Position numbers and translations under genes: made by a program | In this document: one piece after another, positions 1 to 64,000 of the stretch | Layout: each line of letters starts with the position of its first letter | Position numbering within the stretch: position 1 is the stretch's first letter | Assembly: GCA_963838025.1 (NCBI GenBank) | Contig: CAWIPF010000001.1 | Coordinates: forward strand, 2,751,757-2,815,756 | Origin: an uncultured Actinomycetota bacterium | GTDB lineage: Bacteria > Actinomycetota > Actinomycetes > Propionibacteriales > Nocardioidaceae | Length of the DNA stretch: 64,000 bases | Direction of reading: 5' to 3' | The notes under the pieces: model-generated | Database searches by the model: none | Seen by the model: the letters and a program-made list of their open reading frames with translations, nothing else | Told to the model about the DNA's origin: nothing

Positions 1-203
1 GGCCCGGGGTGCTGTCCTGGGGCACGGTGCTGGCCCGCTGGCTGGCGCAGAACATCGGTGCGCTGCTCGCCCTCGTGCCGGTGGTCGGCGCGCTGGGCTC
101 GCTCTACGGCCTGCTCGACGTGCTGTGGCCGTTGTGGGACGGCAAGCGCCAGGCGCTGCACGACAAGGTGGCGCGCACCAACGTCGTCCGCCGGGCCCCC
201 TGA
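1..203 (+). CDS. 3' end of a membrane protein (RDD-family-like); 5' end lies outside the window
   Basis: Frame is open from the window edge to TGA at 201-203. Hydrophobic segment LLALVPVVGALGSLYGLL followed by a basic tail; high GC3. Confidence 0.4.
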   Translation, partial: PGVLSWGTVLARWLAQNIGALLALVPVVGALGSLYGLLDVLWPLWDGKRQALHDKVARTNVVRRAP

Positions 204-207
204 CCGG

Positions 208-582
208 TCAGAGGCGGGACAGGAAGCGTTCGCGGTCCACGACCACCCGGGTCACCTCTCCGTGCCCCACGAGCCTGGCGTCGTCCGCGTGCGTGGCGAC
301 CACCTCGAAGCGCAGCAGCCGCCCGTCGACGTGCGCCAGGGTGGCGACGACCCGGACCCGGGCGCCGACCGGGCTGGCGCCGACGTGGTCGAGCCGCACC
401 CGGGTGCCGACGCTGGTGCGGCCGGCCGGCAGGCCGTCCACGACCGCCGCGCAGGTGGCCGCCTCGCACCAGGCCAGCAGCCGGGGCGTCCCGAGCACCG
501 GGAGGTCACCGGAGCCCAGCGCGGCCGCGGTGTCGCTCTCGGTGACGGTGAACTCCGACGTCGCCTGCTGTCCGGTCTGCAT
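208..582 (-). CDS. hotdog-fold thioesterase
   Basis: Track ORF 208..639; internal ATG at 582 gives about 124 aa. Sequence TSVGTRVRLDHVGASPVG...GHGEVTRVVV resembles small acyl-CoA thioesterases. Confidence 0.6.
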   Translation of the reverse strand: MQTGQQATSEFTVTESDTAAALGSGDLPVLGTPRLLAWCEAATCAAVVDGLPAGRTSVGTRVRLDHVGASPVGARVRVVATLAHVDGRLLRFEVVATHADDARLVGHGEVTRVVVDRERFLSRL

Positions 583-701
583 GCGGCCATCCTGCCGCTC
601 CCCTCCCGATTGGCCGAAGCGGGGGCACACCTGAGACAATGGTGGTCAGCCCCGGTCTCGACGGTCGGGGCTGCTGACTGATCAGCGTTGAGGAGGAGAC
701 C

Positions 702-776
702 ATGGGTAAGACCGGCCGCAAGCGCCGCGCCCGCAAGAAGAAGGGCGCCAACCACGGCAAGCGCCCCAACGCCTGA
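702..776 (+). CDS. 24-aa lysine/arginine-rich micro-protein, ribosomal protein bL37-like
   Basis: GAGGAGGAG RBS 6 nt upstream of the ATG. Product MGKTGRKRRARKKKGANHGKRPNA matches the actinobacterial bL37 peptide as I recall it. Too short for the ORF track. Confidence 0.65.
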   Translation: MGKTGRKRRARKKKGANHGKRPNA

Positions 777-801
777 CCCCAGGCGGTTCTTGCGCGCACC
801 A

Positions 802-856
802 CGCGCAGACGCAGAAGGACCCCGTGCCGACCGGCCGGGGTCCTTTCGTCTGCGCG
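802..856. terminator. bidirectional hairpin between convergent bL37 and rsrA genes
   Basis: CGCGCAGACG (802-811) is the exact reverse complement of CGTCTGCGCG (847-856). An inner AAGGACCCCG/CGGGGTCCTT stem lies inside it. Confidence 0.55.
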
Positions 857-863
857 TGGTGGG

Positions 864-1148
864 CTACTCGTCGGGGAGCAGCCGGCCCTCGTGGATCTCG
901 ACCTGGACCTGGCGGATCCGGAGCAGCACCTTCTCCCGCAGGGTCTCCGGGGCGTGCTCCGAGCAGGACCGGGCGACGAGCATCTTCACGGTGCGCTCGA
1001 GGTCGTACTTCTCCAGGCACGGCCCGCACTCGTGCAGGTGCTGGGCGATCTCGTCGTGGTCGGCCTTGTCGATCTCGTTGTCGATGAAGAAGAACACCCG
1101 TTCGAGGACCTCGGAGCAGTCCTTGTCGTGGTGGTTGCCGCAGCTCAT
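864..1148 (-). CDS. rsrA: zinc-binding anti-sigma factor (ZAS) RsrA/RshA
   Basis: 94 aa, [11 protein letters not shown]...HLHECGPC (H-x3-C-x2-C). ATGA overlap with the upstream sigma gene. Confidence 0.85.
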
Positions 1149-1783
1149 GATTCCTCCCCCTTGGAGGCGGACGCCACGGACATGCCACGCCCGAGCGCGT
1201 AGTCCTCGAGCATCTCGCGCAGCTGGCGCCGTCCGCGATGCAGCCGCGACATGACCGTGCCGATCGGGGTCTCCATGATCTCCGCGATCTCCTTGTAGGG
1301 GAAGCCCTCGACGTCGGCGAGGTAGACCGCGAGCCGGAAGTCCTCCGGGAGCTTCTGGAGCGCGTCCTTCACGTCGCTGTCCGGGAGGCGCTCGAGCGCT
1401 TCGGTCTCCGCCGACTTGAGGCCGGCCGAGGTGTGCGACTCGGCGCGGTGCAGCTGCCAGTCCTCCACGTCCTCCGACATGGACTGCTGGGGCTCCCGCT
1501 GCTTCTTGCGGTAGGTGTTGATGAACGTGTTGGTCAGGATCCGGTAGAGCCAGGCCTTGAGGTTGGTGCCCGGGCGGAACTGGTGGAAGGAGCCGAACGC
1601 CTTCGCGAACGTCTCCTGGACGAGGTCCTCGGCGTCCGCCGGGTTGCGGGTCATCCGCATGGCGGCCGAGTACAGCTGGTCCAGGTAGGGCATCGCGTCG
1701 CGTTCGAAGCGCAGCGACCGCTGCTCCTCCGTCTCCGTGTCCACGGAGACCTCGGGGTCCGGGGTGCGGGTGTCGTCTGTCAT
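1145..1783 (-). CDS. sigH: ECF sigma factor SigH/SigR
   Basis: Region 2 ([19 protein letters not shown]) and region 4 ([26 protein letters not shown]). ATG at 1783 is preceded by GGAGG. The frame stays open to GTG 1867. Confidence 0.85.
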
Positions 1784-1898
1784 TGCCTCCCAGCCTACCG
1801 GCAGCGCGGGGTACGACGTCCCGCTGCTCCGCCCGCAGCCGGGATCGCGGGTCAGGGTCGCGGTCACACGTGCTCCTCTCGCCTCGTCCTACCAGGCG

Positions 1899-1925
1899 CA
1901 ACACGTCATCCGCTGGTTCGATTCC
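1899..1925 (-). promoter_or_regulatory. SigH/SigR-type promoter (GGAAT-N18-GTTG) upstream of sigH
   Basis: On the minus strand: GGAAT at 1925-1921, an exact 18-nt spacer, GTTG at 1902-1899. It overlaps the 3' end of the upstream hydrolase gene. Confidence 0.6.
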
Positions 1926-2553
1926 CGACGACGTCGCGGATGATCCACTCCAACGTGGCCTCCACGATGATGCCGAGCGCGTCCTCCTGGGTGATCGGGC
2001 CGCGCTTGGGGACCGCGAAGCCGTGGTTCGCCCCGGGGACGACCGCCAGCTCGTGGTCGGACGGGAACTCGTCGGGACGGCCGAACGGGTCGCGCTCCCC
2101 CTGGATCACCAGCGTGGGGACCCCGGCCGCCTCGAGCTCCTCGAGCCGGGACCGTTCGGGCCGCCCGGGCGGGTGCAACGGGAAGGCGAGTGCCAGGCAG
2201 CCGGCGGCGCCGAGGCGCGCGGCCGTGCGTGCCGCCGACCTCGCCCCGGCGCTGCGTCCGCCCACCACGAGCGGGCTCCGGACGCGCAGCGCCCGGGCGG
2301 CGGCCACGAAGCACTCGTCGAGAACCTGGGGGCGCGGGGCGATCCTGCGGCCGGCGTGCCGCCACGGCTGCTCGACCCGGACCACGGTGACGTCCTGGCG
2401 GGGCAGCGCCTCGGCGAGCGCGACGAGGTCGGGCGACTCCGGTCCCCCGCCGGCCCCGTGGCCGAGCAGGAGGGTCGCGATCGGTCTCCGGGCCCGGTCC
2501 CGGAGAAGTCGCGCCTCCCCGTGCGGGGTGGCGACCAGCTGGACCCGGCTCAC
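1906..2553 (-). CDS. alpha/beta hydrolase (dienelactone hydrolase/KANL3-like)
   Basis: GTG at 2553 overlaps the SRAP stop (GTGA). Motifs LLLGHGAGGG and VVGGRSAGARSA (nucleophile elbow G-x-S-x-G). Confidence 0.7.
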   Translation of the reverse strand: MSRVQLVATPHGEARLLRDRARRPIATLLLGHGAGGGPESPDLVALAEALPRQDVTVVRVEQPWRHAGRRIAPRPQVLDECFVAAARALRVRSPLVVGGRSAGARSAARTAARLGAAGCLALAFPLHPPGRPERSRLEELEAAGVPTLVIQGERDPFGRPDEFPSDHELAVVPGANHGFAVPKRGPITQEDALGIIVEATLEWIIRDVVGNRTSG

Positions 2554-3311
2554 GGGGTCGGCTCCGGCCGCAGCGGGTCGAGCAGCTCGGCGCCGTTGTT
2601 GCGCACGTTGTTGACCTCGGTGCCCACCGGGTAGGCCTCGAGACGTCCCGGGGCCGCCGGGACCAGCAGCTTCTTCAGCTCGTCGGGGTCGCCTCCGGCG
2701 GGGTCCAACCACGCGTCGTAGCGGTCGTGCTCGACCAGGAGCGGCATCCGGTCGTGGATCTGGCCGACCGCGTCGGTCGCGGTGGTGGTGATCACCGTGC
2801 ACGTCCACCGGAACCGCTCGGGGTCGTCGTCGTCGCGGGTCGGGTCCCGCCAGATCTCGTAGAGGCCCGCCATCGCCATCACGCTGCCGTCCGCGGGATG
2901 GATGAAGAACGGCTGCTTGAGCGGCTTGCCCGCCTTCGTCTTCTGGTCGGTGGCGTACCACTCGTAGTAGCCGTCGGCCGGGAGCAGGCAGCGGCGGGAG
3001 GCGAACGCCCGACGGAAGGCCGGCTTCTCATGGACCGTCTCCATCCGGGCGTTGATCATCCGGTTGCCGATCGCGGGGTCCTTCGCCCAGAACGGCACCA
3101 GACCCCAGCGCACGGTCCGCAGCTGGCGCTCGGGAGGTCGGGCCGGCTCGGCCTCGTCGCCCGAGGGCGGACGCTCGACGACCGCGTAGACCTCCTTGGT
3201 GGGGGCGACGTTGTAGTCGGGGGCAAGGGTCTGCTTGACCTCCACCTTGTCGATCTCGAACTCCTCGACGAGGTCCTCGGGACGTCGGCTCGACGCGTAG
3301 CGACCGCACAT
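2550..3311 (-). CDS. SOS response-associated peptidase (SRAP/YedK family, abasic-site DNA-protein crosslink)
   Basis: N-terminal MCGRY (catalytic Cys2), then NVAPT and WGLVPFWAK motifs; 253 aa. Confidence 0.9.
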   Translation of the reverse strand: MCGRYASSRRPEDLVEEFEIDKVEVKQTLAPDYNVAPTKEVYAVVERPPSGDEAEPARPPERQLRTVRWGLVPFWAKDPAIGNRMINARMETVHEKPAFRRAFASRRCLLPADGYYEWYATDQKTKAGKPLKQPFFIHPADGSVMAMAGLYEIWRDPTRDDDDPERFRWTCTVITTTATDAVGQIHDRMPLLVEHDRYDAWLDPAGGDPDELKKLLVPAAPGRLEAYPVGTEVNNVRNNGAELLDPLRPEPTP

Positions 3312-3369
3312 GCGCTTCAGCGTAGTGCGGGTCGCCCGAGCGGCCGGGTCGCCCGGCCGGCCGGGCGGG

Positions 3370-4122
3370 TCAGCGGGCCAGGTCGTCCAGCAGTCGGCTG
3401 CCGGACTCCGCGGACGCGGGCAGGCCCTCGATCCAGACCCGGGTGTCGGCGCTCCCGAGGTCGAGGTCGCCCAGGAAGTCCCGGAGCAGCGCCACCGAGC
3501 TGCCCAGGGCCGGTCCGCGCGCGACGACGGCCACCGCCCGGTCGACCCCCAGCCGGCCGATCGTCTGCCCGCCGGAGTAGACCGCCCGGATCGCCTCGGT
3601 CACCTGGACCAGCCGCAGCGCGCGGTTGAACCGGTGCCCCGGCGGCTCCAGGCCCGCACGCGAGCAGACGTCGACGACGACCAGGGCGTGGCTGCTGTGC
3701 ACGCTCCGGCCACTGAGCTCGGCGTCCCGGTAGATCTCCGAGAGCCGGGTGCGCACGTGAGCAAGGCTCGCGAGCCCGGTGAGCGGGTCCTCGCAGGACA
3801 GGTCGTGCAGGTACTCCAGCGTGGCCTCGCTCCAGGCCAGCGAGAGCGCCTCGGTGGCGTCGAAGTCGGGCGGGCGGCCGAGGACCACGTCGTAGGTCAC
3901 GCGCAGCCCGGACAGTGCCTCTCCCAGGGCGGCACCGTCACGGGCCACGTCGCGACCAACCACTGCACAGGCCGCAGTGGCGTCCGTGCCGGCAACCAAG
4001 GCCTCCCCTACCGCCTCGAAGCGCACCGGCAGTGCCTGCCGGACCGCCTCGGGAAGCTCCCGCCCCGGTGCCCGCACGGCCGTCGTGGACCGGCGGCGAG
4101 CGAACGAGGTGAAGATCGCCAT
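3370..4122 (-). CDS. degenerate GGDEF-like domain protein
   Basis: DPLTGLASLAHVRTRL resembles the start of a GGDEF domain, but the GGDEF site reads GRLGVDRAV. ATG 4122 has a GAGG RBS; the track start is GTG 4131. Confidence 0.5.
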   Translation of the reverse strand: MAIFTSFARRRSTTAVRAPGRELPEAVRQALPVRFEAVGEALVAGTDATAACAVVGRDVARDGAALGEALSGLRVTYDVVLGRPPDFDATEALSLAWSEATLEYLHDLSCEDPLTGLASLAHVRTRLSEIYRDAELSGRSVHSSHALVVVDVCSRAGLEPPGHRFNRALRLVQVTEAIRAVYSGGQTIGRLGVDRAVAVVARGPALGSSVALLRDFLGDLDLGSADTRVWIEGLPASAESGSRLLDDLAR

Positions 4123-4381
4123 GCGTCCCACCTCTCACCCGGTCGCCGCCACCCCTCCAGTGACGTCCCAACGGCCTTGCACAGGGGAGACGGTCGGGGC
4201 CGGGGGGCATGACGCCGTTTCGGCGACATTCTCCTCGGATGTGTCACGAAGCGGACGCCATCGACGCAATCCCCCGCTTCTCGTCCACGAGACCGGCTCA
4301 GCGGCTACCTTGTGATCGGAGAAACCTGCCCGGTTCCGCGTCACCATCCCGGCCGCCGGTCGTTTCTCCAGTGGGAGACCC

Positions 4382-5695
4382 ATGACCGAGCTGTTGAACG
4401 ACATCGACACGCCCAGCGACGGCGAGCTCATCTCGCGCGTGCGGGGCGGGGACGTCGCTGCCTACGGCGACCTGTTCTCCCGGCACGTCACGGCCGCCAA
4501 CCGGCTCGCCCGGCAGCTCGTCCGGGGTCCCGACGCCGACGACCTCGTGGCCGAGGCGTTCGCCAAGGTGCTGTCGGTGCTCCAGGGCGGGGGCGGCCCC
4601 GACGTCGCGTTCCGCGCCTACCTGCTGACCGCCGTACGGCGCCTGCACGTGGACCGGATCCGGGCGACCTCCAAGCTGCAGACCACCGACGACCTGACCC
4701 CGTTCGACCCCGGCGTCCCGTTCCAGGACACCGCGGTGGCCGGCTTCGAGAGCGGAGCGGCCGCCAAGGCGTTCGCCTCGTTGCCCGAGCGGTGGCAGCT
4801 GGTCCTGTGGCACCTCGAGGTCGAGGGCCAGAAGCCGGCCGACATCGCACCGTTGCTGGGGATGAGCGCGAACTCGGTGTCCGCCCTCGCGTACCGGGCA
4901 CGCGAGGGGCTCCGCCAGGCGTTCTTGACCATGCACCTGTCCGACATCTCCGAGACCAGCTGCCGCTGGGTCAACGAGCACCTCGGCGCCTACGTGCGCA
5001 ACGGGCTCTCCAAGCGCGACACCGGCAAGGTCAAGTCCCACCTCGACGACTGCCGGCGCTGCACCGCGATGTACCTCGAGCTGACCGAGGTGAACTCCAA
5101 CCTGTCGGGCATTATCGCCCCACTGCTCCTCGGCGCCGCCGCGACCGGCTACCTGACCTCCACCGGCGGCATCGGCTCCGCCGGGGTGCTGAGCCTGGTC
5201 GGCAGGGTGCGCGACGTGGTCGCCGCCAACGCCACCGCGGCCACAGCGGGGGCGGTCGCGGTCGGCGTGGCCGCGGCCGCCGTCGTCGGGATCACCCTGG
5301 CCACCGGCCACCCCAAGGAGCAGGTCACGACCGCGGACCGACCGGCGACGGCGCAGACCACACCGGCCACCCCCGGCTCACCGCAGGCACCAGCCGCGAG
5401 AAAGATCGGCTCCGCGTCGACGGCGCCGGGCGCCCTCCCGACGGGTGCCGCCTCGTCCCCGGTCACCTACCTGCCCGCCGGCGCCCCGAGTGCCGACGGC
5501 ACGTCGAACACAGGTCCGGGCCAGTCGTCCCAGGGCCCTACGGGCACCCCGACCACCGGCTCACCCAAGCAGTCGGGCGGCCCATCCACCACTGCCGTCC
5601 CCACCCCCGACCACATCGACACCGGCCGCGCCAGGCGACATCCCGGTCCAGGTCAGGCTCGCCGTCACCGCTGCCGGTATCGCGCTGTCGGTTGA
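4382..5695 (+). CDS. ECF sigma factor fused to a zf-HC2 anti-sigma domain, TM segment and Pro/Thr/Gly linker
   Basis: Sigma region 2 (DLVAEAFAKVL) and region 4 HTH (QKPADIAPLLGMSANSVSALAYRAREGL). These are followed by HLDDCRRC (H-x3-C-x2-C) and hydrophobic IIAPLLLGAAATGYL. The last roughly 25 codons look out of frame. Confidence 0.8.
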   Translation: MTELLNDIDTPSDGELISRVRGGDVAAYGDLFSRHVTAANRLARQLVRGPDADDLVAEAFAKVLSVLQGGGGPDVAFRAYLLTAVRRLHVDRIRATSKLQTTDDLTPFDPGVPFQDTAVAGFESGAAAKAFASLPERWQLVLWHLEVEGQKPADIAPLLGMSANSVSALAYRAREGLRQAFLTMHLSDISETSCRWVNEHLGAYVRNGLSKRDTGKVKSHLDDCRRCTAMYLELTEVNSNLSGIIAPLLLGAAATGYLTSTGGIGSAGVLSLVGRVRDVVAANATAATAGAVAVGVAAAAVVGITLATGHPKEQVTTADRPATAQTTPATPGSPQAPAARKIGSASTAPGALPTGAASSPVTYLPAGAPSADGTSNTGPGQSSQGPTGTPTTGSPKQSGGPSTTAVPTPDHIDTGRARRHPGPGQARRHRCRYRAVG

Positions 5696-7559
5696 CGGCC
5701 AAGTCGGCCTGCCGCCTTCGGTTGACGTGTCCGTCACCCCGTCGACGAGCGGCATCACTCTCGGGCAGGCAGACGGTTGTTCGCTGGACGCTTCGCGGAC
5801 GACCGCGCACTGCATCACCATCTCTGGCAGCGGTGGCAGCCCCCTGGTCAGGTCGAGTGCCGCCACCACGCTGCCTGGCGCCACGTTCTCCAGAGAAATC
5901 GCGTTCACCATCCCGCGCAACCAGCCGGGAACGACGGTGCACGTCGAGGTCTCCCTGCCGAAGGGCTTCGCCGCGAGTGGCAACAGCAGTCAGCTCGGGA
6001 CTGACTTCTCATACGATCCCAAGCCAGCGTCCCTCGCGATGGGAGCCTTGAAGCCCCTACTCGCGTCAAACGCCGACGATCCGTCTAGCGCCGCAGCCAT
6101 CCCCGGCGCGGACGGGCTGTACCGGTTCGCGGGACATGTGTCCGGGATTCCAGACAGCCTGTCGGAAGTCGAGTTCGAGCTAAATGGCGAGGCCACATTC
6201 GAACCGTCGGCGGGCTGTCACGTGCCCACCGGATCGAGCGGCCACCTCCTCGTGTGCAACAGCGCCACACCGCAGCTCAGCCCCGAGTTCGTTCTGAAGA
6301 TGACGGACGGCATCGTCCCGCCCACCGCGGTGTCCCTCACCCTGCTCACGCCCTACGGCTATTACGACACCACGGGCACAAACGACAACTTTGCGCCTGC
6401 CCAACTCGACCCCGCACCCGCTCCGAAGACCGCCGACGTCTCGGTCGCGGACCTTGGCCCGGCCAACGCACCTGCGAACGCGGACGGCACCTACACGCTC
6501 ACGGCGCGGGCTTCAGGCTTCCCTGCGGGATCGCCCGACGCGATCTACACGCTGAACGGCAACGCGTCGTTCGTCGAGGCACTCCCCGGCGACGCATGCC
6601 AGGTGGTCAGCAAGGTGCTCGTCTGCGCGAACCCAGGCAATGGGCCGGTGACGTTCCGCGTCCGGGCGGGCGACAACCTGAAGGACACCTCCAACGTCAC
6701 GCTGCAACTCGCGCCACTGAATGGCTACGACGATCCTGACCCGAGCAACAACTCAACCAACCCCGTCACCTTGCGTGCGGTCCCGAATGCAGACGTGACC
6801 GTCGATGTCCCGGAGCGCGCTCATGAGGACGGCAACGACCCGACCGCAAACACGTACGCCTTCGACGCGACGGTTTCGGGCATTCCCGCGGACGTGCGCT
6901 CGGTGACCTTGTCGTTGCCGGCAGGGACCGGGGCCGAGTGGAAGAAGAGCGAGGGGTGCCAGCCTGCTGGTGAGACGCTCACCTGTGACGTCAAGCCACC
7001 GGCCTCGGCCAACGGCACCCCGACCTTCTCAGCCGATGTCGCTGTCGTGCTCGGATACACAGGGACCGTCGACCTCCCCGCCGAAGTGACCGTCGAGCCG
7101 CCGGCACACTACGTCGACCGGACTCCCGACAAGCCCGCGAGCGATGTCGTCGTTCTGGGGCCCGAGCCGACGGACGCACTCAGCGTCAAGAACCTCGCGT
7201 TGTCGCTGAACAGCCAGAACGACGGCACTCTGTCCCTCGCTGTTTCCGGCGCAGCGACGAAGCGTGGTCTGACACTCACCGTCCGTGACAAGGACGGCCA
7301 CGAAACCGGGCTCAAGTTCCTTTCGAACCAGTCCCAGTGCCAATTCGTCGACGACCACACCGTGACCTGTGCCGCGGGAACGACCGACGTCAAGGTCGAG
7401 GTGACAGCGCCCGCGGGCCTGGTCGAGGGCACGCTCGTCGTCGACGACGGCGTACACGACAGGGCCGAGGCCGACTTCACGCGACTCCAGCAGGGCCCGC
7501 ACGCTAACGAGTTCGCGTCGCGGCGTACGACGTCCGTAGGATCGCCCGCACTGCGGTGA
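5445..7559 (+). CDS. extracytoplasmic repeat protein; probably the frameshifted continuation of 4382..5695
   Basis: Convincing coding starts near 5620 (TTSTPAAPGDIPVQVRLAVT), with no start codon nearby. Five roughly 100-120-aa modules each carry a C-x8-12-C pair. Confidence 0.6.
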   Translation: MPPRPRSPTCPPAPRVPTARRTQVRASRPRALRAPRPPAHPSSRAAHPPLPSPPPTTSTPAAPGDIPVQVRLAVTAAGIALSVDGQVGLPPSVDVSVTPSTSGITLGQADGCSLDASRTTAHCITISGSGGSPLVRSSAATTLPGATFSREIAFTIPRNQPGTTVHVEVSLPKGFAASGNSSQLGTDFSYDPKPASLAMGALKPLLASNADDPSSAAAIPGADGLYRFAGHVSGIPDSLSEVEFELNGEATFEPSAGCHVPTGSSGHLLVCNSATPQLSPEFVLKMTDGIVPPTAVSLTLLTPYGYYDTTGTNDNFAPAQLDPAPAPKTADVSVADLGPANAPANADGTYTLTARASGFPAGSPDAIYTLNGNASFVEALPGDACQVVSKVLVCANPGNGPVTFRVRAGDNLKDTSNVTLQLAPLNGYDDPDPSNNSTNPVTLRAVPNADVTVDVPERAHEDGNDPTANTYAFDATVSGIPADVRSVTLSLPAGTGAEWKKSEGCQPAGETLTCDVKPPASANGTPTFSADVAVVLGYTGTVDLPAEVTVEPPAHYVDRTPDKPASDVVVLGPEPTDALSVKNLALSLNSQNDGTLSLAVSGAATKRGLTLTVRDKDGHETGLKFLSNQSQCQFVDDHTVTCAAGTTDVKVEVTAPAGLVEGTLVVDDGVHDRAEADFTRLQQGPHANEFASRRTTSVGSPALR

Positions 7560-7564
7560 CGGAG

Positions 7565-7761
7565 ACGAGTAGCCGCCGACCGACGGAGCACAGAGAACCG
7601 CCTCCCGGCTGAGAGGGCGGGGTCCGTCCCGGCGCGTGAAGACACTCCCGAGCAGGGCTTCACCAATGAGGCCGCCCCGGCTCGGCGGCGGCGAAGGTGT
7701 GGTGGCACAGCGAAATCCCCCGTCGCCCACACCTCCTGGGGTACGTCCAGGAGGTGAAGAC
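7565..7761 (+). promoter_or_regulatory. T-box-like leader (Asp specifier GAC) with an SD-sequestering hairpin
   Basis: AGUA at 7568-71, AGAGA at 7592-96, GAA-GAC-A at 7638-44, GGUGGCACAGCG at 7701-12 (UGGC at 7703-06). CACCUCCUGG (7730-39) pairs perfectly with CCAGGAGGUG (7747-56), which contains the aspS SD. AGGUGUGG (7695-7702) can alternatively pair with CCACACCU (7727-34). Confidence 0.6.
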
Positions 7762-9060
7762 ATGCAACGCATCCTTGCCGGCGAGCTGATCGCCGGCGCA
7801 GCCACACTCGCCGGTCGGACCGTCACGGTCGCCGGCTGGGTCCATCGACGCCGCACCCTCGCGTCGGTCACGTTCCTCGTCCTCCGCGACCGGACCGGGC
7901 TGGTCCAGGTGGTGGTCAAGGACCCCGAAGTGGTCGCCCAGGTGGCCGGCCTCGGCGAGGAGACCGTCGTCGCCGTGACCGGCACCGTGTCGGTCAACGC
8001 GAGCGCACCGGGTGGCGTCGAGCTCGTCGAGCCGTACGTCGACCCGCTGAGCGACCCCGCGGAGACGCCTCCGGTGGAGCTGTGGCGGCCGACCCTCAGC
8101 GCGAGCCTGCCGACGCTCCTCGACCACGCGCCGGTCACGCTGCGGCACCCGCGGGCCAAGGCCGCCTGGCAGATCGCCTCGGCGAGCATGCAGGGGTTCC
8201 GCGCGGCGCTGGGCGCCCAGGGGTTCACCGAGATCCAGACGCCCAAGCTGGTCGGCGTCAGCACCGAGTCGGGGGCCAACGTGTTCGCCGTCGACTACTT
8301 CGGCCAGCCGGCCTACCTGGCGCAGTCGCCGCAGCTCTACAAGCAGATGCTCGTCGGCGTGTTCGAGCGGGTCTTCGAGGTGGGGCCGGTGTTCCGGGCC
8401 GAGCCGCACGACACCGTGCGCCACATCGCGGAGTACGTCTCGCTCGACGCCGAGCTGGGGTTCATCCGCGACCACCGCGACGTGCTCGCCGTGCTCAGGA
8501 CCGCGCTGGCCGGCATGGTCGAGGCGGTGCGCGAGCGGGCCGCAGCGGCGGTCGAGCTGGTCGACGTACGGCTTCCGGAGGTGCCGGAGGAGATCCCCGT
8601 CGTGCACTTCTCCGACGCCCTGCGGATCGTCGGTGCACCCGCCGACGAGCCGGACCTGGCCCCGGAGCACGAGCGCGCGCTCAGCGCCTGGGCGGAGCGG
8701 GAGCACGCCAGCGAGTTCCTGGCCGTCGAGGGCTACCCGATGCGCAAGCGGCCGTTCTACACCCATCCCCAGCCCGGGGACGAGCAGTGGTCGAACTCCT
8801 TCGACCTGCTCTTCCGGGGCCTGGAGCTGACCACGGGCGGGCAGCGGCTGCACCGCTACGTCGACTACCAGAAGGCGATGGCTGCCGAGGGGCAGGACCC
8901 GGCGGCCTACGCCGGCTACCTGCAGGCCTTCCGGCACGGCATGCCGCCGCACGGCGGCTTCGCGATCGGCCTGGAGCGCTGGGTGGCGCGGCTGACCGGG
9001 GCGGCGAACATCCGGGAGGTCCGGCTGTTCCCCCGTGACCTGCACCGGCTGACTCCGTAG
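7762..9060 (+). CDS. aspS: aspartate--tRNA ligase, archaeal/type-2 (about 432 aa)
   Basis: OB-fold N-terminus (VAGWVHRRRTLASVTFLVLRD) and class II motifs FRAEPHDT and GGFAIGLERWV. ATG 7762 lies behind AGGAGG. Confidence 0.9.
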   Translation: MQRILAGELIAGAATLAGRTVTVAGWVHRRRTLASVTFLVLRDRTGLVQVVVKDPEVVAQVAGLGEETVVAVTGTVSVNASAPGGVELVEPYVDPLSDPAETPPVELWRPTLSASLPTLLDHAPVTLRHPRAKAAWQIASASMQGFRAALGAQGFTEIQTPKLVGVSTESGANVFAVDYFGQPAYLAQSPQLYKQMLVGVFERVFEVGPVFRAEPHDTVRHIAEYVSLDAELGFIRDHRDVLAVLRTALAGMVEAVRERAAAAVELVDVRLPEVPEEIPVVHFSDALRIVGAPADEPDLAPEHERALSAWAEREHASEFLAVEGYPMRKRPFYTHPQPGDEQWSNSFDLLFRGLELTTGGQRLHRYVDYQKAMAAEGQDPAAYAGYLQAFRHGMPPHGGFAIGLERWVARLTGAANIREVRLFPRDLHRLTP

Positions 9061-9112
9061 CCCAGCGCGGCCGGGGGCGCGTGACGGGTCGGGAATCGGG
9101 TATGAATGGCAC

Positions 9113-9646
9113 ATGACTCTGATCCGACTCGTTGCGCGTCCCATGCTCGCCTCCACGTTCGTCTACGGAGGCGTAAACGCCCTGATGAACGCCGGCAGGC
9201 TGGCCGACAAGGCCAAGCCGGTCAACGACGAGATCCGCGGGATCGCCGGCAAGGTCGCCCCGCAGCTGCCGGTCCCCAGCAACGACGTGACCATGGTCAG
9301 GATCAACGCCGGGGTGCACATCCTGGCCGGGCTCGGTCTCGCCACCGGCCGTGCCCCGCGGCTGTCCGCACTGGCGCTCGCGACGACGGTCCTGCCCACC
9401 ACGCTGGCCGGTCACCCGTTCTGGCAGGAGAAGGACAAGGCCGCCCGCAGCCAGCAGATGACCCACTTCTTCAAGAACCTGTCGATGCTGGGCGGCCTGG
9501 TGATCGCCGCCGCCGACACCGAGGGCCGGCCAGGGGTCGCCTGGCGGGCCCAGCACGCCGTCGGCGCCGCCAAGCGCGAGGCCAAGCACCTCGGCAAGGA
9601 GGCCAAGGCGCAGGCGAAGCTGGCCAAGAAGAGCATCGCCGCCTGA
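9113..9646 (+). CDS. DoxX family membrane protein
   Basis: [17 protein letters not shown] and LAGHPFW motifs, followed by a Lys/Ala-rich tail. Confidence 0.75.
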
Positions 9647-9684
9647 CGCCGGTCCGCCCGGGACCAGCCGCTACGCTGAGCGCG

Positions 9685-10974
9685 ATGTCGCCCCACCCGA
9701 TCCCCGACCCGTGGCCCGCGCCCCGACCGAGCGGCCCGGTGCACGCGACCGCCTCGCTGCCCGGGTCGAAGTCGCTGACCAACCGCGCGTTGGTGCTCGC
9801 CGCGCTCTCCGAGGCTCCGAGCGTGGTCCGCCGCGCGCTGCGCTCGCGTGACACCGAGCTGATGGCGACCGCGCTGAGCACCCTCGGCTGCCCGGTCGAC
9901 ACCACCGGGGACGACTGGAAGGTCACCCCCGGCACGGTCCGGGGGCGGGGCACGATCGACTGCGGGCTCGCCGGCACGGTGATGCGCTTCGTGCCGCCGG
10001 TGGCGGCGCTGGCCGACGGACCGGTCGTGTTCGACGGCGACCCGCACGCCCGCACCCGGCCCATGGGCGAGGTGCTCGACGCCCTGCGCCAGCTCGGCGT
10101 GGAGGTCGACGACGAGGGCCGCGGCGCGCTCCCGTTCACCGTGCTCGGACACGGCCGGGTGCCCGGAGGCGAGGTCACCATCGACGCCTCCGCCTCGAGC
10201 CAGTTCATCTCCGCGCTGCTGCTCGCCGGCCCCCGGTACGACGAGGGCGTGGACGTCCGGCACGACGGCAAGCCGGTGCCGTCGCTGCCCCACATCGACA
10301 TGACCGTCGAGCAGCTGCGGCTGCACGGCGTGGAGGTCGACGACTCCTCGCCGAACCGCTGGCGCGTCCTCCCCGGGCCGATCCGTGCGGTCGACGTACT
10401 CGTCGAGCCGGACCTCTCCAACGCCGCGCCGTTCGTGGCCGCGGCAATGGTGACCGGGGGTCGCGTCCTGGTCCGCGACTGGCCGCGGAGCACCACCCAG
10501 GCCGGTGACGCCCTGCGCGAGATCGTCGGGCTGATGGGCGGGCGGGCCGACCTCACCGACGAGGGCCTGATCGTGACCGGGGACGGTCACCTGCGCGGCA
10601 TCGACTACGACCTCCACGACGTCGGCGAGCTCACCCCGGCGGTCGCCGCGATGTGCGTGCTCGCCGAGGGCCCCTCGCACCTGCGGGGCGTCGCCCACAT
10701 CCGCGGCCACGAGACCGACCGGCTGTCCGCTCTGGCCACCGAGTTCAACAACCTCGGCGGCCACGTCACCGAGACCGAGGACGGGCTGACCATCCGCCCG
10801 ACCGCGTTGACCGGGGGCACGTTCGGCACCTACGCCGACCACCGGATGGCGCACGCCGGGGTGATCCTCGGTCTGGCCGTGGACGGCGTGAAGGTCCAGG
10901 ACGTCGCGACCACCGCGAAGACGTTCCCGGGCTTCGCGGAGGCCTGGACCCGGTTCCTGGGAGACCAGAGCTAG
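9685..10974 (+). CDS. aroA: 3-phosphoshikimate 1-carboxyvinyltransferase (EPSP synthase)
   Basis: [35 protein letters not shown]; 429 aa. Confidence 0.9.
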
Positions 10975-11964
10975 GTGCCGAGGTACGACGAGTACGACCA
11001 CGAGCGGTTCGACCGCCCGAGACGGCACACGCGTCCCCGCACCAAGGACCGGCCCAGCTACGACGACGCCGTGGAGGCGGTCGTGGTGACCGTCGACCGG
11101 GGCCGGTTCACCTGCCTGGTGGACGGCCGCACCGTGACGGCGATGAAGTCCCGTCCGCTCGGCCGCAAGGGGGTCGTGGTCGGCGACCACGTGCGGGTCG
11201 TCGGCGACGTCACGGGCGACGACGGGTCCCTGGCCCGCATCGTCTCCGTCGACGAGCGGCGGACCGTGCTGCGCCGGACCGCCGACGACGACGACCCCGT
11301 CGAGCGGGTCATCGTCGCCAACGCCGACCAGCTCGTGGTGGTCACTGCGCTGGCCGACCCCGAGCCACGGCCGCGGCTGATCGACCGGGCACTGGTCGCG
11401 GCGTACGACGCCGGGCTCGATCCCCTGCTCTGCCTGACCAAGCCCGACCTGGCCGACCCGGAGACGCTGCTCTCGATCTACCGGCCGCTCGGGGTGCCCT
11501 ACGTGGTGGCTCAGCGCGGAGGCGACCTGTCCGAGGTGCGCCGACGGCTGGCCGGCAAGGTGAGCGTGCTGGTCGGGCACAGCGGAGTCGGCAAGTCGAC
11601 GCTGGTCAACGCGCTGGTGCCCGGGACCGACCGGGCCATCGGGCACGTCAACGTGGTGACCGGGCGCGGCCGGCACACCTCGACGTCGGCGCTGATGCTG
11701 CCGCTGCCCGACGGGGCCGGCTGGATCGTGGACACGCCCGGGATCCGCTCGTTCGGTCTCGCGCACGTCCGGCCCGGCCAGCTGATCGGCGCCTTCCCGG
11801 ACCTCGAGGAGCTCACCGACTCGTGCCCCCGGGGCTGCACCCACGGGGAGGGCGCGCCGGAGTGCGGGCTCGACGAGGCGATCGCCCAGGGAAGCACGGA
11901 GGCGGACCGGGTCGAGTCGTTCCGGCGGCTGCTCGCCAGCCGCGAGCAGGGCGACGCCGACTAG
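10975..11964 (+). CDS. rsgA: ribosome small-subunit-dependent GTPase A
   Basis: GHSGVGKSTLVNAL P-loop, DTPGIRSF, and a C-terminal Cys/His zinc cluster (CPRGCTHGEGAPEC). GTG start directly abuts the aroA stop. Confidence 0.9.
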   Translation: MPRYDEYDHERFDRPRRHTRPRTKDRPSYDDAVEAVVVTVDRGRFTCLVDGRTVTAMKSRPLGRKGVVVGDHVRVVGDVTGDDGSLARIVSVDERRTVLRRTADDDDPVERVIVANADQLVVVTALADPEPRPRLIDRALVAAYDAGLDPLLCLTKPDLADPETLLSIYRPLGVPYVVAQRGGDLSEVRRRLAGKVSVLVGHSGVGKSTLVNALVPGTDRAIGHVNVVTGRGRHTSTSALMLPLPDGAGWIVDTPGIRSFGLAHVRPGQLIGAFPDLEELTDSCPRGCTHGEGAPECGLDEAIAQGSTEADRVESFRRLLASREQGDAD

Positions 11965-11975
11965 CGCACGGCCGG

Positions 11976-12467
11976 CTACCGGCCCCAGACCGCCCGGGCC
12001 CCCGCGTCACCGGTGAGCACCACCCAGACCAGCACCGCGACGGCGCCGACGACGAGCGCCGCGGGAAGGACCCGGCTCAGCGCCACCACGCGGCCCTCAT
12101 GGGCACCGCGACCGCTGACCAGCGGCGACGGCCCACCGAGCGCCCAGCCGCCCACCACGGTCAGCACGGTGAACAGCAGCATCACCAGCACGAGCTGGTT
12201 GGCACGGGTCTGGTGGGTGTGGATGCGAGCCGCGATCACCGGGCTCTGCAGCAGGTACTGCCGGCTCTGGAGCAGGGCGGTCCCGGAGTACTTGGCGAGC
12301 AGGAGCGCCCCGAGCGACGCCACGGTCGCGAGCAGCGCGGGCCACCGGGTCAGCCACCGCCATCGGTCGCGGACGGCGAAGACGGCGACCAGGACCGCGG
12401 CTGTGGGTGTCAGCACCACGGCCGCGTGGACGACGAGGGCGTGCAACGGAAGACCGGCTACCTCCAT
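11976..12467 (-). CDS. polytopic membrane protein (DUF2231-like)
   Basis: About four hydrophobic helices. The LHALVVHAAVVL N-terminus is typical of this family. Confidence 0.55.
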   Translation of the reverse strand: MEVAGLPLHALVVHAAVVLTPTAAVLVAVFAVRDRWRWLTRWPALLATVASLGALLLAKYSGTALLQSRQYLLQSPVIAARIHTHQTRANQLVLVMLLFTVLTVVGGWALGGPSPLVSGRGAHEGRVVALSRVLPAALVVGAVAVLVWVVLTGDAGARAVWGR

Positions 12468-12601
12468 GGTCGCAGGCTAGACCAGCCCGGACGAGCCGGG
12501 TGCGACGCGCGCACGGTTCTTGACGAGTTCACCGGCCGCGCTTGGCGTTCTCTCAGCATGCCCCCGCCGTGCGGGCTCCGCGGGGGAATAGCCTGTGGGT
12601 C

Positions 12602-13597
12602 ATGCCCACCAACTTCACCGACGATCTGCGGCTTGCGCACGTGCTCGCCGACGACGCCGACTCCTTGACGATGGACCGGTTCAAGGCACAGGACCTGCAC
12701 GTGCTGACGAAGCCGGACCTCACGCCGGTGACGGACGCCGACAAGTCGGTGGAGGAGGGCATCCGCCGGACCCTTTCGCGGGCCCGGCCTCGGGACGCCG
12801 TGCTCGGGGAGGAGCAGGGCTCGACCGGGCACTCCCAGCGCCGCTGGGTGGTCGACCCGATCGACGGCACCAAGAACTTCGTGCGCGGCGTGCCGGTGTG
12901 GGCGACGCTGATCGCGCTGATGGTCGACGACGAGGTCGTCGTGGGCTGCGTGTCGGCGCCCCAGCTGAACCGGCGCTGGTGGGCGTCGAAGGACGGCGCC
13001 GCCTGGACCGGCCGGTCGCTGCTGAAGGCGTCGCAGTGCCGGGTGTCCGACGTGGCGCGCCTCGACGACGCCTCGCTCTCCTACTCGTCCCTGTCCGGCT
13101 GGGAGGAGCGGGACCGGCTCGAGGACTTCATGGCCCTGTCGCGGCGCTGCTGGCGGACCCGTGCGTACGGCGACTTCTGGTCCTACATGCTCGTCGCCGA
13201 GGGGGCGGTGGACCTCGCCGCCGAGCCCGAGCTCGCGCTCTACGACATGGCCGCGCTCGACGTGATCGTCCGCGAGGCCGGCGGGATGTTCAGCTCGCTC
13301 GACGGCACCCCCGGCCCGCTGGGCGGCAACGCGCTGGCCACCAACGGCCGGCTCCACGAGCAGGCGCTCGCCTTCCTCGGCGGGCTCGACGACGGCGACG
13401 ACCCGGACGCACGGCCGCGGCGACCGGGCTCGGTGCACGATCTCAGCGCGCGTCGGCGACCGCCGCAGGCGGACCCGGCGGAGCATCCGGAAGGGGATCC
13501 GGCCGGGGATCCAGCTCGGGGATCCGCCGTCCGGCGACTGAGCCGCGAGAGCAGGTGCGGCGCGGCCAGCAGGCCCGCCAGGTCGAACCAGCCGTAG
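12602..13597 (+). CDS. hisN: inositol monophosphatase family / histidinol-phosphatase HisN-like
   Basis: LGEEQG, WVVDPIDGTKNF, GDFWSYMLVAEG. ATG 12602. An unusual roughly 70-aa low-complexity C-terminal tail. Confidence 0.8.
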   Translation: MPTNFTDDLRLAHVLADDADSLTMDRFKAQDLHVLTKPDLTPVTDADKSVEEGIRRTLSRARPRDAVLGEEQGSTGHSQRRWVVDPIDGTKNFVRGVPVWATLIALMVDDEVVVGCVSAPQLNRRWWASKDGAAWTGRSLLKASQCRVSDVARLDDASLSYSSLSGWEERDRLEDFMALSRRCWRTRAYGDFWSYMLVAEGAVDLAAEPELALYDMAALDVIVREAGGMFSSLDGTPGPLGGNALATNGRLHEQALAFLGGLDDGDDPDARPRRPGSVHDLSARRRPPQADPAEHPEGDPAGDPARGSAVRRLSRESRCGAASRPARSNQP

Positions 13598-14235
13598 CCC
13601 CCGGCAGCGCCCGAGGGCGGGTTGCCGATCGAGACCCAGCCGGTCGGGTCCCTGGTGCCCCAGGCCCAGTTGCCCAGGTGCGTGCCGGTCAGCTCCAGAT
13701 AGCTCACCACCGCGAACGCACCCAGGTAGACGGCCTTGGAGGGCCCGAACAGCACGAACGCCGCCAGACAGGCGTACCAGAAGGCGCCGAGCGCGTCGGG
13801 CCGGTCGGTGGCGAAGAGCCCGGCACCGGCCCAGACACCGCCGACCACGAGGGCCGCGGCGCTCCAGGCACGCAGGTGCCGCTGCACGAGACCCGCGTGG
13901 CCGAGCGCGAACGCGGAGAGGTAGACGAGCCCGTGACCGGGCGGCACGTACATCGGCACGTTGTGGAAGCGGTAGGTGTAGACCTCCAGCGTCGGGCTGA
14001 ACACGAACTCGACGACGGTGGCGAACCCGACCACCACCGCCGTCTGCACGCGCACCACCGGGTCCACCCTGCGCACGGCGGCCAGGAGCACGATCCAGGT
14101 GAGCACCCCCAGGAGCCGTTGCCGCCCGAGTCCCCCTCCCCCGTCGGCACGGTCCAGCCACAGCACCAGCGACAGCCAGCCCATCATCAGCAGGCTGGCC
14201 GCGGGGTGCAGGCGGAGGCTCACGCAGGCCATCAT
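13240..14235 (-). CDS. integral membrane protein, unknown function
   Basis: About seven hydrophobic segments down to roughly 13590. The remaining 115 codons are antisense to the hisN tail. Confidence 0.5.
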   Translation of the reverse strand: MMACVSLRLHPAASLLMMGWLSLVLWLDRADGGGGLGRQRLLGVLTWIVLLAAVRRVDPVVRVQTAVVVGFATVVEFVFSPTLEVYTYRFHNVPMYVPPGHGLVYLSAFALGHAGLVQRHLRAWSAAALVVGGVWAGAGLFATDRPDALGAFWYACLAAFVLFGPSKAVYLGAFAVVSYLELTGTHLGNWAWGTRDPTGWVSIGNPPSGAAGGYGWFDLAGLLAAPHLLSRLSRRTADPRAGSPAGSPSGCSAGSACGGRRRALRSCTEPGRRGRASGSSPSSSPPRKASACSWSRPLVASALPPSGPGVPSSELNIPPASRTITSSAAMS

Positions 14236-14355
14236 CCCAGTGCGACGTACCACGGACGAAGACGGGCCGTTCGGCATCTACCGCCGCGGGTGCCTCTTGA
14301 CTAACCTCGGGGGCACCCAACTGCGGCAACGACTTGGATACCGGAAGGTGGTCCG

Positions 14356-14793
14356 ATGCGGATCAACGAGGTGCTCGGCGGCAAGGCCAGCGCGAAGGTC
14401 ATCACCATCAGCCCGGACGCGACCGTGCGCGAGCTGCTCGGCAAGCTCGCCGACCACAACGTCGGCGCGCTGATCGTCAGCGCGGACGGCACCAGCGTGG
14501 ACGGCATCGTCTCCGAGCGCGACATCGTCCGCCGGCTGCACGAGAACGAGAGCGTGCTGGCCTCCCCCGTCTCGGAGATCATGACCCGCGACGTGCACAC
14601 CTGCGAGGGGCACGACCCGCTGCACGACCTGATGCAGCTGATGACCGAGCAACGCATCCGGCACGTGCCCGTCCTCACCGAAGGTCGACTGACCGGCATC
14701 GTGAGCATCGGGGACATCGTGAAGAGCCGCATGAAGGAGCTCGAGTTCGAGCGCGACCAGCTCGACTCCTACGTGCACACCTCCCAGACCTGA
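14356..14793 (+). CDS. CBS domain pair protein
   Basis: Two CBS repeats (VGALIVSADG..GIVSERDIV and IRHVPVLTEGRLTGIVSIGDIV). Confidence 0.85.
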   Translation: MRINEVLGGKASAKVITISPDATVRELLGKLADHNVGALIVSADGTSVDGIVSERDIVRRLHENESVLASPVSEIMTRDVHTCEGHDPLHDLMQLMTEQRIRHVPVLTEGRLTGIVSIGDIVKSRMKELEFERDQLDSYVHTSQT

Positions 14794-14932
14794 GACGGCG
14801 CCCCGGCGCCCCGGAGCGGCGCACCTCCGGCGCGCGGCGAGGTCGTGACACCGGCGAACTAGACTGCCCCCGGCGCCCCCGGATCCGGGCTGGTGCCGAG
14901 CCGGAAACCGACACGACGTAGGAGCCGCACCC

Positions 14933-15310
14933 GTGACCTCCCCCGAGAAGCCCGAGATCGACTTCCCCGACACGCCGCCGCCCACCGACCTCGAGGTGAC
15001 CGACCTCAGCGAGGGCTCGGGTGCCGAGGCGACGGCCGGGAAGACCGTGGCCGTGCACTACGTCGGGGTGGCCCACTCCACCGGCGAGGAGTTCGACGCC
15101 AGCTACAACCGCGGCGAGCCACTGTCGTTCCGGCTCGGCGTCGGCCAGGTGATCTCCGGCTGGGACCAGGGCGTGCAGGGCATGAAGGTCGGCGGCCGCC
15201 GCAAGCTGGTGATCCCGCCGCACCTCGGCTACGGCGACCGGGGCGCGGGCGGTGTGATCAAGCCCGGCGAGACGTTGATCTTCGTCGTCGATCTCGTCGA
15301 CGTGCGCTGA
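14933..15310 (+). CDS. FKBP-type peptidyl-prolyl cis-trans isomerase
   Basis: VHYVGV...FDASY, GQVISGWDQGVQGMKVGGRRKLVIPPHLGYG, LIFVVDL. Confidence 0.9.
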   Translation: MTSPEKPEIDFPDTPPPTDLEVTDLSEGSGAEATAGKTVAVHYVGVAHSTGEEFDASYNRGEPLSFRLGVGQVISGWDQGVQGMKVGGRRKLVIPPHLGYGDRGAGGVIKPGETLIFVVDLVDVR

Positions 15311-15354
15311 CTGGGTCTGGCCCTACCGCGGACGCTGCGGCTCGGCTGCGGCGG

Positions 15355-15705
15355 CTACTCGCCCTGGGACCAGGCGGCGATGGGCAGCGACAGATACACG
15401 CCCACGCTGCGGGTTCCGAGCTCGTCGACAATCGAGTGGCAGAGTCGGTCGCAGCGCTGTTGCCGAGTCCCGGCCCGGCTCTCGAACCACTTCGAGCGCA
15501 CCTCGACGACGAGGTCGAGGCCGTTCACGTCGTAGGGGCCCGCGGCGCGCATACGGATCTCGACGTCGCCGGGTTGAAGGTCGTGGTCGTAGGGCTCTTC
15601 GGGACACTCCACCGCGAGCGAGACCAGGTGCGGAAGGATCTGCGCCAGGCGGGTGAGCCACCGCTCTTCGCACGTGTCTGAGTAGGTGATGTCCACGATC
15701 GGCAT
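15355..15705 (-). CDS. small cytoplasmic protein, possibly tautomerase-superfamily (Pro-1)
   Basis: MPIVDITY N-terminus with good coding bias. The function is a guess. Confidence 0.4.
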   Translation of the reverse strand: MPIVDITYSDTCEERWLTRLAQILPHLVSLAVECPEEPYDHDLQPGDVEIRMRAAGPYDVNGLDLVVEVRSKWFESRAGTRQQRCDRLCHSIVDELGTRSVGVYLSLPIAAWSQGE

Positions 15706-15784
15706 TGCAGAAACCTAGTTCGTCCGTGCGGCGGGAGCGCGCATCCGGACGCACGAGCACGGCCCAACGGTCCAGACTGGGTCC

Positions 15785-16360
15785 ATGGACGAGCCGAGGG
15801 AGCCCAAGACCGCCCTGCGTCAGTATCTCCAGGACTGCCGGGAGGCGCTGCTGTGGAAGCTCGAGGGGCTGAGCGAGCGCGAGCTGCGGATGCCGCGGAC
15901 GCCGACGGGCACGAACCTGATCGGCATCGTCAAGCACGTGGCCAACACGGAGATCTGGTACTTCGGCGACGTGTTCGGCCGGGAGTGGCCGACGCCTGCG
16001 GAGCGGATCACCGACGACGAGACCGACCCCCAGGCCGACTGGTACGCCACCGCCGACGAGACCTCCGAGGGCATCATCGACCTCTACCGCCGTGTGTGGG
16101 CCTTCGCCGACGCGACCCTCGAGGAGCTGCCCCTCGATGCGCTCGGGCAGGTGCCGTGGTGGCGCGACCCGAGCCCGGTGACCTTGGAGCACATCCTGGT
16201 GCACGTGCTCGTCGACCTCGCACGCCACGTCGGGCATGCCGACATCCTCCGAGAGCAGATCGACGGCACCGCCGGGCTTCACACGAAGTTCCCCAACCTC
16301 CCCCAACAGGACTGGCCGGCGTACGTCGCCAAGCTGACAGCCCTGGCCGAACGCTTCTGA
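15785..16360 (+). CDS. DinB/DUF664 (mycothiol transferase-like) family protein
   Basis: IGIVKHVANTE and HVLVDLARHVGHADILRE, histidine-rich four-helix bundle signatures. Confidence 0.75.
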   Translation: MDEPREPKTALRQYLQDCREALLWKLEGLSERELRMPRTPTGTNLIGIVKHVANTEIWYFGDVFGREWPTPAERITDDETDPQADWYATADETSEGIIDLYRRVWAFADATLEELPLDALGQVPWWRDPSPVTLEHILVHVLVDLARHVGHADILREQIDGTAGLHTKFPNLPQQDWPAYVAKLTALAERF

Positions 16361-16391
16361 GCCCGACCGCATCCCTCCGAAGGAGCCCGCC

Positions 16392-16979
16392 GTGTCATTT
16401 CAGCCCCCGCTCGAGACCAGCGAAACGGAGGCCCGCCAGGGCCCGCGGAAGGTCGTCGCCTATGAGCTGTTGTCTCTCGATGGGGTCGCCGAGCGTCCCG
16501 AGCGCTTCATCACCGACTGGGAGGACGCAGAGGATGCTCACCTCGCCGGTGTCATCGCAGCGCAGGACGCCGTCATTCTCGGCCGCCGCAGCTACGACGA
16601 GTGGGCTGGGTTCTGGCCAGACAGCGAGATGGAGCCTTTCGCCTCGTTCATCAACGCCGTGACCAAGTACGTCGCAACGTCGACTCCGCTCGACCGCGAG
16701 TGGGCCAATTCGCGCGTCATCGACGGGGGACTGGTGGAGTTCGTGCGACAGCTGAAGGATCGTCCCGGCGGCGATATCGGCATCCACGCCAGCATCTCGG
16801 TTGCTCAGACGTTGCTCGCCGCGGACCTCGTCGACGAGGTCAGGCTCGTGATCGCGCCGGCGATCGCCGGGGGCGGACAGAGACTGTTCGACGGGTCGCC
16901 GGCCATGCGCCTCGACCGGATCCGAAGCACGTCCTCGCCCAGCGGCCACCTTCTCGTCGACTACCGCGTGGTTCGCTAG
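16392..16979 (+). CDS. dihydrofolate reductase-like (RibD C-terminal domain) protein
   Basis: LSLDGV..., AVILGRRSYDEW, DEVRLVIAPAIAGGGQRLF. Confidence 0.75.
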   Translation: MSFQPPLETSETEARQGPRKVVAYELLSLDGVAERPERFITDWEDAEDAHLAGVIAAQDAVILGRRSYDEWAGFWPDSEMEPFASFINAVTKYVATSTPLDREWANSRVIDGGLVEFVRQLKDRPGGDIGIHASISVAQTLLAADLVDEVRLVIAPAIAGGGQRLFDGSPAMRLDRIRSTSSPSGHLLVDYRVVR

Positions 16980-17051
16980 ACGCCGTCGGAGACAGGGGCA
17001 ACCACCGGCGGGGCCCCGCACATGGCTGATCCGGTGAGCGCGACCTGTCGC

Positions 17052-17267
17052 CTAGCTCACCCGCACGGCAGCTGGGCCGACCGTCACGACGTCGCCGCGG
17101 ACGAGCCGGCGCCCACGACGGGTCTCGGTCTCGCCGTTGACCGACACCAGGCCCTGCATGAGCAGCGGCTTGGCGTCGGAGCCGGTGTCGACGAGGTCGG
17201 CCAGCTTCAGCAGCTGACCGAGCCGGATCGAGTCCTCGCGGATCTGGACGTCTCGGGGTGCACTCAC
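17052..17267 (-). CDS. S4-domain RNA-binding protein (YbcJ-like)
   Basis: 71 aa, IRLGQLLKLADLVDTGSDAKPLLMQGLVSVNGETETRRGRRL. Confidence 0.75.
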   Translation of the reverse strand: MSAPRDVQIREDSIRLGQLLKLADLVDTGSDAKPLLMQGLVSVNGETETRRGRRLVRGDVVTVGPAAVRVS

Positions 17268-17331
17268 TCCCCCATTGTGCCGCCCGCCCGGCCGGGGCGC
17301 CTTGCGGGCGCAGCGCAGCGGGGGCCGGGTC

Positions 17332-18588
17332 TCACAGGAGCAGGGTGACCGCGTGGATCAGCACGCCGACGAGACCGCCGACGATGGTGCCGTTGATCCG
17401 GATGAACTGCAGGTCCCGCCCGACGTGCAGCTCGATCTTGCGTGCCGCCTCCTTGCCGTCCCAGCGGTCGATGGTGTGCGTGATCACCGCGGTCAGCTCG
17501 TCGCCGTAGCGGCCGACCGCGAACACCGCGAGGTCCGCGGCGTAGCGGTCGAGCTTCACCTGCTGCGGCACGTCCTCGCGCAGCCGCTCGCCGAAGCCGA
17601 CCAGCTCCTCGACCGCGCGCCGCCTCAGTGGCCCGTCCGGGTCCGCCAGGGACTCCATCAGGGCCCGGCGGAAGGCGTTCCACAGCGAGGTGGCGGTGAC
17701 CACGAGCTGCGGGTGGCCCAGGACCCGGACCTTCAGCTGCTCGGCGCGCTCCTGGGTGGCCGGGTCGTGCAGAAGGTCGTCGGCCAGCCGCTCGAGCAGG
17801 CCGTCGAGGGCGGTGCGCGCGTGGTGCCAGGGGTCGTTGCGGATGTCCTCGATCCAGGCGACGAGCTCCACGTGCAGGCGGTGGGTGACCCGCTCGTTGA
17901 TCGACGGCGGGGACCACCACGGTGCCCGCTCGCCGACGATGTCGCTGAAGGTCTCCTCGTTGTCCCGCAGCCAGCGGTGCGCCTCCTCCAGCGCGAGGTC
18001 GACCAGGCCGTGGTGCGCCCGGTCGGCGACGATCTCCTGGAGCAGGCTCCCGGCGACCGGGCTGATCGGCTCCTCGATGAACCGCGGCAGCAGCGCCTCC
18101 TCCACCAGCATCACGAGGTCCTCGTCCCTGACCTTCGACAGCCCGATGTGCAGGACCGAGGAGACCTCGTCCACGACCTTGCGGGCGTTGGCGGCATCGA
18201 CCACCCACTCCGCGACCCGGCTCGAGAGCCTGGCCACCCTCATCCGGTCCCGGATGACCCCCTCCTGGAGGAAGTTCTCGCCCACGAACTCCTCGAGGCT
18301 GCGCCCGAGCATCTCCTTGCGCTTGGGGATCAGCGCGGTGTGCGGGATCGGCAGCCCCAGCGGGTGCTTGAACAGCGCCGTCACCGCGAACCAGTCGGCG
18401 ATGGCACCCACCATCGACGCCTCCGCGCCCGCGTTGACGAAGCCGAGGAAGCCGTCGCGTCCGTGCGTCAGCAGGAAGACGACCGCCGCGAACAGCAGCA
18501 GCGAGAGTGCCAGCGTGCGCATGCGTCGGAGCCCGCGCCGGCGTTGCTCGTCGAGCTCGGGGTTCGCAGTGACCATCGCGAGGGACAT
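17332..18588 (-). CDS. DUF445 family membrane-associated protein
   Basis: GAIADWFAVTALFKHPLGLPIPHTALIPKRK, plus a C-terminal TM segment (INGTIVGGLVGVLIHAV). Confidence 0.75.
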   Translation of the reverse strand: MSLAMVTANPELDEQRRRGLRRMRTLALSLLLFAAVVFLLTHGRDGFLGFVNAGAEASMVGAIADWFAVTALFKHPLGLPIPHTALIPKRKEMLGRSLEEFVGENFLQEGVIRDRMRVARLSSRVAEWVVDAANARKVVDEVSSVLHIGLSKVRDEDLVMLVEEALLPRFIEEPISPVAGSLLQEIVADRAHHGLVDLALEEAHRWLRDNEETFSDIVGERAPWWSPPSINERVTHRLHVELVAWIEDIRNDPWHHARTALDGLLERLADDLLHDPATQERAEQLKVRVLGHPQLVVTATSLWNAFRRALMESLADPDGPLRRRAVEELVGFGERLREDVPQQVKLDRYAADLAVFAVGRYGDELTAVITHTIDRWDGKEAARKIELHVGRDLQFIRINGTIVGGLVGVLIHAVTLLL

Positions 18589-18629
18589 CGCCGTCGAACG
18601 TACAGCACGCTCGTGCGAGGATTCCTCCC

Positions 18630-19031
18630 ATGAGCAGAACCGTCATCACCTTCGGCACCTTCGACGTCTTCCACGTCGGGCACCTGCGCGTGATCGAGCG
18701 TGCCGCGGCCCTCGGCGACCGTCTCGTGGTCGGGGTGTCCGCCGACGCTCTGAACGAGCGCAAGAAGGGCCGTGCACCCGTGTTCTCTCAGCACGAGCGG
18801 ATGGAGATCGTCGGGGCGCTCAAGGTCGTCGACGAGGTCTTCGTCGAGGAGAGCCTCGAGCAGAAGCGGGACTACATCGTGCAGTACGGCGCGGACGTGC
18901 TGGTCATGGGCGACGACTGGTCCGGGAAGTTCGACGAGTTCAAGGACATCTGCGAGGTGCACTACCTGCCCCGGACGCCTGCGATCTCGACGACGGCGCT
19001 GATCGAGAAGATCGCCGCCGGCGCGGAGTAG
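18630..19031 (+). CDS. cytidylyltransferase (glycerol-3-phosphate cytidylyltransferase TagD-like)
   Basis: TFGTFDVFHVGHLRVIERA (HxGH) and RTPAISTT (RTxGISTT-like). Confidence 0.8.
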   Translation: MSRTVITFGTFDVFHVGHLRVIERAAALGDRLVVGVSADALNERKKGRAPVFSQHERMEIVGALKVVDEVFVEESLEQKRDYIVQYGADVLVMGDDWSGKFDEFKDICEVHYLPRTPAISTTALIEKIAAGAE

Positions 19032-19037
19032 CAGCGC

Positions 19038-20027
19038 TCAGCCGCGCAGCTTGCGCGCCACCCGGCGGGCCAGCCCCCGGGGGGTGGCGGCAGCCGCCAG
19101 CTCGGCCCTGAGCAGCTCGTTGGTGTGCTGCTCCCTCTCCAGCTCCCGCATCAGCCGCTTGGTCACCCGGCGCAGGTCGCCGATGCGCTCGTTGGCGGCA
19201 GTGTGGTACGCCGCGTGCGCGATCGCGTCCTGGCTCCACGGCCCGGGCGACACCTTGACCCGGTCCAGCGCCCACCGGTCGCCGAACGCGGCGAAGTCCT
19301 TGCGGTAGGAGTCCTCGATGGTGGCGGCGACGTCTGGGGACAGCACCTCGCGGACCAGCGGCAGCGGCGTCTCGTTGGCCCGGGGGGTGTAGAGCTCCGA
19401 GGGCATCCCGAGATCCTCCAGGTGTGCCTTGACGTCGCGGAAGAGCGTCGAGAGCTCACTGAGGTCGTAGATCTTGGTGTAGTTGAGCTTGCGGGGGCGC
19501 ACCGAGGTGATCTGCGGCTTGAAGTGCCAGTCCGTGCTCAGCACCTCGTGGGTCTCCCACGGCCGGGCCAGCACGAAGGTCCGGAAGTCCTCGATCACCT
19601 GCTCGGGACTGCTCGCGACCCGCGGGAACCAGGGCTCGTCGACGTAGTGGTCGGTGTAGAAGGCGTGCCGCACCAGGAACTTCGACTGCCACGCCGACCA
19701 GAGCCGTGACCACGGGTCGCGCACCACCGCGAAGATCAGCCAGCCGTTGTCGGTGGAGATCTCCGCGAGCTCCTCGGGCGAGAGGTCGGTCAGCTGGGGG
19801 GTCTGCTTCCAACGGTCCCGCGACCCGTGCACGGTCATCAGCCGGGTCTGCTGGGCGCCCACCGCCGGGTAGAAGTCCTCGAGTGTCTCCCCCGCGAGGT
19901 CGGCGACCATCCACCGCAGGCTGGTGCAGGCGACCTTCGTCACCGAGATGTAGACGATCTTGTGCTTGGGCAGGACGAAGGAGTTCCCCGGCGCCCGAAA
20001 GCCTTCGCGGACGATGCTTGTGCTCAC
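19038..20027 (-). CDS. sulfotransferase family protein
   Basis: YISVTKVACTSLRWM (PAPS-binding-like), VVRDPWSRLWSAW. GTG 20027 chosen. C-terminal coiled-coil tail. Confidence 0.6.
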   Translation of the reverse strand: MSTSIVREGFRAPGNSFVLPKHKIVYISVTKVACTSLRWMVADLAGETLEDFYPAVGAQQTRLMTVHGSRDRWKQTPQLTDLSPEELAEISTDNGWLIFAVVRDPWSRLWSAWQSKFLVRHAFYTDHYVDEPWFPRVASSPEQVIEDFRTFVLARPWETHEVLSTDWHFKPQITSVRPRKLNYTKIYDLSELSTLFRDVKAHLEDLGMPSELYTPRANETPLPLVREVLSPDVAATIEDSYRKDFAAFGDRWALDRVKVSPGPWSQDAIAHAAYHTAANERIGDLRRVTKRLMRELEREQHTNELLRAELAAAATPRGLARRVARKLRG

Positions 20028-20077
20028 GGCACGAGTCTCACATACCGGCTCCGCGGACGTGAACCGCTCGGCGTCCG

Positions 20078-20266
20078 TCACCCGCCGCGACCCCGGTTGG
20101 CGACGATCGCGGCGGCCGGCGGGATGACCGCGGCCACCGCGCTCATCACCACCGCGGCCGTGGTGGAGTAGAAGCGCACCACGTTCCAGGCCAGCACGAT
20201 CAGCAGCACGCACAGGCCCATCATCGCGAAGTAGGCCTTCCGCGGCCCGCCGCCGTCACCGCCCAT
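20078..20266 (-). CDS. small two-TM membrane protein
   Basis: 62 aa with two hydrophobic helices and good GC3. Confidence 0.5.
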   Translation of the reverse strand: MGGDGGGPRKAYFAMMGLCVLLIVLAWNVVRFYSTTAAVVMSAVAAVIPPAAAIVANRGRGG

Positions 20267-20319
20267 GGCTTGAGGCTACGTCGGTAGGATCGAGGCATCC
20301 CCCACCACGGAGAGCACCC

Positions 20320-20658
20320 ATGTCTGGTCCAGCCGTCCCGCCCCGCGTGCGCAAGCACCTGATGACCCCGGGGCAGCCGCGCCCGCAGAACCGGGAGCCG
20401 ATGAGCCTGTCGCGCGTCCAGCGCTGGGTGCTCTCGACGCTCGCCGCCACCACGATCCTGCACCTGTCGGCGGGTCTGGTGGTCGCCGCGGCCTTCTCCG
20501 AGCGCCTCGACGCCCGGATCGGGCTCCTCGTGATCGCCGGGGCGTTCGGAGTGCTGGCGGTCCTGGCCGCCCTCCTGGTGCACCAGCAGCGACCGCTGAG
20601 CCCTTGGCTGCTCCTCGGTGCGCTGCCCACGGTGGTCGGCGCCTGGATCGTCTTCTGA
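20320..20658 (+). CDS. small membrane protein
   Basis: 112 aa with three hydrophobic segments. Confidence 0.5.
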   Translation: MSGPAVPPRVRKHLMTPGQPRPQNREPMSLSRVQRWVLSTLAATTILHLSAGLVVAAAFSERLDARIGLLVIAGAFGVLAVLAALLVHQQRPLSPWLLLGALPTVVGAWIVF

Positions 20659-20665
20659 CCCGGGG

Positions 20666-20902
20666 TCAGACCGCGTGCAGGGTGCCGTCCGACGCCTTGG
20701 TCACCAGGCCGTCGGCGACGGCGAAGGACAGCGCCCGGGCGAACCGGTCCTGCTCCCAGTAGCTCGCGCCGACCTCGTCCGCGAGGGCGTCCGTGGTCTG
20801 CGGCCCGTTGACCTCCAGGGCCCGCACGATCTGCCCCATCTCGTGGAACACGTGCCGGTCGCGGCGGCCTTCGGTGCTTGCCTTGGGGGGTGGCATGGGC
20901 AT
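20666..20902 (-). CDS. 78-aa hypothetical protein, possibly winged-helix
   Basis: AGGAGG RBS ahead of ATG 20902. Lies 38 nt downstream of the MFS gene on the same strand. Confidence 0.5.
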   Translation of the reverse strand: MPMPPPKASTEGRRDRHVFHEMGQIVRALEVNGPQTTDALADEVGASYWEQDRFARALSFAVADGLVTKASDGTLHAV

Positions 20903-20940
20903 GCTTGCTCCTCCTTCGGGACTCAGGCGGGCTTCGGGAC

Positions 20941-22425
20941 TCAGGCGGGCTGGGGCGCCGTACGGCCGGGGCCGCTGTCGGCGTCCTCCGCGGTCAGCGG
21001 CTTGGCGATGTTCTCCAGCGCCTGGCCCTCTGCCTTCACGCCGAGGAACGCCTCCACGACACCGCCGCCGATCATCAGCAACGCGCCGATGAAGTAGCCG
21101 AACGCGATCATGGTGATGTCCTTGTCGGCGGTGGCGTTGGCGATCAGCTTGCCGAACAGCAGCGGGCCGCTGATGCCGCCCACCGCGGTGCCGATGGCGT
21201 AGAAGAAGGCGATGGCCAGCGCACGGGTCTCCATCGGGAAGATCTCGCTCGCGGTGAGGTACGCCGCGCTCGCCCCGGCCGAGGCGAAGAAGAAGATGAT
21301 GGCACCCATCAGCGTCAGCGTGACCGCGCTGAGACCGCCCAGGAAGAACCCGGTGCCGCCGAGCAGCACGCCGGAGAGGATGTAGGTGCCGGCGATCATC
21401 TTGACCCTGCCGAGGGTGTCGAACAGGGGGCTCAGCAGCAGCGCGCCGAGGAAGTTGCTCACCGCGAAGACGGCGAGGTACCAACCGACCTGCTTGACGT
21501 CGAAGAACGTCGAGAGCGTGTCTCCATAGGTGAAGAAGAAGGCGTTGTAGAGGAACGCCTGGCCGACGAACAGCGAGAAGCACAGGATCGTCCGCTTGGG
21601 GTACTGCGTGAAGACGGTGCGCGCGATCAGGGGGATGCTGATCGTCTTGCGCTGCCGGATCGTGATGGTGCTGTCGACGTCGGGGAGGTCGCGGTGCGCC
21701 TCCTGGCGGACGGTCTCCTCGATGTCGCGCACCACCCGGTCACCCTCCTTCTCCCGGCCGTGGATGAACAGCCAGCGGGGGCTCTCAGGGACGTGGCGGC
21801 GCACGATCAGGATCCCGATCGCGAGGACCGCACCGAGCCCGAACGCGGTCCGCCAGCCCCACGCGGGGTCGACGACGTTCGGGTCGAGCAGCGGGATGGT
21901 CAGCAGCGAGCCGGCCGCCGCGCCGACCCAGAACGAGCCGTTGATCGCCACGTCGACCCGGCCCCGGTACTTGGCCGGGATCAGCTCGTCGACCGCGGAG
22001 TTGATCGCGGCGTACTCACCGCCGATGCCGGTGCCGGTGAGGAAGCGCGCGGCGAAGTACCACGCGGGGTTCATCGAGAAGGCGGTCAGCACCGTCGCCA
22101 CGGTGTAGACGCCCAGCGTCACCAGGAAGAGCTTCTTGCGGCCGAACCGGTCGGTGAGCTGACCGAAGAACAGGGCACCGAGGCACGCACCGGCCACGTA
22201 GGCCGCACCGGCGATCCCGACCTGGAAGCTGCTCATGCCCAGCCCGGTGCCGTGCGGCTTCAGCGCGTCGGACATCGAGCCGACGATGGTCACCTCGAGG
22301 CCGTCGAGGATCCACACCGTGCCGAGCCCGATGACGATCATCCAGTGCCAGCGCACCCACGGAAGCCGGTCGAGCCGTGCGGGGATGTTCGTGGTGATCC
22401 TGCCTGTCTCCACACTCGAAGCCAT
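20941..22425 (-). CDS. MFS transporter (sugar-porter/metabolite:H+ symporter type)
   Basis: GQLTDRFGRKK, PESPRWL, about 12 TM segments. ATG 22425 lies behind GGAGG. Confidence 0.9.
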   Translation of the reverse strand: MASSVETGRITTNIPARLDRLPWVRWHWMIVIGLGTVWILDGLEVTIVGSMSDALKPHGTGLGMSSFQVGIAGAAYVAGACLGALFFGQLTDRFGRKKLFLVTLGVYTVATVLTAFSMNPAWYFAARFLTGTGIGGEYAAINSAVDELIPAKYRGRVDVAINGSFWVGAAAGSLLTIPLLDPNVVDPAWGWRTAFGLGAVLAIGILIVRRHVPESPRWLFIHGREKEGDRVVRDIEETVRQEAHRDLPDVDSTITIRQRKTISIPLIARTVFTQYPKRTILCFSLFVGQAFLYNAFFFTYGDTLSTFFDVKQVGWYLAVFAVSNFLGALLLSPLFDTLGRVKMIAGTYILSGVLLGGTGFFLGGLSAVTLTLMGAIIFFFASAGASAAYLTASEIFPMETRALAIAFFYAIGTAVGGISGPLLFGKLIANATADKDITMIAFGYFIGALLMIGGGVVEAFLGVKAEGQALENIAKPLTAEDADSGPGRTAPQPA

Positions 22426-22520
22426 GTGATCCTCCCCCATGGTGAGACGGTTGTTACTGCCAGATACCCACCCGGCCAGGCTCCATGCGCCGGTGATCCG
22501 AAGAGGGCTGTGCGAGAGCC

Positions 22521-23453
22521 CTAGCCGGCTGCCTCGTGAGCGCGTGCCGTCGGGTCCAAGAACACGTGCTTGACCTCCGGGAAGGCCTCGCAGACCCGCT
22601 GGTCCACTTCGTCCGCGACGCGCTCGAGCGCGTCGCCGTCGGCGCCGTCGGCGACGTCGACGCGGGCCGCGACCAGCACGTCGTCCGGCCCGAGCCTCAG
22701 GGTCAGCAGCTCGAGCACCGCGTCCACCCCGTCGGACTCCTCGATGGTGCGCCGCACGCCGCCACGGACCTCCTCGGGCACCGAGCTGCCGATCAGCATG
22801 TGCTTGCTCTGCGCGCCGAGCGAGACCGCGACGAGGATCAGGAGCACGCCGATCGCGATGGAGGCGACCGCGTCCCACGCGGGTGACCCGGTCAGCGCGT
22901 GCAGCGCGAGACCAGCCGCGGCGAACAGCAGCCCGATGAGCGCGGCGCTGTCCTCGAACGCGACGGTCTTCACGGTCGGGTCCGGCGTCCGTACGACGTG
23001 CGTGAGCGTGCCGACGTCCTTCTCGCGCGCCTCGCTGCGCAGCTGACGCACCGCCTTCAGCCACGAGGTGCCCTCGAAGACGAACGCGAGAGCCAACACC
23101 ACGAAGGAGGTGACCAGTCCCTCGAGCGGCGCGGGGTGCAGCAGCGAGTGGATGCCCTCGTAGAAGGAGAACCCGGCGCCGAGGACGAAGATGCCGACGG
23201 CGGCCAACAGCGACCAGAAGTAGCGCTCCATGCCGTAGCCGAAGGGATGCTGCTCGTCGGCGGGCTTGCCGCTCCGCTTGAGCGCGGTCATCAAGAAGAC
23301 CTGGTTCAGCGTGTCCGCGAACGAGTGGGCCCCCTCGGCCAGCATCGCCGAGGACCCGGACAGCAGACCGGCCACCACCTTGGCGACCGCGATCGCCAGG
23401 TTCGCGGCGCCCGCCACCAGAACCGTTCCCTTGGACTCACCCTCTTCGGCCAT
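22521..23453 (-). CDS. cation diffusion facilitator (CDF) metal efflux transporter
   Basis: AEGAHSFADTLNQ, PFGYGMERYFW, six TM segments plus a cytoplasmic C-terminal domain. Confidence 0.85.
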   Translation of the reverse strand: MAEEGESKGTVLVAGAANLAIAVAKVVAGLLSGSSAMLAEGAHSFADTLNQVFLMTALKRSGKPADEQHPFGYGMERYFWSLLAAVGIFVLGAGFSFYEGIHSLLHPAPLEGLVTSFVVLALAFVFEGTSWLKAVRQLRSEAREKDVGTLTHVVRTPDPTVKTVAFEDSAALIGLLFAAAGLALHALTGSPAWDAVASIAIGVLLILVAVSLGAQSKHMLIGSSVPEEVRGGVRRTIEESDGVDAVLELLTLRLGPDDVLVAARVDVADGADGDALERVADEVDQRVCEAFPEVKHVFLDPTARAHEAAG

Positions 23454-23559
23454 GCCCGTTGATGTGCCCACCCAGCAGCAAACCGAAACGGCGGTGTAGG
23501 AACGGGTCCGGACGGGTAGGTCGTAGTGCGCACGGGGTGCCGGGAGCCGGAGGAGATCG

Positions 23560-24618
23560 ATGCCTGCTGTCCACCTGCGCCACCTGCGCCACCATCCGAG
23601 GATCGCCCTCGCCCTCAAGGCCGGCCTGGCCACGACACTGGCCTGGGCGCTGGTCCAGTCCCTTGGTGGCGTCGCCGACCGGTACCCGTACTACGCGCCG
23701 CTGGGCGCGATCATCGCGACCGGCACCACGGTCACCGCCTCCGTGCGCGACACCCTGGAAGGGGTGCTGTCGATCATGCTCGGCGCGTCGCTGGCGATCC
23801 TGATGGGGTATCTCGGCGTCTCGGGCCTGGTCGCCGTGGGCGTCGTGGTCGCCGGAGGCACGCTGCTGGCCGGGTGGAACCGGCTCGGCGGCAAGGCGAC
23901 GTGGGTCCCGTTCACCGCGCTGTTCGTCCTGATCATCGGCGGCGACCACGAGCTGACCTACGCCTTCGGCTACCTCGCCCTCGTCACCGTGGGCGCCACC
24001 GTGGGCATCGCGGTGAACCTCGCGTTCCCCCCGCTGCCGCTGACCGCCACGTGGACGAGCGTCACCAACCTGCGCAACCGGCTCGCCGAACAGCTCGACG
24101 ACCTCGCCGAGGGCCTTCTCCAGGAGACGCCGCCCGACGAGGCCGGCTGGCGGGAGCGCCGCAGGGCGGTCCGGCCGCTGGCCCGGGAGATGCACGACAT
24201 GGTCGCGCAGGCGACCGAGGCCCGCCGCGGGAACTGGCGCATCCGGCGGTGGCAGCACGAGGCCGACGGACAGTACGAGCAGGCCCGCGCCCTGGAGCTG
24301 CTCGCGTTCCTGGTCGAGGAGATGACGACGTTCGTGACCTCGCAGGAGAGCTCGGACCGGGACGAGGTGCCGCTCGGTCCCACCCTGCGTCCCTACGCGG
24401 CGCACGCGTTCCAGGAGACCGCCGAGGCGCTGCGGTCGGTGCAGCGCGGACGCGCCGACGCGGACTGCCTGGAGCAGGCGGACGCGGCCCTCACCCGGCT
24501 CGTCGAGGAGGTGCGAACGGTCCGCGAGGAGAGCTCCGGCGACCTGTTCGGCGCGGGCGCGCTGGTGATGACCCTGCGCCGCACGGTCACCTCGCTGAGG
24601 CGTGAGCCTGCCCGGTGA
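23560..24618 (+). CDS. FUSC/aromatic acid exporter (ArAE) family membrane protein
   Basis: LKAGLATTLAWAL, YYAPLGAII; N-terminal TM bundle and a helical cytoplasmic C-terminus. Confidence 0.65.
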   Translation: MPAVHLRHLRHHPRIALALKAGLATTLAWALVQSLGGVADRYPYYAPLGAIIATGTTVTASVRDTLEGVLSIMLGASLAILMGYLGVSGLVAVGVVVAGGTLLAGWNRLGGKATWVPFTALFVLIIGGDHELTYAFGYLALVTVGATVGIAVNLAFPPLPLTATWTSVTNLRNRLAEQLDDLAEGLLQETPPDEAGWRERRRAVRPLAREMHDMVAQATEARRGNWRIRRWQHEADGQYEQARALELLAFLVEEMTTFVTSQESSDRDEVPLGPTLRPYAAHAFQETAEALRSVQRGRADADCLEQADAALTRLVEEVRTVREESSGDLFGAGALVMTLRRTVTSLRREPAR

Positions 24619-24708
24619 GAGGACGCCGGGGAGGTGCGGCGACCCGGCGACCACGTGGTGATGGCCGACCCCGAGGGGAACGAGCTCTGCGTCGTCTGCG
24701 CGCGCGGC

Positions 24709-25704
24709 TCACCGCACCGTGACCACGGCCTCGCCCCGGGGCACGAGCTCCCCGATCACCGGGTGGCCGGGAAGCTCCCCCGCCACCAGCAGGCCGCCCG
24801 AGGTCTGGGCGTCCGCGAGCAGCAGCAGCTCGTCCTCGTCCACGGAGGCGCCGAGGTGCGGGCGCACCCAGTCGAGGTTCCGCCGCGAGCCCCCCGGCAC
24901 GAAGCCCTCCGCCAAGGAGCGGCGCGCGTCGTCCAGGTAGGGGACCGCCCCCGAGTCGACCACGGCGGACACGCCACTGGCCCGGCACAGCTTGTAGAGG
25001 TGGCCGAGCAGCCCGAAGCCGGTCACGTCGGTCGCGCACACGGCTCCCGCCGCCAGCGCCGCCCGGGACGCGTCCCGGTTGAGCGACGTCATCACCTCGA
25101 CCGCGTCGTCGAACACCACCCCGGTCGCCTTGTGCCGGTTGTTCAGCACCCCGAGGCCGAGAGGCTTGGTCAGCGTCAGCGGGACCCCCGGGGCCCCGGC
25201 GTCGTTGCGCAGCAGCCGGTCCGCGTCGGCGAGCCCGGTGACCGCCATGCCGTACTTCGGCTCGGGGTCGTCGATGCTGTGCCCGCCGGCGAGGTGCGTG
25301 GCCGCCTCCGCGCAGACCGCCGCACCCCCGCGCAGCACCTCGGCGGCGACCTCGAACGGGATCCGGTCGCGCGGCCAGGCGAGCAGGTTCACCGCGACCA
25401 GCGGTTCGCCGCCCATCGCGTAGACGTCGGAGAGCGCGTTGACGGCCGCGATCCTGCCCCAGTCGTAGGCGTCGTCGACGACCGGGGTGAAGAAGTCCGC
25501 GGTCGCGATGACGGCGCGGCCCCCGTCGATGCGCACGGCCGCCCCGTCGTCGCCGTTCTCCAGCCCGACGAGCAGGTCGTCGGAGCCGGGTCCGGCGACG
25601 AGGCCGGACAGCACTCGCTCGAGCTCGCCGGGGGGCACCTTGCAGGCGCAGCCGCCCCCGGCGGCGTACTGGGTCAGACGGAGCGAGGAACCGGTGGTGG
25701 TCAC
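24709..25704 (-). CDS. selD: selenide, water dikinase (Cys-type)
   Basis: LTQYAAGGGCACKVPP, PurM-like AIR-synthase fold motifs, TDVTGFGLLGH. Confidence 0.9.
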   Translation of the reverse strand: MTTTGSSLRLTQYAAGGGCACKVPPGELERVLSGLVAGPGSDDLLVGLENGDDGAAVRIDGGRAVIATADFFTPVVDDAYDWGRIAAVNALSDVYAMGGEPLVAVNLLAWPRDRIPFEVAAEVLRGGAAVCAEAATHLAGGHSIDDPEPKYGMAVTGLADADRLLRNDAGAPGVPLTLTKPLGLGVLNNRHKATGVVFDDAVEVMTSLNRDASRAALAAGAVCATDVTGFGLLGHLYKLCRASGVSAVVDSGAVPYLDDARRSLAEGFVPGGSRRNLDWVRPHLGASVDEDELLLLADAQTSGGLLVAGELPGHPVIGELVPRGEAVVTVR

Positions 25705-25741
25705 CCGGTCACGGTACCCACTCCGATCCGCCGTCAGCGGC

Positions 25742-26674
25742 TCACCCGACGGGTGAGCCCGTCGCCGCCGCGCGCTCCGCGAGCCGCTGCTTCTGCGGGA
25801 CCACGGTGTACTTCGGGTCCTTGGCCGAGGCGATGCCGGCCTCGAAGATCCCGAACCGGGTCAGCAGCGAGGCGGTGACGTAGGAGGCGCCCGCGACCGC
25901 AGAGACCAGCCGGGAGCGACCGCCGAGCAGGGACAGCGCGGCCGATCCGGCCGTCATCGCCCGCGCGGTCTTCATCAGCAGGCCGGGACGGCCCTCCCGG
26001 TAGGGCTCGGCGACCATCCCGAGCCTGCGCTTGAGCAGCTCGGCGCCGGTGAGCTCGACCGCCGCGCCGGCGATCGCCATCCGGCGCGCCGGGCCGTTCT
26101 CGCTCTTGGGGGCCAGCAGCATCGCGAAACCGCCGGCGGCGGTCATCCCGGAGCCGGCGAAGATGAACGGCATCTCGCGGTAGCCCTCGTGCCAGGCCGG
26201 GACCGCGGTGCTGGAGACCAGCGCTGCGGTGTACGTCGCGAGCGGCGGCCCGAACGCGGCGGCGCCGACCCCGGCGAGCCTGCCCAGCCGGGGCAGCCGG
26301 CCGGTCAGGTTGGAGGCGAACGCGGCCGCCGAGAGCCCGCCGAACGGCGCGAGGATGTAGGAGCCCACCGAGAGCGGCGAGGTCACCTTGAGCACCCGCA
26401 GCATGTTCAAGAACCGCTCCGGGCGGCCGAGGTCGTGGACCAGCGCGGCCGTGCCCACCGCGGCACCGCCGGCGGCGGCCCCGCGCGCGATCCGCTCGAG
26501 CGTCGGTCGTCCGGTCATCGCGGCGCCCTCGGCGAGCACCCCGGAGGCGCCGGCCATCCCGCCGATGAACAGGTACAGGGGGACGTCGGGGGTCTTCCAG
26601 GTCGGGGTCTTGATGATCTGCTTGCCGTAGTAGGACTCGAACTCCGGCTCCGGCACCATCGCGCGCTCTCTCAC
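25742..26674 (-). CDS. NrfD/PsrC-type membrane anchor subunit of the formate dehydrogenase
   Basis: YYGKQIIKTPTWKTPDVPLYLFIGGMAG, about eight TM segments. GTGA overlap with fdhB. Confidence 0.8.
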   Translation of the reverse strand: MRERAMVPEPEFESYYGKQIIKTPTWKTPDVPLYLFIGGMAGASGVLAEGAAMTGRPTLERIARGAAAGGAAVGTAALVHDLGRPERFLNMLRVLKVTSPLSVGSYILAPFGGLSAAAFASNLTGRLPRLGRLAGVGAAAFGPPLATYTAALVSSTAVPAWHEGYREMPFIFAGSGMTAAGGFAMLLAPKSENGPARRMAIAGAAVELTGAELLKRRLGMVAEPYREGRPGLLMKTARAMTAGSAALSLLGGRSRLVSAVAGASYVTASLLTRFGIFEAGIASAKDPKYTVVPQKQRLAERAAATGSPVG

Positions 26675-27636
26675 CGGCGCCTCCCCACGCTCGTGCTGAG
26701 GAGCCGAGGGACGAGGCGTCTCGAAGTGAACGACGCGACACCGACCCCGACCAGGGTCGCCGCCGCTGCTCCCACGTGCCTCCAGATCGAGCCGAGGTCC
26801 CGCGTGGTGACGACCGGGTCCGGGGGCAGGCCGTAGACCTCCGGCTCGTCGAGCAGCAGGAAGAACGCCCCGTCACCGCCGACGCCGTCCCCTGGGTCGT
26901 GGCCGTAGAGCCGGGCCACGTCGACACCCTGCGCGTGCAGGTCGGCCAGCCGCCGGTCGGCCCGCTCACGCAGCTCGTCGAGGTCGCCGTACTGGATGGA
27001 CTCGGTGGGGCAGGCCTGCGCGCAGGCCGGGGTCTGCCCGTCCTTGAGCCGGTCGTAGCACAGCGTGCACTTGAACGCGCGGCCGTCCTCCTTGCGCAGG
27101 TCGATGACGCCGTAGGGGCAGGCCGGGACGCAGTAGCCGCAGCCGTTGCAGATGTCGGGCTGCACGACCACGGTGCCGAACTCGGTGCGGAACAGCGACC
27201 CGGTGGGGCAGACGTCCAGGCAGGCCGCGTGCGTGCAGTGCTTGCACACGTCGGAGGACATCAGCCAGCGCATGCCGCTGTCCGCCGACTCGGCGCCCTG
27301 GTCCTCGTGGGCGGGCAGCCCGCTCTCGTGGCTGTCCCACCCGGGGGGACCCATTCCCGGCAGGCCGAGGTCGGCGGTGGTCGGGTGCAGCGGCTTCTCG
27401 ACGAACGCGACGTGCCGCCAGGTGTCCGCACCCAGCGCCTGGGTGTTGTCGTAGGACATGCCCGACAGCGAGATGCCGTCCTCGGGGACGTCGTTCCACT
27501 CCTTGCAGGCGACCTCGCAGGCCTTGCAGCCGATGCACACCGACGTGTCGGTGAAGAAGCCCTTGCGCGGCGGGTGCTGCCGGTAGCCCGCGTCGGCCTG
27601 CACGTCGTCCAGCGGCCCGTACAGCGAGCTGCTCAC
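26671..27636 (-). CDS. fdhB: formate dehydrogenase iron-sulfur subunit (4x[4Fe-4S])
   Basis: CIGCKACEVACKEWN, CKHCTHAACLDVCP, CNGCGYCVPACP, CTLCYDRL...CAQACP. GTGA overlap with fdhA. Confidence 0.9.
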   Translation of the reverse strand: MSSSLYGPLDDVQADAGYRQHPPRKGFFTDTSVCIGCKACEVACKEWNDVPEDGISLSGMSYDNTQALGADTWRHVAFVEKPLHPTTADLGLPGMGPPGWDSHESGLPAHEDQGAESADSGMRWLMSSDVCKHCTHAACLDVCPTGSLFRTEFGTVVVQPDICNGCGYCVPACPYGVIDLRKEDGRAFKCTLCYDRLKDGQTPACAQACPTESIQYGDLDELRERADRRLADLHAQGVDVARLYGHDPGDGVGGDGAFFLLLDEPEVYGLPPDPVVTTRDLGSIWRHVGAAAATLVGVGVASFTSRRLVPRLLSTSVGRRR

Positions 27637-30600
27637 GTGTCGCTCCTCTCGTCGTCCTCGGTCGCGCGGCGTCGGTGGCCCTCGACGTACTCGGTGAGCG
27701 CGACTCCGGTGGGCCTGCGCCCCGGCCTGATGTCGCAGGTCCCGAGCTTGGACTGGATGTGCACGTTCGGGTCCAGGGTCACGTTCATCAGGTCGTTCGC
27801 GGAGTCGCCGGCGGAGAGCCCGTTCCTCCCCCAGTGGTAGGGCAGCCCCACCTGCTCCACGACCCGGTCCCCCAGCCGCAGCGAGCGCAGCCTGTCGGTG
27901 ACGAGCACCCGGGCCTCGATCGCGGTGCGCGAGGTCACGATCGTGGCCCATCCTCCGTTCTCGAGCCCGCGCTCGGCGGCGAGCCGCGGCGACACCTCGC
28001 AGAACATCTCCGGCTGGAGCTCGGAGAGGTAGGGCAGGGTCCGGCTCATCCCGCCGGCGGTGTGGTGCTCGGTCAGCCGGTAGGTGGTGAACACGTAGGG
28101 GTAGGCCTGCGAGTACGACGGGTTGAGCGGGTTCGACGGCTGGTCCACCTTCTCGCGGGCGGGGTTGTTCTGCTGCCCGTAGAACGCGTTGTGGACCGGG
28201 GACTCGGCGGGCTCGTAGTGCGCCGGCAGCGGTCCGTCGGCGAGGCCGACCGGGACGTAGAGCCATGCCTTGCCGTCGGTCTGCATGATGAACGGGTCAC
28301 GGCCGCCGATCGCGTCCGGTCCCGTGGCGCCCTCTTCCGGCACGTGGTCCGGTGGCCGGTCCGCGATGAAGTCCGGCACGTCCTCGCCGACCCACTTCTG
28401 CTGGTCGGCGTCCCACCAGACGTACTTCTTGCGCTCGCTCCACGGCTTCCCGTCGGGGTCGGCCGACGCGCGGTTGTAGATGATCCGGCGGTTGGCCGGC
28501 CACACCCAGCCCCACTCCGGGGCCACGTAGCTCTGCTCCCAGTGCGGCTTGCGCCGGGCGGCCTGGTTGACCCCGTCGGCGTTGACGCCGCAGTAGATCC
28601 AGCAGCCGCACGACGTGGAGCCGTCGTCCTTCAGCTGGGTGTAGGACGACAGCGGGTCCCCGTCGGCGTCGTGGCCGTTGATCTCGGCCAGCACCGCCTG
28701 GCCGTCGGGCTCCTGGAGGGGCCCCTCGGTCGGGTAGTCCCAGGTGAGGTCCAGGAGCGGCCGGTCCATCTCGTCGTCGGAGCCGGCGAGCTTCTCCCTG
28801 ATCCGCTGGCCGAGCTCGTAGTAGAACTGCAGCTCGCTGCGCGCATCGCCCGGCGGCTCGACCGCCTTCGTCCGCCACTGCAGCATCCGCTGGGTGTTCG
28901 TGAACGAGCCGGCCTTCTCCACGTGCGAGGCGGCCGGCAGGAAGAACACCTCGGTGCCGATCGACTCCGTCGCCAGCTCACCGGTGGCGATCTCGGGCCC
29001 GTCCTTCCAGAACGTCGCGGACTCGATCATCGCCATGTCGCGCACGACCATCCAGTCCAGGTTGGCCATCCCGAGCCGCTGCATCTTGCCGTTGGCCGAC
29101 CCGACGGCGGGGTTCTCCCCGACCACGAAGTAGCCCTTGACCTTGCCCTCGATCTGTCCCACGACGGTCTCGTAGGTGCCGTGGTTCCCGGTCAGCCGAG
29201 GCAGGTAGTCGAAGCAGAAGTCGTTGTCGGGCGTGGCGGCGTCGCCCCAGTAGGCCTTCAGCAGACTCACCGTGTAGGACTTCATGTTGCCCCAGAAGCC
29301 GGTCTTGCCGGCGTCCTCGGCCACGAACGCGTCGAGGTCCTCGTGCTGGCGGGCGTGCGGCATCGGGATGTAGCCCGGAAGGATGTTGAACAGCGTGGGG
29401 ATGTCCGTCGAGCCCTGGATGCTGGCGTGCCCGCGCAGCGCCATGATCCCGCCGCCCGGGCGACCGATGTTGCCGAGCAGCAGCTGCAGGATCGAGGCGG
29501 TGCGGATGTTCTGCACCCCCACGGTGTGCTGGGTCCAGCCCACCGCGTAGCAGAACGCGGAGGTGCGCTCCCGCCCGGAGTTCTCCGTCAGCGCCTCGGC
29601 GACCCGCTCGAACTGCTCGGGGCTGATCCCGCAGACCCGCTCGACGAGCTCCGGGGTGTAGCGGGCGAAGTGCCTCTTGAGGATCTGGTAGACGCACCGG
29701 GGGTGCTGCAGGGTCTCGTCGCGTTCGGGCTTCGCGGCCACCGAGGGGCCGCCGGACCCGGCGCGCTCGGACCTGGCGGTCTCGTGACCCTCCTGCTCCT
29801 TCCGGCCGCCCTTGCCCTTGTCCGGCCCGCCGGGCTGGTCGGGGTCGCGCTGGCCGGCGGCGGGTGCCTGCGGGGCGTTCTCGTACTGCCAGCTGCTGGG
29901 GTCGTACTTCCCGCTCTCCGCGTCGTAGCCGGAGAAGAGCCCGTCGAGGTCCTCGGTGTCGCGGAACTCCTCGCCGACGATCGCCGCCGCGTTGGTGTAG
30001 TTCACGACGTACTCGCGGAAGTCGAGCTCGTGGGTGAGCACGTAGTTGACCAGCGCGCCCAGGAACGCGATGTCGGTGCCGGCCCGGATCGGCACGTGGA
30101 CGTCGGCGACCGCCGACGTGCGGGTGAACCGCGGGTCGACGTGGATGATCGTCGCGCCGCGGCGCTTGGCCTCCATCACCCACTGGAACCCGACCGGGTG
30201 GCACTCGGCCATGTTCGAGCCCTCGATCAGGATGCAGTCAGCGTTGGCGAGGTCCTGCTGGAAGCTGGTGGCCCCTCCGCGGCCGAACGAGGTTCCCAGA
30301 CCGGGAACGGTGGAGGAGTGTCAAATGCGGGCCTGGTTCTCGACCTGGATCGCGCCCATCGCCGTGTAGAGCTTCTTCATGAGGTAGTTCTCCTCGTTGT
30401 CGAGGGTCGCTCCTCCGAGGCTGGCGATGCCCATGGTCCGCCGAAGACGCGTGCCGTCCTCGGCCTCCCACTCCCAGAACTGCTTGCGGGTCTTGATCAC
30501 CCGGTCCGCGATCATGTCCATCGCGGTGTCCAGGTCGAGGTCCTCCCAGTCGGTGCCGTAGGGGCGCCGGTAGCGCACCTTCGTCACCCGGCTCGCGGAG

Positions 30601-30890
30601 GTCACCAGCTGCTTGCTGGCACTGCCCTTGGGGCACAGCCGCCCCCGCGAGATCGGGCTGGCGGGGTCCCCCTCGATCTGGGTGACCTTCTCGTCCTTGA
30701 CGAAGACCTTCTGCGCGCAGCCGACCGCGCAGTACGGGCAGATCGAGTCGACGACCCTGTCGGCCTGGGAGGTGCGCGGCGCGAGCGACTCGCTGCGCGC
30801 CGACATCGAGGCCTGGCCCCGGCCGAGGAGGTCGTTCTCCCTTGCCTGTCGCAGCACCGGCCACGACCCGATGAAGGTGCGCACTCCCAC
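27633..30890 (-). CDS. fdhA: selenocysteine-containing formate dehydrogenase alpha subunit (Mo/W-bisPGD); in-frame UGA at 30323-30321
   Basis: Track ORFs 30321..30890 and 27633..30212 are in the same frame (offset 111 nt). Read-through gives VENQARI-U-HSSTVPGLGTSFGRGGAT, the conserved Sec active site. CPYCAVGC FeS motif near the N-terminus. Confidence 0.9.
30285..30320 (-). promoter_or_regulatory. candidate bacterial SECIS hairpin immediately 3' of the UGA
   Basis: Twelve nt after the UGA: GUUCCC-GGUCU-GGGAAC (30308-30292). The GGUCU apical loop resembles the E. coli fdhF SECIS loop. Confidence 0.5.
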
Positions 30891-31000
30891 GCGAGTCTCC
30901 GTCCTGCCGTCGATCGTCGACCCCAGGTATCCCCGGGCCGGTTCCTCAAACGTGGCACCACCCTAGCCCCGCCGTCCAGAGGCCGCCGTAGAGTGCGCGC

Positions 31001-31095
31001 GGAGGCGTTTCTCGTCTGGTGACGGGCGCGGTCCTCAAAACCGTAGGGGCCCAGCATCTGGGTCCGGCGGGTTCGATTCCCGTCCGCCTCCGCCA
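31001..31095 (+). tRNA. selC: tRNA-Sec (anticodon UCA)
   Basis: GGAGGCG acceptor pairs with CGCCTCC, followed by G-CCA. Anticodon loop CCUCAAA has UCA at 31035-37. Long variable arm (TAGGGGCCCAGCATCTGGGTCC), T-loop GGTTCGATTCC; 95 nt. Confidence 0.85.
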
Positions 31096-32387
31096 TCGAC
31101 CCCCTCCGGCCGACCGGGTCGGCCGCCCGGCCGCACCCCCAGCTGCGCGAGGGCCTCGTCGATCCCCGCCGCGAACACCGCCGCATCGGGGACGACCTCG
31201 GCGTCGGCGACCACGGTGAGGTTCAGCCGACCCGCGTAGGACAGCGCCCCGACGGCCAGCGCGAGGTTGCCCTGGACGGTGCCGACCTGGAACAGCTCGC
31301 GCACCGGCGCTCCGGCGAGGGCCAGCGGCCGCGTCGGACCGGGCACGTTGCTGAGCAGCAGGTTGACCAGCCGCTGCCGGAACATCACGTGCACCATCCA
31401 CCGCTGCAGGAGCCGCCCGTTCGGCTGGTACGGCGGCCGTGCCCGCTGCGCCGCGGTGGACCGCGCGATGGTCTCGAGGCGTGCCAGCGCGTCCGGCTCG
31501 TCGACCGGCACCGGCACCACCCGGACCCCGACCCGGTTGCCGCCCCGCTCGTCGGCGCGGCGCACGGAGGCGGCCACGGACACCTCGAGCACCAGGCCCG
31601 GCCGGAGCTCCCCCCGGCTCTCCAGCAGCCGCCGGGCGCCGCCCGCCATCGCGGCGAGCAGCACGTCGTTGACCTTCCCCCCGTGACCATGGGCGACCGC
31701 CCGGGCCGCCTCGAGGTCGGCGCGCAGCAGGACCAGCCGCCGGTGCGGGCCGACCGGCCGGTTGAAGGACACCGCCGGGGCCCGACCGCGCCGCACCATC
31801 GCCGCCGCCTGGGCCGGCCAGGCCCTCACCCGGCCGCCGCGGGTGCCCGGGGCGGACGGGACCGTCGACCCGGCGTCCGGCCCGGTGTCCGGCCCGGTGT
31901 CGAAGAGCGAGCCGAGCAGGGCGAGGGCCGCGACCCCGTCGGCGACCACGTGGTGCAGCCGGATCAGCAGGGCCACGCGGTCACCGTCCAGCCCGGACAG
32001 CAGCCACAGCTCCCACAAGGGCCGGTCCCGGTCCAGCGGCGGCTCGTTCAGCTCGCAGCAGACCGCGAGCAGGGCGGCCTCGTCCCCGGGCTCCGGGACG
32101 CGTCGGGCCCGCACGTGCCGCGCGATGTCGAAACCGTCGTCGTCGACCCAGGACGGGGGCCCCTGCCCCGGCCGGGTCAGGACCTGACGGAGCCGGGGGG
32201 CCCGGCGGGTGCGAGGCTCGACGTGCCGGCGGACCTCGTCCAGGAGCGGCTCCCCGGAGGCGTCGAGCAGCCCGGCCCCGTCGACCAGCGCGAGCGCGGC
32301 CACGTGCATCGGCAGGCCGTGCGTCTCGACCCGCAGGTTGCTCAGATCCAGCGGGCCGAGCCGGTCGGCCCGCGGCTCCACGGCCAT
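31035..32387 (-). CDS. wax ester synthase/diacylglycerol acyltransferase (WS/DGAT)
   Basis: HHVVADG active site and PLWELWLL motif. The 3' 61 nt run antisense through selC. Confidence 0.8.
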   Translation of the reverse strand: MAVEPRADRLGPLDLSNLRVETHGLPMHVAALALVDGAGLLDASGEPLLDEVRRHVEPRTRRAPRLRQVLTRPGQGPPSWVDDDGFDIARHVRARRVPEPGDEAALLAVCCELNEPPLDRDRPLWELWLLSGLDGDRVALLIRLHHVVADGVAALALLGSLFDTGPDTGPDAGSTVPSAPGTRGGRVRAWPAQAAAMVRRGRAPAVSFNRPVGPHRRLVLLRADLEAARAVAHGHGGKVNDVLLAAMAGGARRLLESRGELRPGLVLEVSVAASVRRADERGGNRVGVRVVPVPVDEPDALARLETIARSTAAQRARPPYQPNGRLLQRWMVHVMFRQRLVNLLLSNVPGPTRPLALAGAPVRELFQVGTVQGNLALAVGALSYAGRLNLTVVADAEVVPDAAVFAAGIDEALAQLGVRPGGRPGRPEGVDGGGGRESNPPDPDAGPLRF

Positions 32388-32567
32388 GGTCGCCTTCCCT
32401 CGCTCCGGGATCGCCCGTCCCGGACGCCGCTGCCAGCGATGATCGCGCCGCGCCCCCTCGGCCGGTCAGAGGCCAAGGTCCCGCGTGCCGGTGCGGCACG
32501 GGACCTTGGCCCCTTGTCCCCGGCTCGCGCGCGGCGTGCACTGGTCCGGACGGAGGGAGGCACGACC

Positions 32568-32981
32568 ATGCCCTACCTGAGGCCGCCGGCACTGACCCGG
32601 CGCGTGGTCAACCCGTTGATGAGACGGCTCCAGCCCCGCGGGGTGCGCAGCCTCACCGTGACCGGCCGGCGGACCGGTCGACGCCGCAGCGTCCCGGTGC
32701 TGCCCGTGCGGGTCGGGACGGGGCGCTACCTGGTCGCGCCGTACGGCGAGAGCGACTGGGTGCGCAACCTCCGCGCGGCGGGCGAGGGGGCGCTGGACGG
32801 CCACGGCAGCCACGAGCGCGTGCTCGCGCACGAGCTGCCGCCGGACCAGCGGGCCGACGTGATCGCGGCCTACCGCCGGGCCGCCGGACGCACCGTCGAC
32901 CGGTGCTTCCGGGCGCTGCCCGATCCCGCCTCGCACCCGGTCTTCGAGCTCGAGCACGTCGCCGAGCGGCACCGAGGCTGA
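32568..32981 (+). CDS. DUF385 / deazaflavin (F420)-dependent nitroreductase family protein
   Basis: 137 aa; LTVTGRRTGRRRSVPV..LVAPYGESDWVRNLRAAGEG is typical of the family. GGAGGGAGG RBS. Confidence 0.7.
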   Translation: MPYLRPPALTRRVVNPLMRRLQPRGVRSLTVTGRRTGRRRSVPVLPVRVGTGRYLVAPYGESDWVRNLRAAGEGALDGHGSHERVLAHELPPDQRADVIAAYRRAAGRTVDRCFRALPDPASHPVFELEHVAERHRG

Positions 32982-34348
32982 CCCCGCGGGGACACGGCGC
33001 TCCGGGTAGCCTGCGACGTGGCACGACCCGACCCGAGGAGCCCGCGCTGGACGACCCCCGCCGCCGCACGCCGAGGACCGACCGCGTCCTCGCCGACCCG
33101 GCCCTGCAGCTCGCCGGCACGCGCCTGGGCACGCACCGGGTGAAGCGGGCGGTCGGCGACGCGCTGGAGGCCTGCCGACGAGGGGAGGTCGACCCGGCCG
33201 ACGTCGCCGGCTACGCGCTCGGCCTGCTCCCGGAGCACGCCACCTCGCTGCGCCGGGTGCTCAACGCCACCGGGGTCGTGGTGCACACCAACCTCGGCCG
33301 GGCGCCGCTGTCCGACGCCGCGGTCGAGGCGGTCGCCCTGGCGTCCGGCCCCACGGACGTGGAGCTCGACCTGGGCACGGGTCGGCGCGGCCGCCGGGGC
33401 CAGGGAGCCCTGGCCGCGCTCGCGGCCGCGGTGCCCGACGCCGGCGGGGTGCACGTGGTCAACAACGGTGCGGCTGCGCTCGCCCTCGTGACCTGCGCGT
33501 TGGCGGCCGGCCGGTCCGTGGTGGTGGCCCGCGGCGAGATGGTCGAGATCGGCGACGGGTTCCGGATCCCCGAGCTGCTCGAGTCGATGGGGGCCCGGCT
33601 CCGTGAGGTGGGCACCACGAACCGGGTGCGGTTCGAGGACTACGCCGGCGCGGTCGACGAGACGACGGCGTTCGTGCTCAAGGTGCACCCCTCGAACTTC
33701 CGGGTGGAGGGTTTCACCTCGTCGGTGCCGCTCGCCGAGCTCGCCACGCTCGACGTGCCGCTCGTGCACGACATCGGCTCCGGCCTGCTCACGCCCCACC
33801 CGCGGCTGCCCGACGAGCCCGACGCCACCACCAGCCTGCGAGCCGGTGCGGACCTGGTCACGGCCTCGGGCGACAAGCTGCTCGGCGGCCCGCAGTGCGG
33901 GCTGATGCTCGGCACCGAGCCGCTGGTGACCCGGCTCCGCCGGCACCCCTTCGCCCGCGCGCTGCGCGTCGACAAGCTCACGCTCGCCGCGCTGGAGGCG
34001 ACCCTCACCGGGCCGACGCCGCCGGTCCACCTCGCGCTCGACGCCGACCCCGCGCACCTGCTGCGCCGGGCCGAGGCGGTGGTGGCCGCGCTCGGCGGAG
34101 CGGTGCCCGCCGAGGCGGTCCGGTCGGTGGCCGCGGTCGGCGGCGGCGGCGCCCCCGGCGTGGACCTGCCCAGCGCGGCGGTGGCCCTGCCGCCCGGCCT
34201 CGCGGCGCCGCTGCGGGCGGGTGCTCCCCCGGTGGTCGGCCGGCTCGTGGACGGCCGGCTGCTGCTGGACCTGGTCGGCGTGCCGGCCGCGTCCGACGGC
34301 GTCCTCGCGGACGCCGTACGCCGTGCGGCCGAGCGTCCGGAGGGCTGA
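32903..34348 (+). CDS. selA: L-seryl-tRNA(Sec) selenium transferase
   Basis: VLNATGVVVHTNLGRAPL, GDKLLGGPQCG (PLP lysine). The only canonical in-frame start is GTG 32903, which overlaps the upstream gene by 79 nt. Conserved SelA sequence begins near CTG 33047 (LDDPRRRTPRTDRVL). Confidence 0.85.
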   Translation: MLPGAARSRLAPGLRARARRRAAPRLTPRGHGAPGSLRRGTTRPEEPALDDPRRRTPRTDRVLADPALQLAGTRLGTHRVKRAVGDALEACRRGEVDPADVAGYALGLLPEHATSLRRVLNATGVVVHTNLGRAPLSDAAVEAVALASGPTDVELDLGTGRRGRRGQGALAALAAAVPDAGGVHVVNNGAAALALVTCALAAGRSVVVARGEMVEIGDGFRIPELLESMGARLREVGTTNRVRFEDYAGAVDETTAFVLKVHPSNFRVEGFTSSVPLAELATLDVPLVHDIGSGLLTPHPRLPDEPDATTSLRAGADLVTASGDKLLGGPQCGLMLGTEPLVTRLRRHPFARALRVDKLTLAALEATLTGPTPPVHLALDADPAHLLRRAEAVVAALGGAVPAEAVRSVAAVGGGGAPGVDLPSAAVALPPGLAAPLRAGAPPVVGRLVDGRLLLDLVGVPAASDGVLADAVRRAAERPEG

Positions 34349-34351
34349 GCC

Positions 34352-36091
34352 GTGCACGTCGTCGCCACCGCGGGCCATGTGGACCACGGCAAGTCCACGC
34401 TGGTGCGCGCGCTCACCGGCACCGACCCGGACCGGCTCGAGGAGGAGCACCGGCGGGGGCTGTCGATCCAGCTCGGCTACGCGTGGACCGCACTGCCCGG
34501 GGTGGGCGACGTCGCGTTCGTCGACGTGCCGGGGCACGAACGCTTCATCAGCACCACGCTGTCGGGGATGGGACCGGTCCCCGCGGTGCTGTTCGTGGTG
34601 GCCGCCGACGACCCGTGGATGCCGCAGTCGGCCGAGCACCTGGCGGCGCTGGACGCCCTGGGCGTGCGGCACGGCCTGCTGGCGGTGACGCGCTGCGACC
34701 TGGCCGACCCCGGGCCGGCACTGGCGCGGGCCCGCGAGGAGATCGGGCGGACCACGCTCGGCGACGTGCCCGCGGTGGCGGTCAGCGCGGTCACCGGGAC
34801 GGGGATGGACCGGCTCCGCGAGGAGCTCGCGCGGCTCGTCGGCGGGCTCGAGCCACCGGACGCGGACGCGGACGTCCGGCTGTGGGTGGACCGCAGCTTC
34901 GTGGTCCGCGGGACCGGCACGGTGGTGACCGGCACCCTCGCGGAGGGCACCGTGCGCACCGGCGACGTGCTGGCGCTCGGCGAGCACCGGCTCCGGGTCC
35001 GCGGCCTCGAGTCGCTGGAGCGCCCCGCCGCCGCGGTCACCGGCACCGCGCGGGTCGCGCTCAACCTCGGCGGGCGGACCCCCGAAGAGCTCGGCCGCGG
35101 GAGCGTGCTGGTCGCCCCGGGCGCCTGGCACCACACCACGCTGGTCGACGTCGCGCTCGGCGCGCCGGGACCGCTGCCCGAGCGCCCCCAGCTGCACGTG
35201 GGTGCGCTGGCGACGACCGTGCACGCCCGGCCGCTGGACGACCACCTGGTGCGGCTCGTGCTGCCCGCTCCGCTGCCGCTGCGGATCGGCGACCGGGCCC
35301 TGCTGCGCGACCCCGGCAGCCGTCAGGTGTGGGGGCTGCGGGTCCTCGACCCCGATCCTCCCTCGTTGCGCCGCCGCGGTGCCGGTGCGGCCCGGGCGAA
35401 GGCGCTCGCCGGCGCGGACGGCTCGCTCGCCTCGGAGCTCGAGCGCCGGGGCGTCGTACGACGGTCGCTGCTGCGCCGCATCGGGGTGCCGGTGACCGCC
35501 GTGCCCGACGGCGCGGTCGCGGCGGGCGACTGGCTGCTGGCACCGGGCCGGGCGACCGACCTGCGCCGGCAGCTGCACGAGCGGGTGCGGGCCACGATGT
35601 CGTCGGTGCACCCCGGTCTGCCGGTCGCGGCGGCGGCCCGGGCCCTCGGCCTGCCGTCGGAGGAGATCCTCGCCGGACTGGTCGGGCCTCCGCTGCGCAC
35701 CGCCGGCGGCCGGGTGCTGCTGGCCGGCGGCCCGACCCTGCCCGACCGGGTCGTGTCCGCCTGGGCACTGGTCCGCGACGACCTGGCTGCGGCACCGTTC
35801 GCGGCTCCGGACGCGAACCGGCTCGCCGCCCTCCACCTGGACAAGCGCGCCCTCGCCGCCCTCGAACGGGCCGGGGAGCTGCTCCGGCTCGACGCGGGGA
35901 CGGTGCTGCTTCCCGGAGCCGACGAGGAGGCCGCCCGGCTGCTCGCTGCCCTGCCGCAGCCGTTCACGACCAGCGAGGCCCGCCAGGCGCTCGGCACCAG
36001 CCGCCGCGTGGTGCTGCCGCTGCTGGCGCACCTCGACCGGCGCGGGCTGACCCTGCGGCTGCCGGACGACCGGCGGACGACCGACCGCTGA
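34352..36091 (+). CDS. selB: selenocysteine-specific elongation factor
   Basis: GHVDHGKSTLV, DVPGHERF, TRCD G-motifs, plus C-terminal winged-helix region. Confidence 0.9.
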   Translation: MHVVATAGHVDHGKSTLVRALTGTDPDRLEEEHRRGLSIQLGYAWTALPGVGDVAFVDVPGHERFISTTLSGMGPVPAVLFVVAADDPWMPQSAEHLAALDALGVRHGLLAVTRCDLADPGPALARAREEIGRTTLGDVPAVAVSAVTGTGMDRLREELARLVGGLEPPDADADVRLWVDRSFVVRGTGTVVTGTLAEGTVRTGDVLALGEHRLRVRGLESLERPAAAVTGTARVALNLGGRTPEELGRGSVLVAPGAWHHTTLVDVALGAPGPLPERPQLHVGALATTVHARPLDDHLVRLVLPAPLPLRIGDRALLRDPGSRQVWGLRVLDPDPPSLRRRGAGAARAKALAGADGSLASELERRGVVRRSLLRRIGVPVTAVPDGAVAAGDWLLAPGRATDLRRQLHERVRATMSSVHPGLPVAAAARALGLPSEEILAGLVGPPLRTAGGRVLLAGGPTLPDRVVSAWALVRDDLAAAPFAAPDANRLAALHLDKRALAALERAGELLRLDAGTVLLPGADEEAARLLAALPQPFTTSEARQALGTSRRVVLPLLAHLDRRGLTLRLPDDRRTTDR

Positions 36092-36115
36092 GCGGGAGAC
36101 CCGGGGCGGCCCCGG

Positions 36116-37525
36116 TCACTCCGCCGCGCCGTCGCGGGACCCGTCCGCGCTGTCCGACGCGGCCGGCGGCGGGACCGGCAGGTCGATCACCACCCGCCCG
36201 TGGTCCGCGCCCACGTCCACCCGCGCGGTGCCTCCGTGCGCCTCCGCCACCGCGCGGACGAGGGCCAGTCCCAGGCCGGACCCGGTGGTGGTGCGGCTGG
36301 CCTCGCCCCGCGTGAACCGCTCGAAGGCGCCGGCGACGAACTCCTCGGGGAATCCGGGCCCGGCGTCCTCCACGACCAGGCGCACCCGCTCGCCGACCAC
36401 CGACGCGGTGACGTCGACGGGTGCGGCTCCGTGCCGCAGGGCGTTGTCGACCAGGTTGGTCAGGGCCCGTTCGAGCCACAGCCGGTTGAGGCTCAGCACC
36501 GCCTGGTCGGAGTGTGAGCGGACCGCGTCCCCGGCCCGCCGGGTCGCCGTGGCGAAGCGGTCCACGACCGCGCCGACCAGCGCCGCGAGGTCGGTCGCGC
36601 CGCGCACCAGCCCGCCCTCGGCCCGCAGCTCCTCCAGGTCGAGCAGCGCGTTCGCGAGCTCGACCAGGCGCTCCACCTGGCCCTGCAAGGAGGTCAGCAC
36701 CGTGTGCACCTGCTCGTCGGAGCGGGGCCGCACCAGCGCCCACTCCAGCTCGGCGCGCATCAGGCTGAGCGGGCTGCGCAGCTCGTGGGAGGCGTCGGCG
36801 AGGAACTGCCGTTCCCGGAGGCCGCCGGCCTCCAGCCGGGCCAGCAGCCCGTTGAACGTGTGGCCCAGCCGGGTCAGCTCGTCGTCGCGGTCGGCGTCGA
36901 CCGGCAGCCGTCGGCCCAGGTCGTCGCCCACCTCGGCCACGGCCCGCCGGTAGCGCTCGACGGGGTCCAGTGCGGCGCGAGCCGTCCAGTAGCCGACGAA
37001 CGCGGCCGCCACCAGCGCCAGCAGGTCCGCGATGCTCAGCTGGAGCAACAGCTCGCGCAGCGCCTCGTCGTGCTTGCGCCGGCTGATCGCCGACACGACC
37101 ACGACCGGCCCGCGGGGCGAGTCGACCCGGGAGACCACGACCCGGTAGGCGTGCTCGGGCACCGGCAGGAACGACCCGACGTCGACCCGCTGCTCGCCGT
37201 CGCGGACGGCCCGGGCCCGCACCTCGGCGCCCACGAGCGGCTCGCCGGCGTGGTCGCCGAGGATCCGCCGCCCGCGTACGTCGTACACCTGGAAGGTCTC
37301 GCCGGGGGTGTCGCTCGGCGGTGTCGTGCCGGCGCGGACCGCCCGCTCGACCACCCGCTGGTAGGCGTCCAGGTCCTGGTTCAGCTGGCGGGTGAGCGCG
37401 AACTCGACACGCCAGTAGACGAACGCCGCCGCGACGGCGAGCACCGCGGCCATGGCCACGGCGGTGGCCAGGACCAGGCGCGTCACGATTGGCCGGTCGC
37501 CGACGAGCCGCTTCCAGAGCCTCAT
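36116..37525 (-). CDS. sensor histidine kinase (two TM segments, HAMP, HisKA, HATPase)
   Basis: H-box ADASHELRSPL, N-box LVDNALRH, G-box EDAGPGF...GSGLGL. ATGA overlap with the RR gene. Confidence 0.85.
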   Translation of the reverse strand: MRLWKRLVGDRPIVTRLVLATAVAMAAVLAVAAAFVYWRVEFALTRQLNQDLDAYQRVVERAVRAGTTPPSDTPGETFQVYDVRGRRILGDHAGEPLVGAEVRARAVRDGEQRVDVGSFLPVPEHAYRVVVSRVDSPRGPVVVVSAISRRKHDEALRELLLQLSIADLLALVAAAFVGYWTARAALDPVERYRRAVAEVGDDLGRRLPVDADRDDELTRLGHTFNGLLARLEAGGLRERQFLADASHELRSPLSLMRAELEWALVRPRSDEQVHTVLTSLQGQVERLVELANALLDLEELRAEGGLVRGATDLAALVGAVVDRFATATRRAGDAVRSHSDQAVLSLNRLWLERALTNLVDNALRHGAAPVDVTASVVGERVRLVVEDAGPGFPEEFVAGAFERFTRGEASRTTTGSGLGLALVRAVAEAHGGTARVDVGADHGRVVIDLPVPPPAASDSADGSRDGAAE

Positions 37526-38193
37526 CCGCGGGTGGTCTCGAGGCGGTAGCCCACGCCCCGGAGGGTCTTGATGCGCACCTGGGCGGATCCCTCGAGCCGC
37601 TGGCGCAGCCGGGACATGTGGACGTCGATCGCGTTGCTGCGGATGTCCACCTCGCCCTCCCACACCTCGTCGAAGAGCCGGCTGCGCGTGATCACCTGCC
37701 CGGCGCTCTCGAGCAGGGCGGTGAGCATCGCGAGCTCACGGCGCGAGAGGGTCACCTCGACGTCGGCGACCCACACGCGTTGCTCGAGCGGGTCGAGCAC
37801 CACGTCGCCGGCGACCAACCGGTGGTCGGCGACCTCCCGACGCCGCAGCATCGCCTTCACCCGGGCGGCCAGCTCCTCGAGCGCGAAGGGCTTGACGAGG
37901 TAGTCGTCCGCGCCCGCATCGAGCCCGGCCACCCGCTCGGGCACCGCACCGCGGGCGGTCAGCATCAGGATCGGCACGTCGTTGCCCTCCCGGCGCAGCG
38001 CCCGGCACACGTCCAGGCCCGACATCCCGGGGAGCATCAGGTCCAGCACGACGGCGTCGACGTCCGCGGCACGTGCCGCCTCCAGGGCGCCGGGCCCGTC
38101 GTGGCAGCCGGTCGCGGTGATCCCGAGGTCCTCGAGGTAGCTGGTCACGAGCTCGACCATCCGTCTCTCGTCGTCGACGACCACCACGCGCAC
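37522..38193 (-). CDS. OmpR-family response regulator
   Basis: VVVDDE, LDLMLPGMSG, DDYLVKPF, and a winged helix (IKTLRGVGYRL). GTG 38193 chosen. Confidence 0.85.
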   Translation of the reverse strand: MRVVVVDDERRMVELVTSYLEDLGITATGCHDGPGALEAARAADVDAVVLDLMLPGMSGLDVCRALRREGNDVPILMLTARGAVPERVAGLDAGADDYLVKPFALEELAARVKAMLRRREVADHRLVAGDVVLDPLEQRVWVADVEVTLSRRELAMLTALLESAGQVITRSRLFDEVWEGEVDIRSNAIDVHMSRLRQRLEGSAQVRIKTLRGVGYRLETTRG

Positions 38194-38300
38194 GAGTCTC
38201 AGCCTAGGCGCACCGGCCGCGGCGGACGGGCGGTCGTCCCGTGCGGCCACATCCTGGTTGCCCCCTGCTGCGGGCACGCCGTTCGCCGTAAAGTCGGGGC

Positions 38301-39059
38301 GTGAAGCCGTTCCTGCTGCTGGCCACGCGTGAGGACGACGCCGCCGCCGACAACGAGTACGAGTCCTTCCTCAGGTTCACCGGCCTGTCGGAGGCGACGC
38401 TGCGGCGGGTCCGCCTCGAGCGCGGCCGCCTGGGGCCGGTCGACCTCGACGCGTGGTCGGGCATCTTCCTCGGCGGCGGCCCGTTCAACGCCAGCGACCC
38501 CGAGCACCAGAAGTCGCCGGGGCAGCGACGGGTCGAGGCGGAGCTCCGGGCCCTGCTCGACGCGGTCGTCGAGCGCGACTTCCCGTTCCTCGGCGCGTGC
38601 TACGGGATCGGCACCCTCGGGACGCACCGGGGCGGCGTCGTCGACCGGACGTACGCCGAGCCGATCGGCCCGGTCTCGGTGACGCTGACGACCGCGGGGC
38701 GCGACGACCCGGTCTTCGGGCACCTGCCGGAGAGCTTCGAGGCGTTCGTCGGCCACAAGGAGGCGATGAGCCTGCTTCCGCGGGACGCCGTGCACCTGGC
38801 GGCGTCGGAGCGGTGCCCGGTGCAGGGCTTCCGGATCGGGAGCAACGTCTACGCCACCCAGTTCCACCCCGAGCTCGACGCCGAGGGGCTCTGCACCCGG
38901 ATCGAGGTCTACAAGCACTCGGGGTACTTCGACCCCCACGAGGCCGAGGGGCTCAAGGCGCTGGCGCGCGCCGGGGAGGTGCGTGAGCCTCCGAGCATCC
39001 TCGAGCGGTTCGTCGCGCGGTACGCCGCGGTGGACCGCATCGGCTCCGCGGCAGGCTGA
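38301..39059 (+). CDS. class I glutamine amidotransferase-like protein
   Basis: FLGACYGIG (nucleophile Cys) and ATQFHPE. Confidence 0.8.
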   Translation: MKPFLLLATREDDAAADNEYESFLRFTGLSEATLRRVRLERGRLGPVDLDAWSGIFLGGGPFNASDPEHQKSPGQRRVEAELRALLDAVVERDFPFLGACYGIGTLGTHRGGVVDRTYAEPIGPVSVTLTTAGRDDPVFGHLPESFEAFVGHKEAMSLLPRDAVHLAASERCPVQGFRIGSNVYATQFHPELDAEGLCTRIEVYKHSGYFDPHEAEGLKALARAGEVREPPSILERFVARYAAVDRIGSAAG

Positions 39060-39068
39060 CCGCCCGCG

Positions 39069-39170
39069 TCAGAGGACCGCCGCTGCGATGGCCCACATGA
39101 CCAGCAGCGTGAGGAGCACCCCGCCGATGAACACCGCGACCATCTCGATCCCGGCCTTCTCCCGTGCCAT
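39069..39170 (-). CDS. 33-aa single-TM micro-protein (unlisted ORF)
   Basis: AAGGAG RBS 7 nt before ATG 39170. Product MAREKAGIEMVAVFIGGVLLTLLVMWAIAAAVL. Confidence 0.35.
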   Translation of the reverse strand: MAREKAGIEMVAVFIGGVLLTLLVMWAIAAAVL

Positions 39171-39217
39171 GGACACCTCTCCTTCCGCTTGTTCGAACTC
39201 TTCTCACTGGAGACTTC

Positions 39218-39604
39218 TCACCGGCGCGGCCGGCCGTCGGCCGCCTCGTCCTCGAACTCCACCCGGCCCGGGTCGAACTGCTCCCCCTCCAGGCTGGTCT
39301 GGGCGGCGGCGCGGATGACCGCGCGCACGTGGGCGCGGTCCCGGTCGGCGCCCGCCGGGCAGGAGACGACCACGACGTGCCGGCCATGCTCGAGGACGGT
39401 GACGGCGTCGTAGCCGTCGGCGTGGAGGGCGGCGAGGAGGACCGCCGGGTCCTGCCCGGTCGGTACGACGTACCTCAGCTCCTCCTCCGGCGGGCCGGTC
39501 ATCTCCCCGCCCCGGTGGGTCGCCCGGTTCACCGAACGCACCACGACGAACCCTGCGATCCCCAGCCCGATGAGCACCACCAGGACCGCGACACCGACCG
39601 TCAT
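39218..39604 (-). CDS. membrane-anchored hypothetical protein
   Basis: N-terminal TM segment (VGVAVLVVLIGLGIAGFVVV) followed by a soluble domain; good GC3. Confidence 0.5.
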   Translation of the reverse strand: MTVGVAVLVVLIGLGIAGFVVVRSVNRATHRGGEMTGPPEEELRYVVPTGQDPAVLLAALHADGYDAVTVLEHGRHVVVVSCPAGADRDRAHVRAVIRAAAQTSLEGEQFDPGRVEFEDEAADGRPRR

Positions 39605-39731
39605 CTCGTCTCACCCCTTCTCGCACGGTTGCACCGCCCTCGTGCCCGAATCTCTCGGGCACAAACGTCCCGACCGGCAGGGACGAACCACATCTGGAAC
39701 CTCGAACGGTTAGCCAAAGGCGCCCCGGGCG

Positions 39732-40538
39732 ATGCACAATCGAGACATGTTCATGACCGAGGTCGACGGCAAGCGGCTGCCGGCGGCCATTGCCGGACAC
39801 CCGGCTCTCGAGCTGTGCAACACCTGGGCGGGGTGGAACTCCCCGCCCGGCACCGGCGGCGACTACCTGGTCGACTACGACACCCTCGCCGTCTGGGCCG
39901 GCGACCGCGCCGGTCTCACCGCGACGCAGACCACGGCCGCACGCGAGGCTGCCGCAGCGGCCGGGGACCAGGCCGCGCGGGTGCTGCGCGAAGCCCGCCG
40001 GTTCCGCAGCCACCTCTACACCCTGCTCACCGGTGCAGCGTCGGACAGCGCCACCGCGGAGGTGGCCCGGCTCGCGCACGAGGCCAGGGCCGCACAGCGC
40101 CTCCGGCGCGCCGAGGACGGCACGCTGTCGTGGCAGCTCCCCCTCGACAACCCGGTGCGGCTGCCCCTCCTCGCCGCGGCCCTCGCGGCGTCGGACCTGC
40201 TCACCGGCCCGCAGCGCGAGGCGGTGCACGCCTGCCCCGGCCACGAGTGCGGCTGGCTGTTCCTCGACCCCCGGGGCCGCCGCAAGTGGTGCGTGATGGC
40301 GGTGTGCGGCAACCGCGCCAAGGCGCGTGCGCATGCGGAGCGCCGTGCCGGGCCGGGAGCCTCCGCAGCCCTGCACCGTCCACCGCTGACGGCCGCGCCC
40401 TCGCCCGGGCCGCCCGGCGCCCCCGGGCTGCGATCTCATCACGGTCCGGCCGCGGCTTGGTCTCGATTTCGACACACGACCCCGCCGACCGTTGACGCGC
40501 CCCGGCAACTAACCATTGAATCACTGCTAAGTGGTTAG
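39732..40538 (+). CDS. CGNR zinc-finger (ABATE domain) protein
   Basis: CPGHECGWLFLDPRGRRKWCVMAVCGNRAKARAH. An alternative ATG lies at 39747. Confidence 0.8.
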   Translation: MHNRDMFMTEVDGKRLPAAIAGHPALELCNTWAGWNSPPGTGGDYLVDYDTLAVWAGDRAGLTATQTTAAREAAAAAGDQAARVLREARRFRSHLYTLLTGAASDSATAEVARLAHEARAAQRLRRAEDGTLSWQLPLDNPVRLPLLAAALAASDLLTGPQREAVHACPGHECGWLFLDPRGRRKWCVMAVCGNRAKARAHAERRAGPGASAALHRPPLTAAPSPGPPGAPGLRSHHGPAAAWSRFRHTTPPTVDAPRQLTIESLLSG

Positions 40539-40579
40539 TCGCCTGAAGCGGCGGCTCACGTCAGAGAGGCGCATCCAAC

Positions 40580-42343
40580 ATGCAGCTCATGAAACCGGCG
40601 GTGGTCCTGGCGTCCGCCGCCCTGATGACCCTCGCGGCCTGCGGCGGCGGTGGCGGCAGCAACGGCGGCCCGGGCGCCGGGGCGTCCTTCCGGGCCGGAG
40701 GCGGCGCGGGCGCGGCCAAGAACGCCGACGCCAAGGCCCCGATGGCAGTGCCGGACGGGGCCCAGAAGGGCGGGACGCTGACGGTGCTGACCGCCAACGC
40801 GCCCTCGACGCTTCGACCCGACGCAGGCCTACTACACGGACTCGACCGCGATCCTCTCGGACCTGGTCACCCGGTCGCCTGACGCAGTACACCTACAACC
40901 CCGAGACCAACGACATGCAGTTGATCCCGGACATGGCGACCGACCTGGGGCAGCCCAACGCGGACAACACCGAGTGGAAGTTCACGCTGCGTGACGGGCT
41001 GAAGTACGAGGACGGCACCCCGGTCAAGGCCGAGGACGTCGCCTACGCGGTGAAGCGGATCGTTCGCGATCGCCGAGCTGCCCGACGGCCCGACCTACAG
41101 ACCGACGTTCTTCCTCGACGGCGACAAGTACAAGGGCCCGTTCAAGGACAAGGGCCAGTACAAGGGCGTCTCGGTGAGCGGCAACACGGTGACGATCAAG
41201 ATGCGCCGGCCGTTCACGGACATGGACTACTACGCCTCGTTCCCGCAGTTCACCGCGATCCCGCAGGCGAAGGACAACCCGCAGAGCTACGGCCGTCACC
41301 CGATGGCCACCGGTCCGTACAAGTTCGCCTCCTACAAGCCCCAGCAGGAGCTGACGCTGGTCAAGAACGACCAGTGGGACCCGAACACCGACCCGGGCCG
41401 GCTGCAGATGGTCGACGGGTGGGACTTCAAGTTCGGCCAGGACACGGCCAAGCTCGAGAACATCATCATCAACGACAACGGGTCCGCCCAGACCACGCTG
41501 ACCTACGACAACGTCAGCGCCTCGTCGTACCGGCAGATCTCGTCGGACAAGCAGCGTCTGGTCACCGGCACCAGCCCGTGCACGTACATGTGGTACATCG
41601 ACATGACCAAGATCAAGGACGTCAACGTCCGCAAGGCGATCGGTTACGCGTACCCGTACGAGGCTGCCTGGAAGGCCGGCGGCGACATCATCGGCGTCAC
41701 CCGGGTCCCGGGCACGTCGATCCTGCCCCCGGGCACGGCCGGTCGTGTGGAGTACGACGCGCTGGGCATCCAGGGCAAGAACACCGACCCGGCCAAGGCC
41801 AAGGAGCTGCTGAAGAAGGCGGGCTACAAGCCGGGCCAGTACGAGATCAAGTTCCTGTTCGCCACCGATGACGACCAGTCGGTCGCGGCGAAGAACGAGA
41901 TCGTCAAGGGCCTGCAGGCCGGTGGCTTCAAGGCCACGCCGATCGCGTCGACCACGGCGACGATCCGCACCGACCGCACCGACTACAACTCGCCGATCAA
42001 CGTCCGGTCGAGCGGTTGGTGCTCGGACTGGCCGTCCGGCATCACCTGGTTCCCGGCCCAGTGGGCGGGCAACCTGGTCGGGCTCGAGGGCATGCCGAAC
42101 ATCGCCAACTTCAAGGTCAAGGCGATGGACGACGAGCAGAACCGCATCCTCGACACGCTGACCCCCGCCGAGGCGATCAAGGCCTGGGGCCAGTTCGACA
42201 AGACCATGGAGGAGAAGTACTACCCGGCCGTCGTCACCGGCTACTCCGGCACGGCGATGATCCACGGCTCGAAGGTCGGCGGCATGGCCAACGACAACAT
42301 CCGCGGGATGCCGACCTTCGCACAGATGTACGTCACGCAGTAA
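40580..42343 (+). pseudogene. ABC transporter substrate-binding lipoprotein (family 5, peptide/nickel type) interrupted by three +1 frameshifts
   Basis: Lipobox LAAC. Coherent SBP sequence runs frame 2 to about 40813, frame 0 to about 40879, frame 1 to about 41059, then frame 2 to the stop at 42343. Confidence 0.75.
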
Positions 42344-42453
42344 GCCGGCGTACGCACCAGAGGCCGATGGGGGCGGAACCACCACCCGCCCCCATCGGCT
42401 GTTCCATGCGCTGACCCCGATCCGGGCGGCACGGACGATACGGTGGTCGCCTC

Positions 42454-44190
42454 ATGTCGGACCAGCATCCCGAGCACCCCCGCGCACGGCGAGCCGCCCG
42501 CCTCGGCGTCCGGCTCGCCCTGTGTCTGGCCGCCGCTGCGGTCGTCGCCGCACCGCTGGCGCTCGAGCGCGGCGTCGAGCACGCCGAGATCCACGACAGC
42601 ATCGGGTTGGTCCCCGCCCGCCTGACGTTGACCGGCAACTCGCAGAGCGAGCTGCGGCTCGGCATCCTGGGCACGATCCGGTTCCCGGTGAGCCGTGGAC
42701 CTCTGGGCCTGTCGGTCACCGCGGACGGCGCGCCCGCGACGCCCAGCGGCGACGGCAACCTGGGGTCGTACTTCTCCCCCCAGATGCTCAAGGTCTACGG
42801 CGGCCTGTTCCACGATCCCGGCAGGGCGATCCGAGGGTACGTCGAGCAGCTCCAGGACGAGCTCCAGCACGAGGTGCTGGTCGCGGAGCTCTGGTACACC
42901 GTCGTCGGCGGGGCGCTGCTGCTCGTCGGCTCGCTCGTCGTGGACCCCCGGCTGACCCGGCGCCTCTCGCGGCGCCCGGTGGTCGCGGCGGCCGCCGGCA
43001 CGGTCCTGGCCCTGGCGACCACGACGTCGGTGGCGTTCGCGGAGTTCCGCGACTGGGCGACCGACCCCCAGGCAGCCTCCGCCGGCGCTCTCTACCCGCT
43101 GCCCTCGCTGGACGGCACCGAGGCCGCGGGGGCGGTCACCGACAGCCCCGTGCTCCGGCTGGCCATCGAGGACGCCATCCCCAAGGTGCACAAGCTCATC
43201 CGGCGCCAGGAGTCACGGACGCAGGCCTTCGTCGACACCGCGACCCGGCAGCTCGTGGCGAGCCGGGCGGAGATGGCCGGCCCCCGCCCCGGGGAGACCG
43301 CGGTGCTGATGCAGTCGGACATGCACTGCAACGCGGCGATGATCTCGCTGCAGCGTCGCGTCCGCGAGCTGCTCGACGCCCGCTTCGGGGCAGGCACGAT
43401 CAGCCTGCTGGCGATCAGCGGCGACCTCACCACCAACGGGACCGCGGCCGAGGGGCCGTGCATCGACGACGAGGCGGCGATCGCCGGCGACGCCCCGGTG
43501 GCCGCCGTGACCGGCAACCACGAGAGCGAGGTGAGCGCCCAGCAGATGCGGGGCGCGGGGATGCACGTGCTGACCGGGTCCACCCAGGACCTCGCCGGCA
43601 CCACGGTCCTGGGCGCCGGCGACCCGAACCGCACCGAGATGTTCGGCGCCACCTCGCTGCGCGGGACCGCGACCGAGGAGTCCGTGGGCACCGCCACCTA
43701 CGAGACCGCGACCTCGGACCACCCCGACCTGGTCATGCTGCACGAGGGGTACGCCGTCCAGGCCTTCATCGGCAGCGGGGTGCGCAGCATGACGACGTTC
43801 CTCGACGAGCGGGGCAGCGCCACCGAGTGGTGGGACGACGGGATCAGGGACCTGCCGGCGTCTGCGGTGTTCTACGGCCACTGGCACCGGGAGATGCCCC
43901 CGCGCGTGGTGTGGAACTCGGACGGCACCTGGACACTGGTGATGGAGCTGAACACCTCCGGCGGCGCGATCGCCTCGCCGACCCTCAACCACTTCTCGAC
44001 ACCCTGGTCACAGCCGCAGCAGCAGGCGTCCTTCCCGGTGGTGTTCAAGAACAGGGAGAGCGGCCTGGTCACCGGCTACCAGCTCTACTCGGTCGCCCCT
44101 GACGGCACCGTCACGGTCTCCCCGCGGGTCGAGGTGGGCACCCCCGGTCAGTCGGCAGGCGCCCGGCCACCGCCGTTGGGCTCCTCGTAG
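42454..44190 (+). CDS. membrane-anchored metallophosphoesterase
   Basis: SDMHCN, GDLTTNG, GNHE, GHWH motifs. Two N-terminal TM segments. Confidence 0.8.
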   Translation: MSDQHPEHPRARRAARLGVRLALCLAAAAVVAAPLALERGVEHAEIHDSIGLVPARLTLTGNSQSELRLGILGTIRFPVSRGPLGLSVTADGAPATPSGDGNLGSYFSPQMLKVYGGLFHDPGRAIRGYVEQLQDELQHEVLVAELWYTVVGGALLLVGSLVVDPRLTRRLSRRPVVAAAAGTVLALATTTSVAFAEFRDWATDPQAASAGALYPLPSLDGTEAAGAVTDSPVLRLAIEDAIPKVHKLIRRQESRTQAFVDTATRQLVASRAEMAGPRPGETAVLMQSDMHCNAAMISLQRRVRELLDARFGAGTISLLAISGDLTTNGTAAEGPCIDDEAAIAGDAPVAAVTGNHESEVSAQQMRGAGMHVLTGSTQDLAGTTVLGAGDPNRTEMFGATSLRGTATEESVGTATYETATSDHPDLVMLHEGYAVQAFIGSGVRSMTTFLDERGSATEWWDDGIRDLPASAVFYGHWHREMPPRVVWNSDGTWTLVMELNTSGGAIASPTLNHFSTPWSQPQQQASFPVVFKNRESGLVTGYQLYSVAPDGTVTVSPRVEVGTPGQSAGARPPPLGSS

Positions 44191-45533
44191 ATGGCCCACC
44201 AGCCGACGGAGTGCGTGCGGCGCATGTAGTCCCAGTGCGCGACGTACTGCCGGTACACCGACCGCGACGGGATCCTGATCGTGACCTCGTCGGCGGTCAG
44301 GCTGCGGTCGGACCAGTTGTTCGACCCGGTCCACGTCACCCAGGCGGACCGGTCGCCGGCTACGTTCCCGGAAGCCGCGAACATCTTCAGGTGCGAGTAC
44401 TTCGCCGCCACCACGCCGGCCGGCCCGGGGAACAACACCCGCCGCGCGAGCATGCGCGGGCCGGTGTTCCTGGTCAGCAGGTTGTAGGTCCCGTGCCCCA
44501 TGAAGCTGTACAGGATGCGGACGTAGCATCCCCGCTCGTACATCTGCCGGACCCGTCTGGCCAGGTAGAGGCCTCGCGCACCGTGCCAGGCGTGCATGGT
44601 GACGTAGAGGACGGAGTGCCCGTTGATGCCGGCCCCGCCGGTCGCCCCGCTGCAGCGGATGCTGCGCAGGTCGCGCATGGTCCGGTCCGTCGCCGCCGTC
44701 GCCCTCCGGAAGGGGTAGAACGTGGAGGTGTAGCCGCCCGCCCGGAAGATCCACGGTCCGTCACCGGGGCGGTCCGGCACCATCGCCTCGTACATGGTGC
44801 GGTACTGGCGGTAGAGCCGCTGGTTGCCGTTGACGGTGAAGAGGTCGTTCCACTGCACGCGTACGGCGTTCGACGTCATGTTCGTCGAGCCCACCATGAC
44901 GGTGTTCAGCGCGCCGCCCGCCTGGCTGAACAGGAAGAACTTGCTGTGCAGCACCGACGTCCCGAGGCAGCCGTTGCTGCACCGGTGGGCGAAGCTGCGC
45001 TTGGTGGACCAGTCCGTGCCCCGGTAGCCGAGCGCCTTGACCAGCCGGGCCCACCCGGGCGAGTTCGAGGCGTTCAGGTGCGAGTTCATCAGGATCTGCA
45101 CGCTGACGCACCGCTTGTCCGCGGCAATGAGCGCGTTGACGAAGTCGCGGTCGGCGATGGAGTACAGCGAGATCTTGATCTCGGAGGGGTAGAGGGCCGG
45201 CTCCTTCTCCGGGCACGCGACCGGCGTCCCGTCGTCGGTCTTGAGCAGGTGGCCGGCGGCGTTGCGGGGCAGCTCGTAGCCGGGCACGCTGTTGATCGCG
45301 CGGTTCACGTGCCTGAGCAGGGCCCGGCTGTCCTTGGTCCCGGCGTAGGGGTTGTTGAACTTCGGGCCGCTCGGGGGGGTGTAGTGGCCCGGCGCGTACC
45401 TCACCCACGTCGTCGGGTCGTTCGGGTCCGGGGCGGTGGATGCGCCGGTGGCCGTCGAGGAGACGGCGATGACCGGCAGGGAGGCGACCAACGCGATCCC
45501 GAGCAGGCGGGCGAGGAACCGGCGCACGTTCAT
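44148..45533 (-). CDS. secreted phospholipase D-like (two HKD motifs) protein
   Basis: Signal peptide MNVRRFLARLLGIALVASLPVIAV. HSKFFLF..GSTNMT and HLKMFAA..GSNNWS. Confidence 0.8.
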   Translation of the reverse strand: MNVRRFLARLLGIALVASLPVIAVSSTATGASTAPDPNDPTTWVRYAPGHYTPPSGPKFNNPYAGTKDSRALLRHVNRAINSVPGYELPRNAAGHLLKTDDGTPVACPEKEPALYPSEIKISLYSIADRDFVNALIAADKRCVSVQILMNSHLNASNSPGWARLVKALGYRGTDWSTKRSFAHRCSNGCLGTSVLHSKFFLFSQAGGALNTVMVGSTNMTSNAVRVQWNDLFTVNGNQRLYRQYRTMYEAMVPDRPGDGPWIFRAGGYTSTFYPFRRATAATDRTMRDLRSIRCSGATGGAGINGHSVLYVTMHAWHGARGLYLARRVRQMYERGCYVRILYSFMGHGTYNLLTRNTGPRMLARRVLFPGPAGVVAAKYSHLKMFAASGNVAGDRSAWVTWTGSNNWSDRSLTADEVTIRIPSRSVYRQYVAHWDYMRRTHSVGWWAIYEEPNGGGRAPAD

Positions 45534-45702
45534 CGAACCCCCCAGGACGCGTCTGCCGAGCCGCGTCACAGACGAGTGGCTGTTACAAGGACTATCGCAC
45601 CACAGGAGGCCTTTACTTTTCAGGAGAACGGCGCAGAAACCCGCAGGCGGACGCCCGCAACGCGGCCGGCATGCGTCGGCCTCGCGGAAACCCCACGTTT
45701 CG

Positions 45703-45718
45703 ATACCCCCTACGGTAT
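45703..45718. promoter_or_regulatory. CsoR-family-type palindromic operator, site 1
   Basis: ATACC-CCCTAC-GGTAT. Confidence 0.45.
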
Positions 45719-45767
45719 TATGGTGCGCGCCGTCCCAGGTGCCCGGGCGGCGCATCGCGGGGGGAGG

Positions 45768-45794
45768 GGAATGATTCCCGGGGCGCCGGGGTTG
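45768..45794 (+). promoter_or_regulatory. SigH/SigR-type promoter (GGAAT-N18-GTTG) for the thioredoxin operon
   Basis: GGAAT at 45768-72, an exact 18-nt spacer, GTTG at 45791-94; 38 nt upstream of the trx ATG. Confidence 0.55.
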
Positions 45795-45811
45795 ATACCC
45801 CCGTAGGTATC
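45794..45811. promoter_or_regulatory. CsoR-family-type palindromic operator, site 2, abutting the -10 element
   Basis: GATACC-CCCGTA-GGTATC. Its reverse complement, ATACCTACGGGGGTAT, resembles the B. subtilis copZA CsoR operator as I recall it. Confidence 0.5.
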
Positions 45812-45831
45812 GTGCAACCGGAGGAGCCCCC

Positions 45832-46209
45832 ATGGCAACCAGGAACCTCACCGCCACCGACTTCGAGCAGACCGTCACCGAGAGCGACATCGTCCTCGTC
45901 GACTTCTGGGCGTCGTGGTGCGGCCCGTGCCGCATGTTCGCCCCGACGTACGAGAAGGCGTCCGAGGCGCACCCCGACATCGTGTTCGGGAAGGTCGACA
46001 CCGAGGCCGAGCAGTCGCTGGCCGCGGCCGCGTCCATCACCTCGATCCCGACGCTGATGGCGTTCCGTGAGGGCGTGCTGGTGTTCGCGCAGCCCGGGGC
46101 GCTCCCGCCGGCCGCGCTGGACCAGGTCATCGAGGCCGTCCGCGGTCTCGACATGGCCGAGGTGCACGCCAAGGTGGCGGCCGCCCAGCAGGACTCCGCC
46201 TCGCGCTGA
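45832..46209 (+). CDS. thioredoxin
   Basis: WASWCGPC active site; 125 aa with a C-terminal extension. Confidence 0.9.
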   Translation: MATRNLTATDFEQTVTESDIVLVDFWASWCGPCRMFAPTYEKASEAHPDIVFGKVDTEAEQSLAAAASITSIPTLMAFREGVLVFAQPGALPPAALDQVIEAVRGLDMAEVHAKVAAAQQDSASR

Positions 46210-46503
<294 letters not shown>

Positions 46504-46542
46504 CCCCCGTGGGAGGATCGGGCCCACGGAGGGAGGAGCCCG

Positions 46543-47259
46543 ATGGACGCTGACGGGGACACCCGGGGCCGGCCCGAGGTCCTGCTCGTCGACGACGAGC
46601 CGGACATCCGCAGGGTCCTGCGCGGCTACCTCGAGACGGAGGGGTTCGCCGTCGTCGAGGCCGCCACCGGCGAGGCCGCGCTCGAGCGGGTCCGACGCCA
46701 GGAGCCGGGCGTGGTCCTGCTCGACGTGATGCTGCCCGACATCGACGGCATCGAGGTGCTGCGCCGGCTGCGCACGTTCACCCAGGTCTTCGTCGTCCTC
46801 GTCACCGCCCGCACCGAGGAGGTCGACAAGCTCGTCGGTCTCGGCGTGGGGGCTGACGACTACATCACCAAGCCGTTCAGCCCGCGCGAGGTCGTCGCCC
46901 GCGTGAAGGCGGTTCTTCGCCGGGCGCGAGGGAGCGCGGTCCAGGACGGCGAGCGCCGGGTGTTCCCGGGTCTCACCCTGGACCCGGCCCGCCGCGAGGT
47001 CTCCTCGGACGGCCGGCCGGTGACGCTCACCGCGCTCGAGTTCGACCTGCTCGCCGCGCTGGCCGGCTCTCCCGGGCGGGTGTTCTCGCGTCGCCAGCTC
47101 CTCGAACGCGTGTGGGGCTACGACTTCTACGGGGACGAGCGGGTGGTCGACGTGCACGTGCGGAACCTGCGGCTGCAGCTGCACGACGACGCCGCGAACC
47201 CGCGCCTGATCGGCACCGTCCGCGGTGTCGGCTACAAGTTCCTCCAGGACCCGGCGTGA
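46543..47259 (+). CDS. OmpR-family response regulator
   Basis: LLVDDEPDI, LLDVMLPDIDG, DDYITKPFS, TVRGVGYKF. Confidence 0.9.
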   Translation: MDADGDTRGRPEVLLVDDEPDIRRVLRGYLETEGFAVVEAATGEAALERVRRQEPGVVLLDVMLPDIDGIEVLRRLRTFTQVFVVLVTARTEEVDKLVGLGVGADDYITKPFSPREVVARVKAVLRRARGSAVQDGERRVFPGLTLDPARREVSSDGRPVTLTALEFDLLAALAGSPGRVFSRRQLLERVWGYDFYGDERVVDVHVRNLRLQLHDDAANPRLIGTVRGVGYKFLQDPA

Positions 47260-48344
47260 ACCGGCTGTCCGTGCGGCTGTTCCTCTCCCACCTCCTGGTG
47301 GCGGTGATCGGCGCGGTCACGACGTACGCCGTGGTGCGGCTGCTGGCGCCGGCACTGTTCGACTCCGGCATGCGGATGATGGGGCCGCGCGCGCAGGGCG
47401 AGGGGGGCCAGCTGCGGACCGCCTTCGCGAGCGCCGTCAACACCTCCTTGGTGATCGGCCTGCTGATCAGCGCGCTGGTGGCGGCCGGCGTCGCCGCGCT
47501 TGCCGGGATCCGGTTGCTGCGCCCGCTCCGGGCGGTGCGGACGGCCACCCGCCGGCTCTCCCAGGGCCACTACGACGAGCAGGTGCAGCCGCCCCGGGAG
47601 GTCGAGCTGGCCGACCTGGTGCACGACGTGAACGACCTCGCCGGCCGGCTGGCCGACACCGAGCAACGCCGGCTGAGCCTGCTGTCCGACGTCGCGCACG
47701 AGATGCGCACGCCGCTGACCGTGATCGGCGGCTACGTCGAGGGGATGCTGGACGGGGTCTTCCCCGCCGGCCCCGACACGCTGCAGCCGGTCGCCGCCGA
47801 GCTGCACCGGCTCGGCCGGCTCGCCGACGATCTCAGCGCGCTCTCCCGGGCGGACGAGAACGCCCTCGACCTGCGCAGGGAGACGCTCGACCTCGCCACC
47901 GTCGTCGCGCAGTCGGCGGAGCGGCTACGACCCCAGTTCGACGAGGCGGGGGTGCGGCTCACCGTGATCGCCTCCCCCGGCGCCGTGCGGGTGCACGGCG
48001 ACCCGGACCGGCTCGGTCAGGTCGTCACCAACCTGATCGGCAACGCGCTGCGCGCCAGCGGACCCGGCCAGGACGTCACGGTCAGCACCGACCGGCACCG
48101 GCACGAGGCCCGCATCGAGGTGCGGGACCAGGGCGAGGGGCTCGCCGCCGAGGATCTCGAGCGGATCTTCGAGCGCTTCTACCGGGTGCGTGGGGGCCGC
48201 AGCGACGGCGACCAGCACGGGTCGGGCATCGGGCTGACCATCTCGCGCGGGATCGTGGCGGCGCACGGCGGCGAGATCACCGCCTCATCGGCAGGTCTCG
48301 GCGCCGGCGCCACCTTCACGGTCGTGCTACCCGCGGTTGGCTGA
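47256..48344 (+). CDS. sensor histidine kinase
   Basis: GTGA overlap with the RR gene. TM-HAMP region, H-box SDVAHEMRTPL, GNALRA, DQGEGL, GSGIGL. Confidence 0.85.
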   Translation: MNRLSVRLFLSHLLVAVIGAVTTYAVVRLLAPALFDSGMRMMGPRAQGEGGQLRTAFASAVNTSLVIGLLISALVAAGVAALAGIRLLRPLRAVRTATRRLSQGHYDEQVQPPREVELADLVHDVNDLAGRLADTEQRRLSLLSDVAHEMRTPLTVIGGYVEGMLDGVFPAGPDTLQPVAAELHRLGRLADDLSALSRADENALDLRRETLDLATVVAQSAERLRPQFDEAGVRLTVIASPGAVRVHGDPDRLGQVVTNLIGNALRASGPGQDVTVSTDRHRHEARIEVRDQGEGLAAEDLERIFERFYRVRGGRSDGDQHGSGIGLTISRGIVAAHGGEITASSAGLGAGATFTVVLPAVG

Positions 48345-49088
48345 TCCCCAGCCGCCCATCTGGCCCTGCTGCCCGTTCGGGCCGAACTGGCCGCCCATCT
48401 GGCCCTGCTGGCCGTTCGGGCCGATCTGGCCGCCCATCTGACCCATCCGGCCGTGCCGGCCCCCGGGGCCACCCTGACGGGCACCGTCGGGACCGCGCTG
48501 CATGCCCGAACCGTCGCACAGTCCGTCCGGGTCGCCGTCGGCGACGGCGGTGAAGGCGGTCAGGTGCCGCTCGGAGGCCGACAGCAGCCGCTGGTAGACG
48601 AACGTGACGTCGCTGGGGCTGTCCTTCGCCCCGAGCTTCTGCAGGTCGGCGATGTCCCGCTTCTCCAGGTCCGCTCCGACGGCCAGCGCGTCGTCGGACG
48701 ACTTCAGCCCGGTGGCCTTCCAGTCGTCGAACAGCGTCTGGATCGCGTCGTCGGCATACACCCCCGCCGCCTTGCCGGACGAGGGGTCGGCGACGCCGTA
48801 CCGGCTCAGCAACCGGCCGACCGCGTCGAAGTGCATCTGCTCGCTCGCCGCGATGCGGTCGAAGACCTGCACGCCGTCGTAACGGTCGGCGAAGGTCCGG
48901 TACAGGTCACGTGCCATGCGTTCCTCCTCGCGGGTGAACTGCAGGTCGGCCCGCCCGGCCGGGCTCAGCTGCTCGTCCGCGGTGCCGACCGCGTCCGGGG
49001 CCTGCGCGGCCACCGCGGCCGTGACGCCGCCGCCCAGCAGCGCCACCGCGGCAGTCCCCGCAACCAGTGTCTTTCGGAATGTCCTCAT
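48327..49088 (-). CDS. secreted ferritin-like DUF2202 family protein with a Gly/Gln/Met-rich repeat tail
   Basis: Signal peptide MRTFRKTLVAGTAAVALLGGG. EEERMARDLY and EQMHFDAV ferritin-like helices. AGGAG RBS. Confidence 0.65.
   Translation of the reverse strand: MRTFRKTLVAGTAAVALLGGGVTAAVAAQAPDAVGTADEQLSPAGRADLQFTREEERMARDLYRTFADRYDGVQVFDRIAASEQMHFDAVGRLLSRYGVADPSSGKAAGVYADDAIQTLFDDWKATGLKSSDDALAVGADLEKRDIADLQKLGAKDSPSDVTFVYQRLLSASERHLTAFTAVADGDPDGLCDGSGMQRGPDGARQGGPGGRHGRMGQMGGQIGPNGQQGQMGGQFGPNGQQGQMGGWGSANRG
48345..48445. repeat. 39-nt in-frame tandem repeat (about 2.5 copies)
   Basis: Encodes GQMGGQ(I/F)GPNGQQ units at the C-terminus of the DUF2202 protein. Confidence 0.5.
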
Positions 49089-49207
49089 CGTCGGCTCCTT
49101 CTCATCGGCTTCTGACTGGCTTCTGACACCCTCAGTGCACCCCTGCGCGGTGAAGCGTCGAGGCGGCCGATCGTGAAGATGTCGTGAAGCCGCGGCCGAG
49201 TCGCCGG

Positions 49208-50198
49208 TCAGATCCAGCCCTGGCGCTTGAAGAGCACGTAGAGGCCCGTCGCGAGCCCCGCGATCACCAGGGTGCTGCCGAGGAACCCCGACGTCGCGCC
49301 GAACCCCGGGTAGGCCACGTTCATGCCGAACCACCCGGTCACCGCCGTCGGGACCGCGATGATCGCCGCCCAGCCGGTGAGCTTCTTCATCACGAAGTTC
49401 AGCCGGGCGTCCTGGAGGGCGATGTTGGTCTCGAAGACGGTGGTGACCATGTCGCGCAGCGACTCGGTCCACTCCGAGGCGCGCAGCACGTGGTCGTAGA
49501 GGTCGGCGTACCAGCCGTCGAGCTCGCTGCTGCGACCGTCGCCGTCCGCCCGGTGCCGCATCACCGTGTTCACGACCTCGCGCATCGGCAGTACGACCCG
49601 GCGCAGCTCGACGAGCTCCTTGCGCAGGCGGTAGGTGTGCTGCTGGAGCGCGCGGGTGCTCGCGGCATCGTCGAAGAGCGTGTCCTCGAGCGCCTCGATC
49701 GCGTCGTCCATCAGCTGGATGGTGTCGAAGTGCCCGTCCACGACGACGTCGAGCAGGCCGTGGAGCAGCGCGCCCGAGCCGTACTCCAGCAGGTCCGCCC
49801 GGTCCTGCCAGCGCCGCAACCACCGCGTCCATGTCGAAGCGGTCGTCGGGCCGCACGGTGACCACGCAGCCGGGGAGCACGAACGCGGACACCCGGCTGG
49901 TCTCCAGCCGCGACTCGAGCATCCTGCGGCCGGCGCGGTCGTCGCTCTGGAGCCGGGTGGAGTACACCGTCACGAACGTGTGGGTCGCGTGGCGGGTCGC
50001 CTTCGACCGCTCCGCCGAGGCCACCGAGTCCTCGACCGCGTGCCGGTCCAGCGACAGCTCCGCGGCCAGCTGGCCCAGCAGCTGCGGGCTGGGCGCGCAC
50101 AGGTCGACCCAGACCAGGGAGGTCTCCTCCCGGAGATGCTCCGAGAGCTCGTCGAGGGGGAAGCCCTCGACCGACTCCCCTCCCTTGCGCCACAGCAT
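49208..50198 (-). pseudogene. corA: CorA-type magnesium/cobalt transporter with a single +1 frameshift near 49818
   Basis: N-terminal half (MLWRKGG...RPDDRFDMDAVV) sits in the frame of track ORF 48327..50291. C-terminal half (RRWQDRADLLEYG...GMNV...) sits in ORF 49208..49819. Removing one T from GTGGTTGCGG restores DAVVRRWQ. Confidence 0.75.
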
Positions 50199-50426
50199 CG
50201 TGCGAACGCCGCCGGCGATCGGCCTGCTCACGTTGGAAGTCTCCCCCCCTGCGCCCGCACCACAGGATAACCGGAATGCCGAGTTTGTCATGGCAGGACC
50301 TTGCGCCCGGCGGTGGTGCCGAAAGGCCCTACTGGGGTGTCACCCGCCGCGTGAGGTTGGGGACGAAGGAGACCGGGTCTCGGAGGGGACCCGTGCCTCA
50401 CAGGAGCGTTCGGGAAGGAAATCGAC

Positions 50427-52260
50427 ATGAAGCGCTCGAAGGTCATCATCGGCCTGACGGCCACGGCTCTGGTGCTCCCCGCCTGGGGAGTGGCTCAAGC
50501 GACCGAACCGGCTCCGGGGACCGCGACACGCTGGACCGAACTGGTCAGTGACGACGGGGGCGACGGTGGCCGCGAACTCCCCGCGATGAGTGCCGACGGC
50601 AAGTACGTCGTGGTCGCCGGGCGCGGCGCGAACGCCGGCATCTGGGTCAAGAACCGGGCCAAGCCGCGGATCGGTGCCAAGCAGGTGGCCACCGGCGACC
50701 TGCAGAACCCCGCGATCAGCGCGAACGGCAAGGTCGTGGCGTGGGCCGCCTACGGCGGCTCCCGGCAGGTCTGGGTCTACAACTGGACCGACCCCAACGC
50801 CAGCCCGAGGATCGCCAGCAAGGACGACGCCGGCGTGGCGTCCACCAAGCCCTCGGACTTCCCGTCCCTGAGCTGGGACGGCCGCTTCGTCGCGTTCCAG
50901 TCCATGGACACGACCCTGGACAACCAGGCGGTGCCGGGCAAGGCCGGCGGCGGCCCGAACAAGGTCTACGTCCGTGACATGAAGTACGGGCACACCGAGA
51001 TGGTCAGCGTCGTCGACGCTGCCGGCGGCGACCAGATCGTCAACGGCAACGCGATCAAGCCCGACATCACGCCCAACGGCAGGTACGTGGTGTTCGCCTC
51101 CGACGCGTCGGTGCTCCAGCCGGCCGTAGCCGAGGGCGAGTCCACCTTCCAGCAGGTCTACCTGCGCAACCGCGGCACCGACCGGACCAAGAGGATCAGC
51201 ATCAACAACTCGTGGCAGGTCGGCAACGGGATGAGCGCCGGGACGTACGGCCCGTCGATCAGCGATGACGGCCAGCGGGTCGTGTTCGAGTCCCAGGCGA
51301 CCAACCTGGTGACCGGTGACACCAACGAGGACACCGATGCGTTCATGCGCGACCGGTCCACGGGCACGACCATTCAGGGTGAGCGTGGCCCCGGACGGCG
51401 CAGTGGAGCCGACGACACCGATGACACCAACGACGGCGACGTCCGGCGACTCCGGGCCCCGCAGGGGGAAGAAACGACCAGACTGGGTGGACGCAGTACC
51501 GGTCGGCATGGGTCCGCAGATCAGCGGCAACGGCGCGCAGGTCGCGTTCGAGTCCGATGCGGCACTCACCCCCGACGACACGAACAGCGTCGACACCTAC
51601 ACCTGCACCGACACCGAGTCGACGTACGACGGCACTGCCTACGTGACCGACATCTACCGGTACAACGTCTCGAACAAGGGCGTCTCCCGGTGGAGCGTCC
51701 CCGAGCCCGGTGACGCCAACGCGTCCGAGGCGGAGGGCTACCGCATGGACGGCCACACCGGCCTGTGCACGACCGTGAACAACGGCGTCGACCCGGCGAT
51801 CAGCGCCAACGGCCGGCGGATCGCGTTCGTCTCCAACGGCAACCTGACCGGCACCACGGTGGCGGAGGAGGAGGGCGAGTCGACCGAGGTGGTCGGCACC
51901 GGGCTCGAGCCGAGGACCTTCCTGCACCGGTCCAACCCGGCGGCACGGGACGTGGTTCGCCCGTCCTCGGACGCCACCTCTCCGTCGTCGGTGACGACGA
52001 AGAGCTTCACGGTGAGGTACAGCACCTTCGACCGGTACCCGAGCTCGGGCATCCGCAAGGTCAAGCTGTACGTGATGCGGCCGGGCGCCAGCAGCTTCAA
52101 GCTGGCCATGGTCGACCGCGGCACCAGCGTCGACCGCCAGTTCACGTTCGCCTACGCGGGCGTGAAGGGCAAGTACCGCTTCTACACCGTCGCGGTGGAC
52201 GGCAAGTACAACCGCGAGTACCGTCCCGGCCGGGCCGACACGGTGACGACAAGGAAGTGA
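50427..52260 (+). pseudogene. secreted PD40/TolB-like beta-propeller repeat protein with a +1 frameshift near 51375
   Basis: Signal peptide. Repeated P-x-IS-x-DG-R/K-x-V-x-F units in both ORF 50427..51713 and ORF 51316..52260. The junction reads RDRSTGTTI / RVSVAPDG. Confidence 0.7.
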
Positions 52261-52304
52261 GTGCAACCGCTTCGAGGTGACCACGGCCATCCCGGGCAGC
52301 GAAC

Positions 52305-52345
52305 GAAGGGCGGCGCCCCAGACCTGGTCTGGGGCGCCGCCCTTC
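52305..52345. terminator. strong GC hairpin after the PD40 gene
   Basis: GAAGGGCGGCGCCCCAGACC-t-GGTCTGGGGCGCCGCCCTTC, 20-nt perfect arms, followed by CTGTTCGT. Confidence 0.6.
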
Positions 52346-52457
52346 CTGTTCGTCGGTCCCCCGCGCACCGGTCGATGTCCGCCGAATACGCGGCGGACCG
52401 GAAATTCTGTGGCCTCCGAGGCTATCCCTCCGGCGCTGGGGTCCCTACCCTGCATCC

Positions 52458-55040
52458 ATGTCGATCTCCCTGAGCCAGCGGCGCGTCGCGCTGGCCACCG
52501 CCACCGCCACCGCCATCGCGGCCGTCGCCACCTGGGGCGCGTTCGCGCTTCGCGACCCGCACGGCAACGAGCCGTCACTCAACGAGCGGCTCGTCGAGAA
52601 GCTCAAGCCGGTCGAGGGCGAGCCCGGCGACGAGTCGCACGAGGCGGCCACCGCCGCCGAGCAGTACGCCCAGGCGCGGACCGCGCCTGGCATCGTCGCT
52701 CCCGGCGCCTACACCGCGGCATGGGACTCCCTCCAGGGGCTCGGGACCGGAGGGGGCAGCTGGACCGAGGAGACCGGCAAGCCCTACAACGCCGACGACC
52801 CGAACTACCGGGAGTACTACCACTCGAACTCCAGTGGCGGCGCGGGCTACGTCACCGGCCGGGTCACCGGCCTGGCCACGCTGCCGGGCCAGGGCACGGG
52901 CGGCAAGGACGCGGTGTTCGCCGGCGGCGCCGACGGCGGGGTGTTCCGGTCGCTGGACGGCGGCACCACCTGGACCGCGATCACGTCGTCGCTGCCGACG
53001 CTCTCGACCGGCGACCTCGAGATCGCCCCGGACGGCGCCCTCTGGTACGCCACCGGTGAGGCGAACACCGGCGGCACGTCGTACGTCGGGACCGGTGTCT
53101 ACCGCCTCGAGGACCCGCTGACGTCGACCGCGTGGCAGCGCGTCGGCGGTGACGAGCTGGAGAGCACCTCGATCAACAAGGTGCGCTTCGACGCCGACGG
53201 CAACGTCTTCGCGGCGACCTTCCGCGGCATCTGGCGGCACTCGTCGACGTCGGCGAGCGACTCGTGGGAGCTGGTCTACGCTCCCAACCCCGACTACCTG
53301 CCGGGTGGCCCGAAGGCGGACGCCCCACTGGCCGGGTACAAGAACATGGTCAACGACCTGGCGATCGACGGCTCGACGATGATCGCGAGCGTGGCCTGGC
53401 GCGGCGGCGACACCTACAACGGCTTCTACGAGTCGACCCGTAGCGGTGACGCGGGCACCTGGCACAAGGTGAACCCGACCGGCGCGCTCAAGGACGTCGG
53501 CATCGGCAACGCGGAGTTCGCCTACTCCGCCGACGGCAGCCACCTGTACGCCGTCGTGGAGTCCACGGTGCGCTACGCCCACACGATGAACACCGTGCTG
53601 GACGGCGTCTACGACTCGCCGAGCGGGTCGGTCGCCGGACCGTGGAACAAGATCGCCGACTCGCAGAAGCTGGCGACGTCGGGGTCGGCGCTGAAGCTCT
53701 ACCGGGGCTACCGGCCCGGCGTTCAGGCCTGGTACAACAACTTCATCGCGGTGGACCCGGCGGACAGCAAGCACGTGTTCGTCGGCCTCGAGGAGGTCTT
53801 CGAGACCCGCGACGCCGGCGTGCACTGGACCACGGTCGCGCCGTACTGGAACTTCTCGTTCCCCTGCTGGAGCTGGGACGACGCGAAGAACACCTGCACC
53901 AAGCCGGCGCCCCACTCCGACCAGCACTCGGTCTCGATCGCCGGCAACAACGTCTACATCGGCAACGACGGCGGCGTCTACACGCGCGACATGGACGCGG
54001 GGTACGACAAGTACGGCCACGGCAAGGGCTGGAAGGAGCTCAACCCGGGTCTCGACGCCCTGCAGTACTACTCGGTGGGGGTCGGCACCACGGCCGGTCA
54101 CCGGGTGATCAGCGGCGGCCTGCAGGACAACGGCCAGTCGCTCTACATCGACGGGCAGGACACGATGGTCTCCCCGTTCGGCGGCGACGGCGGCATCACG
54201 CTCGTCGACCCCCGGCCCGGCCGGGGCTGCAACATCGTCGCCGAGTACGTCTACCTGTCGATGGCGGTGACCAACAACTGCGGCCGGTCCGCCGGTGACC
54301 CCACCGAGTCGCCCCGGGTGATCCGCGACATCGCGCCGGCCGACCCGAGCCCGCGCTTCATCGCACCGTTCGACGACGACGCCACCAACCCGGACCGCTG
54401 GATCGCCGGGGGCAGGTACGTCTGGGTCCAGGACCAGGGCTACGACATCCCCGACGCGTCCGCCTGGGCCAACGTCTTCGACAACGGCTCCGGGCACTCC
54501 ACCACCGCCCTGGCCATGCAGGACGGCGTCGGCTGGACGGCGTGGTGCGGACCCTGCGGCGAGTCGGGCTTCACCCGCGGCGTCTCCACCAGCGCCGGAG
54601 GCAGCTGGCACCAGGTGAACCTGCCCGCCGACGTCCCCAACCGGTACGTCTCCTCCGTCGCGGTCGACCCGCGGGACCCGACCGGGAAGACGGCCTACCT
54701 GGCGTTCAACGGCTTCTCGCGCAAGTTCACCGAGGGGCCCGGCGCCGGCTACGGCCACCTCTGGAAGACGACCGACGCCGGCGGCACCTGGAGCGAGGTC
54801 GGCCACGGCACCCTGCCCGACGTCCCGGCCGACAGCATCGTGCTCACCCCGAGCGGCACGCTGGTGCTCGGCACCGACCTCGGGGTGGTCTACTCCGTCG
54901 ACGGCGGCAGCACCTGGCAGAGGCTCGGCGACAACTTCCCGGCGACGACGGTGATGCAGGTCCTGCTCGGGCCCGACGGCAGGGTCTACGCCGCCACCCA
55001 CGGGCGCGGCATCTGGTCCATCCCGGTGCCCACCACGTGA
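52458..55040 (+). CDS. secreted BNR/Asp-box repeat (sialidase/GH74/sortilin-like beta-propeller) protein
   Basis: Repeated S-x-D-x-G-x-T-W units (SLDGGTTWT, TRDAGVHWTT, TTDAGGTWSE, SVDGGSTWQR). N-terminal SQRRVALATA signal-like region. Confidence 0.75.
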   Translation: MSISLSQRRVALATATATAIAAVATWGAFALRDPHGNEPSLNERLVEKLKPVEGEPGDESHEAATAAEQYAQARTAPGIVAPGAYTAAWDSLQGLGTGGGSWTEETGKPYNADDPNYREYYHSNSSGGAGYVTGRVTGLATLPGQGTGGKDAVFAGGADGGVFRSLDGGTTWTAITSSLPTLSTGDLEIAPDGALWYATGEANTGGTSYVGTGVYRLEDPLTSTAWQRVGGDELESTSINKVRFDADGNVFAATFRGIWRHSSTSASDSWELVYAPNPDYLPGGPKADAPLAGYKNMVNDLAIDGSTMIASVAWRGGDTYNGFYESTRSGDAGTWHKVNPTGALKDVGIGNAEFAYSADGSHLYAVVESTVRYAHTMNTVLDGVYDSPSGSVAGPWNKIADSQKLATSGSALKLYRGYRPGVQAWYNNFIAVDPADSKHVFVGLEEVFETRDAGVHWTTVAPYWNFSFPCWSWDDAKNTCTKPAPHSDQHSVSIAGNNVYIGNDGGVYTRDMDAGYDKYGHGKGWKELNPGLDALQYYSVGVGTTAGHRVISGGLQDNGQSLYIDGQDTMVSPFGGDGGITLVDPRPGRGCNIVAEYVYLSMAVTNNCGRSAGDPTESPRVIRDIAPADPSPRFIAPFDDDATNPDRWIAGGRYVWVQDQGYDIPDASAWANVFDNGSGHSTTALAMQDGVGWTAWCGPCGESGFTRGVSTSAGGSWHQVNLPADVPNRYVSSVAVDPRDPTGKTAYLAFNGFSRKFTEGPGAGYGHLWKTTDAGGTWSEVGHGTLPDVPADSIVLTPSGTLVLGTDLGVVYSVDGGSTWQRLGDNFPATTVMQVLLGPDGRVYAATHGRGIWSIPVPTT

Positions 55041-55041
55041 G

Positions 55042-56076
55042 TCACGTGCCGGGCAGCATGCCGACCGGCAGCAGGCCGTCCCAGCTGCGGTCGGCCCAGA
55101 CGGTCAGCGCCCTGGCCCCGGAGGTGGAGTAGCCGCCCGGCGCCCCGAGCGAGGCGACCGCGATCCGGTGGCCGTCGATGTCCGTCACGACCACGAGCGT
55201 GTTCTTGGCCGGCGTCGTGTAGCCGCTCTTGCCCAGGGAGCCCGGGTAGCGGTTCACGTAGTCGGTGCCGCGCCACACGGTGTGCCGGAAGCGGCCGGCC
55301 ACGGTGGCGATCCGCGCCGAGCGCCTGCCGAGGACGTCCACCAGGGTCGGCTCGGCCAGCGCGGCACGCAGGAGGACCACCAGGTCGCGGGCGGAGGAGT
55401 GCGACCCGGCGGCGGTGAGGCCCGAGGCGTTCGCGGCCACGGTGTCGACCGCGCCGAGCCCCCGGGCCGTCCGGTTCATCGCCCGGTAGAAGGCCCGCCG
55501 GCCCCGGGGGTACGAGCCCGCGATCGCCTCCGCGGCGTCGTTGCCGGACGGCAGCAGCATGCCCTCGAGAAGCACCGTGAACCCGTAGTAGCGACCGCGC
55601 CGGAGCCCGGCGCACGTGCACGGCTGACGCGCCTCGAACCGGTTCACCCGGTGGGCCGGGTGGTCGGGGGCCGTCCGCACCGCGGTCACCGCGGTCAGCA
55701 GCTTCATCGTCGAGGCCGCAGGGAGCTCGGCCCGCATCCGGTGCCGGCCGAGCACCGCCCCGGTGTCGAGGTCGACCACCACCCAGGCCCGCGCCCGCAC
55801 GCGCGGTGGCAGCGCCACGCTGCTCTGCGGGCGGAACACGGTGCGGTTCGCGACGTACACGGTGCCGCCGTCGCCGCTCACCGTGCCCTCGTGCCGCAGC
55901 AGCACCACGCGGGACGTCGAACCGGTCAGGGCGAGGGGCGCGCGGGCGACCGGACCGTGGGTGAGGACGGCCGGGACCAGCGCGGCGGCCGCCAGCAGTG
56001 CCGCCGACCGCGCCGCGCGAGCGCCCGCGCGGCGACGCCGGCGGGCGGGCTGGACACCTGGCCTCATGGACATCAA
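55042..56076 (-). CDS. D-alanyl-D-alanine carboxypeptidase (peptidase S11)
   Basis: STMK (SxxK), SGND (SxN), GKSGYT (KTG-like). Arg-rich signal peptide. Confidence 0.85.
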   Translation of the reverse strand: MMSMRPGVQPARRRRRAGARAARSAALLAAAALVPAVLTHGPVARAPLALTGSTSRVVLLRHEGTVSGDGGTVYVANRTVFRPQSSVALPPRVRARAWVVVDLDTGAVLGRHRMRAELPAASTMKLLTAVTAVRTAPDHPAHRVNRFEARQPCTCAGLRRGRYYGFTVLLEGMLLPSGNDAAEAIAGSYPRGRRAFYRAMNRTARGLGAVDTVAANASGLTAAGSHSSARDLVVLLRAALAEPTLVDVLGRRSARIATVAGRFRHTVWRGTDYVNRYPGSLGKSGYTTPAKNTLVVVTDIDGHRIAVASLGAPGGYSTSGARALTVWADRSWDGLLPVGMLPGT

Positions 56077-56199
56077 GCATGAGCGCGTCCCGGCCCGCGC
56101 GCAGGAAGTCCGCGAAGCTCACCCTCTCGCGCGCAGGGGGATGCGGCCCGGCGACGGGTCTGCGACCCTGGAGGGACAACGGTCGAGGAGCTGGGGGCT

Positions 56200-57075
56200 G
56201 TGATGGAGCGACGACGTCTGGGCCGGACCGGTCATGCCAGCTCGGTGCTGGTCTACGGTGCCGCGGCCCTGTCCGACGTCGACCAGGACACCGCCGACGC
56301 CTCCGTCCAGGAGGCCCTCGACGCCGGCATCAACCACTTCGACGTGGCGGCCGGGTACGGCGAGGCCGAGCTGCGGCTGGGGCCGTGGATGCCGCGGATC
56401 CGCTCGGACATCTTCCTGGCCACCAAGACCGACGAGCGCGGTGCCGAGGACGCCTGGGCCCAGATCAACCGGTCGCTGGAGCGGCTGGGCACGGACTCCG
56501 TCGACCTGATCCAGATCCACGCCGTCGGCGACCCGGAGACCCTCGACCAGGTCACCCGGTCCGGCGGCGCCCTCGAGGCGGTGATCAGGGCCCAGGAGGA
56601 GGGGATGGCCGCGGCGGTGGGCATCACCGGCCACAGCCACCAGGCCCCACGGACCCACCTGCAGGCGCTGCACCGGTTCCCGTTCACCACGGTGCTGACG
56701 CCGCTGAACGCGGCCCTCTGGCAGCGGCCCGACTACCGGCGCGACTACGAGGCCCTGGCCGCGGAGGCCGGCCGCCAGGACGTCGGGTTGATGACGATCA
56801 AGACCGTGGCCCGGCGGAACTGGCCCGAGGACGCGGGGAGGACCTTCGCGACCTGGTACGAGCCCCACGACCAGCCGGAGCGGATCCGGGCGAGCGTCTC
56901 GTGGGTGCTCGCGCACGGCGAGGTCACCGGGCTGGCCACCCCCGGCGACGTCCGGCTGCTGCGCCACGTCGTGGCGGCGGAGAGGGACCGGATGTCGGTC
57001 GAGGACGCGGAGGCGCTGCTGCTCAGCGACCCGGCGTACTCCTCCCCCTTCGAGGCGATGCCCGCGGGTCTGTAG
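56200..57075 (+). CDS. aldo/keto reductase
   Basis: LGRTG..., INHFDVAAGYGEAE, FLATK, VDLIQIHAV. Confidence 0.85.
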   Translation: MMERRRLGRTGHASSVLVYGAAALSDVDQDTADASVQEALDAGINHFDVAAGYGEAELRLGPWMPRIRSDIFLATKTDERGAEDAWAQINRSLERLGTDSVDLIQIHAVGDPETLDQVTRSGGALEAVIRAQEEGMAAAVGITGHSHQAPRTHLQALHRFPFTTVLTPLNAALWQRPDYRRDYEALAAEAGRQDVGLMTIKTVARRNWPEDAGRTFATWYEPHDQPERIRASVSWVLAHGEVTGLATPGDVRLLRHVVAAERDRMSVEDAEALLLSDPAYSSPFEAMPAGL

Positions 57076-57189
57076 CACCCGGACCCCGGGTGGCCCATCC
57101 GCTCTGGCCAGATCGGGCTATTGCCCAAACCTGAGCGTGGTCAGGAAAGTAAAGGGAGCCTGACCATTCCTGCTGCGAGGGGGTCCGCC

Positions 57190-59979
57190 ATGGCCGGCGA
57201 ACGAGTACTGAGCTATCTCGGAAAGATCTCGACCGATGTCGGCGCGGTGGGTGCGCAGATCTCCGAGATCCGCCCGACGCCCAGCGAGGTCGGTCCGGTC
57301 TTCCGGGAGGTCTACAAGGGCTCCAAGCCGGCGGCGCGACGGCTGGCCGCGGCCTACGCCGCCGCGCTGCCCTCCATCGACCAGCACCGCCAGGTCTTCC
57401 AGGCGGTCGCGCTGTCGCGCGACCCCGAGGAGCGGCGCACGCTGCTGAAGGGCTACCACGACGCGGGCCAGGACCGCTGGGTCGTGCACGCGATCGGCCA
57501 GCTCCCGGCGGCGCACGGCCGGACCCTCATGAAGGACTTCGTGCTCACCCCGTCGGGCGGTCGGAACAAGGCCGCCCTCGACGAGGTGTGGCAGTACGTC
57601 GCCGAGCTCGGCTCGCAGATCCGCGCCCCTCAAGGACCCGTCGACGCCAACGGCGAGCCGCCGCACGACGACGCCGTGGTGGAGTTCATCGAGGACGTCG
57701 TCGACGAGATCAAGGACGCGATCGAGAGCGTGGTCGACGCGGTCGTGAACGCGGTGGAGAGTCTCGTCGACGCCTTGGTCACCGTGGTGAACTGGACCGT
57801 CGACCAGCTGACGAACCTCGCCCAGGCGCTGCTCACCGCCGGCAAGACGATCCTCGACCTGCTCCAGGCCGCGGTGGCCTACGGCTACGACTTCGTCCGC
57901 AACATGATCGCGGCCATCCGCAACGTGGGAAAGGCGATGTTCGAGATCCTCGAGCAGGCGGTGAACTTCGTCGGCCAGCAGCTCGTGAACATCCTCAAGG
58001 CCATCGACAACCTCGGCCACCAGCTCTCCGAGCTGCTCTCCTGGCTGGCCACCCAGGTCGCGAGCGTGGTCACCCGGGTGGTGGAGGCGCTGATCGCCAT
58101 CGGCAAGACCGTGGCCAACATCCTGGCCCAGGCCGCCGCCGCCGCCTTCGAGGTGCTCCGCCGCGTCGTCGAGGGGTTGCTGGCACTCGGCCGGCAGATC
58201 GGCGAGCTGCTGCTCGAGGCCGCCAAGTCCACCCTGGAGCTGCTGCGGGAGACGGTGAAGGCGCTCATCGCCCTCGGCCGGGCGGTCGTCGACGTGGTGA
58301 CGTCGGTCATCTCCGCCGCCGCGCACCTGCTCACCGAGGTGGTCCGGGCGATCGCCGAGATCGCGAGCGGGTTCGTGGAGCTCTGCCAGATCATCGCCCA
58401 GGAGGCGCTGGCGATCGCGAGCGCGGTGGCCAAGGCGATGCTCGAGATCGGACGCACCCTCGCCGAGCTGGTCGTCGAGCTGGCCAAGATCGGCCTCGCC
58501 GCGGTGAAGCGGATCGTCAACGCCGCGCTCGAGCTCGGCTACGCCGTGGTCCGGGTCATCCGAGAGGTCTCCCGGCTGGTCGTGTCCGCCATCCGCGACG
58601 TCATCAAGGCGCTCGTCGCCGCCGGGAAGGCGCTGGTCGAGATCGTGCAGGCCGTGGTGGCCTTCACCTACAAGACCGCCCGCCGGTTCGTCGAAGCGGC
58701 CCTGGCCGCCGGCATCAAGCTGGCGCAGCTGCTCGAGGAGGCCGCGAAGGGCACCTACTACCTGCTGCGCCGGATGATCACCGGGATCATCGACGCCGGC
58801 CGAAAGGTGGCCGAGATCCTCGACTGGGTCTACACCCAGGCCGCCAACGTCGTCGAGGCGCTGCTGCGGGAGGCGGTGCTGGCGATCCGGTTCGTCCGCA
58901 AGGCGCTCGACGAGGCCCTGGACTGGGCCCTGAAGAAGGGCCGCGACTTCCTCGAGGCCGTGGTCCGCGTGGCCGAGGACATCGGCAGCAGGCTTCGCGA
59001 CGTCATCGACTGGGCCAAGGCGGCCGGGGCGAAGGCGCTGGAGCTGCTGGGAGAGGTGTGGGTGCGGATCGGCAACTCCGTGACCTACGTGCTCGGCTGG
59101 GTGGCCAAGGACTTCATCCCCGGGCTGGTCTCCCTGGTCACCGGACTGCTGCGGGCCGGCCTCGCGGTGGTGGAGATCGTCGCCTGGGCGGTGGGCAAGG
59201 CGCTGAGTGCGGTCATCGCGGTGCTGCAGTCGGCGCTGGCGGCCGGCGTGGCGATGGTGGACCTGCTCATCGCGATCGCCGCGCAGCCGCAGAACGCCGG
59301 CGCGCTGTTCGTGCAGGCGATGCGCGACCTGGGCAAGACCGTCAAGGACATCCTCGAGCCCGCGTTCACCCTCAACGACGCCGACAAGCGCTACCTGGTC
59401 CAGGCCCTGAAGGACGCCGGCACGGGCCTCCAGGAGTGCCTCGACGGGCTCGTGGAGATCTTCGGCGGAGCGGTCTTCACCGTGGTGGCGGTCCTGCTCG
59501 AGATCTTCGGCCTGTTCCGGCCGCTGACCCCGGGCGAGCGTCAGCGTGCCGTGTCGGTCTACCAGGACACGCTGCCCTACGACGACATCCGCCTGTTCAT
59601 CGGGTCGTTCGTCTCGTGGGCGGCGGCCAACAACACCGGCGGGGACACCGGGGTCACCACGATGCGGATCATCCACTTCCCGGACAGCTACAGCGACACC
59701 AACCCGGGACAGGAGAGCTGGCTGATCCACGAGCTCATGCACGTCTGGCAGGGCGAGCACCAGGGACCGGCGTACATGGCGCACGCGCTGATCGGCCAGG
59801 CCACCGACGGCTACGACTACGGCGGCACGGCCGGCCTCGACGCCCACGTGGCACAGGGGCTCGACGCGTTCAACCCCGAGCAGCAGGCCCAGATCTGCCA
59901 GGACTTCTACGGGATCCTCAAGGCGAGCGGGAGCACGTCGCACTACGACCCCTACATCGCCGAGGTCCGGGCGGCATGA
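57190..59979 (+). CDS. 929-aa protein: unknown N-domain, about 18 copies of a 29-residue helical repeat, hydrophobic segment, C-terminal HExxH zincin-like (DUF4157-like) domain
   Basis: ATG 57190 lies behind GAGGGGG. Repeat-marking Gly falls at residues 218, 247, 276 ... 537 (exact 29 spacing). HELMH at 59728-59742 sits in the context WLIHELMHVWQ. Confidence 0.8.
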   Translation: MAGERVLSYLGKISTDVGAVGAQISEIRPTPSEVGPVFREVYKGSKPAARRLAAAYAAALPSIDQHRQVFQAVALSRDPEERRTLLKGYHDAGQDRWVVHAIGQLPAAHGRTLMKDFVLTPSGGRNKAALDEVWQYVAELGSQIRAPQGPVDANGEPPHDDAVVEFIEDVVDEIKDAIESVVDAVVNAVESLVDALVTVVNWTVDQLTNLAQALLTAGKTILDLLQAAVAYGYDFVRNMIAAIRNVGKAMFEILEQAVNFVGQQLVNILKAIDNLGHQLSELLSWLATQVASVVTRVVEALIAIGKTVANILAQAAAAAFEVLRRVVEGLLALGRQIGELLLEAAKSTLELLRETVKALIALGRAVVDVVTSVISAAAHLLTEVVRAIAEIASGFVELCQIIAQEALAIASAVAKAMLEIGRTLAELVVELAKIGLAAVKRIVNAALELGYAVVRVIREVSRLVVSAIRDVIKALVAAGKALVEIVQAVVAFTYKTARRFVEAALAAGIKLAQLLEEAAKGTYYLLRRMITGIIDAGRKVAEILDWVYTQAANVVEALLREAVLAIRFVRKALDEALDWALKKGRDFLEAVVRVAEDIGSRLRDVIDWAKAAGAKALELLGEVWVRIGNSVTYVLGWVAKDFIPGLVSLVTGLLRAGLAVVEIVAWAVGKALSAVIAVLQSALAAGVAMVDLLIAIAAQPQNAGALFVQAMRDLGKTVKDILEPAFTLNDADKRYLVQALKDAGTGLQECLDGLVEIFGGAVFTVVAVLLEIFGLFRPLTPGERQRAVSVYQDTLPYDDIRLFIGSFVSWAAANNTGGDTGVTTMRIIHFPDSYSDTNPGQESWLIHELMHVWQGEHQGPAYMAHALIGQATDGYDYGGTAGLDAHVAQGLDAFNPEQQAQICQDFYGILKASGSTSHYDPYIAEVRAA
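57841..59421 (+). repeat. 87-nt (29-codon) periodic coding repeat array inside the 929-aa gene
   Basis: Consensus roughly a-l-x-a-G-K/R-x-h-x-E-h-L-x-x-A-h-x(13). Twelve consecutive units are in perfect register (residues 218-565). Six more follow after insertions of 18 and 15 aa. Confidence 0.75.
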
Positions 59980-60932
59980 CGCAGCCCCCCGGGTGCTGGG
60001 TCCTGGTCTGCCCGCCGGACGCGGCGGTGTCGCTGCGGCCGCTGGTCGACGCGCACGCGACCACGCGCGAGGTCCGCGTCGTCGAGCGGGCCGGCCCGCC
60101 GGCACCCGACGACTGGCCGCGGCTGGTCCCGGCCGGCGCGGAGGCGGTGCTGCTGGTCGGCAACCGGCGCCGGGCTCCCGCCACCGTCGTCGACGGGCCG
60201 TTCGTGCCGTCCGCCGACGGGCGCTGGGTGCCGGTGGGCTGGCTGCCCGCCACCCGGGGGCTCGACCGCTTCGGGTCCGCGGCCGCCCGGGTCTCGCGGC
60301 GGCGGGACCCCGGCCCGGTCGCGGTGCTCGGGCAGCGCAGCGTGCGCTACCAGACGCTGTCGGACCGGCTGCTGCACCACCTCGGGGAGGTCGAGGCGGT
60401 GCGATGGGGCGCCGAGCGGGTCACCCGCGAGGACCTGGTGGCCGGGCTGGCCGCCGGGCTCGGGGTCGCGGTCTACCTCGGCCACGGCCGCCCGTCGGGC
60501 TGGGCCGGCTACCGCGGGCTCCGTGCGCCGCACCTGCTCCCCCTGGCCGGTGAGCCGCTCGGGTTCCTGCTGTCGGTCACCTGCTGGACGGCGAGCCGCA
60601 AGGGCGTCGGCACCAGCTTCTGCGAGCAGGTCGTGGTGCAGGGCTCCGCCGCGGCCGGGCTCGGGGCGGTGCGGCCCACCCTGCACCTGGACAACACCCG
60701 GGTGGTCCTCGCCCTGGCGCGCGCGCTGCGCTCGCGGCCACGGACCGCCGGGGAGCTGGTGGCCGGGATGCTGCTCCAGGACGGCCGGCCCTCCCCGGAG
60801 TCGTCGTCGTACCGGCTCTGTGGCGACCCGCTGGCCGTGCTGGCCGGCGCCCCGACCGCCGCGGCCCGGGCCCGCCGGGTGCGTGCCCCGGCACCCGACT
60901 TCACCCCGCGACCGAGCAGGGCGGCCTCGTGA
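59976..60932 (+). CDS. clan CD (gingipain C25/caspase-like) His-Cys peptidase-fold protein
   Basis: ATGA overlap with the upstream gene. VAVYLGHGRPSGW (His170), then 30 aa later PLGFLLSVTCWTAS (Cys203), matching the H-G...hydrophobic strand-C layout of C25 peptidases. No signal peptide. Confidence 0.55.
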   Translation: MTQPPGCWVLVCPPDAAVSLRPLVDAHATTREVRVVERAGPPAPDDWPRLVPAGAEAVLLVGNRRRAPATVVDGPFVPSADGRWVPVGWLPATRGLDRFGSAAARVSRRRDPGPVAVLGQRSVRYQTLSDRLLHHLGEVEAVRWGAERVTREDLVAGLAAGLGVAVYLGHGRPSGWAGYRGLRAPHLLPLAGEPLGFLLSVTCWTASRKGVGTSFCEQVVVQGSAAAGLGAVRPTLHLDNTRVVLALARALRSRPRTAGELVAGMLLQDGRPSPESSSYRLCGDPLAVLAGAPTAAARARRVRAPAPDFTPRPSRAAS

Positions 60933-61183
60933 GCGGCGCCCCCGACCTCGGCGAGCTCACCCTCGACCTGCGGGGGCTGGTGGCCGAGCTGGCCGAGCTG
61001 GATCCCGCCGATCTCACTCCGGACACCTCGTTCCCCGAGGTGGGCATCGACTCGCTGCTGGCCATGGAGATCGCCGTGCACGTCGAGCGCCGGCACGGAG
61101 TGCGCTTCGAGGACAGCGACCTCAACCGCATCCGGACCCTGCGACAGCTGGCGGACCTCGTCGTCGAGCGTCGCGATGGCTGA
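60929..61183 (+). CDS. acyl carrier protein
   Basis: 84 aa; EVGIDSLLAMEI (phosphopantetheine Ser42). GTGA overlap with the upstream gene. Confidence 0.85.
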   Translation: MSGAPDLGELTLDLRGLVAELAELDPADLTPDTSFPEVGIDSLLAMEIAVHVERRHGVRFEDSDLNRIRTLRQLADLVVERRDG

Positions 61184-62363
61184 CCGGCGCGCGGTCGTCA
61201 CCGGCCTCGGGGTGGTCTCCCCGCTGGGCCGCGGTGCCCGCGACACCTGGGCCGCGGTGACCTCGGGCACGTCGGGGATCGTCCGCAGGCCGCAGGACGG
61301 CCGGCTGGTGGCGCAGGTCCCGGCGGAGCTGCTCACCGAGCCCGTCCGCGACCGCGACGGGCGTCCGCTTCTCGGTCGCGCCGCCGGGCTGGCGCTGCTG
61401 GCCGGGGCCGACGCGCTCGCCGACGCGGGCCTCGGCGCCGCCGGCGTCGACCTGGTGGTGGGGACCACGATGGGCGAGCCGACCTGGATCGACACGTGGC
61501 CCGACGAGCAGGCGGCGCTGTCGCCCCCACCCGCCGCTCGGGCCGCCGAGCTGCTGGCGGGCACGCCGGCCGGGATGACGGAGGTGATCGCGCACCGCCT
61601 CGGGACCAGCGGCCGCGCGGCCGCCGTCGGCGGTGCCTGCGCCGCGGGCAACTTCGCACTCGCGCGAGCCCTCGACGACATCCGCAGCGGGCGCAGCGGC
61701 TGCGTCCTCGCCGGCGGGGTCGACGCCTTCAGCCGCACCGCCCTGATCGGCTTCGCGAAGCTGGGTGCCCTCGCCGACGACGCCTGCCGTCCGTTCGGCC
61801 GGGACCGCCAGGGACTGGTCCTCGGCGAGGGAGCCGCCTTCCTGGTCGTCGAGGAACGGGACCGGGCGCTCTCCCGGGGGGCGACGGTGCTGGCCGAGCT
61901 CGCGGGTGCGGGGCTCTCGTGCGACGCCTACCACCCGACCAGCCCGCGCCCCGACGGGAGCGGCGCCGCCCAGGCCCTGGGCGCCGCACTCGCGGACGCC
62001 GGCACGGCCACCGACGAGGTCGGCTGGGTCAGCGCCCACGGCACCGGGACACCGGCCAACGACCGCGCCGAGGTGCAGGCGCTCGCCCGGGTGTTCGGCC
62101 GGTCCGGACCGCCGGCGTCGTCGGTGAAGTCGCTGACCGGGCACGGCCTCGGGGCGGCGAGCGCCGTCGAGGCGGTCGTCGCGGTGCTGGCGCTCCGGCG
62201 CGGGCTGGTCCCCCCGACCTGGTTCGTCGGGGTGCAGGAGCCGGAGTGCGACTGGGACGTGGTGACCGACGGCCCGCGGGAGCTGACCCGAGACGTCGTG
62301 GTCAACCAGGCCTACGCCTTCGGCGGCTGCAACGCGGTGACGGTCCTGCGGAGGTCGGCATGA
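61176..62363 (+). CDS. beta-ketoacyl-ACP synthase (KAS II/KS-alpha type)
   Basis: GGACAAG (Cys), SAHGTGTPAND (His), SLTGHGLGAAS (His). 8-nt overlap with the ACP gene. Confidence 0.9.
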   Translation: MADRRAVVTGLGVVSPLGRGARDTWAAVTSGTSGIVRRPQDGRLVAQVPAELLTEPVRDRDGRPLLGRAAGLALLAGADALADAGLGAAGVDLVVGTTMGEPTWIDTWPDEQAALSPPPAARAAELLAGTPAGMTEVIAHRLGTSGRAAAVGGACAAGNFALARALDDIRSGRSGCVLAGGVDAFSRTALIGFAKLGALADDACRPFGRDRQGLVLGEGAAFLVVEERDRALSRGATVLAELAGAGLSCDAYHPTSPRPDGSGAAQALGAALADAGTATDEVGWVSAHGTGTPANDRAEVQALARVFGRSGPPASSVKSLTGHGLGAASAVEAVVAVLALRRGLVPPTWFVGVQEPECDWDVVTDGPRELTRDVVVNQAYAFGGCNAVTVLRRSA

Positions 62364-63148
62364 AGGCCTTCGTCACGGCGGCCAGCGCCTTCGGCGCGCG
62401 GGGGCACGGCCTGGGCAACGTCACCGCGGAGCCGGTGAGCGACGAGACCCTGGCCGCGGGGCTCACGATGCGGGGCCTGCGCCCGCTCTCGCGGACCGCA
62501 CGCCTGGCCATGGTGGCCGCCGCGCAGGTCTTCCCCCCCGGCAGCCCGAGCCGCCCCGACGACGGCATCGTCCTCGGCTCCGCGTGGTCGAGCGTCGGTC
62601 CGCTCGCGGACTTCGTCCAGGTCGCGGTCGACGTCGGCCCCGACCAGGTCTTCCCGATGGCCTTCCCGAACACCGTCACCAGCGTGCACGCGGGGTACGT
62701 CGCGACCCTGCTCGGCTGCCGCGGGCCGGTGCTCTCGGTGTGCGGGGAGCACGCCGGGCTGGAGGCCGTGGTCGAGTCGCTCTCCCTGCTCGCCCGGCAC
62801 CGCGCCGAACGCGTGCTGGCCATCGCCGCCGAGGCCGCCGAGCCCGCCGTGGCGGCGGCCCGGCCCGGTGCCGGCGAGGCGGCCGCGGCCCTCCGGCTCG
62901 CGGCCACGCCGGAGTCCGACTGCCTGTCGCTCGTGACCGGGGCCTGGACCGCGCCGACCGCCGACGACCTGCCGGACGAGGTGCGTCGCGCGGCCCTCGG
63001 CGACGACAGGGAGGACTTCGGCGCCGTCTCGGGGATGCTGGCCATCCTGCGCGGCCTGGACGAGGTCGCGCACCACGGCCGCCCGGTGGTCGTGCTGGGC
63101 CGGTCGGGCGTGCGCGGGGTGGCCGCGGTGCGGCTCGAGCCGGCCTGA
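62360..63148 (+). CDS. truncated ketosynthase-like protein (chain-length-factor-like partner)
   Basis: 262 aa with thiolase-fold N-half features (MAFPNTVTSVHAGYVATLLGCRGPVLSV) and no C-terminal His-His half. ATGA overlap with the KS gene. Confidence 0.6.
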   Translation: MKAFVTAASAFGARGHGLGNVTAEPVSDETLAAGLTMRGLRPLSRTARLAMVAAAQVFPPGSPSRPDDGIVLGSAWSSVGPLADFVQVAVDVGPDQVFPMAFPNTVTSVHAGYVATLLGCRGPVLSVCGEHAGLEAVVESLSLLARHRAERVLAIAAEAAEPAVAAARPGAGEAAAALRLAATPESDCLSLVTGAWTAPTADDLPDEVRRAALGDDREDFGAVSGMLAILRGLDEVAHHGRPVVVLGRSGVRGVAAVRLEPA

Positions 63149-63157
63149 GCGGAGCCG

Positions 63158-63847
63158 CTAGGCGCGCACCACCAGCACGATCCCCTTGTCCCGCACGCAC
63201 TCCGCGCTCGCGGCGTCCACGTCCGCGTAGACCAGCACCTCGTCGACGCTGGTGAAGCGCCCCAGCCGCTCCCGCGCCGCGACGACGGCCCGGGCCATGG
63301 CGAGCGGGACCCGGCAGCCGTCCGCGATGACCTCGGCCGGCGCGTCGTTGAGGTCGACCAGTCCCCCGTCGTCGTACTGCCGGGGGAGGTCGGGCCGGCC
63401 CACGCGCAGCTCCCGTGCCATCAGCGGGTCACGCTCGGCGAGGGCCCGGGCCGCCGCACGTTTCGCGCGGGCCAGCGAGACCGCGGCGACGGCCGGGTCC
63501 GGCCGCTTGGCGGACTCCCGGGCGTAGCGTCCGGTCGGCCCGTAGACCTCCTGCCGCAGCGGCCGCTGCTGGAGCACGGCGGCGACGATCACCGCGAGCA
63601 TCAGCATGCCGGCCACGTTGCTCATCCAGCCGGTGGCGGCGCCGGTCTCGTCCACGGGCGCGGTGTCGAGGACCACGCCGCCGACGGCGGCCGCGGCGGC
63701 GTAGGCGGCACCGGTCACCCACAGCCGACGCCGGCCCAGCACCGTGGCCGCGTGGAAGAACGGGACGCAGGCGAGCAGACCCGCCGTCGCGATGGTGACG
63801 ACGTAGTACCACACGCCGCCACTGGTCTGCCGAGCGTTGCTGACCAT
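63158..63847 (-). CDS. membrane protein with C-terminal helix-hairpin-helix (ComEA-like) domain
   Basis: Three TM segments, then LVDLNDAPAEVIAD...RFTSVDEVLV, resembling an HhH DNA-binding motif. Confidence 0.5.
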   Translation of the reverse strand: MVSNARQTSGGVWYYVVTIATAGLLACVPFFHAATVLGRRRLWVTGAAYAAAAAVGGVVLDTAPVDETGAATGWMSNVAGMLMLAVIVAAVLQQRPLRQEVYGPTGRYARESAKRPDPAVAAVSLARAKRAAARALAERDPLMARELRVGRPDLPRQYDDGGLVDLNDAPAEVIADGCRVPLAMARAVVAARERLGRFTSVDEVLVYADVDAASAECVRDKGIVLVVRA

Positions 63848-64000
63848 CAGCGTGACCCCCTCTCCTCCGTGCCGTCGCGCCCCGGCACATCGACATCGTC
63901 TCCCCACCCACCGACAGTGTTCGCGCGGGGAGTCGGGCACAGTAGGGGCTCGTGAGACGTCTGCCGGCCGCTGCCCCGGCGGTGGTGCTCGCCCTCTCGG

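Follow-up and report, generated by a model that had tools for sequence, protein, structure and literature searches.

The window, the whole 64,000-nucleotide stretch of DNA analysed here, carries a five-gene operon (g1 to g5; 57190-63148 on the + strand) that is real and keeps the same gene order across phyla. It couples a rod protein ending in a zincin domain to a C25-type cysteine peptidase and to a trio of acyl carrier protein (ACP), ketosynthase (KS) and half-KS, a coupling for which no published description was found. The first gene, g1 (57190-59979), encodes 929 aa comprising a head, 29-residue repeats, a hydrophobic helix and a zinc metallopeptidase domain. It is followed on the same strand by g2 (59976-60932; 318 aa), a predicted clan CD cysteine peptidase of the C25, gingipain/PorU-like kind, and by genes for the ACP (g3, 60929-61183; 84 aa), a predicted FabF-type elongating ketosynthase (g4, 61176-62363; 395 aa) and its putative half-size ketosynthase-like partner (g5, 62360-63148; 262 aa). 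The five reading frames had been proposed by a first-pass annotation and were confirmed, with a GC3 of 0.91-0.98 (0.97 for g1) and a codon-position pattern typical of genuine genes in a genome of 70-78% GC. All four junctions overlap, and each overlap in that annotation was read in the sequence: ATGA at 59976-79, GTGA at 60929-32, the 8 nt ATGGCTGA at 61176-83 and ATGA at 62360-63.

The intergenic leader of g1 (57076..57189, +), as read from the sequence, contains two short hairpins, one directly after the stop codon of the upstream gene (CACCCGG-ACC-CCGGGTG) and another (GGTCAGG-N13-CCTGACC), and a Shine-Dalgarno-like run, GAGGGGG, 7 nt ahead of the ATG at 57190. This start codon agrees with the N-termini of orthologues. 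Neither a sigma-70 consensus promoter nor a match to an Rfam family was found within the leader. The upstream gene in the window, 114 nt from g1, encodes an aldo/keto reductase and is not conserved in other loci; the genes around the operon are ordinary metabolic genes, not a defence island.

Bacteria of at least eight phyla carry the operon, and the 52 species genomes with the peptidase gene come from seven (Actinomycetota, Chloroflexota, Bacteroidota, Nitrospirota, Pseudomonadota, Campylobacterota and Krumholzibacteriota). Among these 52, 49 encode the ACP and KS directly after g2, in the same order, so that the peptidase pair and the ACP/KS/half-KS trio do co-occur in other genomes. The full order from g1 to g5 was found wherever the contig was complete, further metagenome contigs agree, and g2 lies immediately downstream of g1 in every case. 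In about 70-75% of 40-46 orthologous loci every one of the four junctions overlaps, the remainder being mostly no more than 30 nt apart. Matrices of pairwise identity, compared between the five proteins, are correlated with r=0.89-0.94. The flanking genes, examined over 10 kb on either side of about 60 loci, are not conserved. The observation that AT, KR, DH, ER and TE genes are lacking, and that eCIS, secretion and immunity genes are not nearby, was borne out across these loci, where none is conserved beside the operon. No profile library or paper assigns the five-gene set to a characterised pathway.

Because g1 and g2 also occur without the trio (loci L002, L003, L030, L039, L040 and L061), the pair is the core of the module and ACP/KS/half-KS its accessory. 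A shorter-rod subfamily of g1 likewise adjoins a divergent C25-like gene without g3-g5. The existence of such pairs would fit two unrelated functions on one transcript, with g3-g5 making a diffusible small molecule of fatty-acid or polyketide type and the pair acting independently of it; no enzyme bridging the two halves is encoded, and KS, half-CLF and ACP are by themselves a known minimal chain-building unit (PMC8358021). We consider this quite unlikely, since the g2-g3 overlap and the fixed order hold across seven phyla, all five proteins diverge in close correlation with one another, and tailoring, release or export genes are not conserved; moreover, the trio was seen only beside the pair in the examined loci, which were gathered by way of the pair.

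Orthologues of g1 are full-length in all loci and 32-96% identical, with an unchanged architecture. The head (57190..57669, +; residues 1-160) is all-helical and specific to this family, with a conserved core at roughly residues 60-145, and AlphaFold models residues 20-140 at a pLDDT of about 90. Among 1.84 billion representative proteins the head has only 67 matches, all at or near their own N-terminus; most are fragments and the longer ones are g1-sized. It has no relative in the PDB and no Pfam match. The rod that follows (57670..59499, +; residues 161-770) consists of about 21 repeats of 29 residues in a single register. The periodicity greatly exceeds chance, with a lag-29 BLOSUM autocorrelation of 0.92 where none of 300 shuffles surpassed -0.28. 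The first-pass annotation had recognised these helical repeats correctly but put their span at about 560 aa, which the 21 units extend to about 610 residues. The repeats are built of four heptads and one skip residue; in a position profile of 51 orthologues, glycine is common at positions 29 and 4, K/R at 1 and D/E at 5. AlphaFold returns a pLDDT below 50 over the rod, which therefore has no usable model. A 29-residue repeat of the same construction, and a rod length strongly kept despite sequence drift, are known from SF-assemblin and beta-giardin (PMC2119799). These are, however, eukaryotic cytoskeletal filament proteins with no detected homology to g1, and the rod of g1 exceeds theirs more than twofold in length, is much more apolar and has GxxxG-like glycines at the repeat boundaries.

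The rod is 59% apolar, has wide hydrophobic faces and matches Pfam Phasin_2 at 37.2 bits, above the cut-off, which several orthologues also pass; weaker matches to ApoLp-III and Baculo_PEP_C were also obtained. Together with the co-translation of a structural protein and biosynthetic genes, these properties might suggest a lipid or polyketide body, in which the trio would make a hydrophobic product, g1 would be an apolipoprotein- or phasin-like amphipathic coat or scaffold, and g2 and the zincin domain would trim or remodel that coat. The Phasin_2 matches are nevertheless confined to one short stretch and probably due to composition, and in each of 51 orthologues the rod measures 606-615 residues, with many invariant repeat-specific residues (W, Y, R, N), which argues for a defined fold instead of a generic lipid-binding helix. 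Core pairs without biosynthetic genes exist, KS, half-CLF and ACP alone would be insufficient for a storage lipid, and two peptidase domains would be left unexplained; we therefore regard a lipid body as unlikely.

At the end of the rod opposite the head lies a conserved hydrophobic helix (59440..59520, +; residues 751-777, LDGLVEIFGGAVFTVVAVLLEIFGLFR), a candidate membrane anchor. It is the only peak above 1.5 in the family-mean Kyte-Doolittle profile, and this conserved peak at about 751-777 matches the hydrophobic segment initially placed at about 755-777. From the charges around it, an extracellular position of the zincin domain does not clearly follow. g1 lacks a signal peptide. No Cys is conserved among its 51 orthologues, and it so offers no obvious lipidation site.

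The C-terminal domain of g1 (59521..59976, +; residues 778-929) is predicted to be a gluzincin-type metallopeptidase of the DUF4157/VgrG2b-Tpe1 kind and is modelled by AlphaFold at a pLDDT of 85-95. Its assignment as a DUF4157-like module in the first-pass annotation held up in profile searches: the isolated domain matches Pfam eCIS_core (DUF4157) at 24.7 bits against a cut-off of 22, and its profile matches the VgrG2b effector metallopeptidase (PDB 6H56) at E=1.2e-22. The C-terminal 155 residues are homologous across the whole catalytic domain of VgrG2b/Tpe1, which are DUF4157 effectors of the T6SS, and the two share HExxH with a downstream Glu. Here HExxH reads HELMH (59728-59742, +), and 92% or more of 51 orthologues retain H847, E848, H851, W853, Q854 and E897. 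Because the FNPEQQ motif of g1 aligns with the EQQ motif of VgrG2b, a protein for which Wood et al. name a downstream Glu, E983, as the third zinc ligand (PMC6899460), Glu897 (59878-59880, +) is likely to be the equivalent ligand. The g1 domain differs in having no VgrG/PAAR fusion, in ending a 770-residue head-and-rod protein without a signal peptide, and in an operon that contains neither T6SS genes nor a small downstream immunity ORF. Although domains of the VgrG2b type work from the periplasm on the envelope (PMC6899460), the standalone proteins most closely related to the g1 domain (about 177 aa) lie alone amid housekeeping genes with no toxin context, and an envelope-acting role is thus not assured.

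DUF4157 is also a core marker of eCIS loci and of tape-measure-related effectors that are long, helix-rich and TM-containing (PMC8213781, PMC11126660). Since g1 is itself long and helical, with a hydrophobic segment and this domain, it could be a tape-measure-like effector, carried as cargo by a contractile injection or other secretion machine whose genes lie elsewhere in the genome; g2 and the trio would then serve in maturation. We give this little credence. In eCIS-associated DUF4157 proteins and in Tme effectors, DUF4157 is N-terminal, followed by variable toxin domains, and lies within CIS clusters, whereas in g1 it is C-terminal and invariant, with no CIS genes nearby. Scanning 27-64 kb of the window, and 10-kb flanks at about 60 loci, revealed no CIS, T6SS or other secretion gene, and the module occurs in many lineages whatever their envelope type.

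The product of g2 is predicted to be a catalytically intact C25-type cysteine peptidase, with a Pfam C25 match of 1.6e-8 and an AlphaFold model of pLDDT 91.3. In Foldseek the gingipains RgpB and Kgp were its best matches (TM about 0.66), followed by CHAT (SAVED-CHAT, Craspase) and separase, which substantiates the earlier proposal of a gingipain/caspase-fold His170/Cys203 arrangement. His170, in LGHGRP (60477-60494, +), and Cys203, in SVTCWTA (60573-60593, +), are invariant in 28 homologues, and in profile alignments these GHG and TC motifs coincide with those of PorU and RgpB. The two residues are 33 positions apart, like His211 and Cys244 in RgpB. The two-subdomain alpha/beta fold is that of C25 enzymes including RgpB, Kgp and the T9SS sortase PorU; g2 differs in being small (about 318 aa), in lacking a signal peptide, propeptide, Ig-like domain and T9SS C-terminal domain, and in belonging to a family found also in Gram-positive bacteria.

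The proximity in fold of g2 to defence-associated CHAT proteases, next after the gingipains and alongside separase, raises the idea of a conflict or cell-death module acting in abortive infection, programmed lysis or kin-killing. In such a module g1 would be a latent envelope-attacking metallopeptidase toxin on a rod, g2 the caspase-like trigger releasing or activating it, and the KS/ACP trio a source of lipid for membrane insertion or a sensor of the state of lipid synthesis. The g1 zincin does belong to the family of the antibacterial toxins VgrG2b/Tpe1, and since the VgrG2b domain exerts its toxicity solely in the periplasm (PMC6899460), a precursor in the cytoplasm could do without an immunity protein. 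The distribution is patchy across phyla, neighbourhoods vary and rve-family transposase genes border the L002 pair. Nevertheless, no PADLOC defence model matched beyond a compositional match to the ZorA tail, the module is missing from plasmid and phage collections, and it contains no sensor domain (NTPase, STAND or nucleotide cyclase). Polymorphism is not seen in the toxin domain and no immunity gene accompanies it, no known defence system includes a ketosynthase, and the metabolic neighbours do not form a defence island. A role in cell death consequently seems doubtful.

The remaining three genes had been described as a minimal ACP, KS and truncated KS, and domain searches agree. g3 matches Pfam PP-binding at 1.3e-17, and its DSL motif (61049-61057, +), with the phosphopantetheine serine Ser42, is conserved (D41, S42, L43) in at least 90% of 50 orthologues. 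g4 matches Pfam models of both KS halves and retains the catalytic set Cys155 (GACAA), His253, His288 and Lys318, kept in 48 orthologues; it scores 287 bits against TIGR03150 fabF, under the equivalog cut-off, and in the PDB it is closest to 9s5h_B and the Iga11 KS 6kxd. From these residues it is predicted to be an active decarboxylating and elongating KS. g5 covers the first thiolase half only, with a Pfam Ketoacyl-synt_2 match of 3.7e-5 just under the cut-off and a family profile that matches 9s5h_C residues 78-197 at 5e-16. Its Cys128 is not conserved, the CLF-equivalent position is His131 in the window protein, and the family, 130 to 300 aa in length, has no conserved nucleophile; the orthologue in N. 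caldifontis carries the NCBI name 'beta-ketoacyl synthase N-terminal-like domain-containing protein'. We interpret g5 as a predicted half-size, non-catalytic KS partner of the ApeO-ApeC kind, while noting that ApeC itself is not among the best 60 PDB matches of g5. In aryl-polyene synthesis a half-size CLF pairs with a KS, and the ApeO-ApeC-ACP set resembles g3-g5 in its full active KS, its one-thiolase-half partner without a nucleophile and its dedicated ACP (PMC8358021). A further comparison for g4-g5 is the reducing type II PKS pair Iga11-Iga12. NodF/NodE, which depend on the host FAS, likewise have no AT, KR, DH or ER of their own. Genes for a KR, a DH, adenylation, an acyltransferase or export do not accompany g3-g5, which are coupled to two peptidase-domain proteins and not to a biosynthetic cluster.

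Large toxins such as MARTX and the RTX pair HlyA/HlyC combine processing by a clan CD cysteine protease with activation by acylation. As a combination of ideas the module would resemble them, with a large repeat protein, a clan CD protease to process it and a dependence on acyl-ACP, but it has no RTX repeat, T1SS or HlyC-type acyltransferase, and its protease is a separate C25-type protein, not an internal C80 domain. We tentatively favour the possibility that g1 is a protease-matured, membrane-associated rod metallopeptidase using an acyl chain built on the module's own ACP. Lipidation and anchoring, the roles put forward in the first-pass annotation, are still conjecture, as that annotation stated. 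No acyltransferase, thioesterase or PPTase is recognisable in the module, so any meeting of an acyl chain with g1 is conjectural, and the pairs without the trio in several lineages imply that lipid input is not essential.

According to this model, the five genes would be a single module, self-contained and spread horizontally, in which two form the core and three the accessory. g1 would sit at the cytoplasmic membrane through its hydrophobic helix, and g2 would bind it and mature it by proteolysis. Alternatively, g2 might transpeptidate g1, as PorU, a C25 relative that joins proteins to a lipid, does for other proteins. Host AcpS and FabD would prime the trio, which would probably borrow host FabG/FabZ/FabI, as NodF/NodE do, and assemble on its dedicated ACP a specialised chain of the acyl or beta-ketoacyl type. 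The g1/g2 complex would receive this chain either covalently, as a lipid anchor, or as a hydrophobic ligand for the strongly apolar rod, and its hand-over would tune where or when the metallopeptidase end of g1 acts on the cell envelope.

Five consecutive open reading frames on the + strand between window positions 57190 and 63148 (g1 to g5; 929, 318, 84, 395 and 262 aa), which the first-pass annotation had proposed, were recovered in the ORF list and its translations, and all carry the codon-position GC signature of real genes in this 70-78% GC DNA (GC3 0.91-0.98, GC2 0.41-0.61). The overlaps described for the four junctions were read as ATGA (59976-59979), GTGA (60929-60932), ATGGCTGA (61176-61183) and ATGA (62360-62363), and the starts of g1, g2 and g5 are preceded by GAGG- or GGAGG-like runs. 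The module is bounded downstream by a convergent gene ending 10 nt past g5 and upstream by a 114-nt gap that follows an aldo/keto reductase gene (56200-57075, +). Within this gap (57076-57165) lie two short perfect hairpins, CACCCGG-ACC-CCGGGTG directly after the reductase stop and GGTCAGG-N13-CCTGACC, which could be a terminator or regulatory element; promoter, terminator and Rfam scans of window 56-64 kb returned no consensus promoter, terminator or Rfam element.

Further upstream on the + strand, two PD40/WD40-like beta-propeller ORFs overlap each other (50427-51713 and 51316-52260) and may be a single frameshifted gene; after them come an 860-aa protein without a Pfam match (52458-55040) and a stretch with an ambiguous coding frame (55041-56200). 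None of the genes of window 50427-57075 is kept beside the module in other loci. The aldo/keto reductase was considered as a missing ketoreductase (KR) and rejected on that ground and because of the hairpin-bearing gap that separates it from g1. More distant neighbours connected with lipids or signalling include a WS/DGAT wax-ester synthase (31038-32387, -), a PLD-like protein (44151-46607, -) and an OmpR-type two-component pair (46504-48344, +); two-component pairs also occur near the module in several other loci, at a frequency judged close to chance. A formate-dehydrogenase-alpha-like molybdopterin oxidoreductase (27633-30962, - strand) contains a TGA codon in frame at ~30318-30320, and its surroundings, ENQARI-U-HSSTVPGLG, are typical of a selenocysteine site; 4 kb away lies a gene for the elongation factor SelB (34352-36091, +).

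Homologues of g2 form only 65 clusters among 5.8 billion proteins, and when each of 185,579 species was represented by a single genome, scanning recovered 52 loci. The carriers comprise Actinomycetota (Nocardioides, Oryzobacter, Ornithinibacter, Jatrophihabitans, Ilumatobacter and Gaiellaceae), Beta- and Gammaproteobacteria (Nitrosospira briensis among them), and members of Chloroflexia, Bacteroidota, Nitrospirales, Helicobacteraceae, Fibrobacterota and Krumholzibacteriota; cultured strains are among them (Nocardioides halotolerans, N. caldifontis, Oryzobacter and Nitrosospira briensis). The first-pass annotation had staked its operon on co-occurrence of the g1-g2 pair with the g3-g5 trio in other genomes, and an acyl carrier protein (ACP) and a ketosynthase (KS) directly follow g2 on the same strand in 49 of the 52 loci. 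On every contig of sufficient length g1 precedes g2 and g5 follows g4, and metagenome contigs are arranged alike. Taken singly, each junction is an overlapping one in ~70-75% of loci. Matrices of pairwise identity computed for the five proteins correlate with one another (r=0.89-0.94), and the KS of a Chloroflexia copy is 75% identical to that of a Gaiellaceae copy, a sign that the unit has been transferred horizontally as a whole. When all flanking ORFs were clustered, no further conserved gene emerged: in agreement with the earlier reading no secretion or immunity gene is conserved in the flanks, nor is a PPTase or transporter, and the response regulators that recur in 12 loci are estimated at roughly chance level for so common a family.

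In several lineages g1 and g2 occur without an adjoining ACP or KS (loci L002 and L003; L030, one of two Nitrospirales genomes; L039 and L040, both Fibrobacterota genomes). The L002 pair (4171-12956, in an 8.5-Mb genome) resembles a composite transposon, with a DDE_3 transposase gene directly upstream and HTH_Tnp_1 and rve transposase genes further out on both sides in inverted orientation. A subfamily with a shorter rod (L061 10001-13083; proteins P0069-P0073; 698-798 aa) keeps the same head and zincin domain around ~16 repeats and has basic N- and C-terminal tails; in Limnobacter the next gene is C25-like but divergent (hhalign probability 93.9%), and no ACP or KS accompanies it. The pairs without ACP/KS and this KS-free subfamily indicate that the system has the rod-zincin protein and its peptidase as a core, to which the trio is a common addition. 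Two independent functions carried on one transcript, a reading to be weighed between these trio-free loci on one side and the correlated identities and overlapping junctions on the other, appear improbable.

Several lines of evidence place g2 in peptidase family C25 (clan CD). Its score against Pfam Peptidase_C25 was 34.6 bits (1.6e-8; cut-off 23), its AlphaFold model reached pLDDT 91.3 from a 28-sequence alignment, and the best PDB matches of that model in Foldseek were gingipains R and K (E=1.5e-9 for 1cvr; TMq 0.66-0.68, with 6i9a at 0.68), followed by SAVED-CHAT, separase and Craspase. The gingipain/caspase-like arrangement of His170 and Cys203 recognized earlier is borne out, as both residues (GHG and TC) are invariant in g2 homologues and in profile alignments coincide with the equivalent PorU and RgpB motifs. 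The protein thus combines the Pfam score, the caspase-haemoglobinase fold and the His-Gly plus Cys dyad of C25, and NCBI names its orthologues 'C25 family cysteine peptidase'. However, secreted and surface C25 enzymes carry a signal peptide, a propeptide and a T9SS C-terminal domain, whereas g2 (318 aa, starting MTQPPGCWVLV) has no signal peptide, hydrophobic leader or extra domain and occurs also in Actinomycetota.

Public protein sets contain an apparent C25-ACP fusion, exemplified by P0034 (PF01364 plus PF00550). At both loci concerned (L005 9929-10981 and L035 4335-5525) frameshifts inside g2 in long-read MAGs shift the reading into the ACP frame, and part of it translates to nonsense; the fusion is an assembly error or pseudogene and was for this reason rejected as evidence of linkage.

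A minimal ACP, KS and truncated KS partner had been assigned to g3-g5, and domain matches and conserved catalytic residues substantiate this. The ACP g3 conserves its DSL serine (D41-S42-L43 across 50 sequences), and g4 is a FabF-like KS in which Cys155, His253, His288 and Lys318 are conserved in 48 orthologues. The third protein, g5, comprises the first thiolase half only (130-300 aa in the family; profile match limited to KS residues ~78-240), without a conserved nucleophile or conserved Cys, and the NCBI name of its N. caldifontis orthologue is 'beta-ketoacyl synthase N-terminal-like domain-containing protein'. The trio therefore has the composition of a minimal type II FAS/PKS unit: a KS with Cys-His-His(-Lys), a nucleophile-less partner and a DSL ACP. 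A canonical chain-length factor (CLF) is full length and primes by decarboxylation with an active-site Gln, whereas g5 is half-size and lacks this residue, the position being His131 in the window and not conserved. A KS with a half-size CLF partner is documented for ApeO-ApeC (PMC8358021), and in this pairing g4-g5 resemble aryl-polyene clusters. Those clusters, however, also contain KR, DH, a second KS, tandem ACPs, adenylation/acyltransferase and export genes, none of which lies in the module or is conserved beside it; the flanking ORF clustering likewise upheld the reported absence of AT, KR, DH and TE. The best PDB matches of g4 and of the g5 family profile belong to one entry (9s5h_B and 9s5h_C, respectively), and no paper mentioning 9S5H was found.

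At its C-terminal end g1 carries a zincin domain that is complete (residues 778-929). The profile built from it (A4) matched, over the full domain, the crystal-structure sequence 6h56_A of the VgrG2b effector metallopeptidase in hmmsearch (E=1.2e-22). The DUF4157-like module suggested by the first-pass annotation was recognized by Pfam PF13699 (eCIS_core; curated gathering cut-off 22 bits) when the domain was searched in isolation (24.7 bits), full-length g1 falling just below (21.3 bits), and in 10 of 24 aligned family members. The HELMH motif is present, HExxHxWQ, YDYGG and FNPEQQ are conserved in the family, and conservation of H847, E848, H851 and E897 gives g1 the His-Glu-His set and the putative downstream Glu zinc ligand of VgrG2b and Tpe1. 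These two proteins are gluzincins whose toxicity is exerted in the periplasm and which an immunity protein encoded downstream neutralises (PMC6899460); what DUF4157 does in contractile injection systems is still described as unknown (PMC8213781).

This relationship raises the question of whether g1 is itself a toxin. That it serves as the effector of a distant injection system would accord with the domain match, but the T6SS link of VgrG2b and Tpe1 (VgrG/PAAR fusion, T6SS-locus cargo, a small downstream envelope-targeted immunity gene) is absent for g1, whose next gene encodes the C25-like peptidase and in whose flanks conservation extends to no T6SS or immunity-like gene, and we regard this explanation as quite unlikely. 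A conflict or cell-death module, which would likewise draw on the toxicity of these relatives, is a distinctly more serious possibility, though a doubtful one: polymorphic toxin systems pair variable C-terminal toxins, borne on a conserved delivery scaffold, with cognate immunity genes, whereas the same zincin terminates all 51 long-rod and 5 short-rod relatives and no immunity gene accompanies it. Standalone homologues of the domain (~177 aa, without a leader peptide; P0124 at L063 8001-8537 and P0121 at L065 8001-8531) are single genes beside PRPP synthetase, MeaB and hrcA-grpE-dnaK, which suggests that a cytoplasmic, non-toxin branch of the DUF4157/VgrG2b superfamily exists. Since these closest standalone relatives sit singly among housekeeping genes, a toxin-like role of g1 is not certain.

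Orthologues of g1 were gathered through g2-anchored loci, a word-indexed search with full-length g1 having given only 8 proteins as alanine-rich candidates saturated the filter. The head (residues ~20-140) is confidently predicted by AlphaFold as an all-helical domain; it has no Pfam match, its profile found nothing significant in the PDB, and it has only 67 relatives among 1.84 billion representative proteins, which match through the N-terminus or a stretch close to it and appear to be either fragments or complete members of the g1 family. The rod (residues 161-770) is built of ~21 units, each exactly 29 residues long and all in one register (lag-29 score 0.92; shuffle maximum -0.28). A position profile of 51 orthologues placed hydrophobic residues at repeat positions 3, 6/7, 10/11, 14, 17/18, 21/22, 25/26 and 28, i.e. 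four heptads plus one skip residue, with Gly common at positions 29 and 4. Apolar residues make up 59% of the rod, whose length is 606-615 residues in every orthologue, and many repeat-specific Trp, Tyr, Arg and Asn are conserved. The conservation of both repeat number and repeat-specific residues speaks against release of the units as peptides from a polyprotein cut after G-K/R. Residues 751-777 form a hydrophobic helix, and no other hydrophobic segment is conserved in the family; nor is any Cys of g1. The rod was modelled without confidence (AlphaFold, pLDDT <50), and for this reason full-length g1 gave no Foldseek match at E 0.001 or better. Four heptads plus a skip residue is the pattern described for SF-assemblin (PMC2119799); we found a length-conserved segmented coiled coil of 29-residue units described only for the eukaryotic SF-assemblin and beta-giardin, whereas the g1 rod, being bacterial, may be the first of its kind in bacteria.

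The apolar rod also matched Phasin_2 (PF09361) above cut-off (37.2 bits). This match spans only residues 469-557 of the 929-aa repeat protein, and the flanking ORF clustering found no PHA genes conserved near the module; phasins are small PHA-granule proteins encoded near PHA synthesis genes, and the match was treated as compositional. A coat for lipid bodies, which the match and the apolar rod might evoke, is accordingly held to be unlikely.

The first-pass annotation had left room for an already characterised pathway, yet no defence model, plasmid or phage record, curated NCBIfam equivalog or paper was found describing the combination. The PADLOC-DB 2.0 defence models matched only the helical region of g1 (ZorA tail, 4e-7; compositional) and nothing in g2-g5, g2 had no match in plasmid and phage collections, and the literature yielded no paper in which DUF4157 occurs together with ACP or C25 together with KS/ACP, nor one placing a ketosynthase in an anti-phage system. 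Although each domain can be placed in a known family, the system in its entirety corresponds to no known kind and is in that sense new.

What is established is which parts make up the system, that their catalytic residues are intact and that they are obligately linked genetically. According to the model that we tentatively favour, g2 would bind and mature g1, and the trio, using host AcpS/FabD and probably host reductive enzymes, would make a specialised acyl-ACP. The g1/g2 complex would then take the acyl chain for membrane anchoring or for loading of the very apolar rod, thereby positioning the metallopeptidase at the envelope. NodFE likewise draws on host reductive enzymes, and the C25 relative PorU attaches proteins to a lipid through transpeptidation, a chemical precedent, though not for an acyl-thioester donor. 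Against this model count the lack of an acyltransferase encoded in the module, the lack of a conserved Cys in g1, the lineages in which the g1-g2 pair operates without the trio, and the housekeeping setting of the closest standalone zincin relatives; taken as a whole it is possible rather than probable.

With somewhat less confidence still, the module may represent a new protein-lipid machine, in which an acyl chain built by a dedicated ACP/KS/half-KS unit is used by a C25-type peptidase/transpeptidase, or by the rod, to anchor or load a metallopeptidase-bearing helical rod of fixed length: a lipid-dependent, protease-gated device for envelope remodelling or cell killing, spread horizontally over at least 8 phyla and independent of known secretion and defence systems. 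Because the module is 6 kb, self-contained and present in cultured strains, the question is directly testable. From Actinomycetota to Campylobacterota, parts from known families stay joined in the same order and translationally coupled, and no described system joining them was found. Should the rod receive or employ the acyl chain made on the private ACP, bacteria would be shown to lipidate proteins, or to assemble them with the help of acyl-ACP, by a route that is new, and DUF4157 would gain a first cellular context outside injection systems.
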